From Podarcis bocagei (lineage: Eukaryota), in NCBI GenBank assembly GCA_964188305.1, contig OZ076889.1: 64,000 bases of DNA; one strand, given 5' to 3'. The position numbers and the translations under genes were made by a program. The notes below the pieces were generated by a model. It had not been told where the DNA came from, ran no database searches, and worked only from the letters and a program-made list of their open reading frames with translations. The stretch's first letter is position 1. Every line of letters starts with the position of its first letter. Below, piece by piece: positions 1-64,000 of the stretch.

Positions 1-862
1 TGTGAACATTAAGTGTCCACATGAAATTGCAGGACAATGAACTATACAAATTAGGGAAAGTGCAACATACGCATTAAAGGAACATATAAATTCAACTTTC
101 AGCCAAGTCCCAAGCATAGAGGACTTCCTTTCCATACTGTGGTATCTGAATCAATATAATACTACCAACATGTCTGATGCTCATCATTTTTTAAGCCCAG
201 GATACTCTCAATGAGATTTGTGGTGAGGCATAGGGCAAGGCCTATCAAATAAAATGCCCTGCCCTTCTGCATGCATAAACAGGCTCTCTCACCAAAATCT
301 ATGATCTTCAAAAGTATTCTCTAAAACAACCTCACTAACTTTTTGAGTACTACTTTTTAAAGTATGTATGTTTGATTTTGTCTCAAACAACTGATGTACA
401 TGGGGATCTACAACTTGCTATATTATAATAAGGGTGCCATCTGATAGTGAATACTAAAAACTTGACAAATGACAATAATCTTCAGAGCATGACAACAGTA
501 TTAAAACAATCAGCTCATCTAGCAGTTGCTATTAGCTGGTTATGTTAACCTTAAAATATTTAACAGCCTATAAAAACTATATACCAAATTATGCAATATG
601 TAATTTTGAACGCAATTAATAGCTAAATAAAATATGGGGAAATATTATGCTAAATCATGTGTTGCATGCAGTAAGTAGTTATTTTAAGTAGCTTACTTAA
701 TACGTTGCTGGAGCACGGTGCAGCTTAGTTTTAGATTCAGAGTAAGTGTGTGATGGATTTCTACAGTCTACTCATAACCACATATTAGTAGAGTAGAAAT
801 TCCTATAGAACTATGACATATGACACCCTTGAAACATAGCAGTATAGCCTCACAGTGCGGAT

Positions 863-2230
863 CTATTTTTCAGAGAGTTTCTTTTTCAAAGAGGCAGGCA
901 TCTCAGGTGGTGGGGGCCGGGGTAGCTTGAGATAAACCTTAACTGAGTCATAGATGAACCACTGCAGGGCAGTGAGGGTGCCAATCATTAAGATGCGGGT
1001 AAACAGCCCTTTCCAGATGCCTTTCATGCCCAATTTCTTGAGGACGCCTACAGCAGTGCTGCCCTTTTCTTTATTGAGCACAGATATCACAGAATCAGCT
1101 GGGTGCGAGACTACAGCGCAAAAGACGCCAGCAATATATCCACCAACAAATGTGACTCCAAGTTGTTCCATTTTGGTGCACTGATCCCGTGGTTTGGGCA
1201 TGACGTATTTGTAGAGAGCCTCTACAGTTCTTTCAAAGCAGGAAAACTTCATCATGGTGTAAGGGATCTGCCGCATCCAGAGTGGAGCCACCCCCTTGTA
1301 GAAAGCCCACAGCCCTTCTTCAATGTACATCTTGGGAGCTGCCTCCCGCAGTGTGTTGGCAAAGCCATGCTGGGTCTGAATTCGTACCTTGGCAGCTTCC
1401 ATTGGGGACAAAGCAATGTCAGCAAAGAACTCAGCACTGGCTGAAGCAGCGAGGTAAACGCTGGTACGCCACAGATAAGCTTGTTCGGGACCCAACAAAT
1501 CAGAGTAATATATCTTGAAGTACTCGTAGAGGCCAAACTTGGCAAGTCCTTGCATGGAGTAGCCTATGGCTGTTGGAGCCCACCCCTTGACCAGACCATG
1601 CATTCCCTCCTCTTGCACAGTGAGACTAAGCCCCTGAAAAAGACCCCGATAGCGCGTAGGTTCCACCTGCATGCGGCACTTCACCACATCCAGTGGGCAT
1701 ACTGCTGTGTGGGTTGCGCCACAGCTCACCACGCCACCCAGGGAGCATAGTATGAGGTAAGTCGTTGACCCATACTCACAGCTATACTCTTCCTCTGGTG
1801 GAGGTGGAGGAGGGGCCGCTTTTTTGGTTGCAGCTGCTGCTGACAGGCAGCGCCGATGTTTGCACAGAGAGAGTGGACTGCTGTTCAGGGAGGCCACTGC
1901 ATCCATGGCCCTGTAGCCGCCTGAGGCCTTGCACAAAAGTGGGGGTGCAGGGCTGCCGCTGCTGTTTCCCTGAGAGCTCCAGGAAGCGGGGCAAGCAACT
2001 GTCCAGAGGCGAGACCAGAGCTTGGGGTGGGGGTATGTGCAAGACCTAGAGGCCTCCATTTCCATTTTCTCCAGGTTGCTGATGGATCTGCTGTCGATAC
2101 CTGTTCTCCAGGAAGTATAGGCAGCTGCACTCCACAGCCAAGGTATGTTCTGGGAGGTGGTGAACTTGGTGCTGCTAGTCTCCTCCTTCCAGGAACTGCA
2201 TTTCCCCTGGTCTGCAGAAGGACAAGGCAT
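863..2230 (-). CDS. SLC25A3: Mitochondrial phosphate carrier (PiC, SLC25A3-like), intronless retrocopy with intact ORF; start codon uncertain (ATGs at 2230, 2065 and 1906)
   Basis: The translation follows SLC25A3 colinearly from EEYSCEYGS...THTAVCPLDVVKCRMQ through GWAPT, LAASASAEFFADIAL, LWMRQIPYTMMKF and LQWFIYDSVKV to PRPPPPEMPASLKKKL. Carrier signature motifs PLDVVKCR, PMEAAKVR and PADSVISV are present. No introns, stops or frameshifts. The frame is open up to 2380 (TGA at 2381-2383). The ATG at 1906 has a GCCATGG Kozak context and gives 347 aa; the ATG at 2230 gives 455 aa. Confidence 0.9.
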   Translation of the reverse strand: MPCPSADQGKCSSWKEETSSTKFTTSQNIPWLWSAAAYTSWRTGIDSRSISNLEKMEMEASRSCTYPHPKLWSRLWTVACPASWSSQGNSSGSPAPPLLCKASGGYRAMDAVASLNSSPLSLCKHRRCLSAAAATKKAAPPPPPPEEEYSCEYGSTTYLILCSLGGVVSCGATHTAVCPLDVVKCRMQVEPTRYRGLFQGLSLTVQEEGMHGLVKGWAPTAIGYSMQGLAKFGLYEYFKIYYSDLLGPEQAYLWRTSVYLAASASAEFFADIALSPMEAAKVRIQTQHGFANTLREAAPKMYIEEGLWAFYKGVAPLWMRQIPYTMMKFSCFERTVEALYKYVMPKPRDQCTKMEQLGVTFVGGYIAGVFCAVVSHPADSVISVLNKEKGSTAVGVLKKLGMKGIWKGLFTRILMIGTLTALQWFIYDSVKVYLKLPRPPPPEMPASLKKKLSEK

Positions 2231-3340
2231 ATTCAGCGCAAGGGAGAAGGGCCAGGAGCAGATTAATGGCTCCTTTCCCAACTGCCACGAATCCCAGGGT
2301 TCTTCTAACCATAGAGACTCGGCTTCCAAAGGAAGGATAGGCCCTCCCAGTGGGTGCGGACTGTACACTGCCACAAGGCCTCAGTGGGACAAAACAGGCC
2401 TAGCACTATAGAAGCAGGCTTTTAAATACATAAAAGAGGATGGGCACTGGTTATGTTGCCCTAAGGATTAGACTCTCTTTAATAGTAAGATTTAACCACA
2501 ATGTTGAAGAGTTTGCTTGAGGTTAAAAGTAACAGATGTAAAAATGCATTTGTCTTCCATATTTAAATAACCAGAGGCTGGTTGTTCACTCATTCATTTC
2601 TTCCTAACACCTTTGGGAGAAATAAGACAACATGGGATTCCCCAAAAGATGTTAAGCCTTAACTTTTAACTGCTAAAGGTTTGAGTTTGATGTAAATAAA
2701 GTAGACAGTGGTTGTATGTTACTGGCTAACAGATAGCCAGCATGGTCCTAGTGGCTATATGTCACTCAGCATAAACTAAATGGCACCATGATCTCCTAAG
2801 GAGGAGGTGCATGTATACTTAGAAAACAAACATTACTTATTGGATGTTAATTGTGAAAAAAGGTAGGTTGTTAGTGGAAAATAAAGCCGGGTGAAAGAAG
2901 GGCAATATAATGGGAGTTACAGGATAAAAGAGGGATACAGAGAAGTGGGGATTTCAGGATAGTGTTTTGTGGTAGAATGGATTATCTGAGAAATCTGCAT
3001 GACCAGTGCTTGTTTTGTAATGGTACTCACTGATAGAAAGTACCATTGCATCCTTTTTTTTTTTGTTGCCTATGGCAGCCATTTTGTATTGTCTTTGATC
3101 AAGATTACATAAATAAATAAATGTCTCCTGCCACTAGATTTCTGAGCATCAGAGTTTAAAATAGTGATCTTTTTAACCTGAGTGTATTATTGGGGATTGT
3201 AATGTACATAAAGCTAGTTGGATATTTCCATCTCATAGTCAGATTAACCCTCCAGTGTGTGTCCAGGTGTAATCTGTCAGAGACCACATACCAATGATGG
3301 GTGGGGCCAGAGACAAAAGTGTATGGGACACCCCTTCTCT

Positions 3341-3722
3341 TAGAATCAGAGAATCATAGAATCATAGAGTTGGAAGAGACCACAAGGGCCATCGAGTCCA
3401 ACCCCCTGCCAAGCAGGAAACACCATCAAAGCACTCCTGACATATGGTTGTCAAGCCTCTGCTTAAAGACCTCCAAAGTAGGAGACTCCACCACACTCCT
3501 TGGCAGCAAATTCCACTGTCGAACAGCTCTTACTGTCAGGAAGTTCTTCCTAATGTTTAGGTGGAATCTTCTTTCTTGTAGTTTGGATCCATTGCTCCGT
3601 GTCCGCTTCTCTGGAGCAGCAGAAAACAACCTTTCTCCCTCCTCTATGTGACATCCTTTTATATATTTGAACATGGCTATCATATCACCCCTTAACCTCC
3701 TCTTCTCCAGGCTAAACATGCT
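3341..3722 (-). mobile_element. CR1 LINE, 5'-truncated 3' fragment (young)
   Basis: ORF 3426-3776 reads FSLEKRRLRGDMIAMFKYIKG...RFHLNIRKNFLTVRAVRQWNLLPRSVVESPTLEVFKQRLD, the CR1 ORF2 C-terminus. The (ATTCTATG)n-type tail appears as agaatcatagaatcat at ~3341-3368. Confidence 0.93.
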
Positions 3723-6700
3723 TGATGTAAAAATGTAAAAATGCATTTGTCTTCCCCAGCTCTTTCTGAAACCCACTTTTCCCTCACCTACAGGAAATTA
3801 GTCTGAGGGTCACATAAAAGTAGGCTGAGGACTGAAGGTTGCCTTCCTGTGCTCTAGGGCTACAGGGGAGTGGTGCTAAGAATTTTCCATACTGTTGTAA
3901 GAATGTATTAGAAGGCTGAAAATACGTTTTGACAAAGATAAAATAGACCTGGCAAAGCTTTCCTTATTTTCTGGCCAAACCTCTGGTGCTGCCATTGCCG
4001 CTGCTACTACGGCTGTGGCTTAGAATATTACCTTTCATCGTTCTCTCACTGTCATCCGTTCACTGTCTTCTTTAAAACAGCACTTTAAATATTTGAGAGC
4101 TACTAATATGCCCTCATTCCCCTTTTAATGCAAAGTACTGTAACTTGCATAAATGTTTGTTTCTGACTCTACCTCATATTCATAGTGCTAAATTTAAATT
4201 CAAAATTTTTAACTGTAATGAAGGAAACAAAGCTTCAATGTGCTCTCAGGCAGGGATTTATTGTGGGATTGATGTTGTTCATGCATACAAGTTTTTTGCA
4301 GCACCCACACAACATCATTGGCACAAAAATGACAGCCTGTATTTCCCCCTATTTAATCTGGCTTTACACTTTCCATGGAATTTTCAGTAAGTTAAAGAAT
4401 ACCTCTTGCCCATTTGCTTCCTGTAAATGGCCCATTTGTAATAAGGTGCTATCTGGAAGCACCATTAAGTTTAATGTTTTCAAGGATAAATGATGAGCAT
4501 ATTAGTTGTCTCCACTACATGCAAAAGGAGAATGCTAGGCAACTAACTACAGTATGTGGCTGTTTCATTTCCTCATGTTACTGTGTTTTGCAAGCAAACT
4601 GCAGCTTCACAAAAATGGCCAAGAGGGACAATGTCAGGGCCTGAGAGGAGGTCTGCTTTTAAAGCAGATTGCTTGTCCTGCTGTGAAGTAGCAAAAAGCT
4701 AGAGAGGGCAGTGCCTGGAGGAGGCACTGCTGTGTAGGTCAAGTTCTTCGACAGCAGAACCCTCTAGCAGAAGTTGACCTTTCAGCAACTGTTGGACACA
4801 ATAGCTCCTGAGCAGTTTCTGAAAGGACTTCTGAAAGTATCTATTTTCACAAAATTAGAGTTGTGGACAATGAACCAGATTCGTGATCCACATCTGCTTC
4901 TTTTTCCTGGAGTGGTGGTATGGTTTAAAGCTGGTATGTGTTCCCAGATCTGTTTCCTTCACAATAGAAAGTCCTGGATTCTTGTACATTTCAGAAGGTT
5001 AGCGGCACCCATATTTAACAATATAATCTATGAAAAGAACACAGTCACTTCAGAGGTTAGCTGGGTAAACAGTACATGAAGTTTTGTAGATATCAGGGAA
5101 TTTCTGAAGCTGCACTTGGCCATTTTCTCTAAGCCAGCCTTTTTGGACATGGATATTTGGCTAATGGACATTTTTTAAAAACTGATGCAGTTTTTATAGG
5201 TTTTTATTTTCACTAAAATTCTGTTTCTGTTAGTTCTTGTTTGTTCCATTGGGAGGCTCAGACTTCACTATTAACCATTGTAAAAAAAAACCCTCTTTTT
5301 TTACCTCAACTTTTCCTTTGAGTCCCCAGAAACCATTTCCTTAATTTTATAAGACTAACAATTTAGAAAAACTTTTAACCAGTTTGGACTGATTGAAGTT
5401 TAGGAAGATGCATTTTAGGGGGAATTAACACGTATACATGCATTATTGGTAGTTTGGTTAATTATTTTTATTTGCAACTCTAACCTTGCTTTCCATTTAT
5501 AAATTGCAGTTTTATATTTCATTCATACATTCTTTTTATTCTTATATTTCAGTTATTGCAGAGTTTTTATATTTTTCTCATTTATATGCTTTGATTTAAT
5601 AAATATTTGCAATTTGTTTTGTTTTTCAGTATATACATACATAAGAGGGGATCAGCATTGCACCCATTGCCTCTGCCCATGATTTCTATGTGTTAAGTGA
5701 AAGTGAACCTTTTTGGTTATAATTTATCTGTTTCTGTTTTTAACGTTGTTTTTATATTGATGCATGATACTTTTAACTTGTAACTCTGAAATTGCTTGCA
5801 ATGAAGAAAGGGATATAAATATTTATAACAAATAAATAACAGTGTGAAATTGGCCTCTGTGTGTATAGCTATGACCCTGTGTGAACAGGGTTCCCAATTT
5901 ATTAACAGACTTTTGCACAATTAAGTACTGTACAGTGTACAGCAATTAGCTTGATGGTTATATAGCTTGCCTTGTAACATACTGAATATCTTGTGTGGCT
6001 GTTTGGAGTTTTTAAAGAAGGCATATTAGTGCCTGTAAATGAGCTATCCATAATTGTCCAGCAGTAAAAGCTGACCAAGAAATCTGGCAGAAATGGGTGG
6101 AAAAACAGCTGAAATAATATTTTTGTGTGAAACAATAGTTTATGGTTGCCCTTCATTTATTTTGTGAAAACAAGGTATTGTATAACTAAAGGCATACATA
6201 AGTTGCTTGTTTCTGTAAATGTACTATATGGAAAACTCAAATAATAAAATGAACAAAGCATTGAGGATGCTGTCCCATAATATCTGAGGGACCACATGTT
6301 CTCCACTTATAAAATATGTGAAGCTGGCCTGTTTTTAATTAACCAAAAGCCAACACTGGTTTAAGCAGCCCCAGGTAGGGCCAGCACAATAATCACTGAG
6401 CCATGGGGTTAACCAGTGCCAGTAAAACAACACTATCTCAGTGAATGCTGCCGCCCTCATGTCCTGTTAAAGCTCAAAATTGAGCAGCCTGCTTCTTAAG
6501 AAAAATTATTGCAGAACCACTAAAAGACTGAGTTCCTTATCTTCTGTTAGCAATTGCCTGCAGTCCTTAAACCAAAAGCTCCACCTCCCTTCTGACAGAG
6601 GGAGAAGGGAGTCAGCAAGCTTAGAACACTTTGTGTGTATGATTTTAAAATACAAAGGTTTTTGAGGATATGCAATGCCACCCATCCACCTATTACTCTG

Positions 6701-6890
6701 TTCAAGTCTGCTACAGGAGTTCTACTGTATTCTGGGGGCTGGCCAATTGTTTCTTTTCTTTTTGGAGCTGAACTCCTCCCCTTCTGCAGGCCCAGGCTTA
6801 CTAGCTATATTGTAGCTATTCTCTGCAGCTTCTAAGAGCAGATTCAGACCTGCTGCCTTGGTGTGGTGGGCCTGCAGAGGGTTGCCTGCC

Positions 6891-7323
6891 ATGGAGTCCC
6901 AAGACGCAGCTGCTCAGTCTCTCCGGGCCCCCAAATGCTCACGCTGCCGGAACCACGGCTTTGTGGTACCCGTGAAGGGCCACGCAGGCCACTGCCGCTG
7001 GAAGCAGTGCCCATGTGAAAAATGTGCTCTCATTACTGAACGCCAGAAGATCATGGCTGCGCAGAAGGCCTTGAAGAGGCAGGGACCGGACTCGCCACTC
7101 AGGGAAATGTTGCCACCTGGTCAGCACAGTCCAAGCGATGAACAGGTGGCAACCACAGGTAGCGGCAGAAAGTGCTCCAGGCTGAATCTTTCAGAACCCC
7201 ACAACCAGGGGTCTGTTGTGCAGGAAGGAGCCAAGGGGACTTCTGCAGCAGTTGGCCACTCTGTGAGGACAAGGACTGCCAGGACACCACCCAAACCCAA
7301 CTCTCCAACTTTCATAGACTTAG
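6891..7323 (+). CDS. DMRTB1: DMRTB1 (DMRT6) coding exon 1, containing the DM zinc domain
   Basis: GCCATGG start at 6891. [51 protein letters not shown] is the DMRTB1-type DM domain (CSRC, KGHAG and [10 protein letters not shown] are diagnostic). Donor AG|GTATGT after 7323, phase 1. Confidence 0.95.
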
Positions 7324-7380
7324 GTATGTGGTCCAGCTCAAAGCTCTGCTTCAAACAGGCTGGTGTGTTGCTAGCCATTA

Positions 7381-7458
7381 TTTTAATGTATTTTTAATCT
7401 TTGTTGGAAGCTGCCCAGCCAGATGGGCGGGGTACAAATAAATAATAATAATAATAAT
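7381..7458 (+). mobile_element. L2-family LINE 3'-end fragment with (AAT)n tail, internally deleted
   Basis: ttggaagctgcccagccagatgggcggggtacaaataaat(aat)n matches the 3' end of the longer L2 copy at 55165-55598. Confidence 0.7.
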
Positions 7459-8428
7459 ATTTTTTTTTTATTTTTTTTTGCATATATGCACCAAATGTTC
7501 CACCTGCTCTGCCTCAAGAATTTCTGTTTTCTGTTGTGGGGATTTGGTACTGGTGCTATTTTGGGATTTCTTCTTCCCTGAAAAGATAGCATGGATTTAT
7601 TTATTTATTTATTTATTTTGCAGTTCCATATCCTGCTTGAGGACTTTGTAGCTGCAGGAATTTAGTCTTGGAGGCTGCTTGACCATGTTTCATTGTTGCA
7701 GAAAAGAAAGAAAAACCACCCCTCAAATCTATGCAGCCGGTCTTTGTTTTAAGAGTGAAATGAGCTTGCAGCAGGCCCTGCGCAGCACTGAATTGCCAAT
7801 AGAGCAACAAGACTAACCCAGAGTCTAGACTTAAAATGAAGTTTGTTGTATTTTACAGACATCTCCTTTAGCAAGGGGAATATATCACAGCCAGTGCAAA
7901 TAAACAGGGAAGTTACTGCCATTTGTTGGGACCGGGTGTGTAAAATATAAAAGAGAAAAGCAAACCTGGGATTTGACTGTCATCTTACGAAAAATTATTT
8001 TTGCAATGAAAGTGGTGCTCATATGTGGCTGCTTTTACAAATATCTAGAGCTGCAGTGAATTTTGGGAGGGAAAAATCAAGATCTAATTTTGCAAAATTA
8101 AATTTTATTTTACAATACTTAGATTTTTTTGGTCAGCATTCTCATTATTGAATTTAAGGGTTAAAGTAACAACATGGAGTTTAGAAAATGTTAAATCTAG
8201 CAAGTTGATAGCAATACTGCCTTAAATCAATAAGCCGTAAGTAAAACAAATTTATCAAAAACATATATGTTGCAAAATGTTGTATTTAAGCTCTGCAATT
8301 TTCCTCAGTTTTAACTTTTCAGAACATGTTGGTTCAGTTCTAAAAAATATGTGGTTAATATGACTTCAACATGCTCTCTAGCTGTTTCATTCTATTATCT
8401 CTATTTTGTGCTACCTTTAATTGTGGTT

Positions 8429-8441
8429 TGCCATCTACTGG
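8429..8441 (-). promoter_or_regulatory. Candidate CTCF site (DMRTB1 intron 1)
   Basis: The minus strand reads CCAGTAGATGGCA, matching the CTCF core CCASYAGRKGGCR. Motif match only. Confidence 0.4.
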
Positions 8442-9486
8442 TTTGTCAGTGTACTAAACACTATTAAAACAGCCTATATGTTACTCTTTTATTTAAACTT
8501 AGCATTAAATCTGTGAGCTTGTTTTCAAATGCATCAGGTTGTGTTTTGTTTTGTTTCGAAATACTGATAAATCTTCCAGCCACAAGTGCTGCAAATTCAG
8601 AGGCCCTGGTAGTGTTTAACTTTGCTTCAATACTACATGGTGTCTAGAATCTTTTAATCTGTGAGTAGGAATGGTGTCTCTGGACATTCTCCAGCTGGGT
8701 GGGAGCCATTTATCCACGAGTACCTCTACATAGCTGTAAAAACATTTAGATAACCCAGCCAGAGGCGTAACTGGGTCCCTTGCGCCCTTGTCAAGGAGCT
8801 GTATTGGTGGGACCACCCCCAGAAAAAAATCTGACTTTACCGTAATAGCCACATTAGAAATTGCTGCATTTTATGCTACCTAAGTACTTGAAGCGACCAG
8901 AGTTAGTGTGAGGATTGGAGGAAGGGTGAAAACATTTGCATGTCTTTGTTCTGTGGTGCAATAAGGATGGTAAGCTTGTTCCACTTTTGATCTCACCACG
9001 ACAGTGGTCTACCTTCATACCACCTTGCCATTTCTCCTACAGCTCAGCTCCCCACTCTTGTCTAAATTCACAACTTTACAGAGATAGCTGGAGAAAGATT
9101 TCTGGGGTGATTATTGCTTCTCCCTGGGCCTGCGCCTCGAGCGAAGGCCTGTTTCACCAGCCCCTAAGTACACCTCTGAACCCAGCTATGTAGGTACAAC
9201 CCAGTTGTAAGGTTCTTTCCCACAGACCTGGCAATTTGCCCCAGTGCAGTGAGAATTATGACCTTCTCCCCATGTTTTGGCAATTTAAGCATCCTAGCTG
9301 CATAGAACTGGTCCTGGATAATCATCTCATACAATCTCAATCATACAATGTTGGGAAGACATCTAAAAAGGACCTACTCATGAATATTCAAATAGTGGAA
9401 GCACAGCATTTTCAAGTTGCTAAAATACATGGAAATCTTATATTGTTTATAACACTATTCCGTTCAACTATTCTATTTCTCTGTAG

Positions 9487-9713
9487 ACCAGCCTCAAGAA
9501 TGTGCTGTTGTGGGCCCAGAATCTGTGGACAGGGAGACTCCAAAAGTGTATTCCGGGTACTCTGGGATGTACCCTTACCATCCATTTTCTGTTGGATTCG
9601 CTATCAACCAAACAGGCTACAGAGGCCCTTCACCTGCCTCTGTCTTGCCCCTGCAAGCAGGTTTCAGGCACTTTCCTAGCAGTCATGGGCCAGGAGGTGT
9701 TGCTTCTATGCCA
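9487..9713 (+). CDS. DMRTB1: DMRTB1 coding exon 2
   Basis: Acceptor ttctatttctctgtag| before 9487. Phase 1 gives DQPQECAVVGPESVDRETPKVYSGYSGMYPYHPFSVGF..., which resembles the DMRTB1 middle region. Donor CCA|GTAAGT after 9713, phase 0. Confidence 0.9.
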
Positions 9714-9792
9714 GTAAGTGACATTTTATCCATAGTACTGCTTAATGCAAGCTCTGCTTGAATGCAGGAGCTCAGGTCTTGAAATATCCTTA

Positions 9793-9795
<3 letters not shown>

Positions 9796-9840
<45 letters not shown>

Positions 9841-9852
9841 AAGAAAGAAAGA
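9796..9852. repeat. (GA)n followed by (GAAA)n microsatellite
   Basis: Directly visible. Confidence 0.95.
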
Positions 9853-10526
9853 AAACCCTTTGCCTCTGGTAGCATCAGTCTTGAATTGTATGTAGACAAA
9901 ACAAAAAAGGGGTAAATTTCAGGGTTATACAAAACTTGTCCCTTTAATTTTATTGAGTTTTCCACCTTTCCAACTCCTGGTCTTGAATATAGATAATATC
10001 TCTGGGAGTGTTTCAGATCGGCTACTATTAGGAACTGTACAAACTGGATGCACATTGGAATGAGCTTCCAGACAGGCAGCTCCTAGTGCCATCCATTCAT
10101 GGCTTTTCTGCTGTAAGCTACAATTGGAATTGACTTTCTACACTATTACTCTATGTATAGACCTGCTGTGTTCCATCCTTGTCACTGGATGTGAAACAGC
10201 TGATGTGGGTGGAAAAGAAGGTCCAAATCATGTGAGCAGCTACTGGAAGAGAAGCGTGCATTTGTTATACTGATAAAGCAGTCTATAAATTTTGTTAAAT
10301 GAAAAAATAAAGACAGCCTTTGTAGCTGGTGCCATTTTAGCAGCTTGCTTAGTTTTGAATCAATATTTAATGCCAGTGTGTATTTTATGGCTATCTGCTT
10401 TTAATCAAAGGGGTATTATAGTGGTAATAAAAACTAAAAATCCTCCCTGATCACTGCCATTAACCAAATTGCTAAAATGGTGTTGGCGACAAAGGGGTTT
10501 TTACTTCATAAAAAAAGTAAAGCCAG

Positions 10527-10577
10527 AAAATATCAATTAAAATATCAATTAAATATCAATTAAAAATATCAATTAAA
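10527..10577. repeat. Short tandem repeat, ~4 copies of aaatatcaatt
   Basis: Directly visible. Confidence 0.85.
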
Positions 10578-11893
10578 AAAAGCAGAGTAATAAAATTGTT
10601 TCCACCACAAAGGTAACAGCATATATATGTTGTGATAGATCAATGCCCACAGGAAAATATTGCTGTTCTAAAAAAATATTTAAGTACTGTACTTCTAAGT
10701 GCATCCACACCTGTGGAGATTGCGTTACTTGTTCTTCTGAAAAAGGTGCCTGGTTAGGCATCAGGATGCCTCATGGAAACTGATTAATCAATTGCATAAT
10801 AAAGTCAGACATTTCGGTGTATGTCTGTTCTTCTGAGGAAAGACAGTAGAACAGGAAAAATACAATGCAACAGCTGTGTAGCTGTCTTGTAAAGAGTAAG
10901 TGAACAAAACATGACTATCCCACACAAAATGCCAGGTGTGGAGTACCTTAAATGTGATTTAACCACTACTTTCAACAGATATGCGCATCTGAGTTCAGGT
11001 GTTCTCCTTTACTTTCAGTGGGGTACATATTTGGTTGTTCACTCAGAAATAATCCTCATTTTAAATACCCAGCTCCCAGTTGGCACAAAATATAGTGTAT
11101 CCATACACTGATAATTGTTTCTTCAAAGTGAAAGTAAATCGGACAGAATTTGACAGAAGGTGGTTTCAAGGTATCTACGCTAGGGGAACCCACATCAGAA
11201 ACTGAACCTGCTGGATAATTGAACTAATCATTCTCTTGGGGTTTTAGGGCCCTTTTCTTTTTTTTAGTACATATTGCAACTGGCTCCTGTTAGGGCCCAT
11301 GTACATGGAGAATTTTGCCCATGTTCACAGTTTTGCACTTGAATGGAAGCTCAGGACACCGTAAATGGAAATGGTATGGAAATGCAAAATGGGTTCCCAG
11401 TATGATGAAAACTGCCATAATTTCCTCAGTCAACCTGGAATAGGGTAGCTAGGTGCAAAAAGGGACAGGGCTCCTGTAATTTATCGGTAGCAGCTTGTAA
11501 TGCAAGCTACAGCTGTAGAATTTCCTTCTTCTGCACAACTATTAAAGCTGCAGGACCCTGGACATAAGTTCATAAGGAAAGCCAAAGGCCCATCTACTCC
11601 AGCATACTGTTCTTTCAGTGGCCAACCAGATGGAAGCCTGCAAGCAGGTCCTGAGTGCCACAACACTTTTCCCACATTTGGTTCCTAGCAAATGGTATTC
11701 AGAGGCATCCTATATTTGACACTGGAAGTAGAGCATAGCCACAATGACCTCTTTTGCTCCTGGTCAACCTACCCATAAATCTTCGTAAACAGTTCAGAAT
11801 TATATGATGATAAAACACATTTTGTCTTAGCCTTCTGTCCTTTTATGTATTCACACTGAAACCAAATACCTTTGTCTCTTTGCCTTCACGCAG

Positions 11894-12038
11894 ATGCAAG
11901 ATGTAGGTGGAGATTTTTGTCCAGGTTATTACACTCCATTGCCACCTTTCATACCTCAGGGATTTCTGCCAGGGATTCACTACATTCCGCCGCCTCTCCC
12001 ACTGAATGTTGTGGCTGAAGCTACAAAGGAAACATCTG
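11894..12038 (+). CDS. DMRTB1: DMRTB1 coding exon 3 (proline-rich)
   Basis: Acceptor tttgtctctttgccttcacgcag|. Phase 0 gives MQDVGGDFCPGYYTPLPPFIPQGFLPGIHYIPPPLPLNVVAEATKETS. Donor CTG|GTAAGC after 12038, phase 1. Confidence 0.9.
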
Positions 12039-12619
12039 GTAAGCATTCAGAAGGTTCCGTTAGTTGCATAGCAGGTGTGTTGTGGCTGTCCACCCAGACA
12101 GGAAGGGGATAAATAACAACTGAGACAAGTGTATGCGCCACAACTTTCACATGACTACAGTGAGGTAAGCATAGCATTAGGTTAGGATCCGTTATCCTGA
12201 AAGACTCCTGATATGGATGCCAATACGCCATCCCAGCATGCCTGTTGGGGAATCCCATGGAGGTTGGCTAGTGTGAAAGGACGCTATGTGACTAGTATCC
12301 TGCTGGTAACCTGATATGAATAGTGACAGGAGTGGACTGCCTGGGCCAGACCTGGTGGGAGGGTCCCAAATATGACAATGATTATATATTTATTTATAAT
12401 CTCCCTTTCTCCCTGACAAGGACTCAAGGAAGTTTACAGATAAGAACAGCTAAAAGCATAGAAGAAACTATCATTAAAAAGCAATTAAACAGCAATAGAA
12501 AAAAAAGACTTTGGCAATCCCACCTGCCACTGAACTCAGTGTGTTTTGATTATATGCAATTTTGGCTTTATGCACTATCCATTGGAATGTAACTCCTGCA
12601 TTAGTTGAGAGTCACCTGT

Positions 12620-12754
12620 ACTCTGTACTGACTGGCAGCTGTTCTCCAGGGTTTCAGGCAGGAATATTTCCGTTACCAAGAGACACTAGGCATTGAACCT
12701 ATAACCTTTTGCCCTGTGTGGGGTGTGTTTTACCACTGAGCTATAGCACTTCCC
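12620..12754 (-). mobile_element. tRNA-derived SINE (Squam-like), decayed
   Basis: The minus strand starts gggaagtgctatagctcagtggtaaaacac...aggttcaatgcctag, with pol III A-box-like and B-box-like segments. Confidence 0.6.
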
Positions 12755-13832
12755 TCTTTAGCATGGTCCTTCTTAAAATATTTAGCTCCTGTTTGCTTTT
12801 CATCTTGAATTGTGGTAATATAAATTAATAGCTGCTTTCATATTTGGTAAGGTCAAGGAAAAACCACACACACAAAAAACCCTTAAGTATTGTATTTACC
12901 TTTCTTGGTTTCATGCCTTTAGCCCAGTGTAGGGGAAAATCAAGCATACTATGGGCAACCTTTGGCTGGCTCACAGCCGTGATACAGAAACATTTTCCAC
13001 AGTTTCAAACAGAGTTAACTTTTCCCTTCAGAAGAACTACTTTTCCTGTTCTGCCACAAACATGGCTGATATAAACATGCTGAAATAACTCATGAAATAG
13101 CTCTTATTTGTATGTTCATGCCTACCTGTTGTTGTTTTCTAAAATCCTATGTATGAAAAGCTAGCACATCAAAGAAAAGGCTAGACTTGAAACTCTTTCC
13201 CTATACATGTGCTTTGTTTTTGATGCAGAGAATCACTCACAACTATCTGACCTAAATACATACTCTGAAGCACCACATACTGTTTTGTGTACATAATTAG
13301 GTTGCCTGAAAACTGAAAAATTGTTTGCTTCCTAGCAGCAGTTTGTCTCAAGCTGAGAAGGTATGTTTTGAAAAGCTGCTAACTTTCAACATGGGAACAA
13401 AGTTCATTTTGTAAAAGCACTATATGTGTATTCTCCTTTGCTTGCAAGATGCTTTTTTCTAATGGATCTAGCTGATAGTGCTGTCTGGCAGGTACACTTC
13501 TGCTAGTAGTGAAATGCTCCTTCAACCCTTGCTTTCATAAATATCTTTATCTGGTTTAGTCCTATGTGGATTTAGTTATACGTATCTTTAGCCAAATGGA
13601 TTTACAGAAAGTCAGGTATCATTGACGGACAGTTCTAAGTCATACTCATAGATGACCCAGACTAACAAATCCATTAATTTCAGTAATCTATTCAGGTTAT
13701 GAGTCAGATACCACCCCAGATTTTAAAGGAACAAAGCTAATCTTTCCATTCTTTTCTCACATTCTATGGCGTGAATGTGGGACGTGAAAATTATTTTTGG
13801 AGTTTTAAGTTCTGATGTTTAATTTTTGAGTA

Positions 13833-13846
13833 GCCACAAGAGGGCA
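13833..13846 (+). promoter_or_regulatory. Candidate CTCF site (DMRTB1 intron 3)
   Basis: GCCACAAGAGGGCA, one mismatch from the CTCF core consensus. Motif match only. Confidence 0.35.
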
Positions 13847-14193
13847 AACTACTTGGAAATTAATCTCAAACTCTAGAGTTGTCAATTTGGGGGGCGGTTG
13901 TTTGAAACCCTTAAGGATTTTATAGCATCTTTGTAGACTACATAAAGTAAGTTGTATATTTGCAGTAGTATTGGGGAGTTGACCTAATAAGCCACCATCT
14001 GCAAACTAGAAAGATACAAGCTATAATAACATGAGGTGATAAGCTTATTTGTATTTCAAATATTTGAATGATTCAAGATCAAAAATGGACATGAAATTAA
14101 AACAAACAGAGAATTCCTTGGATTAATTGTAAAGAGCAGATTCATACAAAGAACCTGAAATCACTGGATTGTTCTTCTGCTTCTGTATTTCAG

Positions 14194-14297
14194 CTACACC
14201 TGCAGATAGCCAGGATTCTGGAGTGATATCTGAACGCAGCCTGCCATCTTCTCAGGAAGATGCCAGTGGAAAATGTTCCTCATATTCTGAGCACTAA
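14194..14297 (+). CDS. DMRTB1: DMRTB1 coding exon 4 (terminal)
   Basis: Acceptor ttcttctgcttctgtatttcag|. Phase 1 gives ATPADSQDSGVISERSLPSSQEDASGKCSSYSEH*, resembling the DMRTB1 C-terminal PSSQE region. TAA at 14295-14297. Spliced CDS 433+227+145+104 = 909 nt = 302 aa. Confidence 0.85.
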
Positions 14298-15140
14298 ATG
14301 CACCAAAAAGTCATGTTCAAATGTTGACTTCAAGTGGTGCCATTCTGAAAGTGATGTTTTGTTTTGCGTCACTGACTGGTCACGTCAGTATTTGGGTTGG
14401 TATTGTTCACAACATTTGGTCTATCAGGTGCTATCCACACAGGAATTTCCGCTGCTTGGTGCCTTAGCGCCAAAGTGGAAGTTTAGGAATCTTCATAGTC
14501 GGTTTCTGACATGCAGATGGGCAGGAAGTTAATGCTGGCTCAACTCAGGATTAATGTAAACTGTAGGAGATCAGATGTGCTCAAGTACATGCGATCCCTA
14601 AGTAAAGTTGTGCCTTGTCATACTTTCACACCACCTCCCAGCCTGTGGTTGTGAAAGTGGATATTCTAGCCATTTCTAGGCTTGCCAGCTTTTGTTATCT
14701 GCTTCTGTCTGGGCCTTCAACAAGAGTTTGCTATGTAGATATTAGCAGGCGATAATGATTATCTCCATTGTTTGAAAAGTTTGATTTACTAATTCTTCCA
14801 TTTCAGGCTGGTATTAAAACCCCAGAATCAGGCTAATTCTTTTTCTGACAAGTTGGAGCCCTAACTTACGCTTGTGCTGCAGCTGTGTATTTCTTTCAAA
14901 GTTCAGGAGAGGAACTATAGAGGGATGGCTCAGACACTTTTTATGCTTCAGTGGGTATTAGAGCTGCAATACACATAATGGGAAGAACCTTCTCCCTAAA
15001 CAGAAATGTTTATAGGGAAATAACTCTTGAGTTTCAAGGGCCTGCTAATGATAACAGACCATGAATAGAGTTGTGGTTCATATGGCTGAACAGTTGGGAT
15101 AAATTTGGGATAGTAGAGTTACAGTTACCACTATGATTAA

Positions 15141-15463
15141 GGCCCCATCTGCACTATACATTTAAAGCAGCGTCATACCACCCTAGACAGTCAGGGCCTT
15201 CCCCAAAGAATCCTGGGAACTGGTCTTTTTGTTTATGATGCTGTGAGGGATTAGGAGATCCCTGTTCTCCTCCCAGAGCTACAATTCCCAGAGTTCTCAG
15301 GGAAGAGAGGTTGGGTGTTAAACCACTCTGAGAAGTGTTACTCTGAGAGGAGAACAGGGGTCCCCTAGCAACTCTAAGCACCCTTAACAAACAAGTTCCC
15401 AGGATTCTTTGGGGGAAGCTCTGACTGCTTCAAGGTCTTTAAATATACAGTGCAGGCAGGGTC
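15141..15463. mobile_element. Palindromic MITE, probably PIF/Harbinger-derived
   Basis: Imperfect TIRs ggccccatctgcactatacatttaaag / ctttaaatatacagtgcaggcagggtc, with TAA on both sides and internal inverted repeats (ccaaagaatcctgggaac / gttcccaggattctttgg). Confidence 0.7.
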
Positions 15464-16538
15464 TAAGTGTAGCTCTTCATGCTCAGTGTTTGAATTGTGT
15501 CATTTATATAACTGTTTCATGTTAATTATGGCTTAGTCCAAAACCAGAGACAAGAACTGGGGAAGAGCAAGGCAAATGTGCACTTGATGACTCTCTGCTT
15601 ACTCAGCCTTTACTTTGGGGGAAAAGAGCACAGTTCTTACCTGATAGGAAAGGAGGAAGATTTATTTTTGTAATAAATCAGAATAAGGATGAAGAACAGC
15701 ATTCCGCTTTAATGTGTTCCGTTGTAAAAAGACCAGCTACAAATGTTAGTTTCACTTTCTTTGCTTAAATCTATTAAACATTGATACTGACCTTAAGTTT
15801 TGAAATGTCACATTTTTGTTCTGAAACAGACTTCAAATGTTTAAAAGGCGGAGGGGACATTAACAAGGATATTTTTATCTGAATACAATTACTGCTACAG
15901 TTGTTGAAGAATTAATGGAAAATTCAAACGTATACCTACTTGGCTTACCTAATGAGCAGCAATAGAAGGATTAATTAAAACTTCCTATTTCAAGTGACCG
16001 AACAACATCCAGAGTCAAAGGCATTTTAGTCAGGATGCGTTTTGCCATATCACTGTATGGCTGAAATCACTCTTTATTATCACAAATGAGCCAGGATGAA
16101 CAAATTATTGTGGCCTAGTGCACTAGGTCAAAATCCACCATGTAAGAAATTCTTGTGTACAAACTCAACCAAAATGAGAGCTGTGCAAGACTACTTGTGT
16201 GAGCATGTGTTACAACTACTTAGGTGAACATGTGTTACAACTTGGGAGTATTATCTTTTAGTATTTTAGTTCTGAATCAAACACTATATTTAAAAGGTGA
16301 CCCTGAATTTGAAATTCATAACACTGAAGACAAACAGCAGTTGGATCAAGAGATCATGGATCATTGCTTTGCAATGATGTATGGGGTTCTGCTTGTTTTT
16401 GTAGTGCTACAGATGTAAGCTTTTGAATTTTCTGGCTTTCAGGTCAATAGTCTATATTCTAAATAACTATAGTGTATTTAAATATAAAATAATGTTTCTT
16501 TTTTTTGTGGATCCATGAGAGTGGACTTTTGTGATGTA

Positions 16539-16764
16539 CAGTGGTACCTCGGGTTACATATGCTTCAGGTTACAGACTCCGCTAACCCAGAAATAGTACC
16601 TCGGGTTAAGAACTTTGCTTCAGGATGAGAACAGAAATCGGGCTCTGGCGGTGCGGCGGCAGCAGGAGGCCCCATTAGCTAAAGTGGTGCTTTAGGTTAA
16701 GAACAGTTTCAGATTAAGAACAGACCTCCGGAACGAATTAAGTACTTAACCCAAGGTATCACTG
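16539..16764. mobile_element. Tc1/mariner-type MITE, family A copy 1
   Basis: TIRs CAGTGGTACCTCGGGTTA / TAACCCAAGGTATCACTG, TA target duplication, 226 bp. Four further near-identical copies lie in this window. Confidence 0.9.
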
Positions 16765-17044
16765 TATAAGAAAGTATGAGAGAGAGAAGCCAATTGTCAT
16801 AAGTATGGCAAACTATTCTTTTACCTAGTCTTGTAGTTATTGGTGCAACAAGAGCCCCAAATCCTGAAATTTATTGTTCATTTCATCAGTTCGCTAGTGA
16901 AGGAGGTGAGCTACACTAGGAGATTGTAATTGTAGATTAAAATGTTAGTTTATCGTACCAATTAATAGGACTATCACCCTTTTAAATAAATCTTAGTCAA
17001 TTAAACATGTTAGTTTTAATCATTTAAATGATTAAATATGTATA

Positions 17045-17103
17045 CATAGAATCATAGAATCATAGAGTTGGAAGAGACCACAAGGGCCATCGAGTCCAAC
17101 CCC
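17045..17103 (-). mobile_element. CR1 LINE extreme 3' end (~59 bp)
   Basis: catagaatcatagaatcatagagttggaagagaccacaagggccatcgagtccaacccc, essentially identical to the 3' end of the CR1 at 3341. Confidence 0.88.
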
Positions 17104-17678
17104 TGTACATCTGTATTTGAATGAGAGAGCATTGAGGAAAAAGTATACATAGTTTGTGGTTCTAGACTCAAAACTGCACCTAGATGCTCAGATATCAGTG
17201 GTGGCTAGGACTGCTTTTTACCAACTTTGAGTTACACGCCAAAAGTCATTTCTTGTTAATTTGAGATTGGATTACAGTACTGCAGCATGTTCTACATGGA
17301 GCCGTCATTAAATAATGCCCAAAAGATTCCATTAGTTCCACATGCAACTGCCAGCTGTATCACATTATGCCAATCCTTTACTAGCTTCGCTGGTTTGTGA
17401 TTTGCTTCCAGCCATGATTCAAGGTGCTAGTTTTGATGTTTAAAATGCTAAATGACTAAGTCTCAAGACTGTGAGCCACTGAAGAAAGTTCAGTAAAAAC
17501 TCTCATTTCAGTGGAGTTTTTCAGGACCATTTCCTAACTATTTACAAAAATTATTTTTAAAAAATCTGCTGTTGCAGTCTCCCATTATTATTTTTCTTAC
17601 TGGCTGGGGGAGGAGTTGCATCTGTTTTTGTGCTTTTCTGCTGTAAACTGTCATGAGTATCTTGCCAGAAAGGTAATG

Positions 17679-17732
17679 AAGAAAGCCACCCAGAGTGGCT
17701 GGGGAGGCCCAGCCAGATGGGCGGGGTATAAA

Positions 17733-17787
<55 letters not shown>
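17679..17787 (+). mobile_element. L2-family 3'-end fragment with (ATT)n tail
   Basis: aagccacccagagtggctggggaggcccagccagatgggcggggtataaat followed by ~18 ATT units; same family as 55165-55598. Confidence 0.8.
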
Positions 17788-17789
<2 letters not shown>

Positions 17790-17974
17790 ACATAATAAAC
17801 ACATCACCCTAGTCCTTGCTCACTGGTAGGCATAATTTTGAATTAGCGTCCTCACTTACTGTGCCTCGCAAGGCTGACAGTCCAGGTACTTCTCATAATG
17901 AATCTGGGGTGTGCATCCGATTCTTGGCAATAACTGATGATGTAGGACTCGAAAATGGGTCGATACGTGTGTGT

Positions 17975-18373
17975 GTTTAGTGGGGCGGGAAGGACGGCAA
18001 AACGGAGCCTTGTGTCCTGTAGCATTTTAGGGGTTAAGCCTGGAATAGATTTGATTGAGCGGAAAGTGGTGGGGAGAGTGGAGAACTGACGTCAAAGATC
18101 AAGTCTGGGCCGGGCTGAGCCTTCATCGGAAAGGTGCTACTAATACGCAGGACAGAAGAAGACACGGCTGTAGAGGAGAGCCGACGGGAAGCAGCCGCAG
18201 ACTCGGCCAGAGGGCTCTACAGTCCCAACAAGTTGCAAATGCGACGAGGCTTTGCTGCCGTCTAGCAAAGTGAAGCCCAACCTGTGCAGGTGCCTTCAGG
18301 CCCACCAAAAAAAAAAAAAAAAAAAAAAAGCTACAGTTTCAGAAGGCCTGAGACAGCGAGCAAGAGGTCCGTC
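17975..18373 (+). promoter_or_regulatory. Putative DMRT2b promoter/5' UTR with GC box and perfect CRE
   Basis: GGGGCGGG at ~17982-17989, TGACGTCA at 18087-18094, and CpG density rising towards the ATG at 18374. An A23 tract lies at 18307-18329. Confidence 0.5.
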
Positions 18374-18800
18374 ATGTTGCCCTTGCCCTCCAGGCGGCAA
18401 CGAAAAGCTAAGTCTGCCCGCCCCGTCAATTCTTCGGAGCTCCCCGGCCATGAGAGCGAGGGCGGCTGCGGCGCTTTCAGCACCGGCTCGCGGCGCCTGC
18501 AGAGCCAGCGACTGCCCAAGTGCGCGCGCTGCAGGAACCACGGCGTGGTGTCCAGCCTCAAGGGCCACAAGCGGCTGTGCCGCTGGCGGGAGTGCGCGTG
18601 CGCCGCGTGCTTGCTGGTGCTCGAGAGGCAGCGCGTGACGGCCGCGCAGGTGGCGCTGAGGAGGCACCAAGACCAGGTGGCCGGCCAGGTGAGTGGGCGC
18701 GCGCGCCTTGCGCGGGGGAAAAACCAGCAGGGGCGGGAAACACAACGGCGGCCGCAGAGCGAGGGCCAGCAGGGCCCCTCTCTTCATGCTGACGGCTCTG
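18350..18800. promoter_or_regulatory. CpG island over DMRT2b exon 1
   Basis: Very GC- and CpG-rich (gcgcgcg, cggcgtgg etc.) within an otherwise AT-rich, CpG-depleted window. Confidence 0.8.
18374..18688 (+). CDS. DMRT2B: DMRT2-family gene (DMRT2b) coding exon 1, containing the DM domain
   Basis: [52 protein letters not shown] is a DMRT2-type DM domain (HGVVS, CRWR, CLLV). First in-frame ATG at 18374. Consensus donor CAG|GTGAGT after 18688, phase 0. Confidence 0.92.
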
Positions 18801-18816
18801 GAGTCCTTAAGAGGCC

Positions 18817-18973
18817 ATAACATAATAATAATGGTGATGATGATGACAGTTAATAATTTTATTGTTTATACCCCGCCCATCTGGCTGGGTTTCCCCAGCC
18901 GCTCTGGGCGGCTTCCAACAAAATATAAAAATAATAATAATAAAATGTCAGACATTAAAAACTTACCTGAACA
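18817..18973 (-). mobile_element. L2-family 3'-end fragment
   Basis: tttataccccgcccatctggctgggtttccccagccgctctgggcggcttcca is near-identical to 55212-55264. Confidence 0.85.
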
Positions 18974-19454
18974 AGTTGCTTCAGCACTGAGTTGTATTAA
19001 TTTCGGTAGTGGAGCAGCAGAACGGTTAGTAATGACTAAAGAAATCCTCTCAGGCAGCAGCGGGGGGGGGGGGATGGCGGAAACGCCTCAGGGCATGTGA
19101 TGTGGGGGCCCCTCAGAGGGCCACACTTGCCAGTATAGGCAACTCTGGCAAGTTGAATAGTTGCTGTTTAAACCAAGAATGTACTAGTCCCTGTATAAGC
19201 AGGACCACCCCCCAGGCATACCCCCACCATGCCTTTATTCCTTGCAATGCAGGAGCATCTTCAGCTGTGAAGTTTTTTCCCTGTAGCAAAGCACAAAGCT
19301 TCAGCTGCTGAATTTGCTCCAGTAAGTTCAGCTGGCTTTAGTTTTAGCTTCATTAGTGTGTGCCCTGGGCAGTGGGATGGGCTTTTTGCTTAGCTTCTGG
19401 GCCTATGCAAGCTTTATAGGGCAGTAAGCTTTTCCAGAACAAAAAATAAAGCAT

Positions 19455-19664
19455 CTGCATCAGGAAGACCTTTCTGGCAGTAAGTGGTGTTAGACATTGG
19501 AATGGACTCCTTGGGAAGGTGGTGGACTCCTCTCCTTTGGAGGTTTTTAGGCAGAGGTTGGATGGTCAACTGTCATGGACGCTTTGGTTGCAATTCCTGC
19601 ACTGCATGGGTTTGGACTAAATGACCCTTGAGGTCCCTTCCAACTCTACAGTTCTATGATTCTA
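19455..19664 (+). mobile_element. CR1 LINE 3' fragment (older subfamily)
   Basis: ggtggtggactcctctcctttggaggtttttaggcagaggttggatgg...gacccttgaggtcccttccaactctacagttctatgattcta is a typical CR1 3' end. Confidence 0.85.
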
Positions 19665-20219
19665 AGTGATACAAGAACAAACGGGGATGATGTGGAGCTG
19701 AGGAATAATGTAAGGAAAGTAACCTTAAAACTGCCCTCTCCTGAAGCACCTTTTCCTGAGAAAGTCACTGGAATCTGGTTCTACGTTTCAGCTAAAAACA
19801 AGTCCCAGTCTTTAATGAGTTTTGCCTCATGTAGATCGAAGCTGAGTAGCTTTAACTTTTAAATGGGATGGATTCAGTGTAAATAGTTTAAGCTTCTTAA
19901 ATTAATTTGTGTGCTAGTGGAGCTGTCTGGTCCTGGCACCGTAATTGGTTTACTGCTATTGAAGACAAGTTCCCTTTCTTTGAGTTCATGTTATGTTATA
20001 TGTATTTAAAACAGCAATAATAAACCCCTAATGTAAACTATATAATTGTAAAGCATCCTGGGGAAAAGTTGTCTTTTGATCATAATGCAGCTTTTCTTAT
20101 TTGCTTCCAAATAGCTTGAATGTTTTCAGTATTATTTTAGCAGGCAAGCATGGACATTGTTAGTAAGCAAAAATAGCTATGGTGCTGAGGAATGTCCTCT
20201 TCTTTTTGTGATTGCATAG

Positions 20220-20328
20220 GTTAAGAAAGGAATGAGGGGCAGTGAATGTTCAGTTTCTGGCCACAGATCAAACTTCCATTGCAAGACCAAGCAGACTGCC
20301 AGGTTGTTGGCTAGACACTCACCGGAAG
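20220..20328 (+). CDS. DMRT2B: DMRT2b coding exon 2
   Basis: Acceptor cctcttctttttgtgattgcatag|. Phase 0 gives VKKGMRGSECSVSGHRSNFHCKTKQTARLLARHSPE, corresponding to the short DMRT2 exon (DKKGLSG...LLAKSILEG). Donor AAG|GTATGT after 20328, phase 1. Confidence 0.85.
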
Positions 20329-21034
20329 GTATGTGCCTGCATGTAGGAAATACACTTGAAACAAACCTAGTAGGTTCTTCCCATTTAATGTATTCCATTA
20401 TAAAATGTGGTATTGATATAGGACAATAAGTTGTTATAGCTGTGAAATGAATGTTTATTTTATATTCCTGACACATTCCTTAAATAAGCATCTACTTATG
20501 AAGACCTCTTTAGGCATGACTCTCCAAACCCTTAAAAAGCATCAAAAGATTGTGTGACAATGGCATTTCTAGTCAAGGACTCTGGTTGATATTACATTTC
20601 ATGAGTGAATACTAGATGCATTCCAGAGAAGCTAAGTATACCTAAGTGCAACTGATTTGAGTATGAACTGAGTGTTCTTGATTTTCTTGGTGTCAGCTGT
20701 ATTTAAGCACAAAGGCTGCTTCAGATGTCTTAATTACATATGATATTACCTACACATGAAATACACTGGTGTAGTTAGCTGTTAGCTGTTGTATGTGACA
20801 AGCGTATGGGTACACTTTCACTATGCTACACTTTCAACTATACAACGTGTACAAACTGTTTATGGCTGGCACGTGCAACTATTACCTGTGATGTGACAAC
20901 TTACACACAGGTTTCTTAGTAATACCGTTTTTACCGCATGAAAAGCTTTCTGTAAAGGAAATGTGTAATGTTTGAAAGCACCTAATGCCAGGCTTTGCAC
21001 AATAACTGTCCTTTTCCTTTGGATCTCGTTGTAG

Positions 21035-21777
21035 CAAATAGTCCACCCTCCCAGGAAACAGAACATTGCCTTTCTAGCCTCAGTGAGAGAATGAGGAAAA
21101 GAAGGGCATTTGCAGACAAGGAGTTGGAATCAATAATGCTGGAAAGGGAACTTCGACAAAGAACCTTTGATGGATTTGCTGCCCATCAGAGAAGACAGCT
21201 GCTGAGCAGAGAGCATTTACCAGCCCTTGAGGAAAACGTATTCCAAAGTGGACATGATTACCTTAATTACTTGACATGCGTTAACTCTGGTATGTTGAAT
21301 ATTTGTTTTCCTTTGCTGCATTCAAATACCAAGGTTCTAGACTATGGACCTTGCATTTATAAAATCACAGACACTTCTCCTTTGAATGTAGCTTTTATCA
21401 CAGCAAGCCAAACTGAAGGTGGCACTTCACAGAAACGTACCTGTGAGGAGAGCATGAATAAATACCTAAATGTGTACAGAGAAAATAATTGTGACTGGAA
21501 GGAGCAAGCTCTGTCCAGTGTCTTTTCCAGAGATCTTCTCTTACTTGAGAATAATTGGAGCCCCAAAATAATAAAACTCCAAGAAAATAAAGAATTAAGA
21601 AACATGGCAGCCAGATACTGTATTTTGTGCAATCATCACTCAAAACAAGAAAATCACAATGTTAATGATACAGGTCTTGAAGTCAAGGAGGATGTAAGGC
21701 ATTTATCTCAAGAGTGTTGCTCAGAAATAAACAAGCAGATACTGTCTTTTTCAGTAGAATCTTTATTAAAAGTTTAA
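21035..21777 (+). CDS. DMRT2B: DMRT2b coding exon 3 (terminal)
   Basis: Acceptor cttttcctttggatctcgttgtag|, phase 1 compatible. Contains the DMRT2-specific motif LSERMRKRRAFADKELESIMLERE and the C-terminal LSFSVESLLK. TAA at 21775-21777. Spliced CDS 315+109+743 = 1167 nt = 388 aa. Confidence 0.92.
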
Positions 21778-21841
21778 ATCTATTAAGTAGCTTGGATGGC
21801 CAGTATTCTTATGAAATATTAATAAGGAAGTCTCCCTACTA

Positions 21842-21847
21842 AATAAA
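21842..21847 (+). terminator. Candidate polyadenylation signal of DMRT2b
   Basis: AATAAA 65 nt after the stop, followed by GT/T-rich sequence (tattgtatgtat). Confidence 0.45.
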
Positions 21848-22652
21848 TATTCATATTGTATGTATAACTTTAACTCTTCTGCAAGTAATTAACATCATTG
21901 ACTCCTGTTCCATTTCTGATGTAGGGGGAAAACGTTCTACTTTGTTGTGATACATTGGAACTAGATCAGTGTGTTCTGGTAAGAGTGAGGATTTGCATCT
22001 TTATTTTCATGAATGTTTATGTTTGTAAATGTGTTCAACTGGGCTTTTTTTCATCCATCTTGTTTTGCTTATAAGTAAAACATTATTTGCCTGTATGAAG
22101 CTGCAAAATATTACCAGGCATATGGCTTCCAGTATATTATAAAATACAGTGTAACTATTTGCAGAGGAAAAACCAGGTGAAAAAATATTACAACATAGCA
22201 TAATGTCATAACATAACTTTTTGTTTTGATCAAATTACTGGAAGTAACTGTGATACAAATCACCAATTTTTGTGCCTAAAGTCCCTGAAAGTCCCTGCAA
22301 CTGCAGCTTCTTTCAAACAGGATCTGAAAATCTAGTTTTATCCTTTGCTGAAGCAGGGTAATTGGTAACCAGCATTGCCATTTGATTAGCCATATCATTC
22401 GGATTATGACATGCTCCAAGCAGAGAGGCTACCACTGCTATAAAAAAGAAAAACATGCACCCAAACTGACAAAAAAATAATCTGGGACGAGGACAGGTCA
22501 CCACCACCACTGTCATGGAGAAGAGGGTCAGCAGAAACAGAAGGGGAAATTAAAGAACTAGGGTGTGTGCAGTGTGATCTGTCCCCTACCTTTTAAGGGT
22601 GGCCATGCCCACTGTTGTTTCTGGTCAAGAAGGTTTTACAGATTTTGTACTA

Positions 22653-22878
22653 CAGTGGTACCTCAGGTTAAGTACTTAATTTGTTCCGGAGGTCCATTCT
22701 TAACCTGAAACTGTTCTTAACCTGAAGCACCACTTTAGCTAATGGGGCCTCCCGCTGCTGCTGCACCGCCAGAGCACGATTTCTGTTCTCATCCTGAAGC
22801 AAAGTTCTTAACTTGAAGCACTATTTCTGGGTTAGCGGAGTCTGTAACCTGAAGCGTATGTAACCCGAGGTATCACTT
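22653..22878. mobile_element. Tc1/mariner-type MITE, family A copy 2 (inverted relative to copy 1)
   Basis: TA-CAGTGGTACCTCAGGTTA...TAACCCGAGGTATCACTT-TA. Confidence 0.9.
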
Positions 22879-24824
22879 TATTTGGAAAACCTGCAGAATC
22901 TGTTTATCAGAAGTGGTGGTAGAAGAAGTGCACATTCTATGAGCAACTGCCCTCCTTTAAAGTTTATTCAATTCTGAGGATGCAATCCTAAGCACACTTA
23001 CTAGGGAGTTGGATTCATGAGCAAAATGGAGAATACAGCCAAGCAGACATGCAAAGATAGGATTTGCACTATGAAAATCCTCTCATCCACCACCACACAA
23101 AATAGTATGTGTATGGAATTGAACTTTACTGCTTTTCGCTGGAAATATATTGGACACTATTACTAAGGGCACAAGCCTAGACAGTGTGTCTGGAAGTCCT
23201 GGGCTGCCCAGGCAACAGGAATTCCGCACTACTTTGATGATAGATTCTTGGCACCCTTATTACAAATAATGAAATAGTGCAATACACTTCAATTCTACTA
23301 TCTAAAACAATAGGCAAGGAAAGTTAAAGTTCTCAAGATATGCATTACAGTTCTCAAGATACACATTACCTTTTTCTACAAAATACAAATATTGCTGGAG
23401 CCAATATTTCATTCTATACACAAAAGAAATTAAAGCACTAATTGCCAATTAATTTAAATACTAAGGAAACACATATTTCAAGCTTTGGGGGGCCAGTTTA
23501 ACATCTCTAGGTCTTGCTTTTAGTCCCAAATAATATGCCCCAAATAATAATTTGCCTTAATGAAGCAAGTGTATGTTCTTTTAGCAACAATTTCCTTTAA
23601 AGATAGTATATTGGTTCATTTATAGCGTATATATTTTCCCAGCTCTTGGTCTCCATTGAGCTCTTGCCTGAAGGAGAGCTTTGTAAATCATGGAAACATT
23701 CATAGCAACTGAAATGGTTAAAGTTATTTCCCTACATATTGAGTCATATCACAGAATTAATTTGCCCAACAAGAATTCATGCAGCTAGCTTATATAAACA
23801 CAGGTTTTGTTTTTAAAAGATTGGGTTGCTTCATTTGTGAAAAGGTCCAAATGCTCTCAGCTACCAAGACAAGTTATTCTCTGCACATTGCAGTCAGGCT
23901 CTTTTTAAAGGAAATGACCAAAGCCTGCTCTTTCCACTTTCCTTTGCTTCCTGCAGGCTTCATGATATGCCTCTTATGGGCTGCCCTCTGCTAGTGAAGA
24001 AACAGTAGGGAATGACTGAGATGATTGGCTTATTTTTGTTGCCTCTTGCTCCTTCACAACCTGAAACTAAGTAAAGCCTCAATAAGGAAGGGCTTTTAAT
24101 TGACCCAAGCATTATTTTGATGGAGGGCTATCCCACAGTAGTCCATAAAGTTGATTTGGGTCTTCCAGTAAATTGGGTCAGCACACATTGGAAAATTTTC
24201 TGATACAAGTAAGGAACAAGAGAGTGTAGACACTTAAGTACAACTTGTGTCACTCGAGGTGTGAGTTGCTTCCATGGAATGGCATGCTTTTTGTAAGCTT
24301 AAGGTGATGCACCACATGCAACTCTACTTGGAATATTAATAGTTTGACTTCACTTATCTATGCTCTGGACTGGTAACATTCAGGTTAGATTACCTGTGTG
24401 TTGCTGGTTCTCTGATTGGGAATTTGATATACAGTTTGTTCTGGATAGGTTCGTTCTCCTCTTGAAAGAGTGAGCTCATGGACTTGGGGCTCTCCTTGAT
24501 CCAGTGCTGTCCTTGATGGTCCTGGTGGCAAGGAGTTCCTATTACTAGTTTGTCAGTGATGGCCTTTCCTGGTTAGGTAGCCTTGCCATAGCAATGCATG
24601 CTATGGTAACTTCCCAGTTGAATTATTGTAAAGTGCTTTTTGGGCTGCGTATGGTTTAAAAACTGTAGCTGATGTAATTCTGAGGATGTTGAGAAGTACT
24701 GGCGGTTGGAACCACATAACAACATTTGTCCTTCAGAATCTGCAGCACTCAATGCAATGTGTTGATGTATAAAAAATGATCAGACCTAAATACCTCTTTC
24801 TATACAAGTCTGCCTGGAGAGTGA

Positions 24825-25165
24825 TGCGAGAAAAGGCCATCTCTGTGGTGGCCCCTTCTCTTTGGAATGCTTTCCCTGTTGAAGATTACCTGGTGCCGAC
24901 ACTGTTAGCTTTTTAGTGCTAGTTAAGGAGGCACCTCTTTGCCTAGGCTTATTGAAGAGATTAAAGCAATATAGTCAGTTTTTGAGTACATTGCTAGCTG
25001 GGCTATTGTGAAATGTTTTGGGATTTTTATCTAACATTTTGTCAATGCATTATGATAGTGCTTGGCTTGTTAGTGTTGGCCTGCTGTGGTTTATGTAGTT
25101 ATATGTTGTAACCTGCTTTGGGATCATTTACAAAGAAGAGCAGGCTTAGGAACTGAATAATAAAT
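24825..25165 (+). mobile_element. Old L2-type LINE 3' fragment
   Basis: aggccatctctgtggtggccccttctctttggaatgctttccct is a degenerate RAFSVVAPSLWNALP motif; the segment ends with tgtaacctgctttggg...aataataaat. Confidence 0.6.
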
Positions 25166-26448
25166 GAATGGATGTGTAGTATATGGGACTGCATTTGAAG
25201 ACAGATTGGAAACCTCCGTTGGGTAAGAATATAGGTAAAAGAACTGCTAACTACGACTGGGCATTACAGTTGCATTGGCTCAGTGTCTATTTATGAGTCA
25301 AATTCAAAGTGATGGTACATACCCCAGCCCCAAGATGTGAAGGGATTTAAAAGGAGCTGAAGATTTACCTATAAACAAATGAACTAGGCTTCATGTTTTC
25401 AGCTCTTCTGTAGGTGTCTTTTTAGAGATGCTCCATCCCTTTTCAGAGATGCCCCTCCCCTGTAATTTGCATTATTGTGCTGCCTAATGAAGACCCCTTC
25501 CCCCAAAAGACTCTAGAATTTAAAATTTATTATCTCTGCTGCTGATTTTTATCCAGTTTTTGCTATTGCAAGTTTTAGCTTTTGTATTTGAATATATTAT
25601 TGTGTAAGTCACATATCTTTGAAGGGTAATAAATAAATAAAGCCACTCTAGCTTCTCATACTTTATCACACTACCTGTGTCTTTATGCTTTGCTTCACAA
25701 CCCCATGGGTTAGAAACTTGATCTTGTAATGTAAACAATAAAACCTGACTTTCTCTGAATTTTACATAAGCCACTAGATTTTGTGTTGTGCTGTATAAAT
25801 ACAGCTTGCTTGACCACCTGATATAAAACGTGCATTTGAGAAATATCCTATTGGTGCGTTGTAACTTACCCAGCAGCAGTTAATTACTCAGAGGCAAACG
25901 CTTTAGCTAGTGTGTACTCTCCCAAGTCTTGCTGTTTTGATTTGAACAATGAAATGGCCAAAGGGCCAACAGTGTTTCTTTTGTTAGGATAATATCAGCT
26001 TCACATGTCAATATTTCTCTTCCCCCATGCTCTCCATCTTGAGTTTATTTTTTTAAACACTTTGGCTTCTTTTAAGGAGGTTTGGTTTCCAGAGCAAACC
26101 AGCAAGCATCCATTCACCCAGCTTCAAGTTGCATGCTGGGTTGATTGCATTTGTTATGTCTAGTAGCAGATAGAATTTTCTCAAAATATTTAGCCTGTAA
26201 GGGATCTCTGCTGGTCGTCTGTTTTTATTGCAAGCATGCAATTAATCACCCTAATTGTTCAATTACTCAGAAGCCCAAGATATTATAACAAAACAAAACA
26301 AAAAATAGATGGCAGTCCAAATATCTTGAAAGTTTAAAGGTTCATATTGGTAAGGTAAAACCAAACATTTTCCCCCATGAAGACAAGATTGAGAAATTGC
26401 ACTAATTTTGCAGTAGTATTTGTTACAGTGCCTTGAACTTTTACTGTC

Positions 26449-26522
26449 ACATTACAGTTTGAGATACAATGCCCTATTGTTTTTATAATAATGATAGGGC
26501 ATTGAATCTCAAACTGTAATGT
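26449..26522. repeat. Near-perfect inverted repeat (29-bp arms, 16-nt spacer)
   Basis: acattacagtttgagatacaatgccctat ... atagggcattgaatctcaaactgtaatgt, one mismatch. Confidence 0.9.
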
Positions 26523-27609
26523 AGGAGTAGGAGTAGTACTAATAGTTAAACTCTGATATGGGGAATTTCTGGATATTGTTAGATTTCACCTTGGCCGCAG
26601 TCAGCATGGATTGGCTAATTGTCAGGGGTGATTTGAGTTGTAGTCCAACAACATCTGAAAGGCCATAGATTCCCCATCCCAGGTCTACATAGTGACTCAT
26701 TTTTACCACTATTCTCTGTTACCCAGCTCCATCTTTGCAGAGCTGTATGCCCCTGTTTTTGATGCTATGTCAGAATAGATGTGAGAACAAACACACATTT
26801 CTGCACCTGGCAAAAGAGACACGGACATGCCAACATAGTCGGGGAGGGGGGAACCTTTGTGGCCCATCTGGTCAGATTGTTAATCTGTCTCCACCAGAGG
26901 TGTATCTAGGCTCCCTTGCGCCCTTGGCAAGGAGAGTGGGCAGATAAGCTCCTAGCCACTCTGAGCCAGAGTGGAGAGGCATGATTTTTGTGGGGCCCAC
27001 CCGGCCTGTGCCCTTGGTCCCCAACCTAATCACCCCTTGATCCCACCCCCACGAGCTAGCTTTTACAGTAACTTTTGAACTACTGAAGGAAAAAATGAGT
27101 TGTAATTCAGTAGGTGAAAGCTTCCAGCAACACAGCAGAATCCAAATAGCCTTGAAAAATCAACAAGTGTTTCCTTAATCTTTGCCCCTCTGATGGATTT
27201 CCACCATCCTCAGCAATTAATTAACTAACGGTGCAATCCAATACGTGACTTAGTAAGCCCCATTGATTCATTGGAAATTACTCCCAGGTAAGTATGCATA
27301 GGACTGCAGCCTAAATATTTAATGAACCTATTTAAAGCTTGAAACCCTAGTTACAACTTCCCAACCACTTTTCCAGAAGTTATGCCAGAGCACTTTTGAG
27401 TATGTACTTTTATATTGCAGTACTCTGACTGCACACTTCAAGCTGTTAACTGGGGAATGGCAGAACAAACTTCCTTAATCTCCCATTACTTTCCCTTAAA
27501 ATAATAATACAAAGAATGTTTTAATGTACAGGGCTGCTAAAAAGTGATAAAATTTCAGTGAAGGTACCAGTGATTTAGGTGATCCATGTAGACTCAACAT
27601 CTAATAGCA

Positions 27610-27868
27610 CAGGGGTCAGCAAACTTTTTCAGCAGGGGGCCGGTCCACTGTCCCTCAGACCTTGGTGGGGGGCCGGACTATTTTTTTTTGGGGGGGGGGG
27701 AAGAATGAACAAATTCCTATTCCCCACAAATAACCCAGAGATGCATTTTAAATAAAAGGACACATTCTACTCAGGTAAAAACATGCTGATTCCTGGACCG
27801 TCTGCCGGCCAGATTTAGAAGGCAATTGGGCCAGATCCAGCCCCCGGGCCTTAGCTTGCCTACCCATG
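27610..27868. mobile_element. hAT-type non-autonomous DNA transposon, copy 1
   Basis: TIRs CAGGGGTCAGCAAACT / AGCTTGCCTACCCATG; 8-bp TSD taatagca / taatggca (one mismatch); a second copy starts at 37502. Confidence 0.85.
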
Positions 27869-30800
27869 TAATGGCATTTGCTTTTTTTCTTTCTATCTGG
27901 ATAATGAAGAAATAACAGAGTCCCATTAGCTTTGTTGGACCGCATGTAGCTAGCCAGAAAACAGAGGGGAAATAAATATATTTAAAAGCAATATAGAATG
28001 AGATTCACTATACTGGTGCACAAGGATACAGTTTTTAAGTTGGTTCACAAAAATCCAATTGGCTTTGTAGTGTCATCTCTAAACAGAAGCAGTTTAAATG
28101 ATTTTAATAGGTATAATTCATTATACGTATATATTTCCAAGTAACCGTAGGACCAGATGAAATGTCTGGATAATCTCAAGCCTTGAGAGTGAAAGAGGTC
28201 AGGGCTGTTCACTTGGGGCTGCCTGCCTGGACAATTAACAACAAATGTAGATAATTAGAGGTTTGTTCCAGCCAACCTAAGCATGTTTTGAATCCCACCG
28301 ATTTTAAATGGAAATGGATTAAGCACAGCAGGGTAGTGCAGTTGTTAATATGATATGCTGTGAACCAGTTTGAATCTTAGCGGGCAGGGCAATCCTAAAC
28401 ATGGGAATCAGGCTTAATATATGCTGGCTGAATTTAAGCCGCCATAAAGTATTCCAGATCCTGAGTCCATTCAGAAGCTCCAGGAAGGCAGAAATGATGG
28501 CTGAACTGGCACCAACCCAGCAGAATAGAAAAATCTGCTGAAATACAGAAAGCCACTGTCACCAAGGAAACTGCTGCCACCTGTTGACACACAGAGTGGA
28601 TAGGACCCAAGCCCTCCTAATGGTGTGTGCAGACTGTGAGAGCTCTTAGAGAGAATCCATGGGAAGCAGTGCAGAAACACAGAGCACATTCTGCATGCAG
28701 CCTCTAATTTGTACATGTCACACACCCTGACTGCACCCACCACACACTCCTCCAGTTGCACAGCCACACTAACAGCACAGCAGATGTGGAGATCACTAGT
28801 ACACTCCATGGCCCCACAAGCATCCCAGACAGACACAGGCTGTGCCGCCCCTCCCCAGAGCACACAGCATCTACCGGTATGTGGAAATGCAAAAATACAA
28901 GTTTATTGAAAGCACCTCACAAAGTACTGTTGCACGCCACCCTAATCTCTGAGCGATGTGAGATTTCAGGGGTCCCAGGCATGCTTACCATGGCTCTGTC
29001 CTTCTGTCTAGCTTGCTGCGTTTTACAGACTCCAACCTTCAGCTCACATCATGGCCAACTGCATTCCTGAACCTTACTCTGCTTTGTCTCCAAACTTACT
29101 CAGAGCTGCGAGGAGGGACCCTTCCCATTTTCTGCCTGGCACAGAGTCCCTTCTCTCTGGCTTTCCTAATGGCCCATTACTTTCCCTTTGTCTTTTGTTA
29201 ATGGCTGATCTCCCAGGCGATTTCCTGAACAAGGGAAGCTGGCTTGGCACTGTGTTTTAATGCTTTTCTAAATCCAGTGTCTGGAAGTCAATTTTAACAC
29301 TCGAAACATTGATTAAATGCTAACACACCTATCAGACCCTGGGATTTAGGGGAATCTGGCACCCATAAACCCTGGCTCCCGAGACTCTGTAACAATACAC
29401 GCTGCTGAAAGCACAACAGAGGCCACGAGCATCCAGAAAACCTATGTAAAACCTGCCCTAAGCACCCCAGAACAAGTCCTCAAGGGTAAGGGGCAGGCAC
29501 CTCCTCTACCACCACCACCACCTCCTCCTCTTCCTCTTCTGCCCTGGCAGTGGCAGCAGCACAAGGGCAGGCACCTGCTGCCCCCTCCCAATGGAAAATA
29601 CGTTCTGTTCTTGAGTCTTGTACGTCACTTTAATGATTTTATTGTAGAGCAGAGTATAAATCCCATATCTGAAAAAGAAATATTTTAGATGACCTGAATA
29701 AGTAAACAAACACAGTCTGCAACAGTATGGAGATAATTTAGAAAAATGGCCATGGGTATAAAAACGTGTGTAGTTGGGACTTGCACTGCAGAAGTTCCTG
29801 GTCCAGCTTTTAGGCTGATATTAAATGTTAATCCTACTTAGGGTAGATTAACTGAAGTGAATGGATGTGGCTCATTTAGGTTCGTTAATTTCAATGAGCC
29901 TACTCTGAGTTAGAAGCTGGTTCAGTACAACCCTTAGGCTTGATTCCAAATCAAGATCTTCCCTATCTACTTTTCTTTGTACAACTCTGAATATCCTTTC
30001 CCCCATCTCGGTGCTACTGTCGCCCCTATTTATAAAAGTTTAATCAAAGAACAATGTAGGTTAAAAATAAAGTATGTAATATTTGCCTAGTTTTATAGGT
30101 ACTGTTGCCTGTCCTATCACAAACATGGTGTCAGAAACTGTAACTTCTGTTTTTTATCGGTATAGTACCTCTGTTAACTTATTCTCGCTGGACAAAACAC
30201 TGCATCTCCACTCTCAAATTCACATTTAAGAAATGCTTGAACTGGAGCTCCCTCTCGTGATAAAAGTAAGACTTGCAGTTCTTCCAGTATTTGATACCGT
30301 GTTGAAAGGCAGCTTGCTGTGCTACCATTTATGTTCCAAGGAGGAGTATTCTTTTCAGTTTCTCATTCATCATGTACAATTGCAAACTGGCTTGACTTTA
30401 TTCATCAGTCGAGTTTAAAAGCAAACCCTAAATTGGGTCCTGTGGATTTGCCTGCGCTGGGAGGGCTGAGTCTTTTTTCCATCTCCTCCAATGCTGCTAA
30501 TCTTTGTACTGCTGGTCTGTTTGTCTCCTGTTATTTCCCGAACACTCTTTTATATTGTGTGATTCTATAATGTTATAAACTATAGCGTTCCATGAGCACT
30601 TGTGTGAGAGAAGCTGTTCTGGAGAATGACAAGGGATAGATTAGCTACCACTTTATTAAATTGAGAAGAGTTGCATAGTTTCAATAAAGTTCCTGGCTAC
30701 AAACCCTTTTTTTATTTTTTCATAACATTTACAGTAGCAAATTTTAAAGCCATCTTAGATGTTACAAAGGCTACAATGCTGGATATAAATTGGAATGAAT

Positions 30801-31525
30801 AAATACATCATTTCCTTTTCTTTTCTTTCCTTCCTTCCTTTCTGTCTTTCTTTTCTTCTTGTAAAAATACAATCTACAATGTGCAGTCTACAAAATTAAG
30901 TAACTTACCCTTTGAAAATAAAGGTTAAATGTGGTAGCCTCCAAACATTTTTGCAGATGTCTTACAATAAGTGTTTTTAGTACAGTGAGATAAATCAGTT
31001 TTTACAATTGGCATGGGAATTTACTTTGACATGTATATTGTCAATTGGGAAAAGGCAAAGATGCTGCTGCTTCTCCAGCTTTTAATCATTAGCATGTCTG
31101 ACCTTGATTTGTGCAATTGCAGTGGTACATTCAGAGCTCTATAATTTATTGCAGTTGTTTTGTTTGCATATTTTGCTTAGCCACCTAATTTGGAACTGAA
31201 ACATCAGCTTGGACATGTGGCTTTGAGTACATATGAAAGGGTCAATGCAGTTTGTGTGGAATGTTTTAGTTTTTAAACTGTCAAATGTCAGGCTGTAATT
31301 TTATTGCTGCCAGTAGTATTAGGTATCAGGTGTGACTGTAACTCTGTTTTTGGTGCCAAACAAGGTTTCTGCTGCTAACTGTAAGCAGTCAGTTCTGCCC
31401 TGGAGAGAATTTTAAACAAGTTGCATGACTGACTTCTAACCGAGAGTGACAAGGAAGGAGAAACAGTGAAGTGAAGGATCCTAGTTTGAGGATTTGAATT
31501 CTGTTCATAAATAAGGGTTCAAGGG

Positions 31526-32380
31526 TCTTCTTCTTCTTCTTTGGTGATCACTCGTAGCTGAGTAAGATTGTCTTCCATAAACACGGTTTTAACAATGAGT
31601 TCATAAGTGACTATATAAAAAAATTCCTTCCAGTAGCACCTTAAAGACCAACTAAGTTAGTTCTTGGTATGAGCTTTCGTGTGCATTCATAAGTGACTGT
31701 GGAGGCCAATTCTGGATCCACATGTCCTTCCACAGTGGGGACATTGATTTCCGGGCAGGAGTTTATCACGGTGTGGATTTGTCAAGCTGTGCCTTTCTCT
31801 TAGCACATTTCTCCCTTGTATCCTGAGTTTGAGTGTCTTCAAAGCCCATGACACCTTTGCTAAAGGCTGTTCTCCAATTCGAGCGCTCGCAGGCCAGTGT
31901 TTCCCAATTGTTGGTGTTTATACTACATTTTTAAAGATTTGCCTTGAGACAGTCTTTATTAAACCTCTTTTGTTGACTACCAGCATCACGCTTTCCATTT
32001 TTAAGTTTGGAATAGAGTAGTTGCTTTGGAAGACGATAATCAGGCATCCACACAACATGACCAGTCCAACGAAGTTGATGTTGAAGAATCATTGCTTCAA
32101 CACTGGTGATCTTTGCTTCTTCCAGTACACTGTTATTAGTTTGCCTGTCTTCCCAAGTGATGTGTACATTTTTTCGGAGATACCGTTGATGGAATCTTTC
32201 GAGGAGTTGGCGTTTATAAGTGGTCCATGTTTCACAAGCATACAGTAAGGTTGGTAGTATAACAGCTTTGTAAACAAGCATTTTGGTTTCCCTGCGAATG
32301 TCCTGGTCCTCAAACACTCTGCACTTCAATCGGGAGAAAGCCACACTCGCAGAGCTCAGGCGATGCTGGATTTTGGCATC
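31526..32380 (-). mobile_element. RTE-clade LINE 3' fragment with (AAG)n tail
   Basis: ORF 31931-32440 reads IQHRLSSASVAFSRL...TKMLVYKAVILPTLLYACETWT...QLRWTGHVVWMPDYRLPKQLLY, the RTE ORF C-terminus. Tail appears as tcttcttcttcttct at ~31526-31540. Confidence 0.92.
31613..31685 (-). mobile_element. Penelope-like element terminal fragment nested in the RTE
   Basis: ttccagtagcaccttaaagaccaactaag...ggtatgagctttcgtgtgca, flanked by a 13-bp direct duplication ttcataagtgact (31600-31612 and 31686-31698). The family call is by recognition of squamate Penelope termini. Confidence 0.7.
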
Positions 32381-33596
32381 TAGCTGCTGCAGCACAGGCC
32401 AACCTTTAACTCTTTGGCTTAGCCTGACTAAAAGAAACATAGGCTGACTTAGAAGTTATGTTGGAAGGTTCAGATGTGAGAGTGTCAGTTCAACAAATAA
32501 TGGTTTATCTGTCAGCAAACAGTTTATCTAACAATGCATGAGCCATGTGCCTGCATGTCCCTCCCCTTCCTTTCCTCCTGATTCTTATTCAGACATTACA
32601 GGAAATTAGTTTGCATGTGTCTTGGAGGAAGTGGCACAATGTCTTCCCCATCTGTGGGACGCTGTTGTAGACACACTCTATAGTGCACTCTGATTCCTAG
32701 CTGGAAGAGATGGTGGCAGTAGACACTGGGCAGGAGAGTAGTCAGAAAGTTGCAAGAATGACATATCAAGCATTTGAATTACATTGGAAGAAGGATGGTG
32801 AAGTGTTACACTCATATTAGAAGATTTCGTATCAGAATCTTTCGCTTGGATCTGCTAGTTTTCTTGGTTGGACCAAATGGGCATTTGTGGTTCCCTCTAT
32901 TGCTGTGATTGGATCTTGAAATTAGATTCTGCAGAAAAAAAGTATTGCTGAGATGGTCAAGCCAGTTTCTTTGTTATATAAATGACCCTAACTTTTTAGG
33001 TATCCTTAAGCCAAAGTGTTGCCACAGAAACTTACTTGCTGCAGATCATTTCTGGAAGGTGTGCAGAGTGTTATGGTCATGAGATTTCTATCGTGTGTGT
33101 GTGCAAATAAACCTTAATGCAGAAAAGCCACCAGTATCCAGTGACTTTTTGCACAGAAACCAATTTATGATGTAAGCCTCTAGACCCCTTTCTGGAAAAT
33201 GAAGACCAACCACAGAAGGGTGGGTGAATGTGTTGCTTATAGAAATCATTGTAGGATACATAAACTCCTGTCCATGCTGCCTAGGGTGCTGATCTAAACA
33301 GCCCAGGATTTCATCTGTTCTATTCCCTGGGTCATAAACTGCAGCATTCCTTCATCTGCTCAGAATTAAAAAGGGATTCCAGGGCAGATGATATCTTTCT
33401 TTTTAGAAATGAACAAATCTACATTCAAGTACCATCCCACATTTGTCAAGTGTCAAACTGTATGTCTCCCAAGGCTGAGCCAGCGAGTAGAAAAACTTTC
33501 AATCCATCCACCTTCTTCTCACAGTCCTCTGATCATATATTACATTCTCTGTACTAAGAGGATTCCATCTGCAAGAAGGAAAGTCAGCAAAATCGT

Positions 33597-33652
33597 ACAC
33601 ACACACACACACGCGCGAGAGAGAGAGAGAGAGAGAGATAGCGCGCGCGCGC
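33597..33652. repeat. Compound (CA)n(CG)n(GA)n(GC)n microsatellite
   Basis: Directly visible. Confidence 0.9.
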
Positions 33653-33745
33653 ACAAGCAAATTAGTCACCTTCCATGGTCTTTTCTTTCACTCACATCCA
33701 TTCTACAGGATCCATCCTCCCTTAGTTGCTCTGTATAAAACAATA

Positions 33746-33971
33746 CAGTGGCACCTCAGGTTAAGTACTTAATTCATTCCGGAGGTCCGTATTTAACCTG
33801 AAACTGTTCTTAACCTGAAGCACCACTTTAGCTAATAGGGCCTCCCGCTGCCGCCGCGCCGCCGGAGCACGATTTCTGTTCTCATCCTGAAGCAAAGTTC
33901 TTAACCTGGGGTACTATTTCTGGGTTAGCGGAGTCTGTAATCTGAAGCGTATGTAACCTGAGATACCACTG
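33746..33971. mobile_element. Tc1/mariner-type MITE, family A copy 3
   Basis: TA-CAGTGGCACCTCAGGTTA...TAACCTGAGATACCACTG-TA. Confidence 0.9.
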
Positions 33972-36900
33972 TACTCTGTGTTTCCCCCATTCCCTGTAAT
34001 AGGGAATCTAAATACTGCTATAATCTGTTCCCCTTTTGGCGAAAGTGGATGAAGCTCCAGTATCAGAAGAAAGCCAGGTTGGGTGGGTGGGGACAGTTTC
34101 AAGCAGTAAATTGTGGAGATAGAAGGCAGGGGGTGGGGTGGGTTTGATCTTATATTCCTTGCTCTCATCTCAATGTAGTCTAAAAATACTGCTTGCTAAT
34201 GTAAGCCTACGGCAGAGGCGTAGAGACTGTAGCTATCAAATCGGGATCTGTAACAAAGCACATTTAAATATTGATATAAAAGAGCTGACATCACTTCATG
34301 CTTATATGCTGCTTATATGATTGCTTCTCATAGCAAAACAAGCACAAAGGATTATGAAATGGATCCCAAATGTGGGACACAACCATATTTTTCTCATTGC
34401 TAAACAACTTTTTTCAACCCTCTTCCCAATAGATGCATATGTGTCTAGTTAATACAAAGAATCTACCACAAGCCTCAAAAATCAGGGTTGCATTTATAGC
34501 CAGGATTTCAAATTATTGCCAGAGAGTCGACCTTCTATTGGATCCTTCACACAACCTTTACCCCATACGAATTATACCACAGAGTGACTGGAGAAGAATT
34601 GCCCTCTGAAGGGAGAAAAGTGATTCTGGTGCCACTTGTTGAATGATAAGAGGGCATTTGAATGACTAGTAGTAGTTGATTATGTTCGGGGACTAATTCC
34701 ACCCCCTTCCCCTTAGTCAGAAATTTATTACACCATGTGAATGAACTGAAAAAACTGACCGCATGATCTTTAAAAATGCTTCAATACTTTATACCGTTTA
34801 GTCATGTTTATATAAAATGTCTTCCATAGTGTGACTGGTCCTGCAGCTGTAAATAGCTAGTTAGACTACGCAGCCAAAATACACAGCCTTCTATGGTCTT
34901 CCAAATTGTGGAAATCTGCAGGGTTTTATTCCCCAGGAGACTAGCTCATTCCAAAGCTTTATTATTATTATTTTAAAAAAAATCTTTAATGTTTGCACTC
35001 TTGCTTCATCGTGCCTGGTTCATTCTGGGTGTAATGTGACAGAGTTCAGGGAAACCTACACCATGGTTAAATTTGGTGAACCGCTTTCTGCTAGCATTGG
35101 AATGGAGTGGAATGCTGCTGTCAGCTCTTTGGGTGTCCTTGTACTTCTCTGATTCTTTTAATTATCAATAGCAATATGTTGTCATTGTAAAATTGAATTA
35201 AGCACATATGGATCCGATTAAGTAACAATCATTTTACACTGTTTCCTTCACGATCTGTTCTGTACAAAAAGAATGTTCAAGTGTGTTCTAATTGCTTCCA
35301 TATTGGTAGTCGTTACTATAAACACAAAATAATTCTTTTTCTTATTTCCTTGTACAGTTGCCACCAGCAGCCATCACGATGTATCAGGATCCTAGTCAAT
35401 TCCCTTCACATGCAGTCATTTGTTTACTTTATTACTATTATTACTTCCAAATAGTTAACTAATACAACCAATAGACACCAGCTTGCAGAAAAATAGTTGG
35501 CTCGTTTCACAGGCCTGATCTAATTTTGTGACTTGCATGTAAAATATCTTAATTTCGCCTCTAATTTGGCAGGCACAGGATGAATAGTGTTATTTTAAAA
35601 AGCATTGGGTTGGCCGAACTGGGTGTTTGCTAACATTTTATTGCAAATTGGGACCCCGTCGTGATTTCCTGCCAGTTTATGGAACTGGCAGACCAGAAAG
35701 TTTGTTGGCTTCCTGTGGCAAGCAAAGCAGAACCATCTCAAAAGTGATCTGTGTTATCTGCTTCTCAAAGGTGTGTGAAAAGTGTTCTATTTGCAGCTAA
35801 CATCCATGACAGCAAGGGCTGGGCTTAAGAGAGCAAGGGAGATTAGAACCACTAGTTAGAGGCATGCTGGGCCACCCAGACATGCACCAGGCATTTCTGT
35901 CTCCCAGTGACAACTTCAAGCTTTGGAGGCCCTTAGTCAAGGTGCTATTAGCAGCTGACACCCTCCTGATTTAGCCCACTTGCCACTCTTGCTACTGCTT
36001 ATTTGCCCTCTTCCTCAATCATGTTCGACCTTCCAGGTCAGCCACAGTATGCTTCTGAACAGTGGTTTCTGGGAATGACAAGTAGGGAGAGTGCTGTTTC
36101 ACCCAGGTGTTGCTTGTGTGCTTTCCAAAAGCATGTGGATGACTGCTGTGTCTGCAAGGAGCCAGGCCAGGAAGCTCTGGGTGTCAACAGATTATGCCAA
36201 CTCAACTCTGTCTCTTCCCCACATGGCCAAGACAGGGCAGCATCATTGCAAACATTGGCTTCTCTCACAAACCTCAGACAATGTTACTTCAGGTACTGTT
36301 GGTGGGTTTATGTGTGATGTTGGCAATTTGATAAATTCATCTATACATAAAACTGCTATTGTGAACTGGTTGTTATCCTGAAATTTGAACCTGAGTTCAT
36401 TTCCTCTTCCTTCCCAATCCATTTTCTTTTTGTGTTGCGTCTTTTTAGATTGTAAACCTGAGGGCAGGAAATCTCCCTCCTCCCCCACCCTCTTTTCTGA
36501 TGATAAACTACTGCAGGACTTGTTTTTATAAATAATTAGCTTTTATCTATTATGGACTGAACTACCAACATGGCTCCCAAAATATTTTAGATAGTAACAA
36601 ATAAGGGATTAGAATTGCACTGCTCCTGCTTGAACATAATGTGTGCTGTTACTGCAGTTAAAAACATAATGCCTAGAAGTGGAGCAATCTGGGTTGCATT
36701 CAGACTTCAGGTTTAGTGCATTTTATTGGCTATAATGCTGGTGCTTCTGTCCCAGTTTCTAACCTTCCTTTTACACTCCATTATGGAGCAGTGGCTTTTT
36801 GATAGCTATAGCACCATGTTGCTCTGAATTTTAAATGGTATGGAAGAACTGTATGCTGGGATACTGTCCAAATTTTTGTCACATGAAATTGCAATGTAAA

Positions 36901-37501
36901 ACTCCTGCAATTTTCTTAGTTAATGGGGTTGCAAATGGATTGTGATTTTTTTTAAGCAACACAGAAATGAGCACCAAACTTCTGCTGGATTTCCAGAAGT
37001 TGTTTTTGTGTTGCATTAAAAAAAATGCCTTAAATGCAGAAATTAACAGATCAAGAAATTTCGAGAACGTAGAATAAAGTGCCATCTGAAGGCAGCCCTG
37101 ATGTTTTCTTCCCCAGCATTCCAGGGAGCCAGTGATGGTTGGGGTATCCTTGGGGTAATCCTCATTTGTATTAGTGTACATTCATATTAGGCAGGACCTT
37201 TGCACCACCACTAGGACTTTTATTCTCAATACTGGGTCACATGAACCACTTGTGTGTGAAGAAGTTGGAATATTGGTGGCCAGCTGATAGGGGAAGTGGT
37301 TTAACTTCTGACAAGAGAGAACATAGAGTTAGATAGAATTAGGTAGATTGCCTTTATGACCTTTACCCCTTCTCTCTCATTAAATCTCTTTAAGCTGTAC
37401 AATATTGCCTAGGATTGAGATGTGTGACCAGTAGGAGGATTGGTAAAGCAGAGGCATTATTAAATACTTAGGAATTCTGAGGTTGCTGCCATTCTGTAAA
37501 C

Positions 37502-37756
37502 CAGGAGTCAGCAAACTCTTTCAGCAGGGGGCCAGTCCACTGTCCTTCAGACCTTGTGGGGGGCCGGACTATATTTTGAAAAAAGTAAATGAATGAACGA
37601 ATTCCTATGCCCCACAAATAACCCAGAGATGCATTTTCAATAAAAGCACACATTCTACTCATATAAAAACATACTGACTTCCAGACTGTCCGCGGGCTGG
37701 ATTTAGAAGGCGATTGGGCCAGATCTGGTCCCCGGGCCTTAGTTTGCCTACCCATG
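37502..37756. mobile_element. hAT-type non-autonomous DNA transposon, copy 2
   Basis: Same family as 27610; perfect 8-bp TSD ctgtaaac at 37494-37501 and 37757-37764. Confidence 0.9.
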
Positions 37757-39301
37757 CTGTAAACCGAGGCCCTATGAATTCAACTTGTGCTTTCTCAATG
37801 CAATTTTCAAACTGAGAACCAAGCTAGATACAGTATCTTGATATCTGAGCTGTGGAAGCAGGCAGGGCTGATTTGGATGAAGGCTGCAGTGTGAATCCCC
37901 ATCCTCATCCCCATCTGCCATTTGCTCCAGGGGGCAATTTCCAGGGGTGGAGGGTTAATTCAGACAGGAAAAATTGGGTGGAAAGGCTAGAAAATCCCTT
38001 TATGCTATGGCCCTGTTCTGAATCAAACTTGCCCCCATTCCACCCACAGTTGCATTTACCATGCTTAAAAATGCAGAAGATTAAATAATGGGTCTCCAGA
38101 CATCATACGTGATTTGTTCCTAAAAAGCTTCACCTGTTGATTGTCATACATCTGTTAGAGGCTCATAGCTGGAATGCTGGATTAAAGGATCAGGTTAAGA
38201 CAACTGCATTGGCTTATTGAATTATGTATCACAAAGCAAGTAATTGAAACAGGGTGTTTGAACAGATCTTACAAAACTGAAACAACATAAGGACTTTAAA
38301 AAAAATCTTCTAATGAACAACAGCTAGATCTACTATCTGGTTTGAATGTACTTACAAGATTATTGTTATATATTCCTTTTTAAACAAAAGCAAAGCTGGT
38401 GATCAAGTTGATGGAGGGGTAGAATACAATGTTATAGAATCGTAAATAATAACAAAAGCATGGAGAGGAATCATGAATCCCTGAATCTGTCTGAGGAACT
38501 TCTGAATAAGACTAAAATCTCCCACAGATAAGGGTTTAAATCCTACGGGCATTTATACATTTTAAAGTCCTATTGACATCAAGGGGCCTTAAGCATCTTT
38601 GCAAGACCTACCCTACCCTATAAGGCTTACAGGGTTGTTGTAAGAACTGCCACTACATAACACACATAAAAGGTCTTAAACACTTGAAAGTGCTATACAG
38701 ATGCCAAATAACATCAATAATAGTTGTTTTTCTTATTCTACAAATCCTGCTACTGAAAATAGTTTATTGTTGAACCTAATTTCATACTTTATGCAACCCC
38801 CAACTGAGATTTGAATGTTATTCTAATATTTCACAGAATTCTACGGTAAGAGAAAATAATTTATCCGTGAAACCCAAATGTGCTTTTAACACATTTGAAA
38901 CCTTACTACATTTACAGGCAAAGAGTCTCACATTTCATTCTGCAAGAGCTGTCCTCCCTCAGAGCTGTCTTCAGGCTTTTGTGGGGCCTACACAGACACC
39001 TGACCCTCTCTTCCTATGGACCCCCTCATGTATTGGGGCTTCAGTGCTGGGCTAACAGGCCTGGGGGTAGGGGTGACCCAAGACATTTTTTGTCTGTGTT
39101 GAAGGACAAAAGTAATTCCCTGTTCCAGATACTTACAGAAGATAACTGAACTGACAGTTAACTTTTACTTCAATGCCCCAGCTGAGGGCAGCAGGTTAAC
39201 TTAGCAGGTTGCATGACACATACAGCTTTGTCTTCTAGCATCTGACAACTGTCAGCTCACTACTCTGCCTAATGCTCATCTGCTGCCTGCCCAAGGAAAT
39301 A

Positions 39302-39559
39302 CAGTCATACCTCGGGTTGAATGTGCTTCAGGTTTAGCGCTTCTGGGTTGCGCTCTGCGGCAACCCGGAAGTAACAGAGTGCATTACTTTTGGGTTGCGC
39401 CGCATGCGCAGACGCTAAAAATGACGTCATGCACATGCGCGGAAGCAGCAAAACACGACCCACCCACCCACCCACAGATGTGCCGTTGCGTCTTACGTTC
39501 TATTCAGGATGCGAACAGGGCTCTGGAACGGATCCCGTTCGCATCCCAAGGTACCACTG
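39302..39559. mobile_element. Tc1/mariner-type MITE, family B
   Basis: TA-CAGTCATACCTCGGG...CCCAAGGTACCACTG-TA. TIRs are related to family A, but the interior is different, CpG-rich and palindromic (gcatgcgca...atgacgtcat...catgcgc). Confidence 0.8.
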
Positions 39560-42500
39560 TACTGTAATGCAGGAGAATTATTGCCATTTTACACCATGTG
39601 ACCACAGCGGTGCATGCACCCACATGGTGTCTGGCAGAACTGCATGGCCTGGGCTGCCTGCCTTTTTGCATGCTTGCTGAGTAAAAGGCCTTTCAAAATA
39701 GTCTTGTCTATAACGTTGGGAGAAGGCAGCAAGGCAAGACAGCCAGCTAGGCCAGGCTAGCAAAGACCAAATTTTGCTAGTACCAGCCAAGGAAGATAGG
39801 AGTGGCTGCTTAGGCCCTCCTTGGGAATGGCTGGGAGGCAGATGCTCTTGTCACCCAGCATTTGCTGGAATTGAGTTTGTTGGTGTCTCTGGTAACTTCT
39901 CTCTCTTACATCATGGATGTTGGCAAATTGGATTTTAAAAGGCAAAATAATATTAGAATTGGAGCTGTCAGAGTGGCACAAGGGAACCTGTGTTTTAATG
40001 CTCAGGAACTTGGCAAAGGCTTTGCAGATTTTTATATTATGGATGTAAGTTTTGTATTCTTTTATTAATACTATTGCTTAATACAAGTTTGTCATGGCCT
40101 TTGGCTAGAACAAAAAGCTCATGAACTTGAACTGACAACCACAGAGATGTAATGCCTCTTCCAAAATCTAAATCAGAGTGTTGGACTGTTTTTCTTTTAA
40201 CCCCATAAAGAAAATTAGGTTCTGTGAAACAGTACATTGCCATGGAAAGAAATGCATTTGTATATTTAGAAAAAGTAACATAGTCTCTTGCCTGTTTTAT
40301 TGCTGGGCAGAACTGGGTGGAGTTCAGAGTGATGTTGTTAAAAACCTTCCAAATTACGATTGTAAACAGAATGTAGCATCTACTTGGCATAACCCAGAAA
40401 AATACAGTGCTGTCTTCTCTGCACATATTGATCCTGCTTCAATACCTCTAGTCAGATATTCACAATTGCATCCAGTTTTTCAGTGTTAAAAAAAGTGAGC
40501 GAGGAGAACCCTGTAAGCCCCATCTATTTCAGTGGTGTGCGCACAGCCTCAGCTGGTACATTGGGCTAGAACACAGGTAAACATAGTGCCCATTGATGTT
40601 GTTTGGACTCCAACATCCATCAACCCCCAACCACTATGGGTAATGGTCTGGGATGGTGGGAGTTTGAGGCCATCCCAGACTACTGCCATTGAAGTCTGCT
40701 TTCATGGAAACATAGCACTAGCTTGATAGGGTATTTATTCATATTCAAGACTTTCAAGCAGTGTGTTGTTGCCTTGCATGCTCTCATAATCAAATATATG
40801 TATATACCCTGCCTGTTTCCATGTAAGTGACTCAGGGCGGCTGACAGATACAAATAAGAATAATAAGAATCCACGAATGTCACCAACAATCAGTAGCATT
40901 GGGAAATGCTGTGTCTAATGCACAGAAATTCTAAGTTTCACTTCCTTGTGCGAAATCACCCAACTTTGTGGTACTTTTGATTAACTGGAGAGGATAGGAT
41001 TGTATTCTTTCAGAGAAATATAGAAGTCTTCATAGCTTTGCATTAATTAGCCACAAGAGGGAGATATGGGCATGGCCTATGGAAAGTTTACAGTTGATTA
41101 GGCTATCTTCTGATTTTATTATTTATATGCTGTTGCTTTCTTTAAAAAAAAGAAAACCGATGGTGAAATATAATGGCCTTGGTTCAAGAAGCACAAAGGC
41201 ATTTGCATACTTTGAGTATTTATTATTTGGATGATGCATTCACCTTTGGCTGTTTAAAACTTTGCTTGTCCAAAGAGAAGGCAACCCAATATAATAATGC
41301 GAAACATAGGTCATGATCTAGCAAGGAAAAGTCCATTTGGATAAACCGACTTCCAGGCACAGACTTCTCCTCCTGCATGTAGTTGCTGTTGCTGAGGATG
41401 GTGTTAAAAACCCTTACATCTACCCCACCCCAGGTTGCATACATGTATATGGTTATTCCCTTTTCCTCTGTGAATAACCAAGGTAAACTGGTTTCTGTAA
41501 CTGCAAAGGTTATAGACCAGGGCAGCTGCTTCTTGACACAAAATTAGTCAGTTTCAGCACCATATCAAAATAGTAAGTTATACTAACACAGGAATGTATC
41601 ATAAAGCATATTCAGAAAGAAGAATAGTTTTATGAGAAGTTAGTGGATGACCAATTACAGCATTTGGGAAAGAAGATATAAACTGCAGCAAACAACTGCA
41701 TGTGCTCTTAAGTCACTGATGTTAAGGTTTAGCAAAATGGCAGATGAAATTTTATTTTTAAAAAAGACAGTAGACTTGTTTCCAGTTTTTAATGCTTTCT
41801 TGTAAAATTGAAAATATAAAACCAGCTCAGCATAGTGAAAACTTTTATGTACATGAGGTCTGTGACTTTTAAAGAAGTCCTTTTATAGTCAAGAAAACAT
41901 CAGATGAATTAACTGTGATTAAAGAGACCAGGATTCTTAAATTGAAAACATATTTTTCAAAAAAAAAATCTTTACAAGCATATTATATAATTTAGATTTA
42001 TATTTTACTAAAAGAACTTACACAACAAGCAGTTTCGGATGCTCTCCCTTCTCCCTTAAGAGAATCAATTTCAAAGTGCCACAGCAAAGGAATAGAATCC
42101 AATAATTGTACAGTATATTCCTTTATAAAATAGATTGGTAAAATGTGAGAGGTTGACTTAAATGAGCACATACATTTAGTTGCAGACTAAATACAGTTAA
42201 GGTAGCTGAACAACAATTCTGTAAATACAAAAGGCATAAGCATGGTAAAGAAAACAAATATTTTAGCCGGGCTTAGGTATCCGTATAGATGGGAGGAATG
42301 TGATTCAAACAGTGATCAAAAGTGCCATTTTGGAAAAATCCATTATTTTCTTCTGTTCCGTTGATAACTACTTCTTCCGACACACATTGTGCTTCAGAAA
42401 TGACCTCATAGCCTGAAAATATGGCAAGCACATGAGACTGATTAATACTATGAAAGGTGGCAAATACAATCTGAGTACGAGGTGCAAACTAAATGTGATG

Positions 42501-42736
42501 CTCAGTTCTAAGATTAATGTTTTTTTAAAATCCAAAGTAGCAGGTAGGCTTGAGAATGGAAAGAGAGGAGCTGCTCAAGCACATTCCCTTCCTACACTTG
42601 TTCTCTCAAAACCTCCGGTTTGTGCCTGCAAAGAAAAATATATGCAATTGAACTCATAGCTTAAGTCATAACTCCACAGCTTCTGATACATGTTATTGTT
42701 GCGCAGCAGCTGTTTGTGCTTTCTTCACTCAATACC

Positions 42737-42904
42737 GTAGGAGCCAACTCCCAGGGGCTGAGGACCCTTTGTCCCCCCCTACAATATTTGAGGCCCCCCA
42801 AAGGGGCACTGCTGTTTTAATGGTGTGTGCGCGTCAGGTCTTGTGTTCAATTATGTGGGCTTACCTGCCCCCCCCCCCAATTTTTATTCAAGTTGACACT
42901 CCTG
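42737..42904. mobile_element. Probable hAT-type MITE
   Basis: Imperfect inverted termini taggagccaact / agttgacactcctg; it lies next to the family A MITE. Confidence 0.45.
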
Positions 42905-42916
42905 GCCAATACAGTA

Positions 42917-43125
42917 CAGTGGTACCTCGGGTTAAGTACTTAATTCATTCTGGAGGTCCGTTCTTAACCTGAAGCACCACTTTAGCTAATGGGGCCTCCT
43001 GCTGCTGCCGCGCCGCCGGAGCACGATTTCTGTTCTAATTCTAAAGCAAAGTTCTTAACCCGAGGTAATATTTCTGGGTTAGCGGAGTCTGTAACCTGAA
43101 GCGTATGTAACCCGAGGTACCACTG
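42917..43125. mobile_element. Tc1/mariner-type MITE, family A copy 4 (17-bp internal deletion)
   Basis: TA-CAGTGGTACCTCGGGTTA...TAACCCGAGGTACCACTG-TA, perfect TIRs. Confidence 0.9.
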
Positions 43126-45552
43126 TATTCACAAATTGTCATTAAAACTTTCAGTAACCGTGATCTTCTTTGAAGTTACAGCATAAAATTCCTTTGCATG
43201 ACTTTGTCAGTGATTTCCAATTAAGACTTGGAAGCCTTACTGGTAAGACTTGGAAGCCTTACTGCTGGACACAATGTGGGGAGTGACTGTTTATTTATCC
43301 TGGGTCAGGGGATACACAAAATATGTTTCTAAAATGAAATTATAGTGGCTGGATCTTTGGCTGTTGTATGAATGGAGGACTTTGTTGTTTAAGTTTTAAA
43401 AATATGACTTAGAGATATGTGGATATAGTTTGTGCAACACCCTGGCAAAAGATAATTAACAACCACACAAAGCTCACCTTTGCAGCTACTTGTATAGCTA
43501 TGCAGGCAAGTCACTTTTAAGTTTAAAACCAGCCAGCCACGTGAGCAGCTGCAGCAGAAACTTAAAAAACAATTCTGTTTGCAATTGCAATTTTTCGTTG
43601 TGCATTTTATAGCTTCACAGCGCTGCAGCCTTAGAGATGCTGCTTATCAACTATAAAACATTTTTGGAGAACAAGTATCTGTTCCTTGTTATCATTTAAA
43701 TTCCTGTTAGTAAGAGACCCAACTCTTAACAGCACTCTTCATCCTTTTTCACCTGTGGAAACCAAATGCAGTTGGCTGATGAAAATGTGGCTGGGAAGGG
43801 GAAAGGGGTGAACAGCTATGTTAAAGAGTGCTGCAGAAGGGTTAATACTCTCAAAACTATCAACTTTTAATCTTCTGGCTCCAATACCACTGTTTAGAAC
43901 TGACAAAATTTCAGAGTTATCACACTTTCTTCTAAATTGTTATGCTAACCGGAGCTCAAAGGGAAAGTTGTAGGAATGGGGGGCAGCGGGAAGGAAGGTA
44001 CTTGACTGACAATGAAGATAGAGATTGAGAAAGTATGAAGACCTGGAACTTATCTCCCTTTCCCACAATGTCCAATTCATTCTCCAGTTTCAGGATTTTT
44101 TGAGAGCCTCATGCTCAAAAGAGTGTATAAGCAAACAACCAGGTTGTGTATACACCTATACCTTTAAAACACATTCTTTTGCTCAAATGATTCTGGGCAC
44201 TGGGCTACAATTCCCAGCAACCCTTAACAAACTACAGCACCCAAAATTCATAGATGGAAATAACATAATTTAAAGATATAGTGTGTACATAGCCCCAGAA
44301 AACGGTAAGTGGGACCCATTGCACAAGGAACTTGTTTATCCTTTGTGCTACAGCTCAGTCTACAACACTCTGCTGAAATAAATTTGGAACCGAATCCCAT
44401 ATACTCCTCTCTTGGTCTGTGTGGCAGCTTCTTCCATTCAAATGATCAATAGAATCTGAATAAACATGGAACTCGGATCTGCTCTGGGTTGCATTCTTGA
44501 ATTTATTTTATTGCAGCTCTTGGTACATAATTATTTTATTATTTCTATATAACACTATCAATGTGCATGGAACTTTGCAGATTGGCATAAGTGACAAAAT
44601 AAAACATCACCACCACCCAGTCAACCCAGGAGTTTACAATCCAAATTTCAACAGTGGGAAAACAGCAAAGGAAGGTTGGCAAGAAAGGATAACAAGGATA
44701 AATGATAGCAAATGCACCTATGTGCACTTATTAGGTTCTGTTTCACCCACAATGAATGGACAGTAGTAAGCCATGACAACCCAGATGCCATTGTAGCAAC
44801 CCAGATAGCACAAAACATCCAAAATACTAAGATAAAGAATTTATTCTCTGTTAATAGGATTTTCTGTCGGTCATACCAGGCATTTTTAGTAGATGAGATC
44901 TCCCTTATATTGATGGTACCATAAAACCAAGAAAAAGAAAGACTAAACTAAGACCCAGTGAGTACAAATGGTCTATTTGGCAAACAAATTATCTATGAAT
45001 TGCAGGGTTGTTTGTTTTTGTGTTTAAGACTCTTAAGTATTTGCCTAAATAGAAAAAGTACCAAAGTGAAATATCTCATAGCAGTTTGGGCGCCAGACAT
45101 AAAAATATCAATGGCTGTTGAATTTGGTTTCTTGCCATGATATTATTTTTTGCTCCGATGACTTCTTTTGAAAAGTTTATTTAGTCTGCTCTATACTAAT
45201 CCTAATATGCAATCTGATGTTAACCTGAATAGAGGATGTTTTAAAAAACATCAAAAAAGCAACTTCCAAAAAGGCAGAGAACATGAAACAACATATAAAA
45301 ATGTCAACTGTAGGTTAAAAAATCCATCCTTAACTTTTTGCTAGATTTTAACTTGTGCTAGTTGGAACAAGGTAACTGCATTTGATGATAAACCAGTCTG
45401 AATCTGAGGCAAATTACCTTCTGTGAAATGACTGTTTTGCTTATATTATATGTAATATATGTAAGATTAGCTTCCATATTTTAGGACTGAAAAATGGCCT
45501 CAATACAACACATTTTTTAAAAAAAGGGATTCGGGGATGGGGGTGGCAGTTC

Positions 45553-46700
45553 TGGAATTTACAGGTGGGTTAACTTAACGTCTGTCCCAGAAAAATGATG
45601 GGAAGTATTGTTAAAGATAATATTACAAACCATATACTGTAGAAGAACAAGCCTTGCTGTAGCAGAATCAGGATGACTTATGCAAGGGTAAGGTCTATTT
45701 CATTACCCTACTGGAATTCTTTGAGAGTGTCAACAAGCCTATAAATAGAGGTCATCTGGTTAACATAATGTATTTGGATTTTCCAAAAGCTTTCAGCAAA
45801 GTACCTTTCCAAAGACTCTAGGGACTGGTTACATAACAGGAAGCAGAGAGTAGGAATAAATGGACAGTTCTCCAGATAGAGTGATGTAGAAAGAGGAATC
45901 CCCCAAGGATTGTGCTTTTGAACTTGTTCAGAAATGATCTAGAGTAGGGGTGAGCAGTGAGGCAGCCAAGTCTACTAATGATACTAAATTGTTCAGGGCC
46001 ATTAAAACAAAAAGGGATTGTGTAAAGCTTCAAAACAACCTCTCCAAGTGGAGTGAATGGGGCATTAAAATGGCAAATGAAATTCATTATTACAAGTGTA
46101 AAGCAAAGCATGTTAGGACAAAAAAATCAATAATTTTGCATATGCATTCATGGAGTCTGAACTCACAATGCCTGACCAGGAATGAGACCTTGGAGTCATA
46201 GGGAATAACTCAATGAACCTATCAACCCAGGGTTCCATTAGCTTAGAAGAAGGCAAATTCCATGTTGGGATCATTAGGAAAGTAGTTCAAAATAAAACTG
46301 CCAATATCATAATGACCGCTCCACGCTTAAAACGGGGGGCGCCCTTTGCATGGACGCGCGCAGCCCCTAGATCTGGAGCGGCTCCAACAGCATAGGCTTG
46401 GTTTGCCTTCCCTCAGGTGAGATACCTGGAGGTCTCCGCCTACCTCAGTCAGTTGTCCAATCCCACCTGGGGGAAGCGTTGCCAAGGAGACCAGGCCAGG
46501 TAGGGGAGGGATTACCTGCCCACACAATAGAGGGAGGATCTTACCTGGGAATCCTCACTTGGATTCCCAAATGCAGTTGCACAACAGATTATATGAATCT
46601 GTTGTGCAACTGCATTTGGAATACAGTGAACAGTTTTGGTCGCCTCATTTCAAAAGGGATACTGTAGAGTTGGAAAAGTTTCAGAAAAGGGCAAGCAAAT
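45553..46700 (+). mobile_element. Old CR1 LINE reverse-transcriptase fragment, degraded and interrupted by an insertion at ~46316-46590
   Basis: Degenerate RT motifs: NYRPVSLTSVPGK-like at ~45555, YLDFxKAF (tatttggattttccaaaagctttc) at ~45771, (A)DDTKLF (aatgatactaaattgttc) at ~45977, and HLEYCVQFWSPH-like at ~46612. Many frameshifts. Confidence 0.8.
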
Positions 46701-47952
46701 GAAGAGAATCTTGGGGGGGGGGGAGACATTTAAGCATGCCAGCAGGAGTTTGCTAAAGTTATGTATATTTTACAGCTTTGTTTTTACATCTTGGTTATTT
46801 ATTTATTTTTTTAAAAATTGCATTAAACATTATTGGCTGGCACCTCAAAGACTGCATGTGTATAAGCAATTTGAAATTATAAAAATAACCTTTTAAAGAG
46901 CCAATAGGAATTTAATACCTTTTTCTAATATTTGGGTAACATTTTATAAACTCAAAATTTCCACAACCATGCTACAATTTTGTGAACTTAAATACAGAAA
47001 TAAAAACAGTTGTCTCAGTATTAAAGGATATGGTAAATCTGCAAATATTTTGTATATCCATGAAACAGAAACCTTTAGCTGCAATGTTAGCTGATCAAGC
47101 TGAAGAACTAGATCTAATGTAGGCATTGTATGAAACATGTAGTCACTGCCAACCGACAATTCTTCTGCATGCCTTCAAGTAATGTTTAACTGAAACAGGC
47201 ATGTGATGTTAATACAGTGTTGTCGTGCCATGTGTCTGATTCAACTAGATAATACTGGGAGACATGTGGATGGATAAGAGCCACACATTTCCTGCAACAC
47301 CTGACTCAGAGACTGAATTCTAGCTGTGCAGCTTCAGATAATTCAGTCTCTGAAAGAAGAGAATTAGGGGACCTTAACACATGCAAAAAAGCAGCACCTC
47401 ACTTTCCTTATTTATAAAATATAAAAAAGATGTTTGCTTTCCCCCTATAAAAAGTATTGAGCAAAATTAATCCAGTACAGCCCAGATCAGTTACCTGTTG
47501 AAGCTATAGGTGCACTGAGGATGTGATAGCCATTTTGTCGCAGAGGGTTAAAGCAATGGGAGTCTCCTGACAGTGCATCACTGTTGACAGATGAGTCCAT
47601 TGCTCGGTAACAGTCCTCATAGTGGAAACAGTTCTGTATAGAATGAAAGCTGCCTTGATAACCTGCAAATAGATATTGTACAGACATTTTTAGTACTTGA
47701 AATATGCATTTGGTTTTATTTATGAAATTTTGTTTCATGGCGGTACTGTCTATTGTAGTTTGACATCAATCTTTAAACTTTTAATTTTAGCGATATTGTG
47801 GAGTTTATTTTCTAGGCTTGTTGTCAGAGCAGAGAGACAGTCCTAACGCTTGCTCCTGCACACTCCTAGAACAGATTTATTGGCGGGGGGGGGGGAGTTC
47901 TGTTGTGCAACTAGAGGTCTTGCAGGGTAACTTCAGTGGATTAATAGTAATA

Positions 47953-48216
47953 TAGTGGTACCTCGCAAGACGAATGCCTCGCAAGACAAAAAACTCGCAA
48001 GACGAAAGAGTTTTTCGTTTTTTGAGTTGCTTCGCAAGACGAATTTCCCTATGGGCTTGCTTCGCAAGATGAAAACGTCTTGCGAGTTTGTTTCCTTTTT
48101 CTTAAAACCGTTAATACCCAGGGTGCATTGCTTGAAGAGGTGCTTCGTAAGATGAAAAATTCGCAAGATGAAAAAACTCGCAGAACGAATTAATTTCGTC
48201 TTGCGAGGCACCACTG
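47953..48216. mobile_element. Tc1/mariner (Tigger-like) MITE, family C, with internal CGCAAGACGAA repeats
   Basis: TA-TAGTGGTACCTCGCAAGACGAAT...TTCGTCTTGCGAGGCACCACTG-TA, with multiple internal subterminal repeats. Confidence 0.85.
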
Positions 48217-51200
48217 TAGTAATATTAGGTGCATGGAGCAGCTCACTGCCACAGCCACCCCCTGCCAACTAGTTAACTAGTGGGGGGCACTGTGGGCAAC
48301 TCCACAACACATACACCCCGCCCCGCAAAATGGAGTCAGGCCTAGCACAAGGTATTTCCAATCACACATGACAGGGAGTCGGAATGAAAGCTGCCTTGAT
48401 AAAATTAGGTATATCGTCTTTGGCATTGGGCAGGGAGTGTCTGGCTGAGAGATTCAAAGAGCTCTTATGCCAGGCTGATCAGCTATCTCACTCTGAGACT
48501 TCAAGGACAGTACCTTATTGATGTTGAGAGTTATCCTCATTTCTATATTTATGAACTATGAAGTCCTCTGCACACACCTTCTAAGATGACTGTATACTTT
48601 AGAGATGGGCAGTGAATCAATGAGACACTTGGATTCCACTGAGCCATCCTTTCAGCTCCAATGAGCACTTTGTATGCATTGCTAAGGGAAAAGCTGAACA
48701 TTTTCCAGCCTGTCCGGTAGAGACATCTTCCAGAAATGATGACATGCCATCTCTCTTTCCCCACGTTTCTCTCCAAATTAGGCATGACATATTGCTGAAT
48801 GTATGTTTCCCCTGCAATACGAAAAACCATTTTGGGAAGTGGTAAATTTAAGTGGAGAAATGGGGGCGGTATAGGGGGTTGCTTAACCCATCCTTGTCAT
48901 GTTTTCCCCACTCAAAATAGCATTCTCTAAGCAGTTTGTTTCTCTTCCCATGATCTCCACATCTAGAGGAAAGGTATATGATCTGTCAAGCGTTCAAATA
49001 AAAGCATGACATCCATGCAGGGTTTTTTTCCTGTTTGATGGGGGGGGGAATAAATTTAGCTCATGCTTCCTCTCCCAAATAACTGAACTGCAGAATTTGT
49101 TTTGAAAGGGCTCCGTATTTCAAGAGAGGTGATGGCAGCATGGCAATCACAGCATTCAGTGCAAACAATTCCTCTGCACCAGGTCCTTTGCCAGTCTGCT
49201 AGATGGCAACAGGGAAAACACTGGCATACAGCAACTATGATTCTCTACAGTAACTGTCGGACCAATCAAACTGTGTTTGATCCAATCATGGAAGGCCTTG
49301 TGATCAAATTATGGTCTCTCCTAATAAAGGAGGAGATTCTCACTAATACCTTCTCTCCCTATTGTACCCCCACAAATCTGCTGGGGGTGTGGGGACCCTT
49401 GAGGGGCAGAGTGGGAAGTGGCATAGGCGGGACCTGTTAAAATTGCCTCCCTACTTTTGTTAGCAGGTGCTAAGGGGATCAAAATGCTAATTATAGAGAA
49501 AATGGCTAGAGTTGCAGTACCTTAGTTTGCAGCTCTGCGGAGTGACTGACAATACAGCCGATTTAATCAGAAACACCGGTTCAACTGCATTTCCATTCCA
49601 GATAAAAGTAGCATACTGTGATGAGTATCATTCAACTTGGCTTGCTGAATGCTCAAGTAATGACAAAATAATTACTGAGATTACAGTGTTGCTGCACTTC
49701 AGAGTGAAGTCTCCCACTGTCATTCCCTCATCACTCGTAACCACCCTAGTTTGCAAACAGTTACTCGGCTGATATTTCAATTTGGACATTCTGTCAAATA
49801 TGTCATAGATATTCTTCATGTTACTCATCATTCCACTGTTAGATTACTCTTGTTATTTTCAGGCAAAGAAGGGGAAACATTTATATTGTTGTGGGTTTTT
49901 AAAAGCATTTTGTTCTTAAGCTCTTACAGATTTGTCGGTCCTTCATGCCAAAGTGTCTTTCAAGATCTAACACAGAGTAACAGCAGGAGCTTAAAACAAG
50001 GTTCAAATCCCATAACGATAGTGCAATTAACAACCACATGTGGTTTAGTACTGCAATCTAAACATGGAGCTTTTAAAAGGACTTCCAAACTCTTAAGGGG
50101 CTAAAATATGAACCATTCCATGGAACTGTATAAAATTGGTCTTTCTCCACCCCCCATCTCTTTTATTTTTGTAAGTTTCATAAAGTAACATTTCTATTTG
50201 TGTTAAGCGAAGTCCTGGCAGCAGCAGCAGAGTTGACATCCCCCCCCCCCGCACCCCAAACGATTTCAGCATTCCTTCAGTTTGTCAGATTTAAATCAAA
50301 TCTGTGGCAGCTAATTTCCAATGAAGAATTTCCCAAACACCCTGTCGGTTTAAATGATCACTGTTAAATGTTTTATGTGGAATAAAATGTAGAAGTATAA
50401 CAGTTAATAAAGGAATCAACTGTGTTCCAAACATAACATTCAGTTACAATTTTGCTTTGAATGTGACACAGAAAAGCTGTAGTTAACCACATCACAAAGT
50501 ATGCTCGTTGCCTCTATTTCCCTCAAGCCACAACCCAAAAATCTAAAGCACTTTTTAAACGAATGATGTAATGAGGAAATTATTGGAATATGCCTATTAA
50601 ATGCCAATTCGTTCATGTCATTCCATTTAAATGTATGAGCACAAATAAGTCAAACTCGTCAAATTACATAAAATCTCTATGAAAAGACATCATGTAAGAT
50701 ATATAAATAGCTGTGCTATTTCATTTGGTTGCCAAATTCCTTCAACGCATAACAATTTCCATCTGATCCTACTTTAGCTGAAGTCAAAAATTCTGCTGGG
50801 TTTTTGTTTTCATCCATTGTCCATGCATTCTCATCCATAATGCGTCCAAATAGGATTTCTTTGAGACTTCTATTACCCAGAGGAAGGAGAAGTATAAATA
50901 TGCCTTTTACTCTCGTGAGCAAAGATTTTACATTTGGTTGACAGTTGTTATATTTTCATTTTTAGAGTTAAAAAAATTGAGCACATGCTACTACTTTACT
51001 AATTTAAAACACTCATTATAAGAAAATAACTTATTTTTAAGGATATTAATGACATTTACTTGGCCTGAAATTAAGGTAATATTTTGGTGTTTGGCTAAAA
51101 TAATTGCTTTTTAAAACCTCTATGACACAGAACAATGAAAAAGCAACACTTCCCTCCAACAGGATGTGTGATTTTCTTATAGAATAAACTTATTACAATA

Positions 51201-53169
51201 GTTCAACAGTTATTCTGTATGTTTGTTTCTGCTTTACTCTTAAGCAGCTAAACCCTTGTGGTTTCATAGTTACTTAGCTTATTACTGTAATGTGGTTATA
51301 TGTTATTATCAGCTATCATAAATCAGCTATTGTGCTTCAGTGGCATTAATATTTTTAAATTTAATAACCTGTTCAGCTTCTGATCAAGTCAGCTTTTATG
51401 TAGGGACAAATAATGTATTGCAACAAGCTCCATTTCATGTTTTTTGTTGTCCACTGGAACCTTAATTGATTATGCTGCTTATGAAAGATTTGCTATGTTC
51501 ATATCCGCAAGGAAAAAAATGTTCTCCTTGTCATGGTTGCATGCAACAAGAACATGCAAAAATCAAATAAAAACATGAAAGATATGCAAGATTTTAAAAA
51601 ATGAGAAAGGGTCTGGAAGTCTCCAGTTTGAATCCACTTTGTATTGCAAATTGTATTATTTGGATTCTGGACTGGATAAGTTACCGAATTCTTAAGGAAC
51701 ATGTTTCAAATAAGAATAGGAGACTGTCCATAAGATATTATGGGGAAAATAACAACTGTAGGATTATGTTGGTAAAGAACGACGTTTTATTTTGTTTTTT
51801 AATGATAGATTGATTTTATAGTTGCTTAGAAGCCATTTTGACATATCTGATCCCAAAACTAAAGCATTTGCGATTAATATAAAAGATTATTTCGCTCATG
51901 CCCATCACCCTTAGAATCAGTGCTTGACAAATTAAATACAATGTGCATACTGGCTTTGATATCTGCAAATCAAACTATTTAAGGTTTAAAGATTTTGTGA
52001 GTCAGAACACCACGTTAACATATTCTGAGATTAAATAGATTGAAGACTAAATAGAAAAATCCAACTTGCTTTGAATACTTATAGATGAGATCATTTCTGT
52101 AGGAATATCTTGGTGTGCATCAGCAAATAGGAGATTTAATGGAGTTTTGAGTAATTAATTATTGAGAACAGCAGTCATACACATTCAAAAATCCATAAAC
52201 TAAAATTGACGTATGACACAGAATCAGAACACATTACAGAATACAGGGTTTATTTGCCCAAGAATATAGGTAAAAATACCCCAATGGATGTCTGATAAAA
52301 ATTATGGAACAGTGCACATACATTTTCTTTAAACATGGCCCATAAGGGACAGCTGCTATAAAATTATGCCATTATGTAATGTATAGATAGTACATTACTC
52401 CACAGCTGAGAAATAACTACATAAAAACTACTTGCCAATATATGCTAGAAGTGCCAAGAAATAAGAGGATTTTTACCAAATGTAGTGGGAATGTAAAGAC
52501 ACAGATTTTTTTTTTGGGGGGGGGGTTCCTGAACTCTTAGATATAACTGTAGATTTAACCTTAAGATATAAAATTCAACTAAACCCTGTGTTCTTTTTCT
52601 TGAAATATGTGCATGATCTAGTAAAGTATGATTATATGATAACTGCTGCTAGGATAATGTTGGGTTTCCATGATATAACCTAAAGAATGGACAGAAAAAT
52701 TGTGCAAATTTGCCTCAGTGGTTAAATTGAAACACTATATCAGATTTAAAGAAAAATATGAAATTGGTTGCATCCACTTCTGCAACCATACTTCCTCTTT
52801 CCCGTGTGCCCCCAAATTCTGCTCCAGAGGGTCTCCCAAACCATCAGGATTAGATTTTGAGGGCACACAGAGGGCTGCAGGGGAGAGGGAGAGCTTCATT
52901 GTGCAAGTTGGTGTCTGATGCATGAGTGGGCCAGGTCACAACCCAGTGACAACTTACATTCATAACATAGAACCCTTTTGTTGACTATAGCAGGAGAAAT
53001 GAGTTGTTTCCAGATATAAAACATGGTTTTGCAATGTTTTGGGTATACTTATGGTAACTATAAGATGTTTTATGTTATACAGTGTATTTTGTTTGTAGTT
53101 GTGCTAAGTAGTGTAAAATTACACTTTATTTCCATTTTTTTTAAAGCAAAGATAACTTTAACAATAAAG

Positions 53170-53170
<1 letters not shown>

Positions 53171-53233
<63 letters not shown>
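53171..53233. repeat. (TAT)n microsatellite
   Basis: Directly visible, ~21 units. Confidence 0.95.
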
Positions 53234-53234
<1 letters not shown>

Positions 53235-54909
53235 TAGGTTTGCTTATAAGCCTAGTTTCAAGACTTGTGGGTTTTGGCTTAAACTACTCTAGATGTTTAT
53301 GTTTATCCTTTGTTGATGATAAACTGTTAATGTTTACTATCATTTTTTATTTGATACTGTCATTTGCTGATGCTGGTTTGCTGGTTTGTGGCCTTGCTTG
53401 AGCCACAAAGACCTGAACTAGTCCAAAAAATACTAAACTCAGGAAATTTCCGCAGCCAACTGAGCTTGAGCATTATATATCTTGTGTAAGACCACATGAC
53501 TGCTAGTACCCCTGCTTGCACCCAAATCAAATGGGCAATGGTGGGGACAGGTATTATAATTGGAAATGGGCTCAGATGGAGTGGGGATTTCCCCTGTGTG
53601 TTGCTCTTTTGTGCTAGCTTATACACAGGACATATTCTTTCCCAAAGTCTAGGCAGTTGTCACCTGTAGTACTAAGGCCAACAAACATAAAAATAATTTC
53701 ACATTGGATGTCCACATTTTCAAAAGAGCTCTGTCTTGTTGAAAGGGCACCTTCCATTGAAATACATGGAAATTTGGCAGCACTAAACAGAACACACTAT
53801 CACAATTTCCACATCTGTATTTAAGCTCCTACTTCATTTGTACACTTCAAAACCTATACAAAGCACTTGGTTGACACTGCATTAGCTTGTCAGGGGTGGC
53901 TGCTTCTACCAGTCATAAATACGGTAGTTATCATTGATCACAGATTACAGCCCATCCCATTATGCCACTGTTAATTATAGCGTTCCTCTTTCATACTGCA
54001 GAAGATGAAGTGCTTTCAATGCAGAATAAATGTGGTACCGTTGCCATTTGCTGCCTTAATGTAAGTAAGCACTGTAACCAATCAAACAATGCAGAGCATC
54101 AATGAAAATATTAGCAGACCTTCCAGACATAACTAAACATTATGAGGAACATTTAGCTGCTGACAAGAATAGCAGCCTCAAACCCTTCTTGTCTATAATG
54201 GGTTGTACTAATGTCACCGTACTGAACATGTTCCTACTATTTCTATTCCACTTCATAGCATAAGTCATAGCACCATGATGTCAGGACAAGCAGCATGGTG
54301 CACTATCCCCTTTTTGGTCAGCTCTTTAAATGAATCTGCACACACATTTGGCATTTCTTGTACACACTGTGCATCAACACACGCACACACATATGCATGA
54401 ACATAGTATAGAATTACCTTGTGGTCCCTGCTGTGCAGACTGGTTTTGAAATTGCGTATATGTTTTATTTGCTGAGAAGTGCTGCCCACTTGGAGATTGG
54501 CTGTGTGATGATGGGGAGTTGTGTTTCGGAAGCAGGGGAGGAGCAACTATGGTTTTCAATGGACTAACGAGACGAGGATGAATATTTGGAACAATCCTAG
54601 AACAAGAAGGAAGAGCGAGAGAGATGATAAACTTGACCCCATATCATTGAGTGCATGAAACACTTGAGTAAGTGTAGCTTTAGTGTGTGTGTGAGAGTGA
54701 TTTTTACTTACAATTCATGTAAGTTAAAAATACAGTAATAATAACTACAAATTTGTCTGTGAGACATGACAGCAACAACAAAAATAGCTTAACAGAAATA
54801 TACTTTTAAAAACCAAGGTGGAATCTACACACATATTAAAAAAAATGCTGTGAAAATGCTTTTTTTAAAAAGTTTTGAAAAATATATTGAATTAGCAGTA
54901 GCTCACCAT

Positions 54910-54939
54910 CGCCATCTAGTGTCAAATTTGTATATTGCA
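54910..54939 (-). promoter_or_regulatory. Candidate CTCF site with upstream motif
   Basis: The minus strand reads TGCAATatacaaatttGACACTAGATGGCG: a core motif plus a TGCA upstream module at roughly the expected spacing. Confidence 0.45.
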
Positions 54940-55164
54940 CTTTACAACACACTTAAAATGTTTTGTTTGCAGCTGTATAGCTGAGTCCCAAATCTCTAAT
55001 CACTTGCAAAAGTTTTACTGTCAAGAGTTACAGAGTACATTGCATCTACTTCTCATAGCATAGGAGCACTTCATCCTTTTAGAATGCATTGAGCTTTTAA
55101 TTGATCAAAAATGCCTGAGCTGGTTTGTTTTCTAGTTGCAAGAGCTGAGCTTCCTTCTTTGCAC

Positions 55165-55205
<41 letters not shown>

Positions 55206-55598
55206 TTATTATTTATACCCCGCCCATCTGGCTGGGTTTCCCCAGCCACTCTGGGCGGCTTCCAAAAGAATATTAAAATACTATGATACATCAAACATTA
55301 AAAGCTTCCCTAAACAGGGCTGCCTTCAGATGTCTTCTAAAAGTCTGGTAGTTGTTGTTCTCTTTGACATCTGGTGGGAGGGCGTTCCACAGGGAGGGCG
55401 CCACTACCGAGAAGGCCCTCTGCCTGGTTCCCTGTAACTTGGCTTCTCGCAGTGAGGGAACCGCCAGAAGGCCCTCGGTGCTGGACCTCAGTGTCCGGGT
55501 AGAACGATGGAGGTGGAGACGCTCCTTCAGGTATACTGGACCGAGGCCGTTTAGGGCTTTAAAGGTCAGCACCAACACTTTGAATTGTGCTCGGAAAC
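55165..55598 (-). mobile_element. L2-family LINE 3' fragment (young) with (TTA)n tail
   Basis: ORF 55291-55578 reads LVLTFKALNGLGPVYLKERL...RAFSVVAPSLWNALP...FRRHLKAALF, the L2 ORF2 C-terminus. Confidence 0.92.
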
Positions 55599-57554
55599 AA
55601 CCCCAGTATTATTATTTGTCCCACCACTGGCTCAAAAGCAACTTATTAAAAACTTCAAAAGGCTGAGGGCTGCTTCCTATTGATGCATTTACTACAAAAG
55701 ATAATCATGCAGGTAACAAGTATTACACAGTCATGTTTGAAATAAAGCAGGTGTGCTTATTAATTCATGAGCAAGTTCACTGAATGGTACCTGTCTCCAC
55801 TGCTGAGCTTTCAAGCACATTGCCAAATATAGGACAGCAACAAAGCAGAAGGGAGACCACATACGATCCAATCAGAAGCCACAGTGAACCTAGCCTGGCT
55901 TGGATTGTTGTAGAAGATCACAGTAGTCAGCAAGAATGTTTGAAGATTTGAAGAGTCCAGAGATTTGCATAATGAATGAAGGTTCTAACTGAGAAACCTA
56001 TCACCATTCATTATCCTGTAAAGGCTCTCCTCATAGGGCCATAAAGTGTCCTAACAATGTGAAGATTTATGACACTGATGCCTTAGGCATCCCCATGTAC
56101 CTCAGGGTGGAGACAACTGGCGAAAGAACTTGTGGAAAGTACTTTTGATCATGTTTCAGTTAGCTACTTGAAACCATAGGGCAAAATCCACCATGCAATC
56201 CATGCTCTGTTGAAAACCTTATTCATTTTGTTAGGAATTGTGTGTGAAAGAGTAGCATTTAAGTGAAACCCTTCCCAGAATTTGTCTGATTTGAATGGCA
56301 CGGGCAGAGCAGAAGAGTGAGGCATCTGTGTTAGATTTATATAAGCAATGTGTAAACCAAGAATAATATGTTACACGTTTTGCCAGCCATATGGATGCAA
56401 GTACAGTATGGCATTTATTCTACAGATTATGTGTTTTCTTTGCTTCCGTCCTTGTAGGTCAAACTCACGGGCAGATCGGCTGCCTAATTATTTGATATTG
56501 CTAGTGTTGTCTCATATACCTTTTGCAGGGAAAGTTACCCCTGATTCCACTCAGGTGTTCTGATAATTTAAAGGCTTTCAGTGTTCTATGCAGGGAGTCA
56601 CTATAGCACAGAGATATGTGAGTGGATGCAATACTTCATTAAGGGTGTTCCACCCAAAATTTAGGCAGGAGACACCTCCAACTAGACCTTCTGTGCCTGA
56701 CACAATATGCTCTGAAGTGGGAAAAGAAAGGTATTGTGGTGGATACATTAGGGATTCTTTGGAGCATTCTACAAATGGATTTTAAAAGACCATACAGTAC
56801 ACAAACTATTCAGCTGAAAACTCTTCTAATACTTTACAGCAGGGAACACAATCCTAACTCTGATTACGGTAACTGTACAACACACATTTTTAGTTACATG
56901 TCTGACACATTTAGGTGTACCTGTAAAAATATGTTAGGTGTTCCATACACTGAAAGATTGTAAGGACCCTGATCCAGGTGCTGCCATGGACAATAAATCC
57001 ATATGAGGTACAGCACAACAAATCAAGTGAAATAACGGATGGTGCTGGATATGAATCACCACCATCATTAAACAGCACACTGTATCAGTCCAATATGCCT
57101 TGGATAAGCACTGTCATGCAGATGAGGGGACACATTTGTCTCAGCAAGGTCTGTGGATGTCTAGAGCAGGATGTGTGAAATGGCAATGGTCATCCAATTC
57201 CAACTGAAGTTTACAGCACAATCCTACGCATATCTAATCAGACGTAGGCTGGCTGCACTGAGTCGGAACACAGTATGCCTCTAATACCAACATAAGTGTG
57301 AAAGCATATATTGCTTCAAGTTTCCCAATAGGCATTGGGTTGTCCAATTTGAAGAGAGGCTGCTGAATCAGATTGTCTGATCCAGCAAGGTTCTTCTTAC
57401 ATCTTTTGGAAGGTAGGTATAGACAAACTTTATACGTACATCTTCTGCTTGATAACTGGTCTGACCCAGGTTCTCAGAGTCATCTTCAGCCATTCCTAGC
57501 TTTAAAAAACAAGAATTTGTTTTTTTAATGGTTTTGTTGTTTTCATTTGTGTAT

Positions 57555-57690
57555 AAGACTCCTGGCTGAAACCCTGGAGTGCTACTTCCAGTCATTGTAG
57601 GCTGTACTGAGCTAGGTGGACCAATGGTCTGGCTCGGATTAAGGCAGTTTCCTGTGTTCCAATGCCCTGCATTGAGAAGAGGCAATGTAC
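57555..57690 (+). mobile_element. Decayed squamate SINE body
   Basis: ctgaaaccctggag...ccagtcattgtaggctgtactgagctaggtggaccaatggtctggctcgg is related to the SINE at 12620. Confidence 0.5.
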
Positions 57691-57821
57691 GTATTTGTAA
57701 TAAATAATGTCTCAGATTTTATTTTACTTTTAAAATCTTCCCGGTAAATGGGTTTACAGAATAAACTATTCCAAAGCCATTAAATACTAAAATGATGAAA
57801 AGGTAAGCCTTTTATCGCTCT

Positions 57822-57896
57822 AAAAAGGTAAAGGTAAAGGAACCCTGACAGTCCAGTCACAGACCACTCTGGGGTTGCGGCACTCATCTTGCTTTA
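57822..57896 (-). mobile_element. Sauria SINE 3' fragment
   Basis: The (ACCTTT)n tail appears as aaaggtaaaggtaaagg, followed by gtccagtcacagaccactctggggttgcggcactcatct. Confidence 0.75.
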
Positions 57897-60429
57897 TAGT
57901 TAGTTAATCTTATTTAATGTATTCCTGACAACAGAAAATACAGTACAGCATGTGTAATTGGTAACTACTTTAAGAGAATATAAAACTGAAACTCAAGAGA
58001 AATCCACTTCTCTTTTACTTATACTTGGGGTAAAATACGACCACAACAGAGACAGGGATGTTTCCAATATGAACAGCCTCACTTTGTTGTTGTTTTGGAA
58101 GGACAGCTTTGACTGTCAAATTCCTCTGCTAAACAATGGATCCCAATATTTCTTCCATCCATCTCAGCAGGAAGAAGATCAGATCCAGAGTTCAGTCCAT
58201 CTGTACTTTATCTCAAATAAATTCCAATATGTTTTGTGATGTGGTGCTTGTCTGTACTTCAAACCATTTATCAAGTACTGTCAAATAGCATATAATAAAT
58301 GTTGACATGGAGGGTGATTATTCATTGAATGCTAACACAAAGAAATGCAAAAGTATAGTAAAACCTCAGAGACTAAGGGCCGATTCATACATTATAACTT
58401 ACCATTTGCTGGCATGTCAGCCACTCACATCAGTGGTCTACATGACAGTATAAACAGTGTACTCTGAGAGGTGCACAAGGTGGACCAGGAGGTGCCACAT
58501 TAATTTTGTGTGTGTGTGAGAGAGAAAGTTTAGGGTAAATGTCAGAAACTTGTCGAATGTTTATGTTTAACTGTAATACTTAAGATTTTAGGATGCCAAA
58601 GGGAAATATCAAAATTTGTAAAAACTACAGACCATTTTTTGATAACCAGCCAAGGGGAAACTTTAAGGACTCTTTTACAGAACTACTCATCTTGGTATAA
58701 GCATCCGTTAATTGGTTTGTGCCTCAAATTTGTTTATGCAGTCATGAAGTATAGGCAAGATTGAATGAAGCAGAATGGAATTCAGGGGGGGAAATCAAGA
58801 ACTGTTTCCCCGACTTGAATGTTACTGACATAGTTGTCCATAAGAAATTGTAAGCACTGCAATATGGTATTTTCCCAGAGTTCACAATTCAGAGCGAACT
58901 GGTGTGATCTACAGTTGTCCTAAATTACTGTGCAAGGAGGTGTGGCAAAAGCATGATAGGATTCCTTGATTATGTAAACAAGCACCGTCCCAAATTGTTA
59001 GTTCAGGGTAGGAGCCATAAATTAGACACCTCAGAACGTATATATTCCATGACTGTGTAAACTAGCTTTAAGTAAAATAGTACTATACCAGTAAACTATA
59101 ACAAATAAACGCAAAATGCCTCATTTATAAAAACTGCACTCTAATCACTCAAATTATATATATAAAAAAACCTCTCAAGTCAGTTACAGGATCAAAAGAC
59201 CAAAGCAAAATGAAAAGAAAGAGAAAAGGTTAACATCGATTTTCATCTCTTCCAATAATATTAAAAATGATGTGCAAAGCTCTACTAATCTGGTTTCTGG
59301 ACGATGCCCAGTTTCTTGCCACGTGTTTCTTTTCTGGGCCCTACCCTTGGGGAATTTCTGTCAACACAAGCTCAGGAAATAGTTAAACCGTTCAGTTTTT
59401 AGGGGGGGGGGGCCTCTATCTGAAGTTTGGTGAACTTTGCTACTAATCAGTCCCAGGTGCCTTTGCCTTATTTTACAGAATATGCAGGATTCCTTCAACA
59501 GCACAATACTAAATCAGTCATTGTAGTTTACTCTCCCAAAGAACTGTTCTATTTTATAGTTTTACATTAATGTGCAAGCATGCAGCAATAAGCTTACTCT
59601 TGGATACTTGTATGCTCTACTACATTATATTGGAACTCAACAGAAACTCAGCAATATGCTTCTATCCTCTCCGTGAACAATGACTGCTCGGCTCAAGGGC
59701 TAGCAAAGGCAGCAATCGCTACCAAGATCAGAATAACCAGGAATTCTTCTGTCATTCAACTTCAACAGGGTATTTTTGACTCCCATGTAGTTTAGCACAG
59801 ATACACCGGCCACTTGAATTTGCAACAAAACAAATGGGTCACAGTGCACAAAATATCAACATGGATTGACATGCAGAAGTTAACCAAATTTGAAATAAAA
59901 CTCAAAACTAGTCTGACAAGTTTATCTTTTAAAGGGGGGGGGAGGTTTTCAAGTAGAAGGAGGAACAGAAACAGTTCTACATCTTTCACACATGAATGCA
60001 ACTTAAAAGAAGGTGCTGAGTGCTACCAAAGTTATACTTTTCAACAGTTTCCTTTTACTTTATTATTACAAAAAAGTGGGACACTTCAATTTTAGCAATA
60101 TTGAATGTTGTCAATATTTGTTGCCAGAACTGCATGTTGTCTGTAGGGAAAACTCTGCACCAACATAACCTAAATTCTGCCCTAAAAGCAAAATTCTGCA
60201 CCCAATAAAAATTAAACAAGTAGTTTATTTTGCACAAGGACAGGCCTTTATATGCAGGAAATTTCACTATGGCTATAATTTTATGGGGGGAGGGCAGCGG
60301 TGGAACCCAGAAGGGCAACCACAGAATGTGAAAAAGTCATTGTGGTGTAGTTGAACATTGAAGTTCACAGGGTAACACTGGGCCAGTCACTATCTCAGTC
60401 TAGCTTATAGCAGCACTCATTACCCCAGA

Positions 60430-60566
60430 GGTGAGGCTCTGTCTCTGAAGGTCTTCAAGCAAAGGGTGGACAACCATCTTTTGAGGATGCTTCTCACTCT
60501 GGATTTCCTGCATTAATTGGGGGGGTTGGGTTAGATGGCTGCAAGGCCCCCTTCAACTCTGTGGTT
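60430..60566 (+). mobile_element. Old CR1 3' fragment
   Basis: gaaggtcttcaagcaaagggtggacaaccatct...gatttcctgcatt...ggggttgggttagatgg...ccttcaactctgtggtt. Confidence 0.7.
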
Positions 60567-60927
60567 TCCCCCAAAAATATCCAGCATTGCTGTTCACTAT
60601 TGAGACTAGTCCTCTCCTACAACACTTTGCTCTCTTCCACACATCTGTGCCGAACGTAGAAATAACATTCCATGATAAAAAAATTTCCTGAATCCTCTTA
60701 TTAGAATCCAACTTTGAAACTAGAAGGTTTATCTCTCCGAAATGCCGCATAGTTGATGTGCACCAAAGCTCAATAAATATTTAACACTACACTAAATCAA
60801 ATTTGTGTACCTAAAAGTAGTATATGTGGTTTTTTCCACAAACCACTCTTACACTATCCACACAAACAAGAACCTTACAGTACAAAGCTGCTGCCAAACC
60901 TTTAGTAGAAGAATGCAGATTAATATA

Positions 60928-61160
60928 CAGTGGTACCTCTGGTTAAGAACTTAATTCGTTCTGGAGGTCCGTTCTTAACCAGAAACGGTTCTTAACCTGA
61001 GGTACCACTTTAGCTAACGGGGCCTGCTGCGCCGCCGCCACACAATTTCTATTCTCATCCTGAGGTAAAGTTCTTAACCCGAGGTACTACTTCCAGATTA
61101 GTGGAGTCTGTAACCTGAAGCGTTTGTAACCCGAAGTGTTTGTAACCTGAGGTACCACTG
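60928..61160. mobile_element. Tc1/mariner-type MITE, family A copy 5
   Basis: TA-CAGTGGTACCTCTGGTTA...TAACCTGAGGTACCACTG-TA. Confidence 0.9.
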
Positions 61161-62549
61161 TACTGTACTTAATATTCATAATATTCAATGGCTATCCCAC
61201 ATACAAGAGTGCAAAAATTCAAATGTCACCCACCAATTGAAAAATAGCACAATTATAGCCAAGATAACGTGGATATTTAACACAAGTTTTTTGTCCCCTA
61301 GAAAAAACCCAGTAGATTTGTCTTCCTTACTGGAATCACCTACATAAATTTGCTTTGCAGATGCCTTTTGAAACACACCCACTCTTTGGCAATGACACGC
61401 TATGACCTAGAATATCTGGATTGATATGCTAAAAGTTGGTATGTGGCGGGTTCCTTCCTTGCTAAAGATGTCTATCTAGCCCCTTTCCAACTCTTGTTAT
61501 TCTATGAAGAGTGTTCTATAAAAACAGTTCAACATATCTAGTCAAAATGAGCAAGCTGGGACCAGCATTGAGACCTGTGGGAGACATAACAGTTTGTGGA
61601 CACAAGATATACTTACTAGTACATACACACCACATTCTACACCACATATATAGCTGTAAACTTTTTTTTAGTGCAGACAACTCTTAAGTTGCAGTGTTGT
61701 TTTTCCATCTTCAGGCTGCCACAAATCAAATTTTACTATCTTCACAACTGGTGAAATTAAACAGAGCTTGTCATTATTTATGCTGAGTGTTGTAACTAAT
61801 GCTAAAATAACACTTCACTACCTGAAACATAAAAAAAACTGGATCATGACAAGGTCCACTTTCTATATGCCAAAATATTTCTAAATCAAACACTTCTCCT
61901 TTAATTAATATTAATATAAATTAGTATAAAATTACTTGATCCAGCATTCTGTACACTTCACACACTTCTTTATTGAAGAGAAAAAAATATTATACATCTC
62001 ATATGTAGCCAGGGTAAATATATTTGGTAATGAAGTCAGATTTTGTTAGAACATTTTCAAGTAAATTAAATAATTTTTGTCAAACTATTTAAATGTCTTA
62101 GCAAACCATTTGGGAAAACTGAGAGCTGCACTTGTTATTGACTTTGGCAAAGAATGGTATAACAAGGGCTTTTTTTTGTTTTAAAAAGGTTCTAAATCAA
62201 AATCTTAGTCTTTCTGTCAAACGTGAGTAGACTTCTTGTGCTCTGCTGCTTGTAGCTTTTGGCTTCTCCCATATTTGATGACTCAATCATTACGGTTTTT
62301 TGATAGCAATCATTTTGGTCCGTCCCAAAGACTTAAACCCAGGAATCCAACCTTGTCATCACATTGGTTCACAGTGTAGACATTCTGTACATGTACTTAA
62401 ACATGGAGGCTGAGATAGGTGATGAATGAGGCAAAACATTGCAGGCTTGCCAGAAGTGTATGGCAGCTTGCATAAAAAAGGATAGTGATGGGTTTTTATT
62501 TAATTTGTGCCATATTCATTTTTATCTGAGGGAACACAGGTGCATTACA

Positions 62550-62685
62550 GCAAGGCTGGGGAACTTGTGCCCTCCATATGTTGCACTCCAACTCCCATCA
62601 CCCACAGTTGTCATGGCCAATGGTGAAGGAGAATGGGAGTTGCAGTCCAGCAAGACATGGAGAGCCACATGTTCTTCATGTTCCC
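62550..62685. mobile_element. Small palindromic MITE (related decayed copies near 26545-26690 and 40575-40680)
   Basis: ggggaacttgtgccctcca...caactcccatc / tgggagttgcagtcca...tggagagccacatgttc inverted structure. Confidence 0.55.
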
Positions 62686-62784
62686 TTCTCTACAATTAAC
62701 TGACAAAAGTGTAAAATTTCAGTAGCCAAATTGCACTGAATGTGTATTATTTTGTTGATAAGCCAGCAAACAAGGCCAATTGTG

Positions 62785-63009
62785 TGTGCACATATATTTA
62801 AAGCATCCCCCCAAAGAATCCTGGGAGTTGTAGTTTATCCCTCACAGAGCTACACTTCCCAGCATCAGATAACTATTTGACTGTTAGAAAACAATTGAAG
62901 GCAGCCCTGTATAGGGAAGATTTTGATGTTTCATTGTGTTTTTATATTTTGCTGGAAGCTGCCAGGAGTGGCTAGGGCAGCCCAGTCAGATGGCTGGCAT
63001 ATAAATAAT

Positions 63010-63047
<38 letters not shown>

Positions 63048-63120
63048 TATCCTTGACAAACAACGGTTTCCAAGGTTCTTGAGGGAGGGAATTGCACCTT
63101 AAATGTATGGTGTATATGTA
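62785..63120. mobile_element. Palindromic MITE (family of 15141) interrupted by an L2 3' fragment (~62885-63047) with (TAG)n tail
   Basis: tttaaagc...ccaaagaatcctgggagttgtag lies on the left and caaggttctt...ttaaatgtatggtgta on the right. Between them is the L2-like gaaggcagccctgtatagggaag...cccagtcagatgg. Confidence 0.6.
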
Positions 63121-64000
63121 GTCTTAGTATGCATAAGTAATATTAGGTGTAAGATTATAATATACTCTCAAAATAAATGCTGGCACACACAGTCATCCCA
63201 TCACAAGCCAAACTTAATCTCTATGCACAAAGATCTATTTACATTATATTAAACTAAGATTTATATTCTGATCTTTGCTTGTAGGTCATAGGGTGGGTTA
63301 GAACAACAGGCAACATGAACCAAATAAAATCCGCACACACAATTTAAGTAGCAAAACATTTAAAACCAATATTCAATATTTTTCAATCTGCCAATGCCAA
63401 GAACCCCTAGCCAAAAATAAATAGGGTCCTTAAGTACATATGGGTAGTCCCATATTGAGGCCAATTCAAGTCTAATTTGATTTTCCACAATAATATAGCT
63501 CACAATGTATTAGAGATATTATTTAGATTTGAAACCCTGCAATTAAACTAAAGGCTATTAAAAAATAAAATGTATATTTTAGTACATTTGCTGATAAAAT
63601 ATTTAACACTACAATTACTTTGCAGTTTTAATGCTAGTCAAAATATACCACCAACAATCAAACAAACACCATATGACAAAATTAGGTAACACTGTTTTAA
63701 AATAAACATGTAAACATACTATGCTGAAATTTCATAGTTAGTTTTCAGAGGTTTGCATCTTAGCTAGAGCCTTTTCATTATTTTAGGTTTCAATCCTATA
63801 CACATTTACCTGGGAGTAAGTTCCATTGAACGTAGTTGAGTTTACTTCTGAGTAGATGCACAAAGGCTTGTGCTACTACTTTTGTATTAGATTAATGATA
63901 GGCTGCAATCCTAAACAGACTTTGGTGTGACTTACTTATGAATAAACATGGATGAGATGTAACTGTTCATTATACTGTTTGCTTTGCTTACGTACCCAAA

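What the first reader, a model, noticed from the sequence alone, without database searches (positions are those of the whole stretch)
863..2380. Intact intronless SLC25A3 retrogene head-to-head with DMRTB1: a possibly functional counterpart of human SLC25A3P1
Seen in sequence: a single uninterrupted ORF covers the whole carrier. It differs from canonical SLC25A3 by many, largely conservative, substitutions but keeps all signature motifs. No poly(A) remnant or TSD is visible, which suggests an old copy under purifying selection. Established knowledge: canonical SLC25A3 is multi-exon, and as I recall a pseudogene SLC25A3P1 lies between LRP8 and DMRTB1 on human 1p32. Inference: an ancient amniote retrogene that died in humans but survives here. 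Its position beside the spermatogonial regulator DMRTB1 makes a testis or sperm-specific Pi/Cu carrier plausible.
Basis: partly seen in the sequence, partly recalled or inferred. Interest (0 to 1): 0.75.

Follow-up and report, generated by a model that had tools for sequence, protein, structure and literature searches.

The report
Ancient intronless phosphate-carrier gene beside DMRTB1
A wall lizard carries an intact, intron-free copy of the mitochondrial phosphate/copper carrier gene SLC25A3 next to DMRTB1, and the same copy, kept by selection, sits in the same place in snakes, turtles, ostrich and many mammals, which points to an unstudied second phosphate carrier about as old as the amniotes whose human version is listed as the pseudogene SLC25A3P1.

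Summary
An uninterrupted ORF lies on the minus strand at 863-2374. It encodes three Mito_carr repeats and lies head-to-head with DMRTB1, whose ATG is at 6891.

The window is from a Podarcis lizard. The ORF is neither a young retrocopy nor a pseudogene. Intronless orthologues occur in all major squamate groups, tuatara, turtles, crocodilians, ostrich/rhea, a marsupial and many placentals. Placentals include New World monkeys, bats, elephants and squirrels.

- **Phylogeny:** the copies form one clade apart from canonical SLC25A3 (support 90/89, and 99/98 in a second tree). That clade's inner branching follows the amniote tree.
- **Synteny:** the divergent pairing with DMRTB1 is seen in five squamates (4-7.5 kb) and in Cebus (18.8 kb). 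Papers place human SLC25A3P1 in the same SLC25A3P1/DMRTB1/GLIS1 cluster.
- **Selection:** core dN/dS is about 0.11 in squamates, mammals and archelosaurs. Residues tied to Pi and Cu transport are invariant.
- **N-terminal extension:** sauropsid copies carry a roughly 150-residue extension that stays open, is weakly constrained (ω 0.67) and is predicted disordered.

Expression is untested. Four Podarcis RNA runs of unknown tissue show no reads. AU tests alone do not exclude separate origins (p 0.07-0.12), so the single-origin case rests on synteny. I found no paper describing this gene.

The parts
863..2230 (-). Single-exon coding sequence of the SLC25A3-like carrier (455 aa from the ATG at 2230; stop at 863-865).
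   Evidence: ORF list and translation. 99% identical to the P. raffonei model of the same length. Three Mito_carr repeats. Core dN/dS is 0.109, 95% CI 0.071-0.153.
863..1765 (-). Carrier core (about residues 156-455): six transmembrane helices, three repeats and the PX[DE]XX[KR] motifs.
   Evidence: AlphaFold pLDDT is 62-93 from residue about 141 onward, with helices from 156 to 454. 193 of 225 columns invariant in canonical SLC25A3 are kept. C162, C170, H174, C185 and L274 are invariant.
1766..2230 (-). N-terminal extension (about residues 1-155). It begins MPCPSADQGKC, contains the island HPKLWSRLW..CP.SWSS, and ends with the CLSAA island that matches the parental presequence end.
   Evidence: It is stop-free in six species, while the other two frames hold 1-8 stops. 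Neutral simulation keeps it open in only 0.6-7% of trials. ω is 0.67, CI 0.48-1.0. It is homologous to the turtle and alligator N-termini (z 7-20). pLDDT is below 50 and there is no Pfam match.
1906..1908 (-). Alternative internal ATG (GCCATGG context) that would give a 347-aa product.
   Evidence: This Met is present in most squamates but is Val in Rhineura and Gekko.
185..862 (-). Probable 3' UTR, which may run off the window start.
   Evidence: It remains alignable to Rhineura (185-862), Varanus (328-), Candoia (470-) and Sphaerodactylus (542-695). It holds no AATAAA/ATTAAA. No transcript evidence.
2231..2356 (-). Conserved stretch just upstream of the start codon (5' UTR or core promoter). 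It is not a CpG island.
   Evidence: The blastn blocks run on to 2317-2356 in Rhineura, Candoia and Varanus. CpG o/e is 0.14-0.25.
4559..4830 (.). Conserved non-coding block midway between the two divergent genes; a candidate shared regulatory element.
   Evidence: blastn to Varanus (74% over 210 nt, E 2e-29) and to the turtle Lepidochelys (73.5% over 136 nt, E 5e-17) at the matching upstream position. No ORF and no Rfam family.
6891..7200 (+). First coding exon of DMRTB1 (DM domain), the divergent neighbour.
   Evidence: DM motif at 6936, ORF 6858-7397, best hits are DMRTB1 of Podarcis, Zootoca and Rhineura. The exon's 3' end was not mapped.

Best explanation
This is the Podarcis orthologue of an amniote-wide functional retrogene of SLC25A3, the mitochondrial phosphate (and copper) carrier.

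Origin (inferred). A processed mRNA of the exon-3B isoform was reverse-transcribed and inserted a few kb upstream of DMRTB1, in divergent orientation, before mammals and sauropsids split. The copy acquired a promoter and has been kept by purifying selection in most amniote lineages. In humans the syntenic copy is catalogued as the pseudogene SLC25A3P1.

Function (inferred from sequence). The product is a six-helix inner-membrane carrier that very probably imports phosphate with a proton, and copper, as its parent does.

N-terminus (inferred). In sauropsids translation starts about 110-150 codons further upstream than the carrier needs. This adds a disordered, weakly constrained N-terminal extension. 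It ends in the conserved R-x-(L/W)-(S/A)-A-A island, which matches the end of the parental cleavable presequence, so it is most simply read as a long cleavable leader.

Expression (guess by analogy). The expression domain is unknown. A restricted, possibly germline, domain shared with DMRTB1 is the leading guess.
For: Shown here:
- Intact single-exon ORF with three Mito_carr repeats.
- Intronless ORFs in Pteropus, Lepidochelys, Cebus, Rhineura, Candoia, P. raffonei, Sphaerodactylus, Struthio and Varanus, plus the Trichosurus gene span.
- One 'like' clade with 90/89 support on 231 columns. With the exon-3 columns included and only B isoforms as canonical rows, the split canonical | like has 99/98 support. 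Topology inside the clade follows the amniote tree.
- The exon-3 segment is closer to isoform B than to isoform A in all 14 copies tested.
- A divergent DM-domain gene lies 4.2-7.5 kb upstream in P. raffonei, Candoia, Sphaerodactylus and Varanus.
- In Cebus scaffold KV389748.1 the copy lies at 556,798-557,799 (-) and DMRTB1 at 576,563-583,827 (+).
- The copy and DMRTB1 share a contig in Loxodonta, Dipodomys, Trichechus, Marmota, Pteropus alecto, Mauremys, Caretta, Rhineura, Elgaria, Lerista and Sceloporus.
- Core dN/dS is 0.08-0.16 among squamates, 0.119 for Pteropus-Cebus and 0.125 for turtle-ostrich. The independent-pair bootstrap gives 0.109 (0.071-0.153).
- 193 of 225 canonical-invariant columns are kept.
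- The equivalents of mouse H75 and L175 and of PIC2 C21, C29 and C44 are invariant in all 40 aligned sequences. Their roles are taken from PMC7924939.
- The N-extension ORF is maintained, is homologous from turtles and alligator to squamates, and is predicted disordered.

From papers: human SLC25A3P1 is at 1p32.3, clustered with DMRTB1 and GLIS1.
Against: - No transcript evidence for the lizard gene. Three bulk and one single-cell Podarcis RNA runs (about 1.7-1.9 Gb sampled from each, tissues not given) put no read on 863-2374.
- AU tests do not reject a tree in which the mammalian copies group with canonical mammalian SLC25A3 (p 0.124 and 0.068). Single origin therefore rests mainly on synteny.
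- The human pseudogene itself was not compared.
- The mammalian N-termini are not significantly similar to the sauropsid extension.
- Transport activity, mitochondrial localisation and cleavage of the extension are all inferred.
- No amphibian or fish member was seen, but only the best 120 hits are listed, so the lower age bound is soft.
Confidence: 0.85

Rival explanations
1. There were two independent retropositions, one in the mammalian stem and one in the sauropsid stem. Each landed upstream of DMRTB1, and the shared residues are convergent or reflect long-branch attraction.
For: AU tests do not reject mammal-like copies grouping with canonical mammalian SLC25A3 (p 0.124; p 0.068). Both 'like' groups sit on longer branches than the canonical genes. 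The mammalian N-terminus is not significantly similar to the sauropsid extension.
Against: The parent gene, neighbour, divergent orientation and side of DMRTB1 are the same in Cebus and in five squamates. As an order-of-magnitude argument, two insertions hitting the same roughly 20-kb interval of a Gb-sized genome by chance is about 1e-5. The ML trees favour one clade by 14.6-15.8 lnL units, with 90-99% bootstrap. All copies derive from the 3B isoform.
Confidence: 0.06
2. The ORF is a recent processed copy, or a pseudogene whose frame is open by chance, with no function.
For: No RNA reads in four runs. No CpG island and no canonical poly(A) signal within the window. The human counterpart is classed as a pseudogene.
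Against: It is only 77-78% identical to canonical squamate SLC25A3, against 80-92% to the orthologous copies of other squamates. Core dN/dS is 0.109 with CI 0.071-0.153 at unsaturated dS of 0.3-0.8. The ORF is intact in all ten species whose DNA was read.
Confidence: 0.02
3. The gene is functional, but translation starts at an internal ATG (1906, or 2065/2059). On this reading the upstream 'extension' is a 5' leader, not protein.
For: ATG 1906 has the best Kozak context. NCBI models of several species start downstream of the first ATG. ω of the extension is 0.67 and its upper CI touches 1.0. The extension is predicted disordered. Mammals and ratites manage with a short N-terminus.
Against: The frame is stop-free over 143-149 codons in Podarcis (two species), Rhineura, Candoia and Varanus and over 98 in a turtle, with frame-preserving indels. 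Neutral drift would keep it open in 0.6-7% of cases per lineage. In-frame stops lie only 7-8 codons above the first Met in Rhineura and Candoia, 36 in the turtle and 48 in the window. The first Met and its MP.P..D...C context are shared from turtle to lizard. The internal Met is Val in Rhineura and Gekko.
Confidence: 0.2

Closest known systems
SLC25A3 (mitochondrial phosphate carrier PiC; also a copper importer), the parental gene
   Same: Same family and subfamily. It has three Mito_carr repeats, about 77% identity, the same motifs including the atypical third PADSV motif, and all residues experimentally tied to Pi and Cu transport (PMC7924939).
   Different: It is intronless and fixed in the 3B form, with no alternative 3A/3B exon. 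It lies at another locus, beside DMRTB1. It evolves several-fold faster at the protein level (branch lengths). It carries lineage-fixed replacements at otherwise invariant positions, for example residues 182, 230, 248, 363, 411 and 434 of the 455-aa product. In sauropsids it has a long N-terminal extension. It is not detectably expressed in four RNA runs.
Human SLC25A3P1 (catalogued processed pseudogene, 1p32.3)
   Same: Same parent gene and the same neighbourhood: SLC25A3P1/DMRTB1/GLIS1 (PMC11641332, PMC9434983, PMC7904932). A New World monkey has an intact 333-aa copy 18.8 kb head-to-head with DMRTB1.
   Different: The human copy is treated as untranslated (PMC10070997), whereas the lizard copy is intact and constrained. 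Orthology of the human sequence itself was not tested here.
SLC25A31 / ANT4 (germ-cell paralogue of the ADP/ATP carrier)
   Same: It is an extra mitochondrial-carrier paralogue found in mammals and in the anole lizard and lost in birds, and it is used in male germ cells (PMC3155547). This patchy amniote distribution resembles the present gene, which was seen in palaeognath birds only.
   Different: ANT4 has introns and documented testis expression and function. The present gene is a retrocopy with no expression data.
PGK2 and PDHA2-type testis retrogenes
   Same: They are intronless copies of housekeeping energy-metabolism genes kept by selection (PMC12377818).
   Different: Those retrogenes compensate for X-linked parents silenced in meiosis. 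SLC25A3 is autosomal in humans (own knowledge), so that rationale does not obviously apply. This copy is also far older, being amniote-wide.

Membership tests
Mitochondrial carrier family (SLC25), SLC25A3/PiC subfamily | Three tandem Mito_carr repeats of about 100 residues | tested here: met
   Pfam PF00153 with three stretches, E 6.5e-46. The AlphaFold core has six long helices plus matrix helices.
Mitochondrial carrier family (SLC25), SLC25A3/PiC subfamily | Signature PX[DE]XX[KR] motifs on the odd helices, with the third atypical as in PiC | tested here: met
   P179-L-D181-V-V-K184 and P276-M-E278-A-A-K281 are present, and P377-A-D379-S-V matches the canonical protein. P179, D181, K184, P276, E278, K281, P377 and D379 are invariant in alignment A1.
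Mitochondrial carrier family (SLC25), SLC25A3/PiC subfamily | Groups with SLC25A3 rather than with other carriers | tested here: met
   All 120 best hits are SLC25A3 or SLC25A3-like at 67-99% identity. The nearest solved carriers (UCP1 and others) reach only E 4e-14.
Mitochondrial carrier family (SLC25), SLC25A3/PiC subfamily | Residues shown by mutagenesis to be needed for Pi and/or Cu transport (mouse H75, L175; PIC2 C21, C29, C44) | tested here: met
   C162, C170, H174, C185 and L274 are invariant in all 40 aligned sequences. Their roles are taken from PMC7924939.
Mitochondrial carrier family (SLC25), SLC25A3/PiC subfamily | Transports phosphate and/or copper across the inner membrane | not testable with these tools
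   This needs liposome reconstitution or complementation.
Functional retrogene | Intronless copy of a multi-exon parent, matching one spliced isoform | tested here: met
   Single ORF here and in nine other species' DNA. The exon-3 segment is of the 3B type in all 14 copies tested. That the parent is multi-exon with alternative exons 3A/3B is established knowledge and is visible as the X1/X2 isoforms.
Functional retrogene | Poly(A) tract and target-site duplications | tested here: not met
   There is no A-run of 8 or more and no poly(A) signal in the 862 nt after the stop. This is expected for an insertion more than 300 My old and does not bear on origin. TSDs were not searched for.
Functional retrogene | Purifying selection on the copy | tested here: met
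   Core ω is 0.109 (0.071-0.153), with pairwise values of 0.08-0.16 in three amniote lineages.
Functional retrogene | Transcription | tested here: inconclusive
   There are no reads in four Podarcis RNA runs of unknown tissue. A snake Logan contig is collinear with genomic DNA and cannot be told from DNA.
Orthologue of human SLC25A3P1 | Same genomic neighbourhood and orientation relative to DMRTB1 | tested here: met
   The divergent pairing is seen in the window, four other squamates and Cebus. The human cluster comes from papers.
Orthologue of human SLC25A3P1 | The human sequence falls inside the 'like' clade | not tested

The most novel reading that the evidence does not exclude
Amniotes have a second, so far unstudied mitochondrial phosphate/copper carrier. 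It is a retrogene more than 300 million years old, locked head-to-head with the germ-cell regulator DMRTB1. On this reading it is co-regulated with DMRTB1 through the conserved intergenic block and serves meiotic or post-meiotic germ cells, much as ANT4 does for ADP/ATP exchange. It has escaped notice because the human copy is listed as a pseudogene and no mouse or rat copy was seen among the listed hits, which does not show that those species lack it. In sauropsids it additionally carries a unique long N-terminal leader.
Probability: 0.4. Interest if true: 0.72.

Novelty: new member of a known kind. Interest (0 to 1): 0.62.

Why it matters
The SLC25 family is usually described from the human and mouse gene sets. 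A further carrier that is conserved from lizards to monkeys, but is catalogued as a pseudogene in humans, would add a member that nobody has assayed.

It offers several things:
- a natural experiment on what a second phosphate/copper carrier is for;
- a case of a very old retrogene fixed next to a germline transcription factor;
- a reason to re-examine SLC25A3P1, which papers report as strongly up-regulated in ovarian cancer relative to non-reproductive tissues (PMC10070997);
- a dated example of how a retrocopy gains a new N-terminus, given by the sauropsid extension.

For genome annotation, the many 'SLC25A3-like' models can be treated as one orthologous group.

Tried and rejected
- **RNA support.** The one read-laying run put four Podarcis RNA runs on window 1-6000. 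Every read fell on the CR1-like insert at 3342-3749 and ran on into unlike sequence, so they come from other repeat copies. This gives no information on the gene beyond 'silent in these samples'.
- **Snake Logan contig (L011).** I looked it up hoping for a transcript. It is collinear with Candoia genomic DNA and has no poly(A), so it is uninformative.
- **DM-domain search within ±10 kb of the bat, turtle, amphisbaenian and ostrich copies.** None was found. Synteny there rests on shared contigs only, and for Lepidochelys and Struthio it is not shown at all.
- **Similarity of the mammalian N-terminus (MCDAGGYRA) to the lizard CKASGGYRA.** It looked striking by eye but is not significant against shuffles, so I dropped it.
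- **Similarity of the extension to the canonical presequence.** Only the short RRxL(S/A)AA island matches, and the whole is not significant.
- **AU tests of a separate mammalian origin.** They do not reject it.
- **Database searches on the extension and flanks.** Pfam on the extension, Rfam on window 1-7000, and sequence search of solved structures added nothing.
- **Paper searches.** Searches for an SLC25A3 retrogene, retrocopy or 'SLC25A3-like' returned only SLC25A31 and unrelated matches.
Full report
**1. What is in the window**

The minus strand carries one uninterrupted ORF at 863..2374 (503 codons from a GTG). In-frame ATGs lie at 2230 and at 1906.
- ATG 2230 gives a 455-aa product.
- ATG 1906 gives a 347-aa product and has the context GCCATGG.

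Pfam finds three Mito_carr repeats (E 6.5e-46). On the plus strand, 4,661 nt from the ATG at 2230, the first coding exon of DMRTB1 begins at 6891. The two genes are therefore divergent, or head-to-head.

No A-run and no AATAAA/ATTAAA follows the stop within the 862 nt available. The upstream region is not a CpG island.

**2. Species and nearest relatives**

The word search returns a 455-aa NCBI model from Podarcis raffonei at 99% identity. It then returns 'SLC25A3-like' or 'phosphate carrier protein, mitochondrial-like' models at 80-92% identity from every major squamate group:
- amphisbaenian, lacertid, anguid, iguanian, agamid and skink;
- cordylid, varanid, boid and elapid snakes, and geckos.

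Canonical SLC25A3 proteins, squamate ones included, are only about 77-78% identical. The copy is therefore not recent.

**3. A clade as old as the amniotes**

I built a maximum-likelihood tree on 231 core columns, leaving out the N-terminus and the alternatively spliced exon-3 segment. It unites all 'like' proteins with 90/89 support. The clade contains:
- a mammalian group: brushtail possum plus elephant, tenrec, armadillo, capuchin, flying foxes, squirrels and kangaroo rat;
- a sauropsid group: crocodile with ostrich, turtles, tuatara and squamates.

The branching inside the clade follows the accepted species tree.

A second tree on 294 columns includes the exon-3 segment and uses only B-isoform canonical rows. 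It separates canonical from 'like' sequences with 99/98 support.

Cluster listings widen the membership. They add five New World monkey genera, several bats, elephants, manatee, dugong, marmots, ground squirrels, many turtles, alligator and rhea.

The AU test is less decisive. Forcing the mammalian copies to group with canonical mammalian SLC25A3 costs 14.6-15.8 lnL units but gives p 0.124 and 0.068. The tree therefore favours a single origin but does not on its own exclude two.

**4. Retrogene character**

In every case where DNA could be read, the gene is one exon:
- Pteropus, Lepidochelys, Cebus, Rhineura, Candoia, P. raffonei and Varanus;
- Sphaerodactylus, where a 397-codon ORF is intact although the NCBI model splices out 36 nt;
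- Struthio, with 316 codons and an assembly gap upstream that I left untouched.

The possum gene span equals its CDS length.

The segment encoded by the parent's mutually exclusive exon 3 is closer to the 3B form than to the 3A form in all 14 copies tested. For example, tuatara scores 0.83 against 0.67 and the turtle 0.81 against 0.67. This fits descent from a spliced 3B mRNA.

**5. Synteny**

A DM-domain gene lies on the opposite strand, upstream of the copy:
- 4.2 kb in P. raffonei;
- 6.6 kb in Candoia;
- 7.5 kb in Sphaerodactylus;
- 5.1 kb in Varanus.

In Cebus imitator scaffold KV389748.1 the copy occupies 556,798-557,799 on the minus strand. DMRTB1 occupies 576,563-583,827 on the plus strand. 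This is the same divergent arrangement, 18.8 kb apart.

Equal contig lengths in the hit tables place the copy and DMRTB1 on one scaffold or chromosome in Loxodonta, Dipodomys, Trichechus, Marmota (including a 1.37-Mb scaffold), Pteropus alecto, Mauremys, Caretta, Rhineura, Elgaria, Lerista and Sceloporus.

Papers place human SLC25A3P1 at 1p32.3 in the cluster SLC25A3P1/DMRTB1/GLIS1 (PMC11641332, PMC9434983, PMC7904932). Two independent insertions of the same parent into the same interval in the same orientation would be a very unlikely coincidence. This is the main argument for a single origin before the mammal-sauropsid split. I did not fetch or compare human DNA.

**6. Selection**

Codon alignments of ten copies give the following core dN/dS values (Nei-Gojobori):
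- 0.08-0.16 among squamates, at dS 0.3-0.8;
- 0.119 for bat versus monkey;
- 0.125 for turtle versus ostrich.

Two phylogenetically independent squamate pairs give 0.109, with a bootstrap 95% interval of 0.071-0.153.

Of 225 core columns that are invariant from lamprey to mammals in canonical SLC25A3, 193 are kept in the squamate copies, 210 in the turtle/crocodile/ostrich/tuatara copies and 193 in the mammalian copies.

Some canonical residues have been tied to transport by mutagenesis (PMC7924939). These are mouse His75 (both substrates), mouse Leu175 (phosphate), and the cysteines equivalent to yeast PIC2 C21, C29 and C44. Their counterparts are invariant in all 40 aligned sequences. The product is therefore very probably an active phosphate/copper carrier. 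That conclusion is inferred, not shown.

**7. The N-terminal extension**

Upstream of the carrier core, the squamate ORFs run on for about 145-150 codons to a conserved start, MP(C/W/G)PS(A/T)D..KC. Rhineura also has this start in frame, although its NCBI model begins further down.

The evidence that the extension is coding:
- The frame is free of stops in six species, while the other two frames hold 1-8 stops.
- Under neutral drift of 0.2-0.6 substitutions per site it would stay open in only 7% to 0.6% of simulations.
- ω is 0.67 (0.48-1.0), which indicates weak constraint.

The extension is homologous across sauropsids. Turtle against squamate gives z 7-11, alligator against turtle z 20, and tuatara is partly similar. 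It therefore dates to the sauropsid stem at least. Ratites and mammals have short N-termini that show no significant similarity to it.

AlphaFold gives pLDDT below 50 for residues 1-143, apart from a short helix at 71-79, and a confident carrier core. Pfam finds nothing in the extension.

The best-conserved island at its end, R-x-(L/W)-(S/A)-A-A, corresponds to the end of the parent's presequence. Reading the extension as a long cleavable leader would explain an open frame combined with little sequence constraint. This is an inference.

**8. Expression**

The only reads call laid three bulk and one single-cell Podarcis RNA run on window 1-6000. About 1.7-1.9 Gb was sampled from each run, and the tissues are not given. 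No read fell on the gene.

All laid reads fell on a CR1-like piece at about 3342-3749 and ran on into other sequence. That piece is absent from P. raffonei.

The gene is therefore not broadly or highly expressed, unlike its parent (own knowledge). Nothing more can be said. A snake Logan contig could not be told from genomic DNA.

For the human pseudogene, one paper lists its RNA among nine genes at least 20-fold higher in ovarian cancer than in any non-reproductive healthy tissue, alongside the cancer-testis genes PRAME and CTCFL (PMC10070997). That hints at a germline-type promoter but is not evidence for the lizard.

**9. Other features near the gene**

- The 3' flank (about 185-862) and about 90-125 nt upstream of the ATG remain alignable across squamates.
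- A block at 4559-4830, midway between the two genes, is conserved in Varanus (E 2e-29) and in a turtle (E 5e-17) at the matching position. It has no ORF and no Rfam hit. It is a candidate shared regulatory element.

**10. Comparison with what is known**

By all sequence tests the gene is a member of the SLC25A3 subfamily, and it is a retrogene by structure and isoform content.

In evolutionary pattern it resembles ANT4 (SLC25A31), a carrier paralogue present in mammals and in an anole lizard, lost in birds and used in male germ cells (PMC3155547). It also resembles PGK2 and PDHA2-type retrogenes (PMC12377818).

I found no paper describing an SLC25A3 retrogene. In the databases it exists only as automatic 'SLC25A3-like' models. 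I rate it a new member of a known kind.

**11. Verdict**

- **Observation:** confirmed.
supported, except that the testis role is still a guess.
- **Ancient functional retrogene orthologous across amniotes:** about 0.85.
- **Germline-restricted role linked to DMRTB1:** about 0.4.
- **Interest:** 0.62.

Noticed in passing
window 4559-4830: A conserved non-coding block lies midway between the SLC25A3-like gene and DMRTB1. It is alignable to Varanus (74% over 210 nt) and to a sea turtle (73.5% over 136 nt) at the matching upstream position, and weakly to ostrich. It has no ORF and no Rfam family.
   Followed up: partly
window 3342-3749 (ORFs 3301-3776): A CR1-like LINE fragment is inserted here but is absent from Podarcis raffonei. 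It attracts thousands of RNA reads that continue into unlike sequence, so they come from transcribed copies elsewhere in the genome.
   Followed up: partly
window 185-862: The sequence downstream of the stop codon stays alignable across squamates for 400-680 nt, which suggests a constrained 3' UTR. It contains no AATAAA or ATTAAA, so the poly(A) site may lie beyond the window start.
   Followed up: partly
L008 10001-11194 (Sphaerodactylus townsendi): The genomic ORF is intact (397 codons), but the NCBI model removes 36 nt as an intron. A UniProt model (P0030) ends in an unrelated C-terminus. These look like annotation artefacts rather than biology.
   Followed up: partly
window 18521 (+): A second DM-domain exon lies downstream of DMRTB1. 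It is already reported in this scan as a dmrt2b orthologue (s1-354179). I did not re-examine it.
   Followed up: no
L009 (Struthio camelus) upstream of 10001: The ostrich and rhea copies have a short N-terminus (MAAKG...) and lack the sauropsid extension in the gene models. An assembly gap lies just upstream in the ostrich and was left unfilled. No neognath bird copy appeared among the listed hits.
   Followed up: no

Follow-up and report, generated by a model that had tools for sequence, protein, structure and literature searches.

Does an amniote genome still carry dmrt2b beside DMRTB1? The gene has been called 'unique to fish' (PMC7689362), the fish-only claim has been repeated (PMC12570769; bioRxiv 10.1101/2025.06.11.659201), and papers from 2019 to 2025 credit tetrapods with no dmrt2b, or with one dmrt2 only. 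The window analysed here, i.e. the whole stretch of 64,000 nucleotides from Podarcis bocagei (GCA_964188305.1 OZ076889.1), contains DMRTB1 (gene 1) followed by a second gene (gene 2), both on the + strand and both with a full DM domain. We consider it likely that this is the ancient dmrt6(DMRTB1)-dmrt2b tandem with both genes intact, and that gene 2 represents fish dmrt2b in tetrapods as its orthologue rather than having arisen recently by copying of DMRT2a. Gene 2 is labelled accordingly in the list of features below.

6891..7323, + strand: DMRTB1 coding exon 1 (ATG, DM domain); donor AG/GTATGT at 7323/7324, Pfam DM, zinc-ligand pattern intact, DMRTB1 best matches
9487..9713, + strand: DMRTB1 coding exon 2; acceptor ...TCTCTGTAG, donor GTAAGT, frame kept
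11894..12038, + strand: DMRTB1 coding exon 3 (proline-rich part); acceptor ...TTCACGCAG, donor GTAAGC
14194..14297, + strand: DMRTB1 coding exon 4 and stop codon; acceptor ...GTATTTCAG, ends where the gene annotated in P. raffonei ends
14298..18373, no strand: intergenic spacer from the DMRTB1 stop to the dmrt2b ATG; 4,076 bp, from both gene models
17751..19000, no strand: CpG island over the dmrt2b 5' end; GC 0.47-0.65, CpG observed/expected 0.77-0.92 against 0.05-0.35 elsewhere
18374..18688, + strand: dmrt2b coding exon 1 (ATG, DM domain); donor GTGAGT, Pfam DM, 4YJ0 alignment, zinc ligands intact
20220..20328, + strand: dmrt2b coding exon 2, 109 nt; acceptor ...TTGCATAG, donor GTATGT
21035..21777, + strand: dmrt2b coding exon 3 (RMRKRRAFADKELE motif, C-terminal FSVESLLKV, stop included); acceptor ...GTTGTAG
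21842..21847, + strand: AATAAA signal, 65 nt past the dmrt2b stop; pattern match only
21925..21950, + strand: possible alternative last coding exon (234-aa isoform X2); donor after 21289, splice context G/GTATGT ... TGATGTAG/, tblastn of P0295

Gene 1 consists of four coding exons (6891-14297) with consensus splice sites and encodes 302 aa; the DMRTB1 product annotated in P. raffonei is equally long. Its best matches are all named DMRTB1, from P. muralis, Naja, Varanus, Salvator, turtles, Crocodylus, birds and mammals, and its DM domain scores 78.5 bits with Pfam PF00751 (E 3.3e-22, cut-off 27 bits). Conservation of exon 2 extends to P. raffonei (98%), Lerista (81%) and Caretta (73%), that of exon 3 to the same three and emu, and that of exon 4 to P. 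raffonei, Rhineura, Alligator, Caretta and emu. The CpG scan of the window found no island at the 5' end of this gene.

Three coding exons, all with GT-AG borders, make up gene 2 (18374-21777), and the CDS of 1167 nt encodes 388 aa with 0 internal stops. The exon lengths of 315, 109 and 743 nt are the same as in the P. raffonei annotation, and the three-exon layout is found in seven other species (P. raffonei, Rhineura, Emydura, Caretta, Alligator, gar and whale shark), with a middle exon of 103-112 nt. The 234-aa isoform X2 is annotated in three Podarcis species, with annotation as its only basis, and there were no reads on the possible alternative exon 21925..21950 in the RNA runs of the congener. 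On these points the initial annotation is confirmed. Its identification of gene 1 as DMRTB1 with a stop at 14297 agrees with the annotated best matches and with the end of the derived exon 4; its model of gene 2 was reproduced exactly, from the ATG through the junctions 18688/20220 and 20328/21035 to the product of 388 aa; the gene models and Pfam confirm its two complete DM-domain genes in one orientation; and the distance that it had put at about 4 kb, between the DMRTB1 stop at 14297 and the ATG at 18374, measures 4,076 bp.

The spacer is of similar size elsewhere, about 3.8 kb in P. raffonei, 5.3 kb in Rhineura and 4.0 kb in gar, and in Caretta the distance from DMRTB1 to dmrt2b is 19.3 kb, start to start. 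Loci fetched with 10 kb on each side have DMRTB1 and then dmrt2b on the same strand in P. raffonei, Rhineura, Caretta, Alligator and spotted gar. The wider flanks expected for dmrt2b would be kank4-lrp8 in fish and LRP8 ... GLIS1 in amniotes. The window begins 6.9 kb upstream of DMRTB1, and no zinc-finger exon or other recognisable gene was found in it between 22 and 64 kb.

The DM domain of gene 2 scores 79.1 bits with Pfam PF00751 (E 2.3e-22, cut-off 27 bits) and covers profile positions 1-47 of 47. The zinc-ligand pattern C-x2-C-x2-H-x8-H-x3-C-x4-C-x-C-x2-C (intertwined CCHC/HCCC) is intact in both DMRTB1 and gene 2, and gene 2 aligns to the human DMRT1 of the DMRT1-DNA structure 4YJ0 with E 1.4e-23. 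We infer that its product is a DM-domain transcription factor that would bind DNA like DMRT1 in 4YJ0. The residues L, S, R, M, R, K, R, R, F, A, D, K, E, L and E do not vary among 15 aligned sequences, nor do most of them among 26. In the structure model of the gene 2 protein, the ordered parts are the DM helix and a helix at 159-198 only, which suggests a second conserved helix around the LSERMRKRRAFADKELE motif, while the remainder is predicted to be largely disordered and fast-evolving. Members of the DMRT2 subfamily are recognised by a conserved LSERMRKRRAFADKELE after the DM domain and by FSVES close to the C-terminus, and gene 2 has both. The motifs RMRKRRAFADKELE and FSVESLL, cited by the initial annotation, are indeed present, both encoded by exon 3; as a mark of 2b they fail, since they are common to DMRT2a and 2b and thus denote the subfamily. 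Five changes in the core of the DM domain (S/G, L, A, A, LVL) are common to the reptile dmrt2b genes. The product of exon 3 aligns end to end with the turtle, crocodile, coelacanth, lungfish, shark and gar proteins, and the AKSILEGYKPP motif, kept from sharks to turtles, is degraded in squamates.

Gene 2 is 97.4% identical to its counterpart in P. muralis and 96.6% to that in P. raffonei (annotated as 'DMRT2-like' in Podarcis), 91.8% to that in Lacerta agilis and 75% to that in Rhineura. Its next relatives are found in turtles and crocodilians, followed by coelacanth DMRT2b, lungfish and the dmrt2b of ray-finned fish; the coelacanth protein (P0079) matches the 'DMRT2b' sequence in the supplement of PMC6737965. 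In tree 1, the reptile dmrt2b clade has a support of 100/100, and the split between {sharks + DMRT2a} and the rest has 96/98. DMRT2a forms a separate clade in both trees (100/100 in tree 1, 95/98 in tree 2). The 2b side of tree 2 follows the species tree, with ray-finned 2b, (coelacanth, (lungfish, (squamates, (crocodilians, turtles)))). The branch uniting all the 2b-like genes of bony vertebrates has a moderate support of 73/46 in tree 2 and is unresolved in tree 1, and the squamate stem branch is long in both trees (0.84-1.0 substitutions per site). In the AU test, a clade of all 2b-like genes is compatible with the data (cost 0.05 lnL, p 0.39); placing gene 2 as sister to all DMRT2a of bony vertebrates is borderline (p 0.051 and 0.044); and forcing the reptile genes within tetrapod DMRT2a is rejected (cost 137.6 lnL, p 3e-8). 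The phylogeny with DMRT2a and 2b that the initial annotation had proposed as a check thus leaves gene 2 outside amniote DMRT2a, and its reading of gene 2 as a retained ancient DMRT2b paralogue is supported: the trees put the gene with the 2b of coelacanth, lungfish and fish, never with DMRT2a, and the layout in gar matches. Both types occur in Emydura, which holds a dmrt2b-type gene (P0007) and a DMRT2 (P0107), and a DMRT2a-type protein is present in a gecko (P0317).

Two readings would take away the ancient pair altogether. The probability that the tandem is an assembly or annotation artefact, e.g. from two distant DM genes that were collapsed or joined into a chimera, is negligible: no point in support of it was found, the window of 64,000 nt has no N runs, the arrangement recurs in chromosome-scale assemblies made independently for P. 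raffonei, Rhineura, Caretta, Alligator and gar, and 56-80% of the sampled words of the stretch are present in DNA runs from several related organisms. It is also very unlikely that gene 2 arose by a duplication of DMRT2(a) specific to reptiles or amniotes and landed beside DMRTB1 by chance, and we regard this as largely refuted. The NCBI name 'DMRT2-like', the RMRKRRAFADKELE and FSVES motifs common with DMRT2a and the poorly resolved base of the 2b group would fit such a duplicate. Nevertheless, it has to bear the cost of 137.6 lnL given above (AU p 3e-8), and gene 2 matches DMRT2a across the first 40-50% only, whereas over its C-terminal half it can be aligned from end to end with the coelacanth (DMRT2b), lungfish and gar (dmrt2b) proteins. 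Moreover, the protein ends with FSVESLLK like 2b, whereas DMRT2a goes on with ...ILKRPS..., and the gar gene has an identical position, strand and spacing downstream of dmrt6.

The other two readings accept the orthology and differ in what the gene does. Gene 2 might be a silent or decaying relic in lizards, with an open frame owed to luck or to very recent loss and with gene models that are ab initio artefacts. It was found that 0 reads fell on the three exons of dmrt2b in three bulk runs and one single-cell RNA-seq run from a congener (tissue unknown; 12-26% of each run read). The annotated models in relatives have no UTRs and so do not show transcription. The dN/dS outside the DM domain is high (about 0.5-0.65, the value of 0.65 being in favour of a relic), the SILEGYKPP motif is degraded on a long squamate branch, and the gene is lost in at least one bird (emu). 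Against this, the window, P. raffonei and Rhineura each have an intact frame of 388-391 aa without a broken splice site, and the annotations of P. muralis and Lacerta agilis contain full-length models of 388-391 aa. Between gene 2 and Rhineura, at a dS of 0.30, the pairwise NG86 dN/dS is 0.47 for the whole gene (bootstrap 0.34-0.70, the upper bound being 0.70) and 0.075 for the DM domain; among turtles and Alligator it is 0.38-0.43. The dN/dS named by the initial annotation as a further check, run pairwise for Podarcis-Rhineura, turtles and Alligator, is therefore 0.4-0.5 overall and not near 1. The coding sequence of dmrt2b is under purifying selection. Neutral decay has a different appearance, as exemplified by the emu relic with its stops, frameshift and lost DM exon. 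CpG islands at silenced, methylated loci normally erode, and the CpG observed/expected at the dmrt2b 5' end is still 0.77-0.92. On balance a relic is unlikely, and gene 2 is a real tetrapod dmrt2b that is probably functional. Judging from zebrafish dmrt2b and DMRT2, it would most likely act in embryonic somite/muscle and left-right patterning rather than in sex determination. Under a bolder proposal, the dmrt2b of reptiles would be a working regulator, paired with the germ-cell gene DMRTB1 as a unit of two genes and acting in gonad or germ-line development; its loss in birds, and presumably in mammals, would mark a rewiring of the DMRT network. A part in temperature-sensitive sex differentiation is conceivable there because turtles and crocodilians retain dmrt2b. 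We hold this to be improbable. Zebrafish mutants of dmrt2b are viable, breed and show normal sex ratios (bioRxiv 10.1101/2022.08.28.505603), which means that the gene can be dispensed with.

In emu, an unannotated relic of dmrt2b exon 3 lies at the same position relative to DMRTB1, with two in-frame stop codons and one frameshift, and a DM exon was not found at the locus; in at least this one bird, dmrt2b is a pseudogene through decay. Among the predicted proteins searched, none was a dmrt2b from squamate families other than the lacertids and the amphisbaenian. Under the ancient-tandem reading, dmrt2b would be the sister paralogue of DMRT2(a) that arose in the early vertebrate genome duplications, and the DMRTB1-dmrt2b pair would have been inherited from the bony-vertebrate ancestor, kept by lacertid lizards, an amphisbaenian, turtles and crocodilians, and left to decay in emu.

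NCBI already lists the gene models, under the names 'DMRT2-like' or 'uncharacterized LOC'. The new elements are the orthology, the conservation of the tandem and the relic in a bird, and the advance is modest. The number of DMRT genes in reptiles differs from what the literature assumes, and a 'fish-specific' dmrt2b becomes one 'lost several times in tetrapods'. The locus offers a clean case in which to study retention versus loss of a developmental transcription factor, and an unstudied DM-domain gene joins the candidates for work on reptile development and sex differentiation.

When compared with known systems, gene 1 shows the DM domain, proline-rich C-terminal part and four coding exons of amniote DMRTB1 (DMRT6), and nothing in it is unusual for squamates. 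DMRT2/DMRT2a (terra), the last gene of DMRT1-DMRT3-DMRT2, belongs to the same subfamily as gene 2 and has a very similar DM domain, but it lies in another genomic neighbourhood, is about 430 to 590 aa long in this sample (most 470-540) and extends past FSVES (...ILKRPS...). Its DM core is near-constant from hemichordate to birds, with one substitution each in caecilian and hemichordate. With the dmrt2b of ray-finned fish (zebrafish; gar P0068) and coelacanth DMRT2b (P0079), gene 2 shares the DM domain, the LSERMRKRRAFADKELE motif, the FSVESLL[KR]x end and the three coding exons with a 103-112-nt middle exon, and it groups with them in the trees. It differs from them in an identity of only 25-35% outside the conserved blocks, and the squamate gene in its long branch and degraded SILEGYKPP motif. 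In gar, dmrt6 is followed by dmrt2b after about 4 kb, with both on one strand; the tandem is missing from most teleosts because dmrt6 is mostly lost there (PMC7689362). Mawaribuchi 2019 (PMC6737965) described a dmrt6-dmrt2b cluster for spotted gar and coelacanth, with the same two genes, order and strand as in the P. bocagei window. That study reported dmrt2b to be absent from tetrapod genome databases, whereas we find the cluster in lizards, an amphisbaenian, turtles and crocodilians, and its relic in emu.

Two DM-domain genes lie in the window, both on the plus strand and separated by 4,076 bp, and no N runs occur across the whole 64 kb. Their coding exons are as follows.

6891-7323, plus strand: gene 1 (DMRTB1) exon 1, by splice consensus and reading frame
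9487-9713, plus strand: DMRTB1 exon 2, same basis
11894-12038, plus strand: DMRTB1 exon 3, same basis
14194-14297, plus strand: DMRTB1 exon 4, same basis
18374-18688, plus strand: gene 2 (DMRT2-like) exon 1, ATG at 18374, with the DM domain
20220-20328, plus strand: gene 2 exon 2, GT-AG borders
21035-21777, plus strand: gene 2 exon 3, stop at 21775-21777

All splice borders of gene 2 are canonical GT-AG, and the coding sequence of 1167 nt is translated to 388 aa. The model proposed in the initial annotation (ATG, exon junctions and a 388-aa product) was borne out to the single base. Exon 1 encodes the DM domain in full (Pfam PF00751, E 2.3e-22, 47 of 47 profile positions) with all 8 zinc ligands present, and it was aligned with the DM domain of human DMRT1 in its DNA-bound structure (PDB 4YJ0) at E 1.4e-23. 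The domain is shown to be of the DMRT1 type. A shorter isoform of 234 aa (X2) is annotated by NCBI in P. muralis and P. raffonei, and P. lilfordi likewise has a 234-aa model. In this isoform, exon 3 is left at a good donor, 21289/21290 (G|GTATGT), for a tiny last exon at 21925-21950 that encodes GGKRSTLL-stop, and the C-terminal half including FSVESLL is missing; it is known from annotation only, with no read support in four RNA runs.

For gene 1, only the ends had been supplied by the initial annotation, so the exons were derived by splice-site enumeration and then checked by blastn; tblastx between Podarcis and Rhineura was useless here, since the non-coding DNA is conserved too. The model reproduces the stop previously placed at 14297, and its product of 302 aa is as long as the one annotated at the corresponding place in P. 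raffonei, where exons 2-4 were found with no frame-breaking gaps. The recognisable exons are exon 4 in Rhineura, 2-3 in Lerista, 2-4 in Caretta, 4 in Alligator and 3-4 in emu. The best matches are all annotated DMRTB1, from P. muralis, Naja, Varanus, Salvator, turtles, Crocodylus, many birds and mammals, and judged by these matches gene 1 is DMRTB1. Head-to-head with it, on the minus strand at 863-2374, there is an intact intronless frame, containing three Mito_carr repeats by Pfam (E 6.5e-46), that resembles the mitochondrial phosphate carrier SLC25A3. In the skink Lerista, an annotated 452-aa intronless Mito_carr gene has the same position and orientation (82% amino acid identity over 353 residues), which fits a putative retrogene from the common ancestor of skinks and lacertids. 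In Caretta, emu and gar, no such gene was found in the 10 kb upstream of DMRTB1.

The closest proteins to the gene 2 product are those of Podarcis muralis (97.4% identity), P. raffonei (96.6%) and Lacerta agilis (91.8%), and NCBI labels these lacertid proteins "DMRT2-like" or "uncharacterized LOC". These identities place the window in a Podarcis species. When exon 3 was used as the query, the matches came in the order of lacertids, the amphisbaenian Rhineura (76%), and crocodilians with eight turtle clusters (37-41%); sharks, lungfish and a large number of fish proteins called dmrt2b came after these. A coelacanth protein (P0079) was gained by full-length search, and its DM domain with the residues after it matches the sequence that the supplement of Mawaribuchi et al. 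2019 (PMC6737965) labels "L. chalumnae DMRT2b". A profile of the post-DM part (alignment A1) was also searched against 1.84 billion cluster representatives. Its full-length tetrapod matches fall in only three 50%-identity clusters, namely turtles, crocodilians and lacertids with the amphisbaenian; among these predicted proteins, neither amphibians, birds and mammals nor other squamates were represented by a cluster, and the other matches have only a short RMRKRR block in common. For the skink Lerista, the locus reads N from 16886 to its end, starting 2.7 kb downstream of DMRTB1.

Maximum-likelihood phylogenies were computed twice with IQ-TREE under LG+C20, one with 48 proteins and the other with 42 proteins including a hemichordate DMRT2-like outgroup. 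In the 48-protein tree, the reptile genes form one clade (100/100), bony-vertebrate DMRT2a (canonical DMRT2) forms a separate clade with a long stem (100/100), and sharks together with DMRT2a are split from all others at 96/98. In the 42-protein tree, the 2b side mirrors the species tree, with ray-finned dmrt2b, coelacanth, lungfish and reptiles branching in turn (76/74, 80/71 and 100/100) and squamates as sister to crocodilians and turtles; the branch joining the whole 2b side has only 73/46. The alternatives were compared by the AU test. A recent origin of the reptile gene from DMRT2a is excluded, since forcing the reptile genes with tetrapod DMRT2a costs 137.6 lnL (p 3e-8), and gene 2 lies outside DMRT2a in the phylogeny that the initial annotation had proposed as a check. 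Placement of the reptile genes as sister to all bony-vertebrate DMRT2a gave borderline p values of 0.051 and 0.044, and a single clade of all 2b-like genes is 0.05 lnL worse at p 0.39. Membership of the reptile gene in the 2b lineage is therefore the best-fitting reading, though not strongly proven by the tree alone.

As outgroups, the sandfly dmrtA2 has too long a branch (3.1-3.75), and the better hemichordate protein joins the long DMRT2a stem, which is probably an artefact of long-branch attraction. The root is thus uncertain and is not relied on. The "uncharacterized" shark genes were not counted as 2b, as they resemble the C. milii (elephant-shark) DMRT2a of PMC6737965. The DMRT2-like proteins of sharks and rays (P0015, P0081-P0085 and P0303) carry FSVESLLKT at their C-terminus and can be aligned with 2b-type proteins over the full length, and they nonetheless group with DMRT2a (96/98). 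This combination suggests that the short 2b-like architecture is ancestral and that of bony-vertebrate DMRT2a derived. The hemichordate protein (P0343) is also colinear with the A1 profile.

The order of DMRTB1/dmrt6 first and the DMRT2-like gene second, on one strand, recurs in several independent assemblies, as listed below.

Tandem arrangement in other species (distances to the second gene)
P. raffonei: 302-aa DM gene ends 3.8 kb before the ATG, one strand
Rhineura: 301-aa DM gene ends 5.3 kb before, one strand
Alligator: 303-aa DM gene ends 9.5 kb before, one strand
Caretta (OZ220770.1): both genes on one strand, with starts 19.3 kb apart
Spotted gar: 384-aa DM gene, ending 4.0 kb upstream of the NCBI-named dmrt2b, one strand

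The DM domain of the gar upstream gene matched, in the window, only the DMRTB1 DM exon (56% identity), and a dmrt6-dmrt2b cluster in exactly this arrangement is described in gar and coelacanth (Mawaribuchi et al. 2019, PMC6737965). The DMRT2-like gene has three coding exons in lizards, Rhineura, two turtles, Alligator, gar and whale shark alike, and its middle exon measures 103-112 nt in all of them. The chromosomes that bear the locus in relatives, 96-102 Mb long, suggest that it may be autosomal. In Emydura and whale shark, no gene is called within 10 kb upstream and no DM exon was found there by tblastx. We consider that synteny settles the dmrt2b orthology of gene 2, for which the tree alone is not strong proof; the conserved tandem layout and the position on the 2b side are in line with the retained ancient paralogue proposed in the initial annotation. 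Downstream, at 22-64 kb of the window, no C2H2 zinc-finger exon (GLIS1) was found and no long ORF had a Pfam match. A 169-aa open frame on the minus strand at 31931-32440 resembles a LINE reverse transcriptase (C-terminal part), with no Pfam match at E 0.01.

Several observations favour a functional dmrt2b in the lizard. Its reading frame and all splice sites are intact in the window, P. raffonei and Rhineura, and full-length models of 388-391 aa exist in P. muralis and Lacerta agilis. Between Podarcis and Rhineura (dS 0.30), the pairwise dN/dS, another check named in the initial annotation, is 0.47 (bootstrap 0.34-0.70); across the regions it rises from 0.075 (DM domain) through 0.42 (middle) to 0.65 (C-terminal part). 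With 0.38-0.43 in turtles and Alligator, the moderate constraint belongs to the gene itself and not to lizards. A CpG island covers 17751-19000 (observed/expected 0.77-0.92), while DMRTB1 is without one. Against function stand the long stem branch of squamates and their loss of the AKSILEGYKPP motif, which is kept in sharks, coelacanth and turtles. No RNA reads fell on the three gene 2 exons in three bulk runs (X17-X19) and one single-cell run (X20) from a congener, with tissue unspecified and 12-26% of each run read; we take this as a lack of information and not as a negative result. Models annotated in relatives lack UTRs and hence do not demonstrate transcription. Within 17850-23700, reads fell only on SINE-like repeats at 18858-18950, 19610-19664 and 22650-22880. 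Further copies lie at 7383-7592 and 17557-17800; some copies stand beside (AAT)n microsatellites, one of them with its microsatellite directly upstream of the dmrt2b CpG island, and the copies draw hundreds of reads with many mismatches from all four runs.

A decayed copy was found in emu (locus L010, CM072395.1). By tblastn, an exon-3 homologue lies at 26582-27234, 9.3 kb downstream of DMRTB1 on the same strand, with 60% identity to Alligator (E about 8e-46) and no gene called there. It has in-frame stops at 26690 and 26741, a frameshift near 26848 and RMRKQR instead of RMRKRR; the locus stops inside the relic, whose 3' end is beyond it. No DM exon or middle exon was detectable in the 9.3 kb between DMRTB1 and the relic. 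We take the relic to show that the DMRTB1-dmrt2b tandem was present in the archosaur ancestor, and that an unconstrained dmrt2b copy visibly decays. The intact frames in lizards, turtles and crocodilians are therefore meaningful.

In the AlphaFold model (26 homologues, mean pLDDT 44), only two parts are confident: the recognition helix of the DM domain (residues 77-106) and, around the invariant LSERMRKRRAFADKELE block, another long helix (159-198). The remainder is predicted to be disordered. The product would be a DMRT2-type transcription factor that recognises specific DNA sequences. The DM core of DMRT2a is virtually constant from hemichordate to birds, with one substitution each in caecilian and hemichordate. 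All reptile 2b proteins have five common changes in this core, among them LVV to LVL in the recognition helix (LVLERQRVT in its altered form), and so their binding preference may differ from that of DMRT2a. In zebrafish, knock-down of dmrt2b in morphants acts through Hedgehog signalling and disturbs somites, slow muscle and left-right patterning (PMC2749440), and dmrt2b mutants survive, breed and show normal sex ratios (bioRxiv 10.1101/2022.08.28.505603). Because of these phenotypes, an embryonic mesoderm role would by analogy be more likely than the sex or germ-line role suggested in the initial annotation.

In the open-access literature, which was the scope of our search, no report of a reptile dmrt2b was found, and what is stated there is the opposite of an intact reptile gene. 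For example, PMC7689362 refers to "dmrt2b being unique to fish", and Dmrt2b is listed as fish-specific elsewhere (bioRxiv 10.1101/2025.06.11.659201). As the gene models are already in NCBI under uninformative names, the reptile gene is a new member of a known family and a correction of the literature, and not a new kind of thing.
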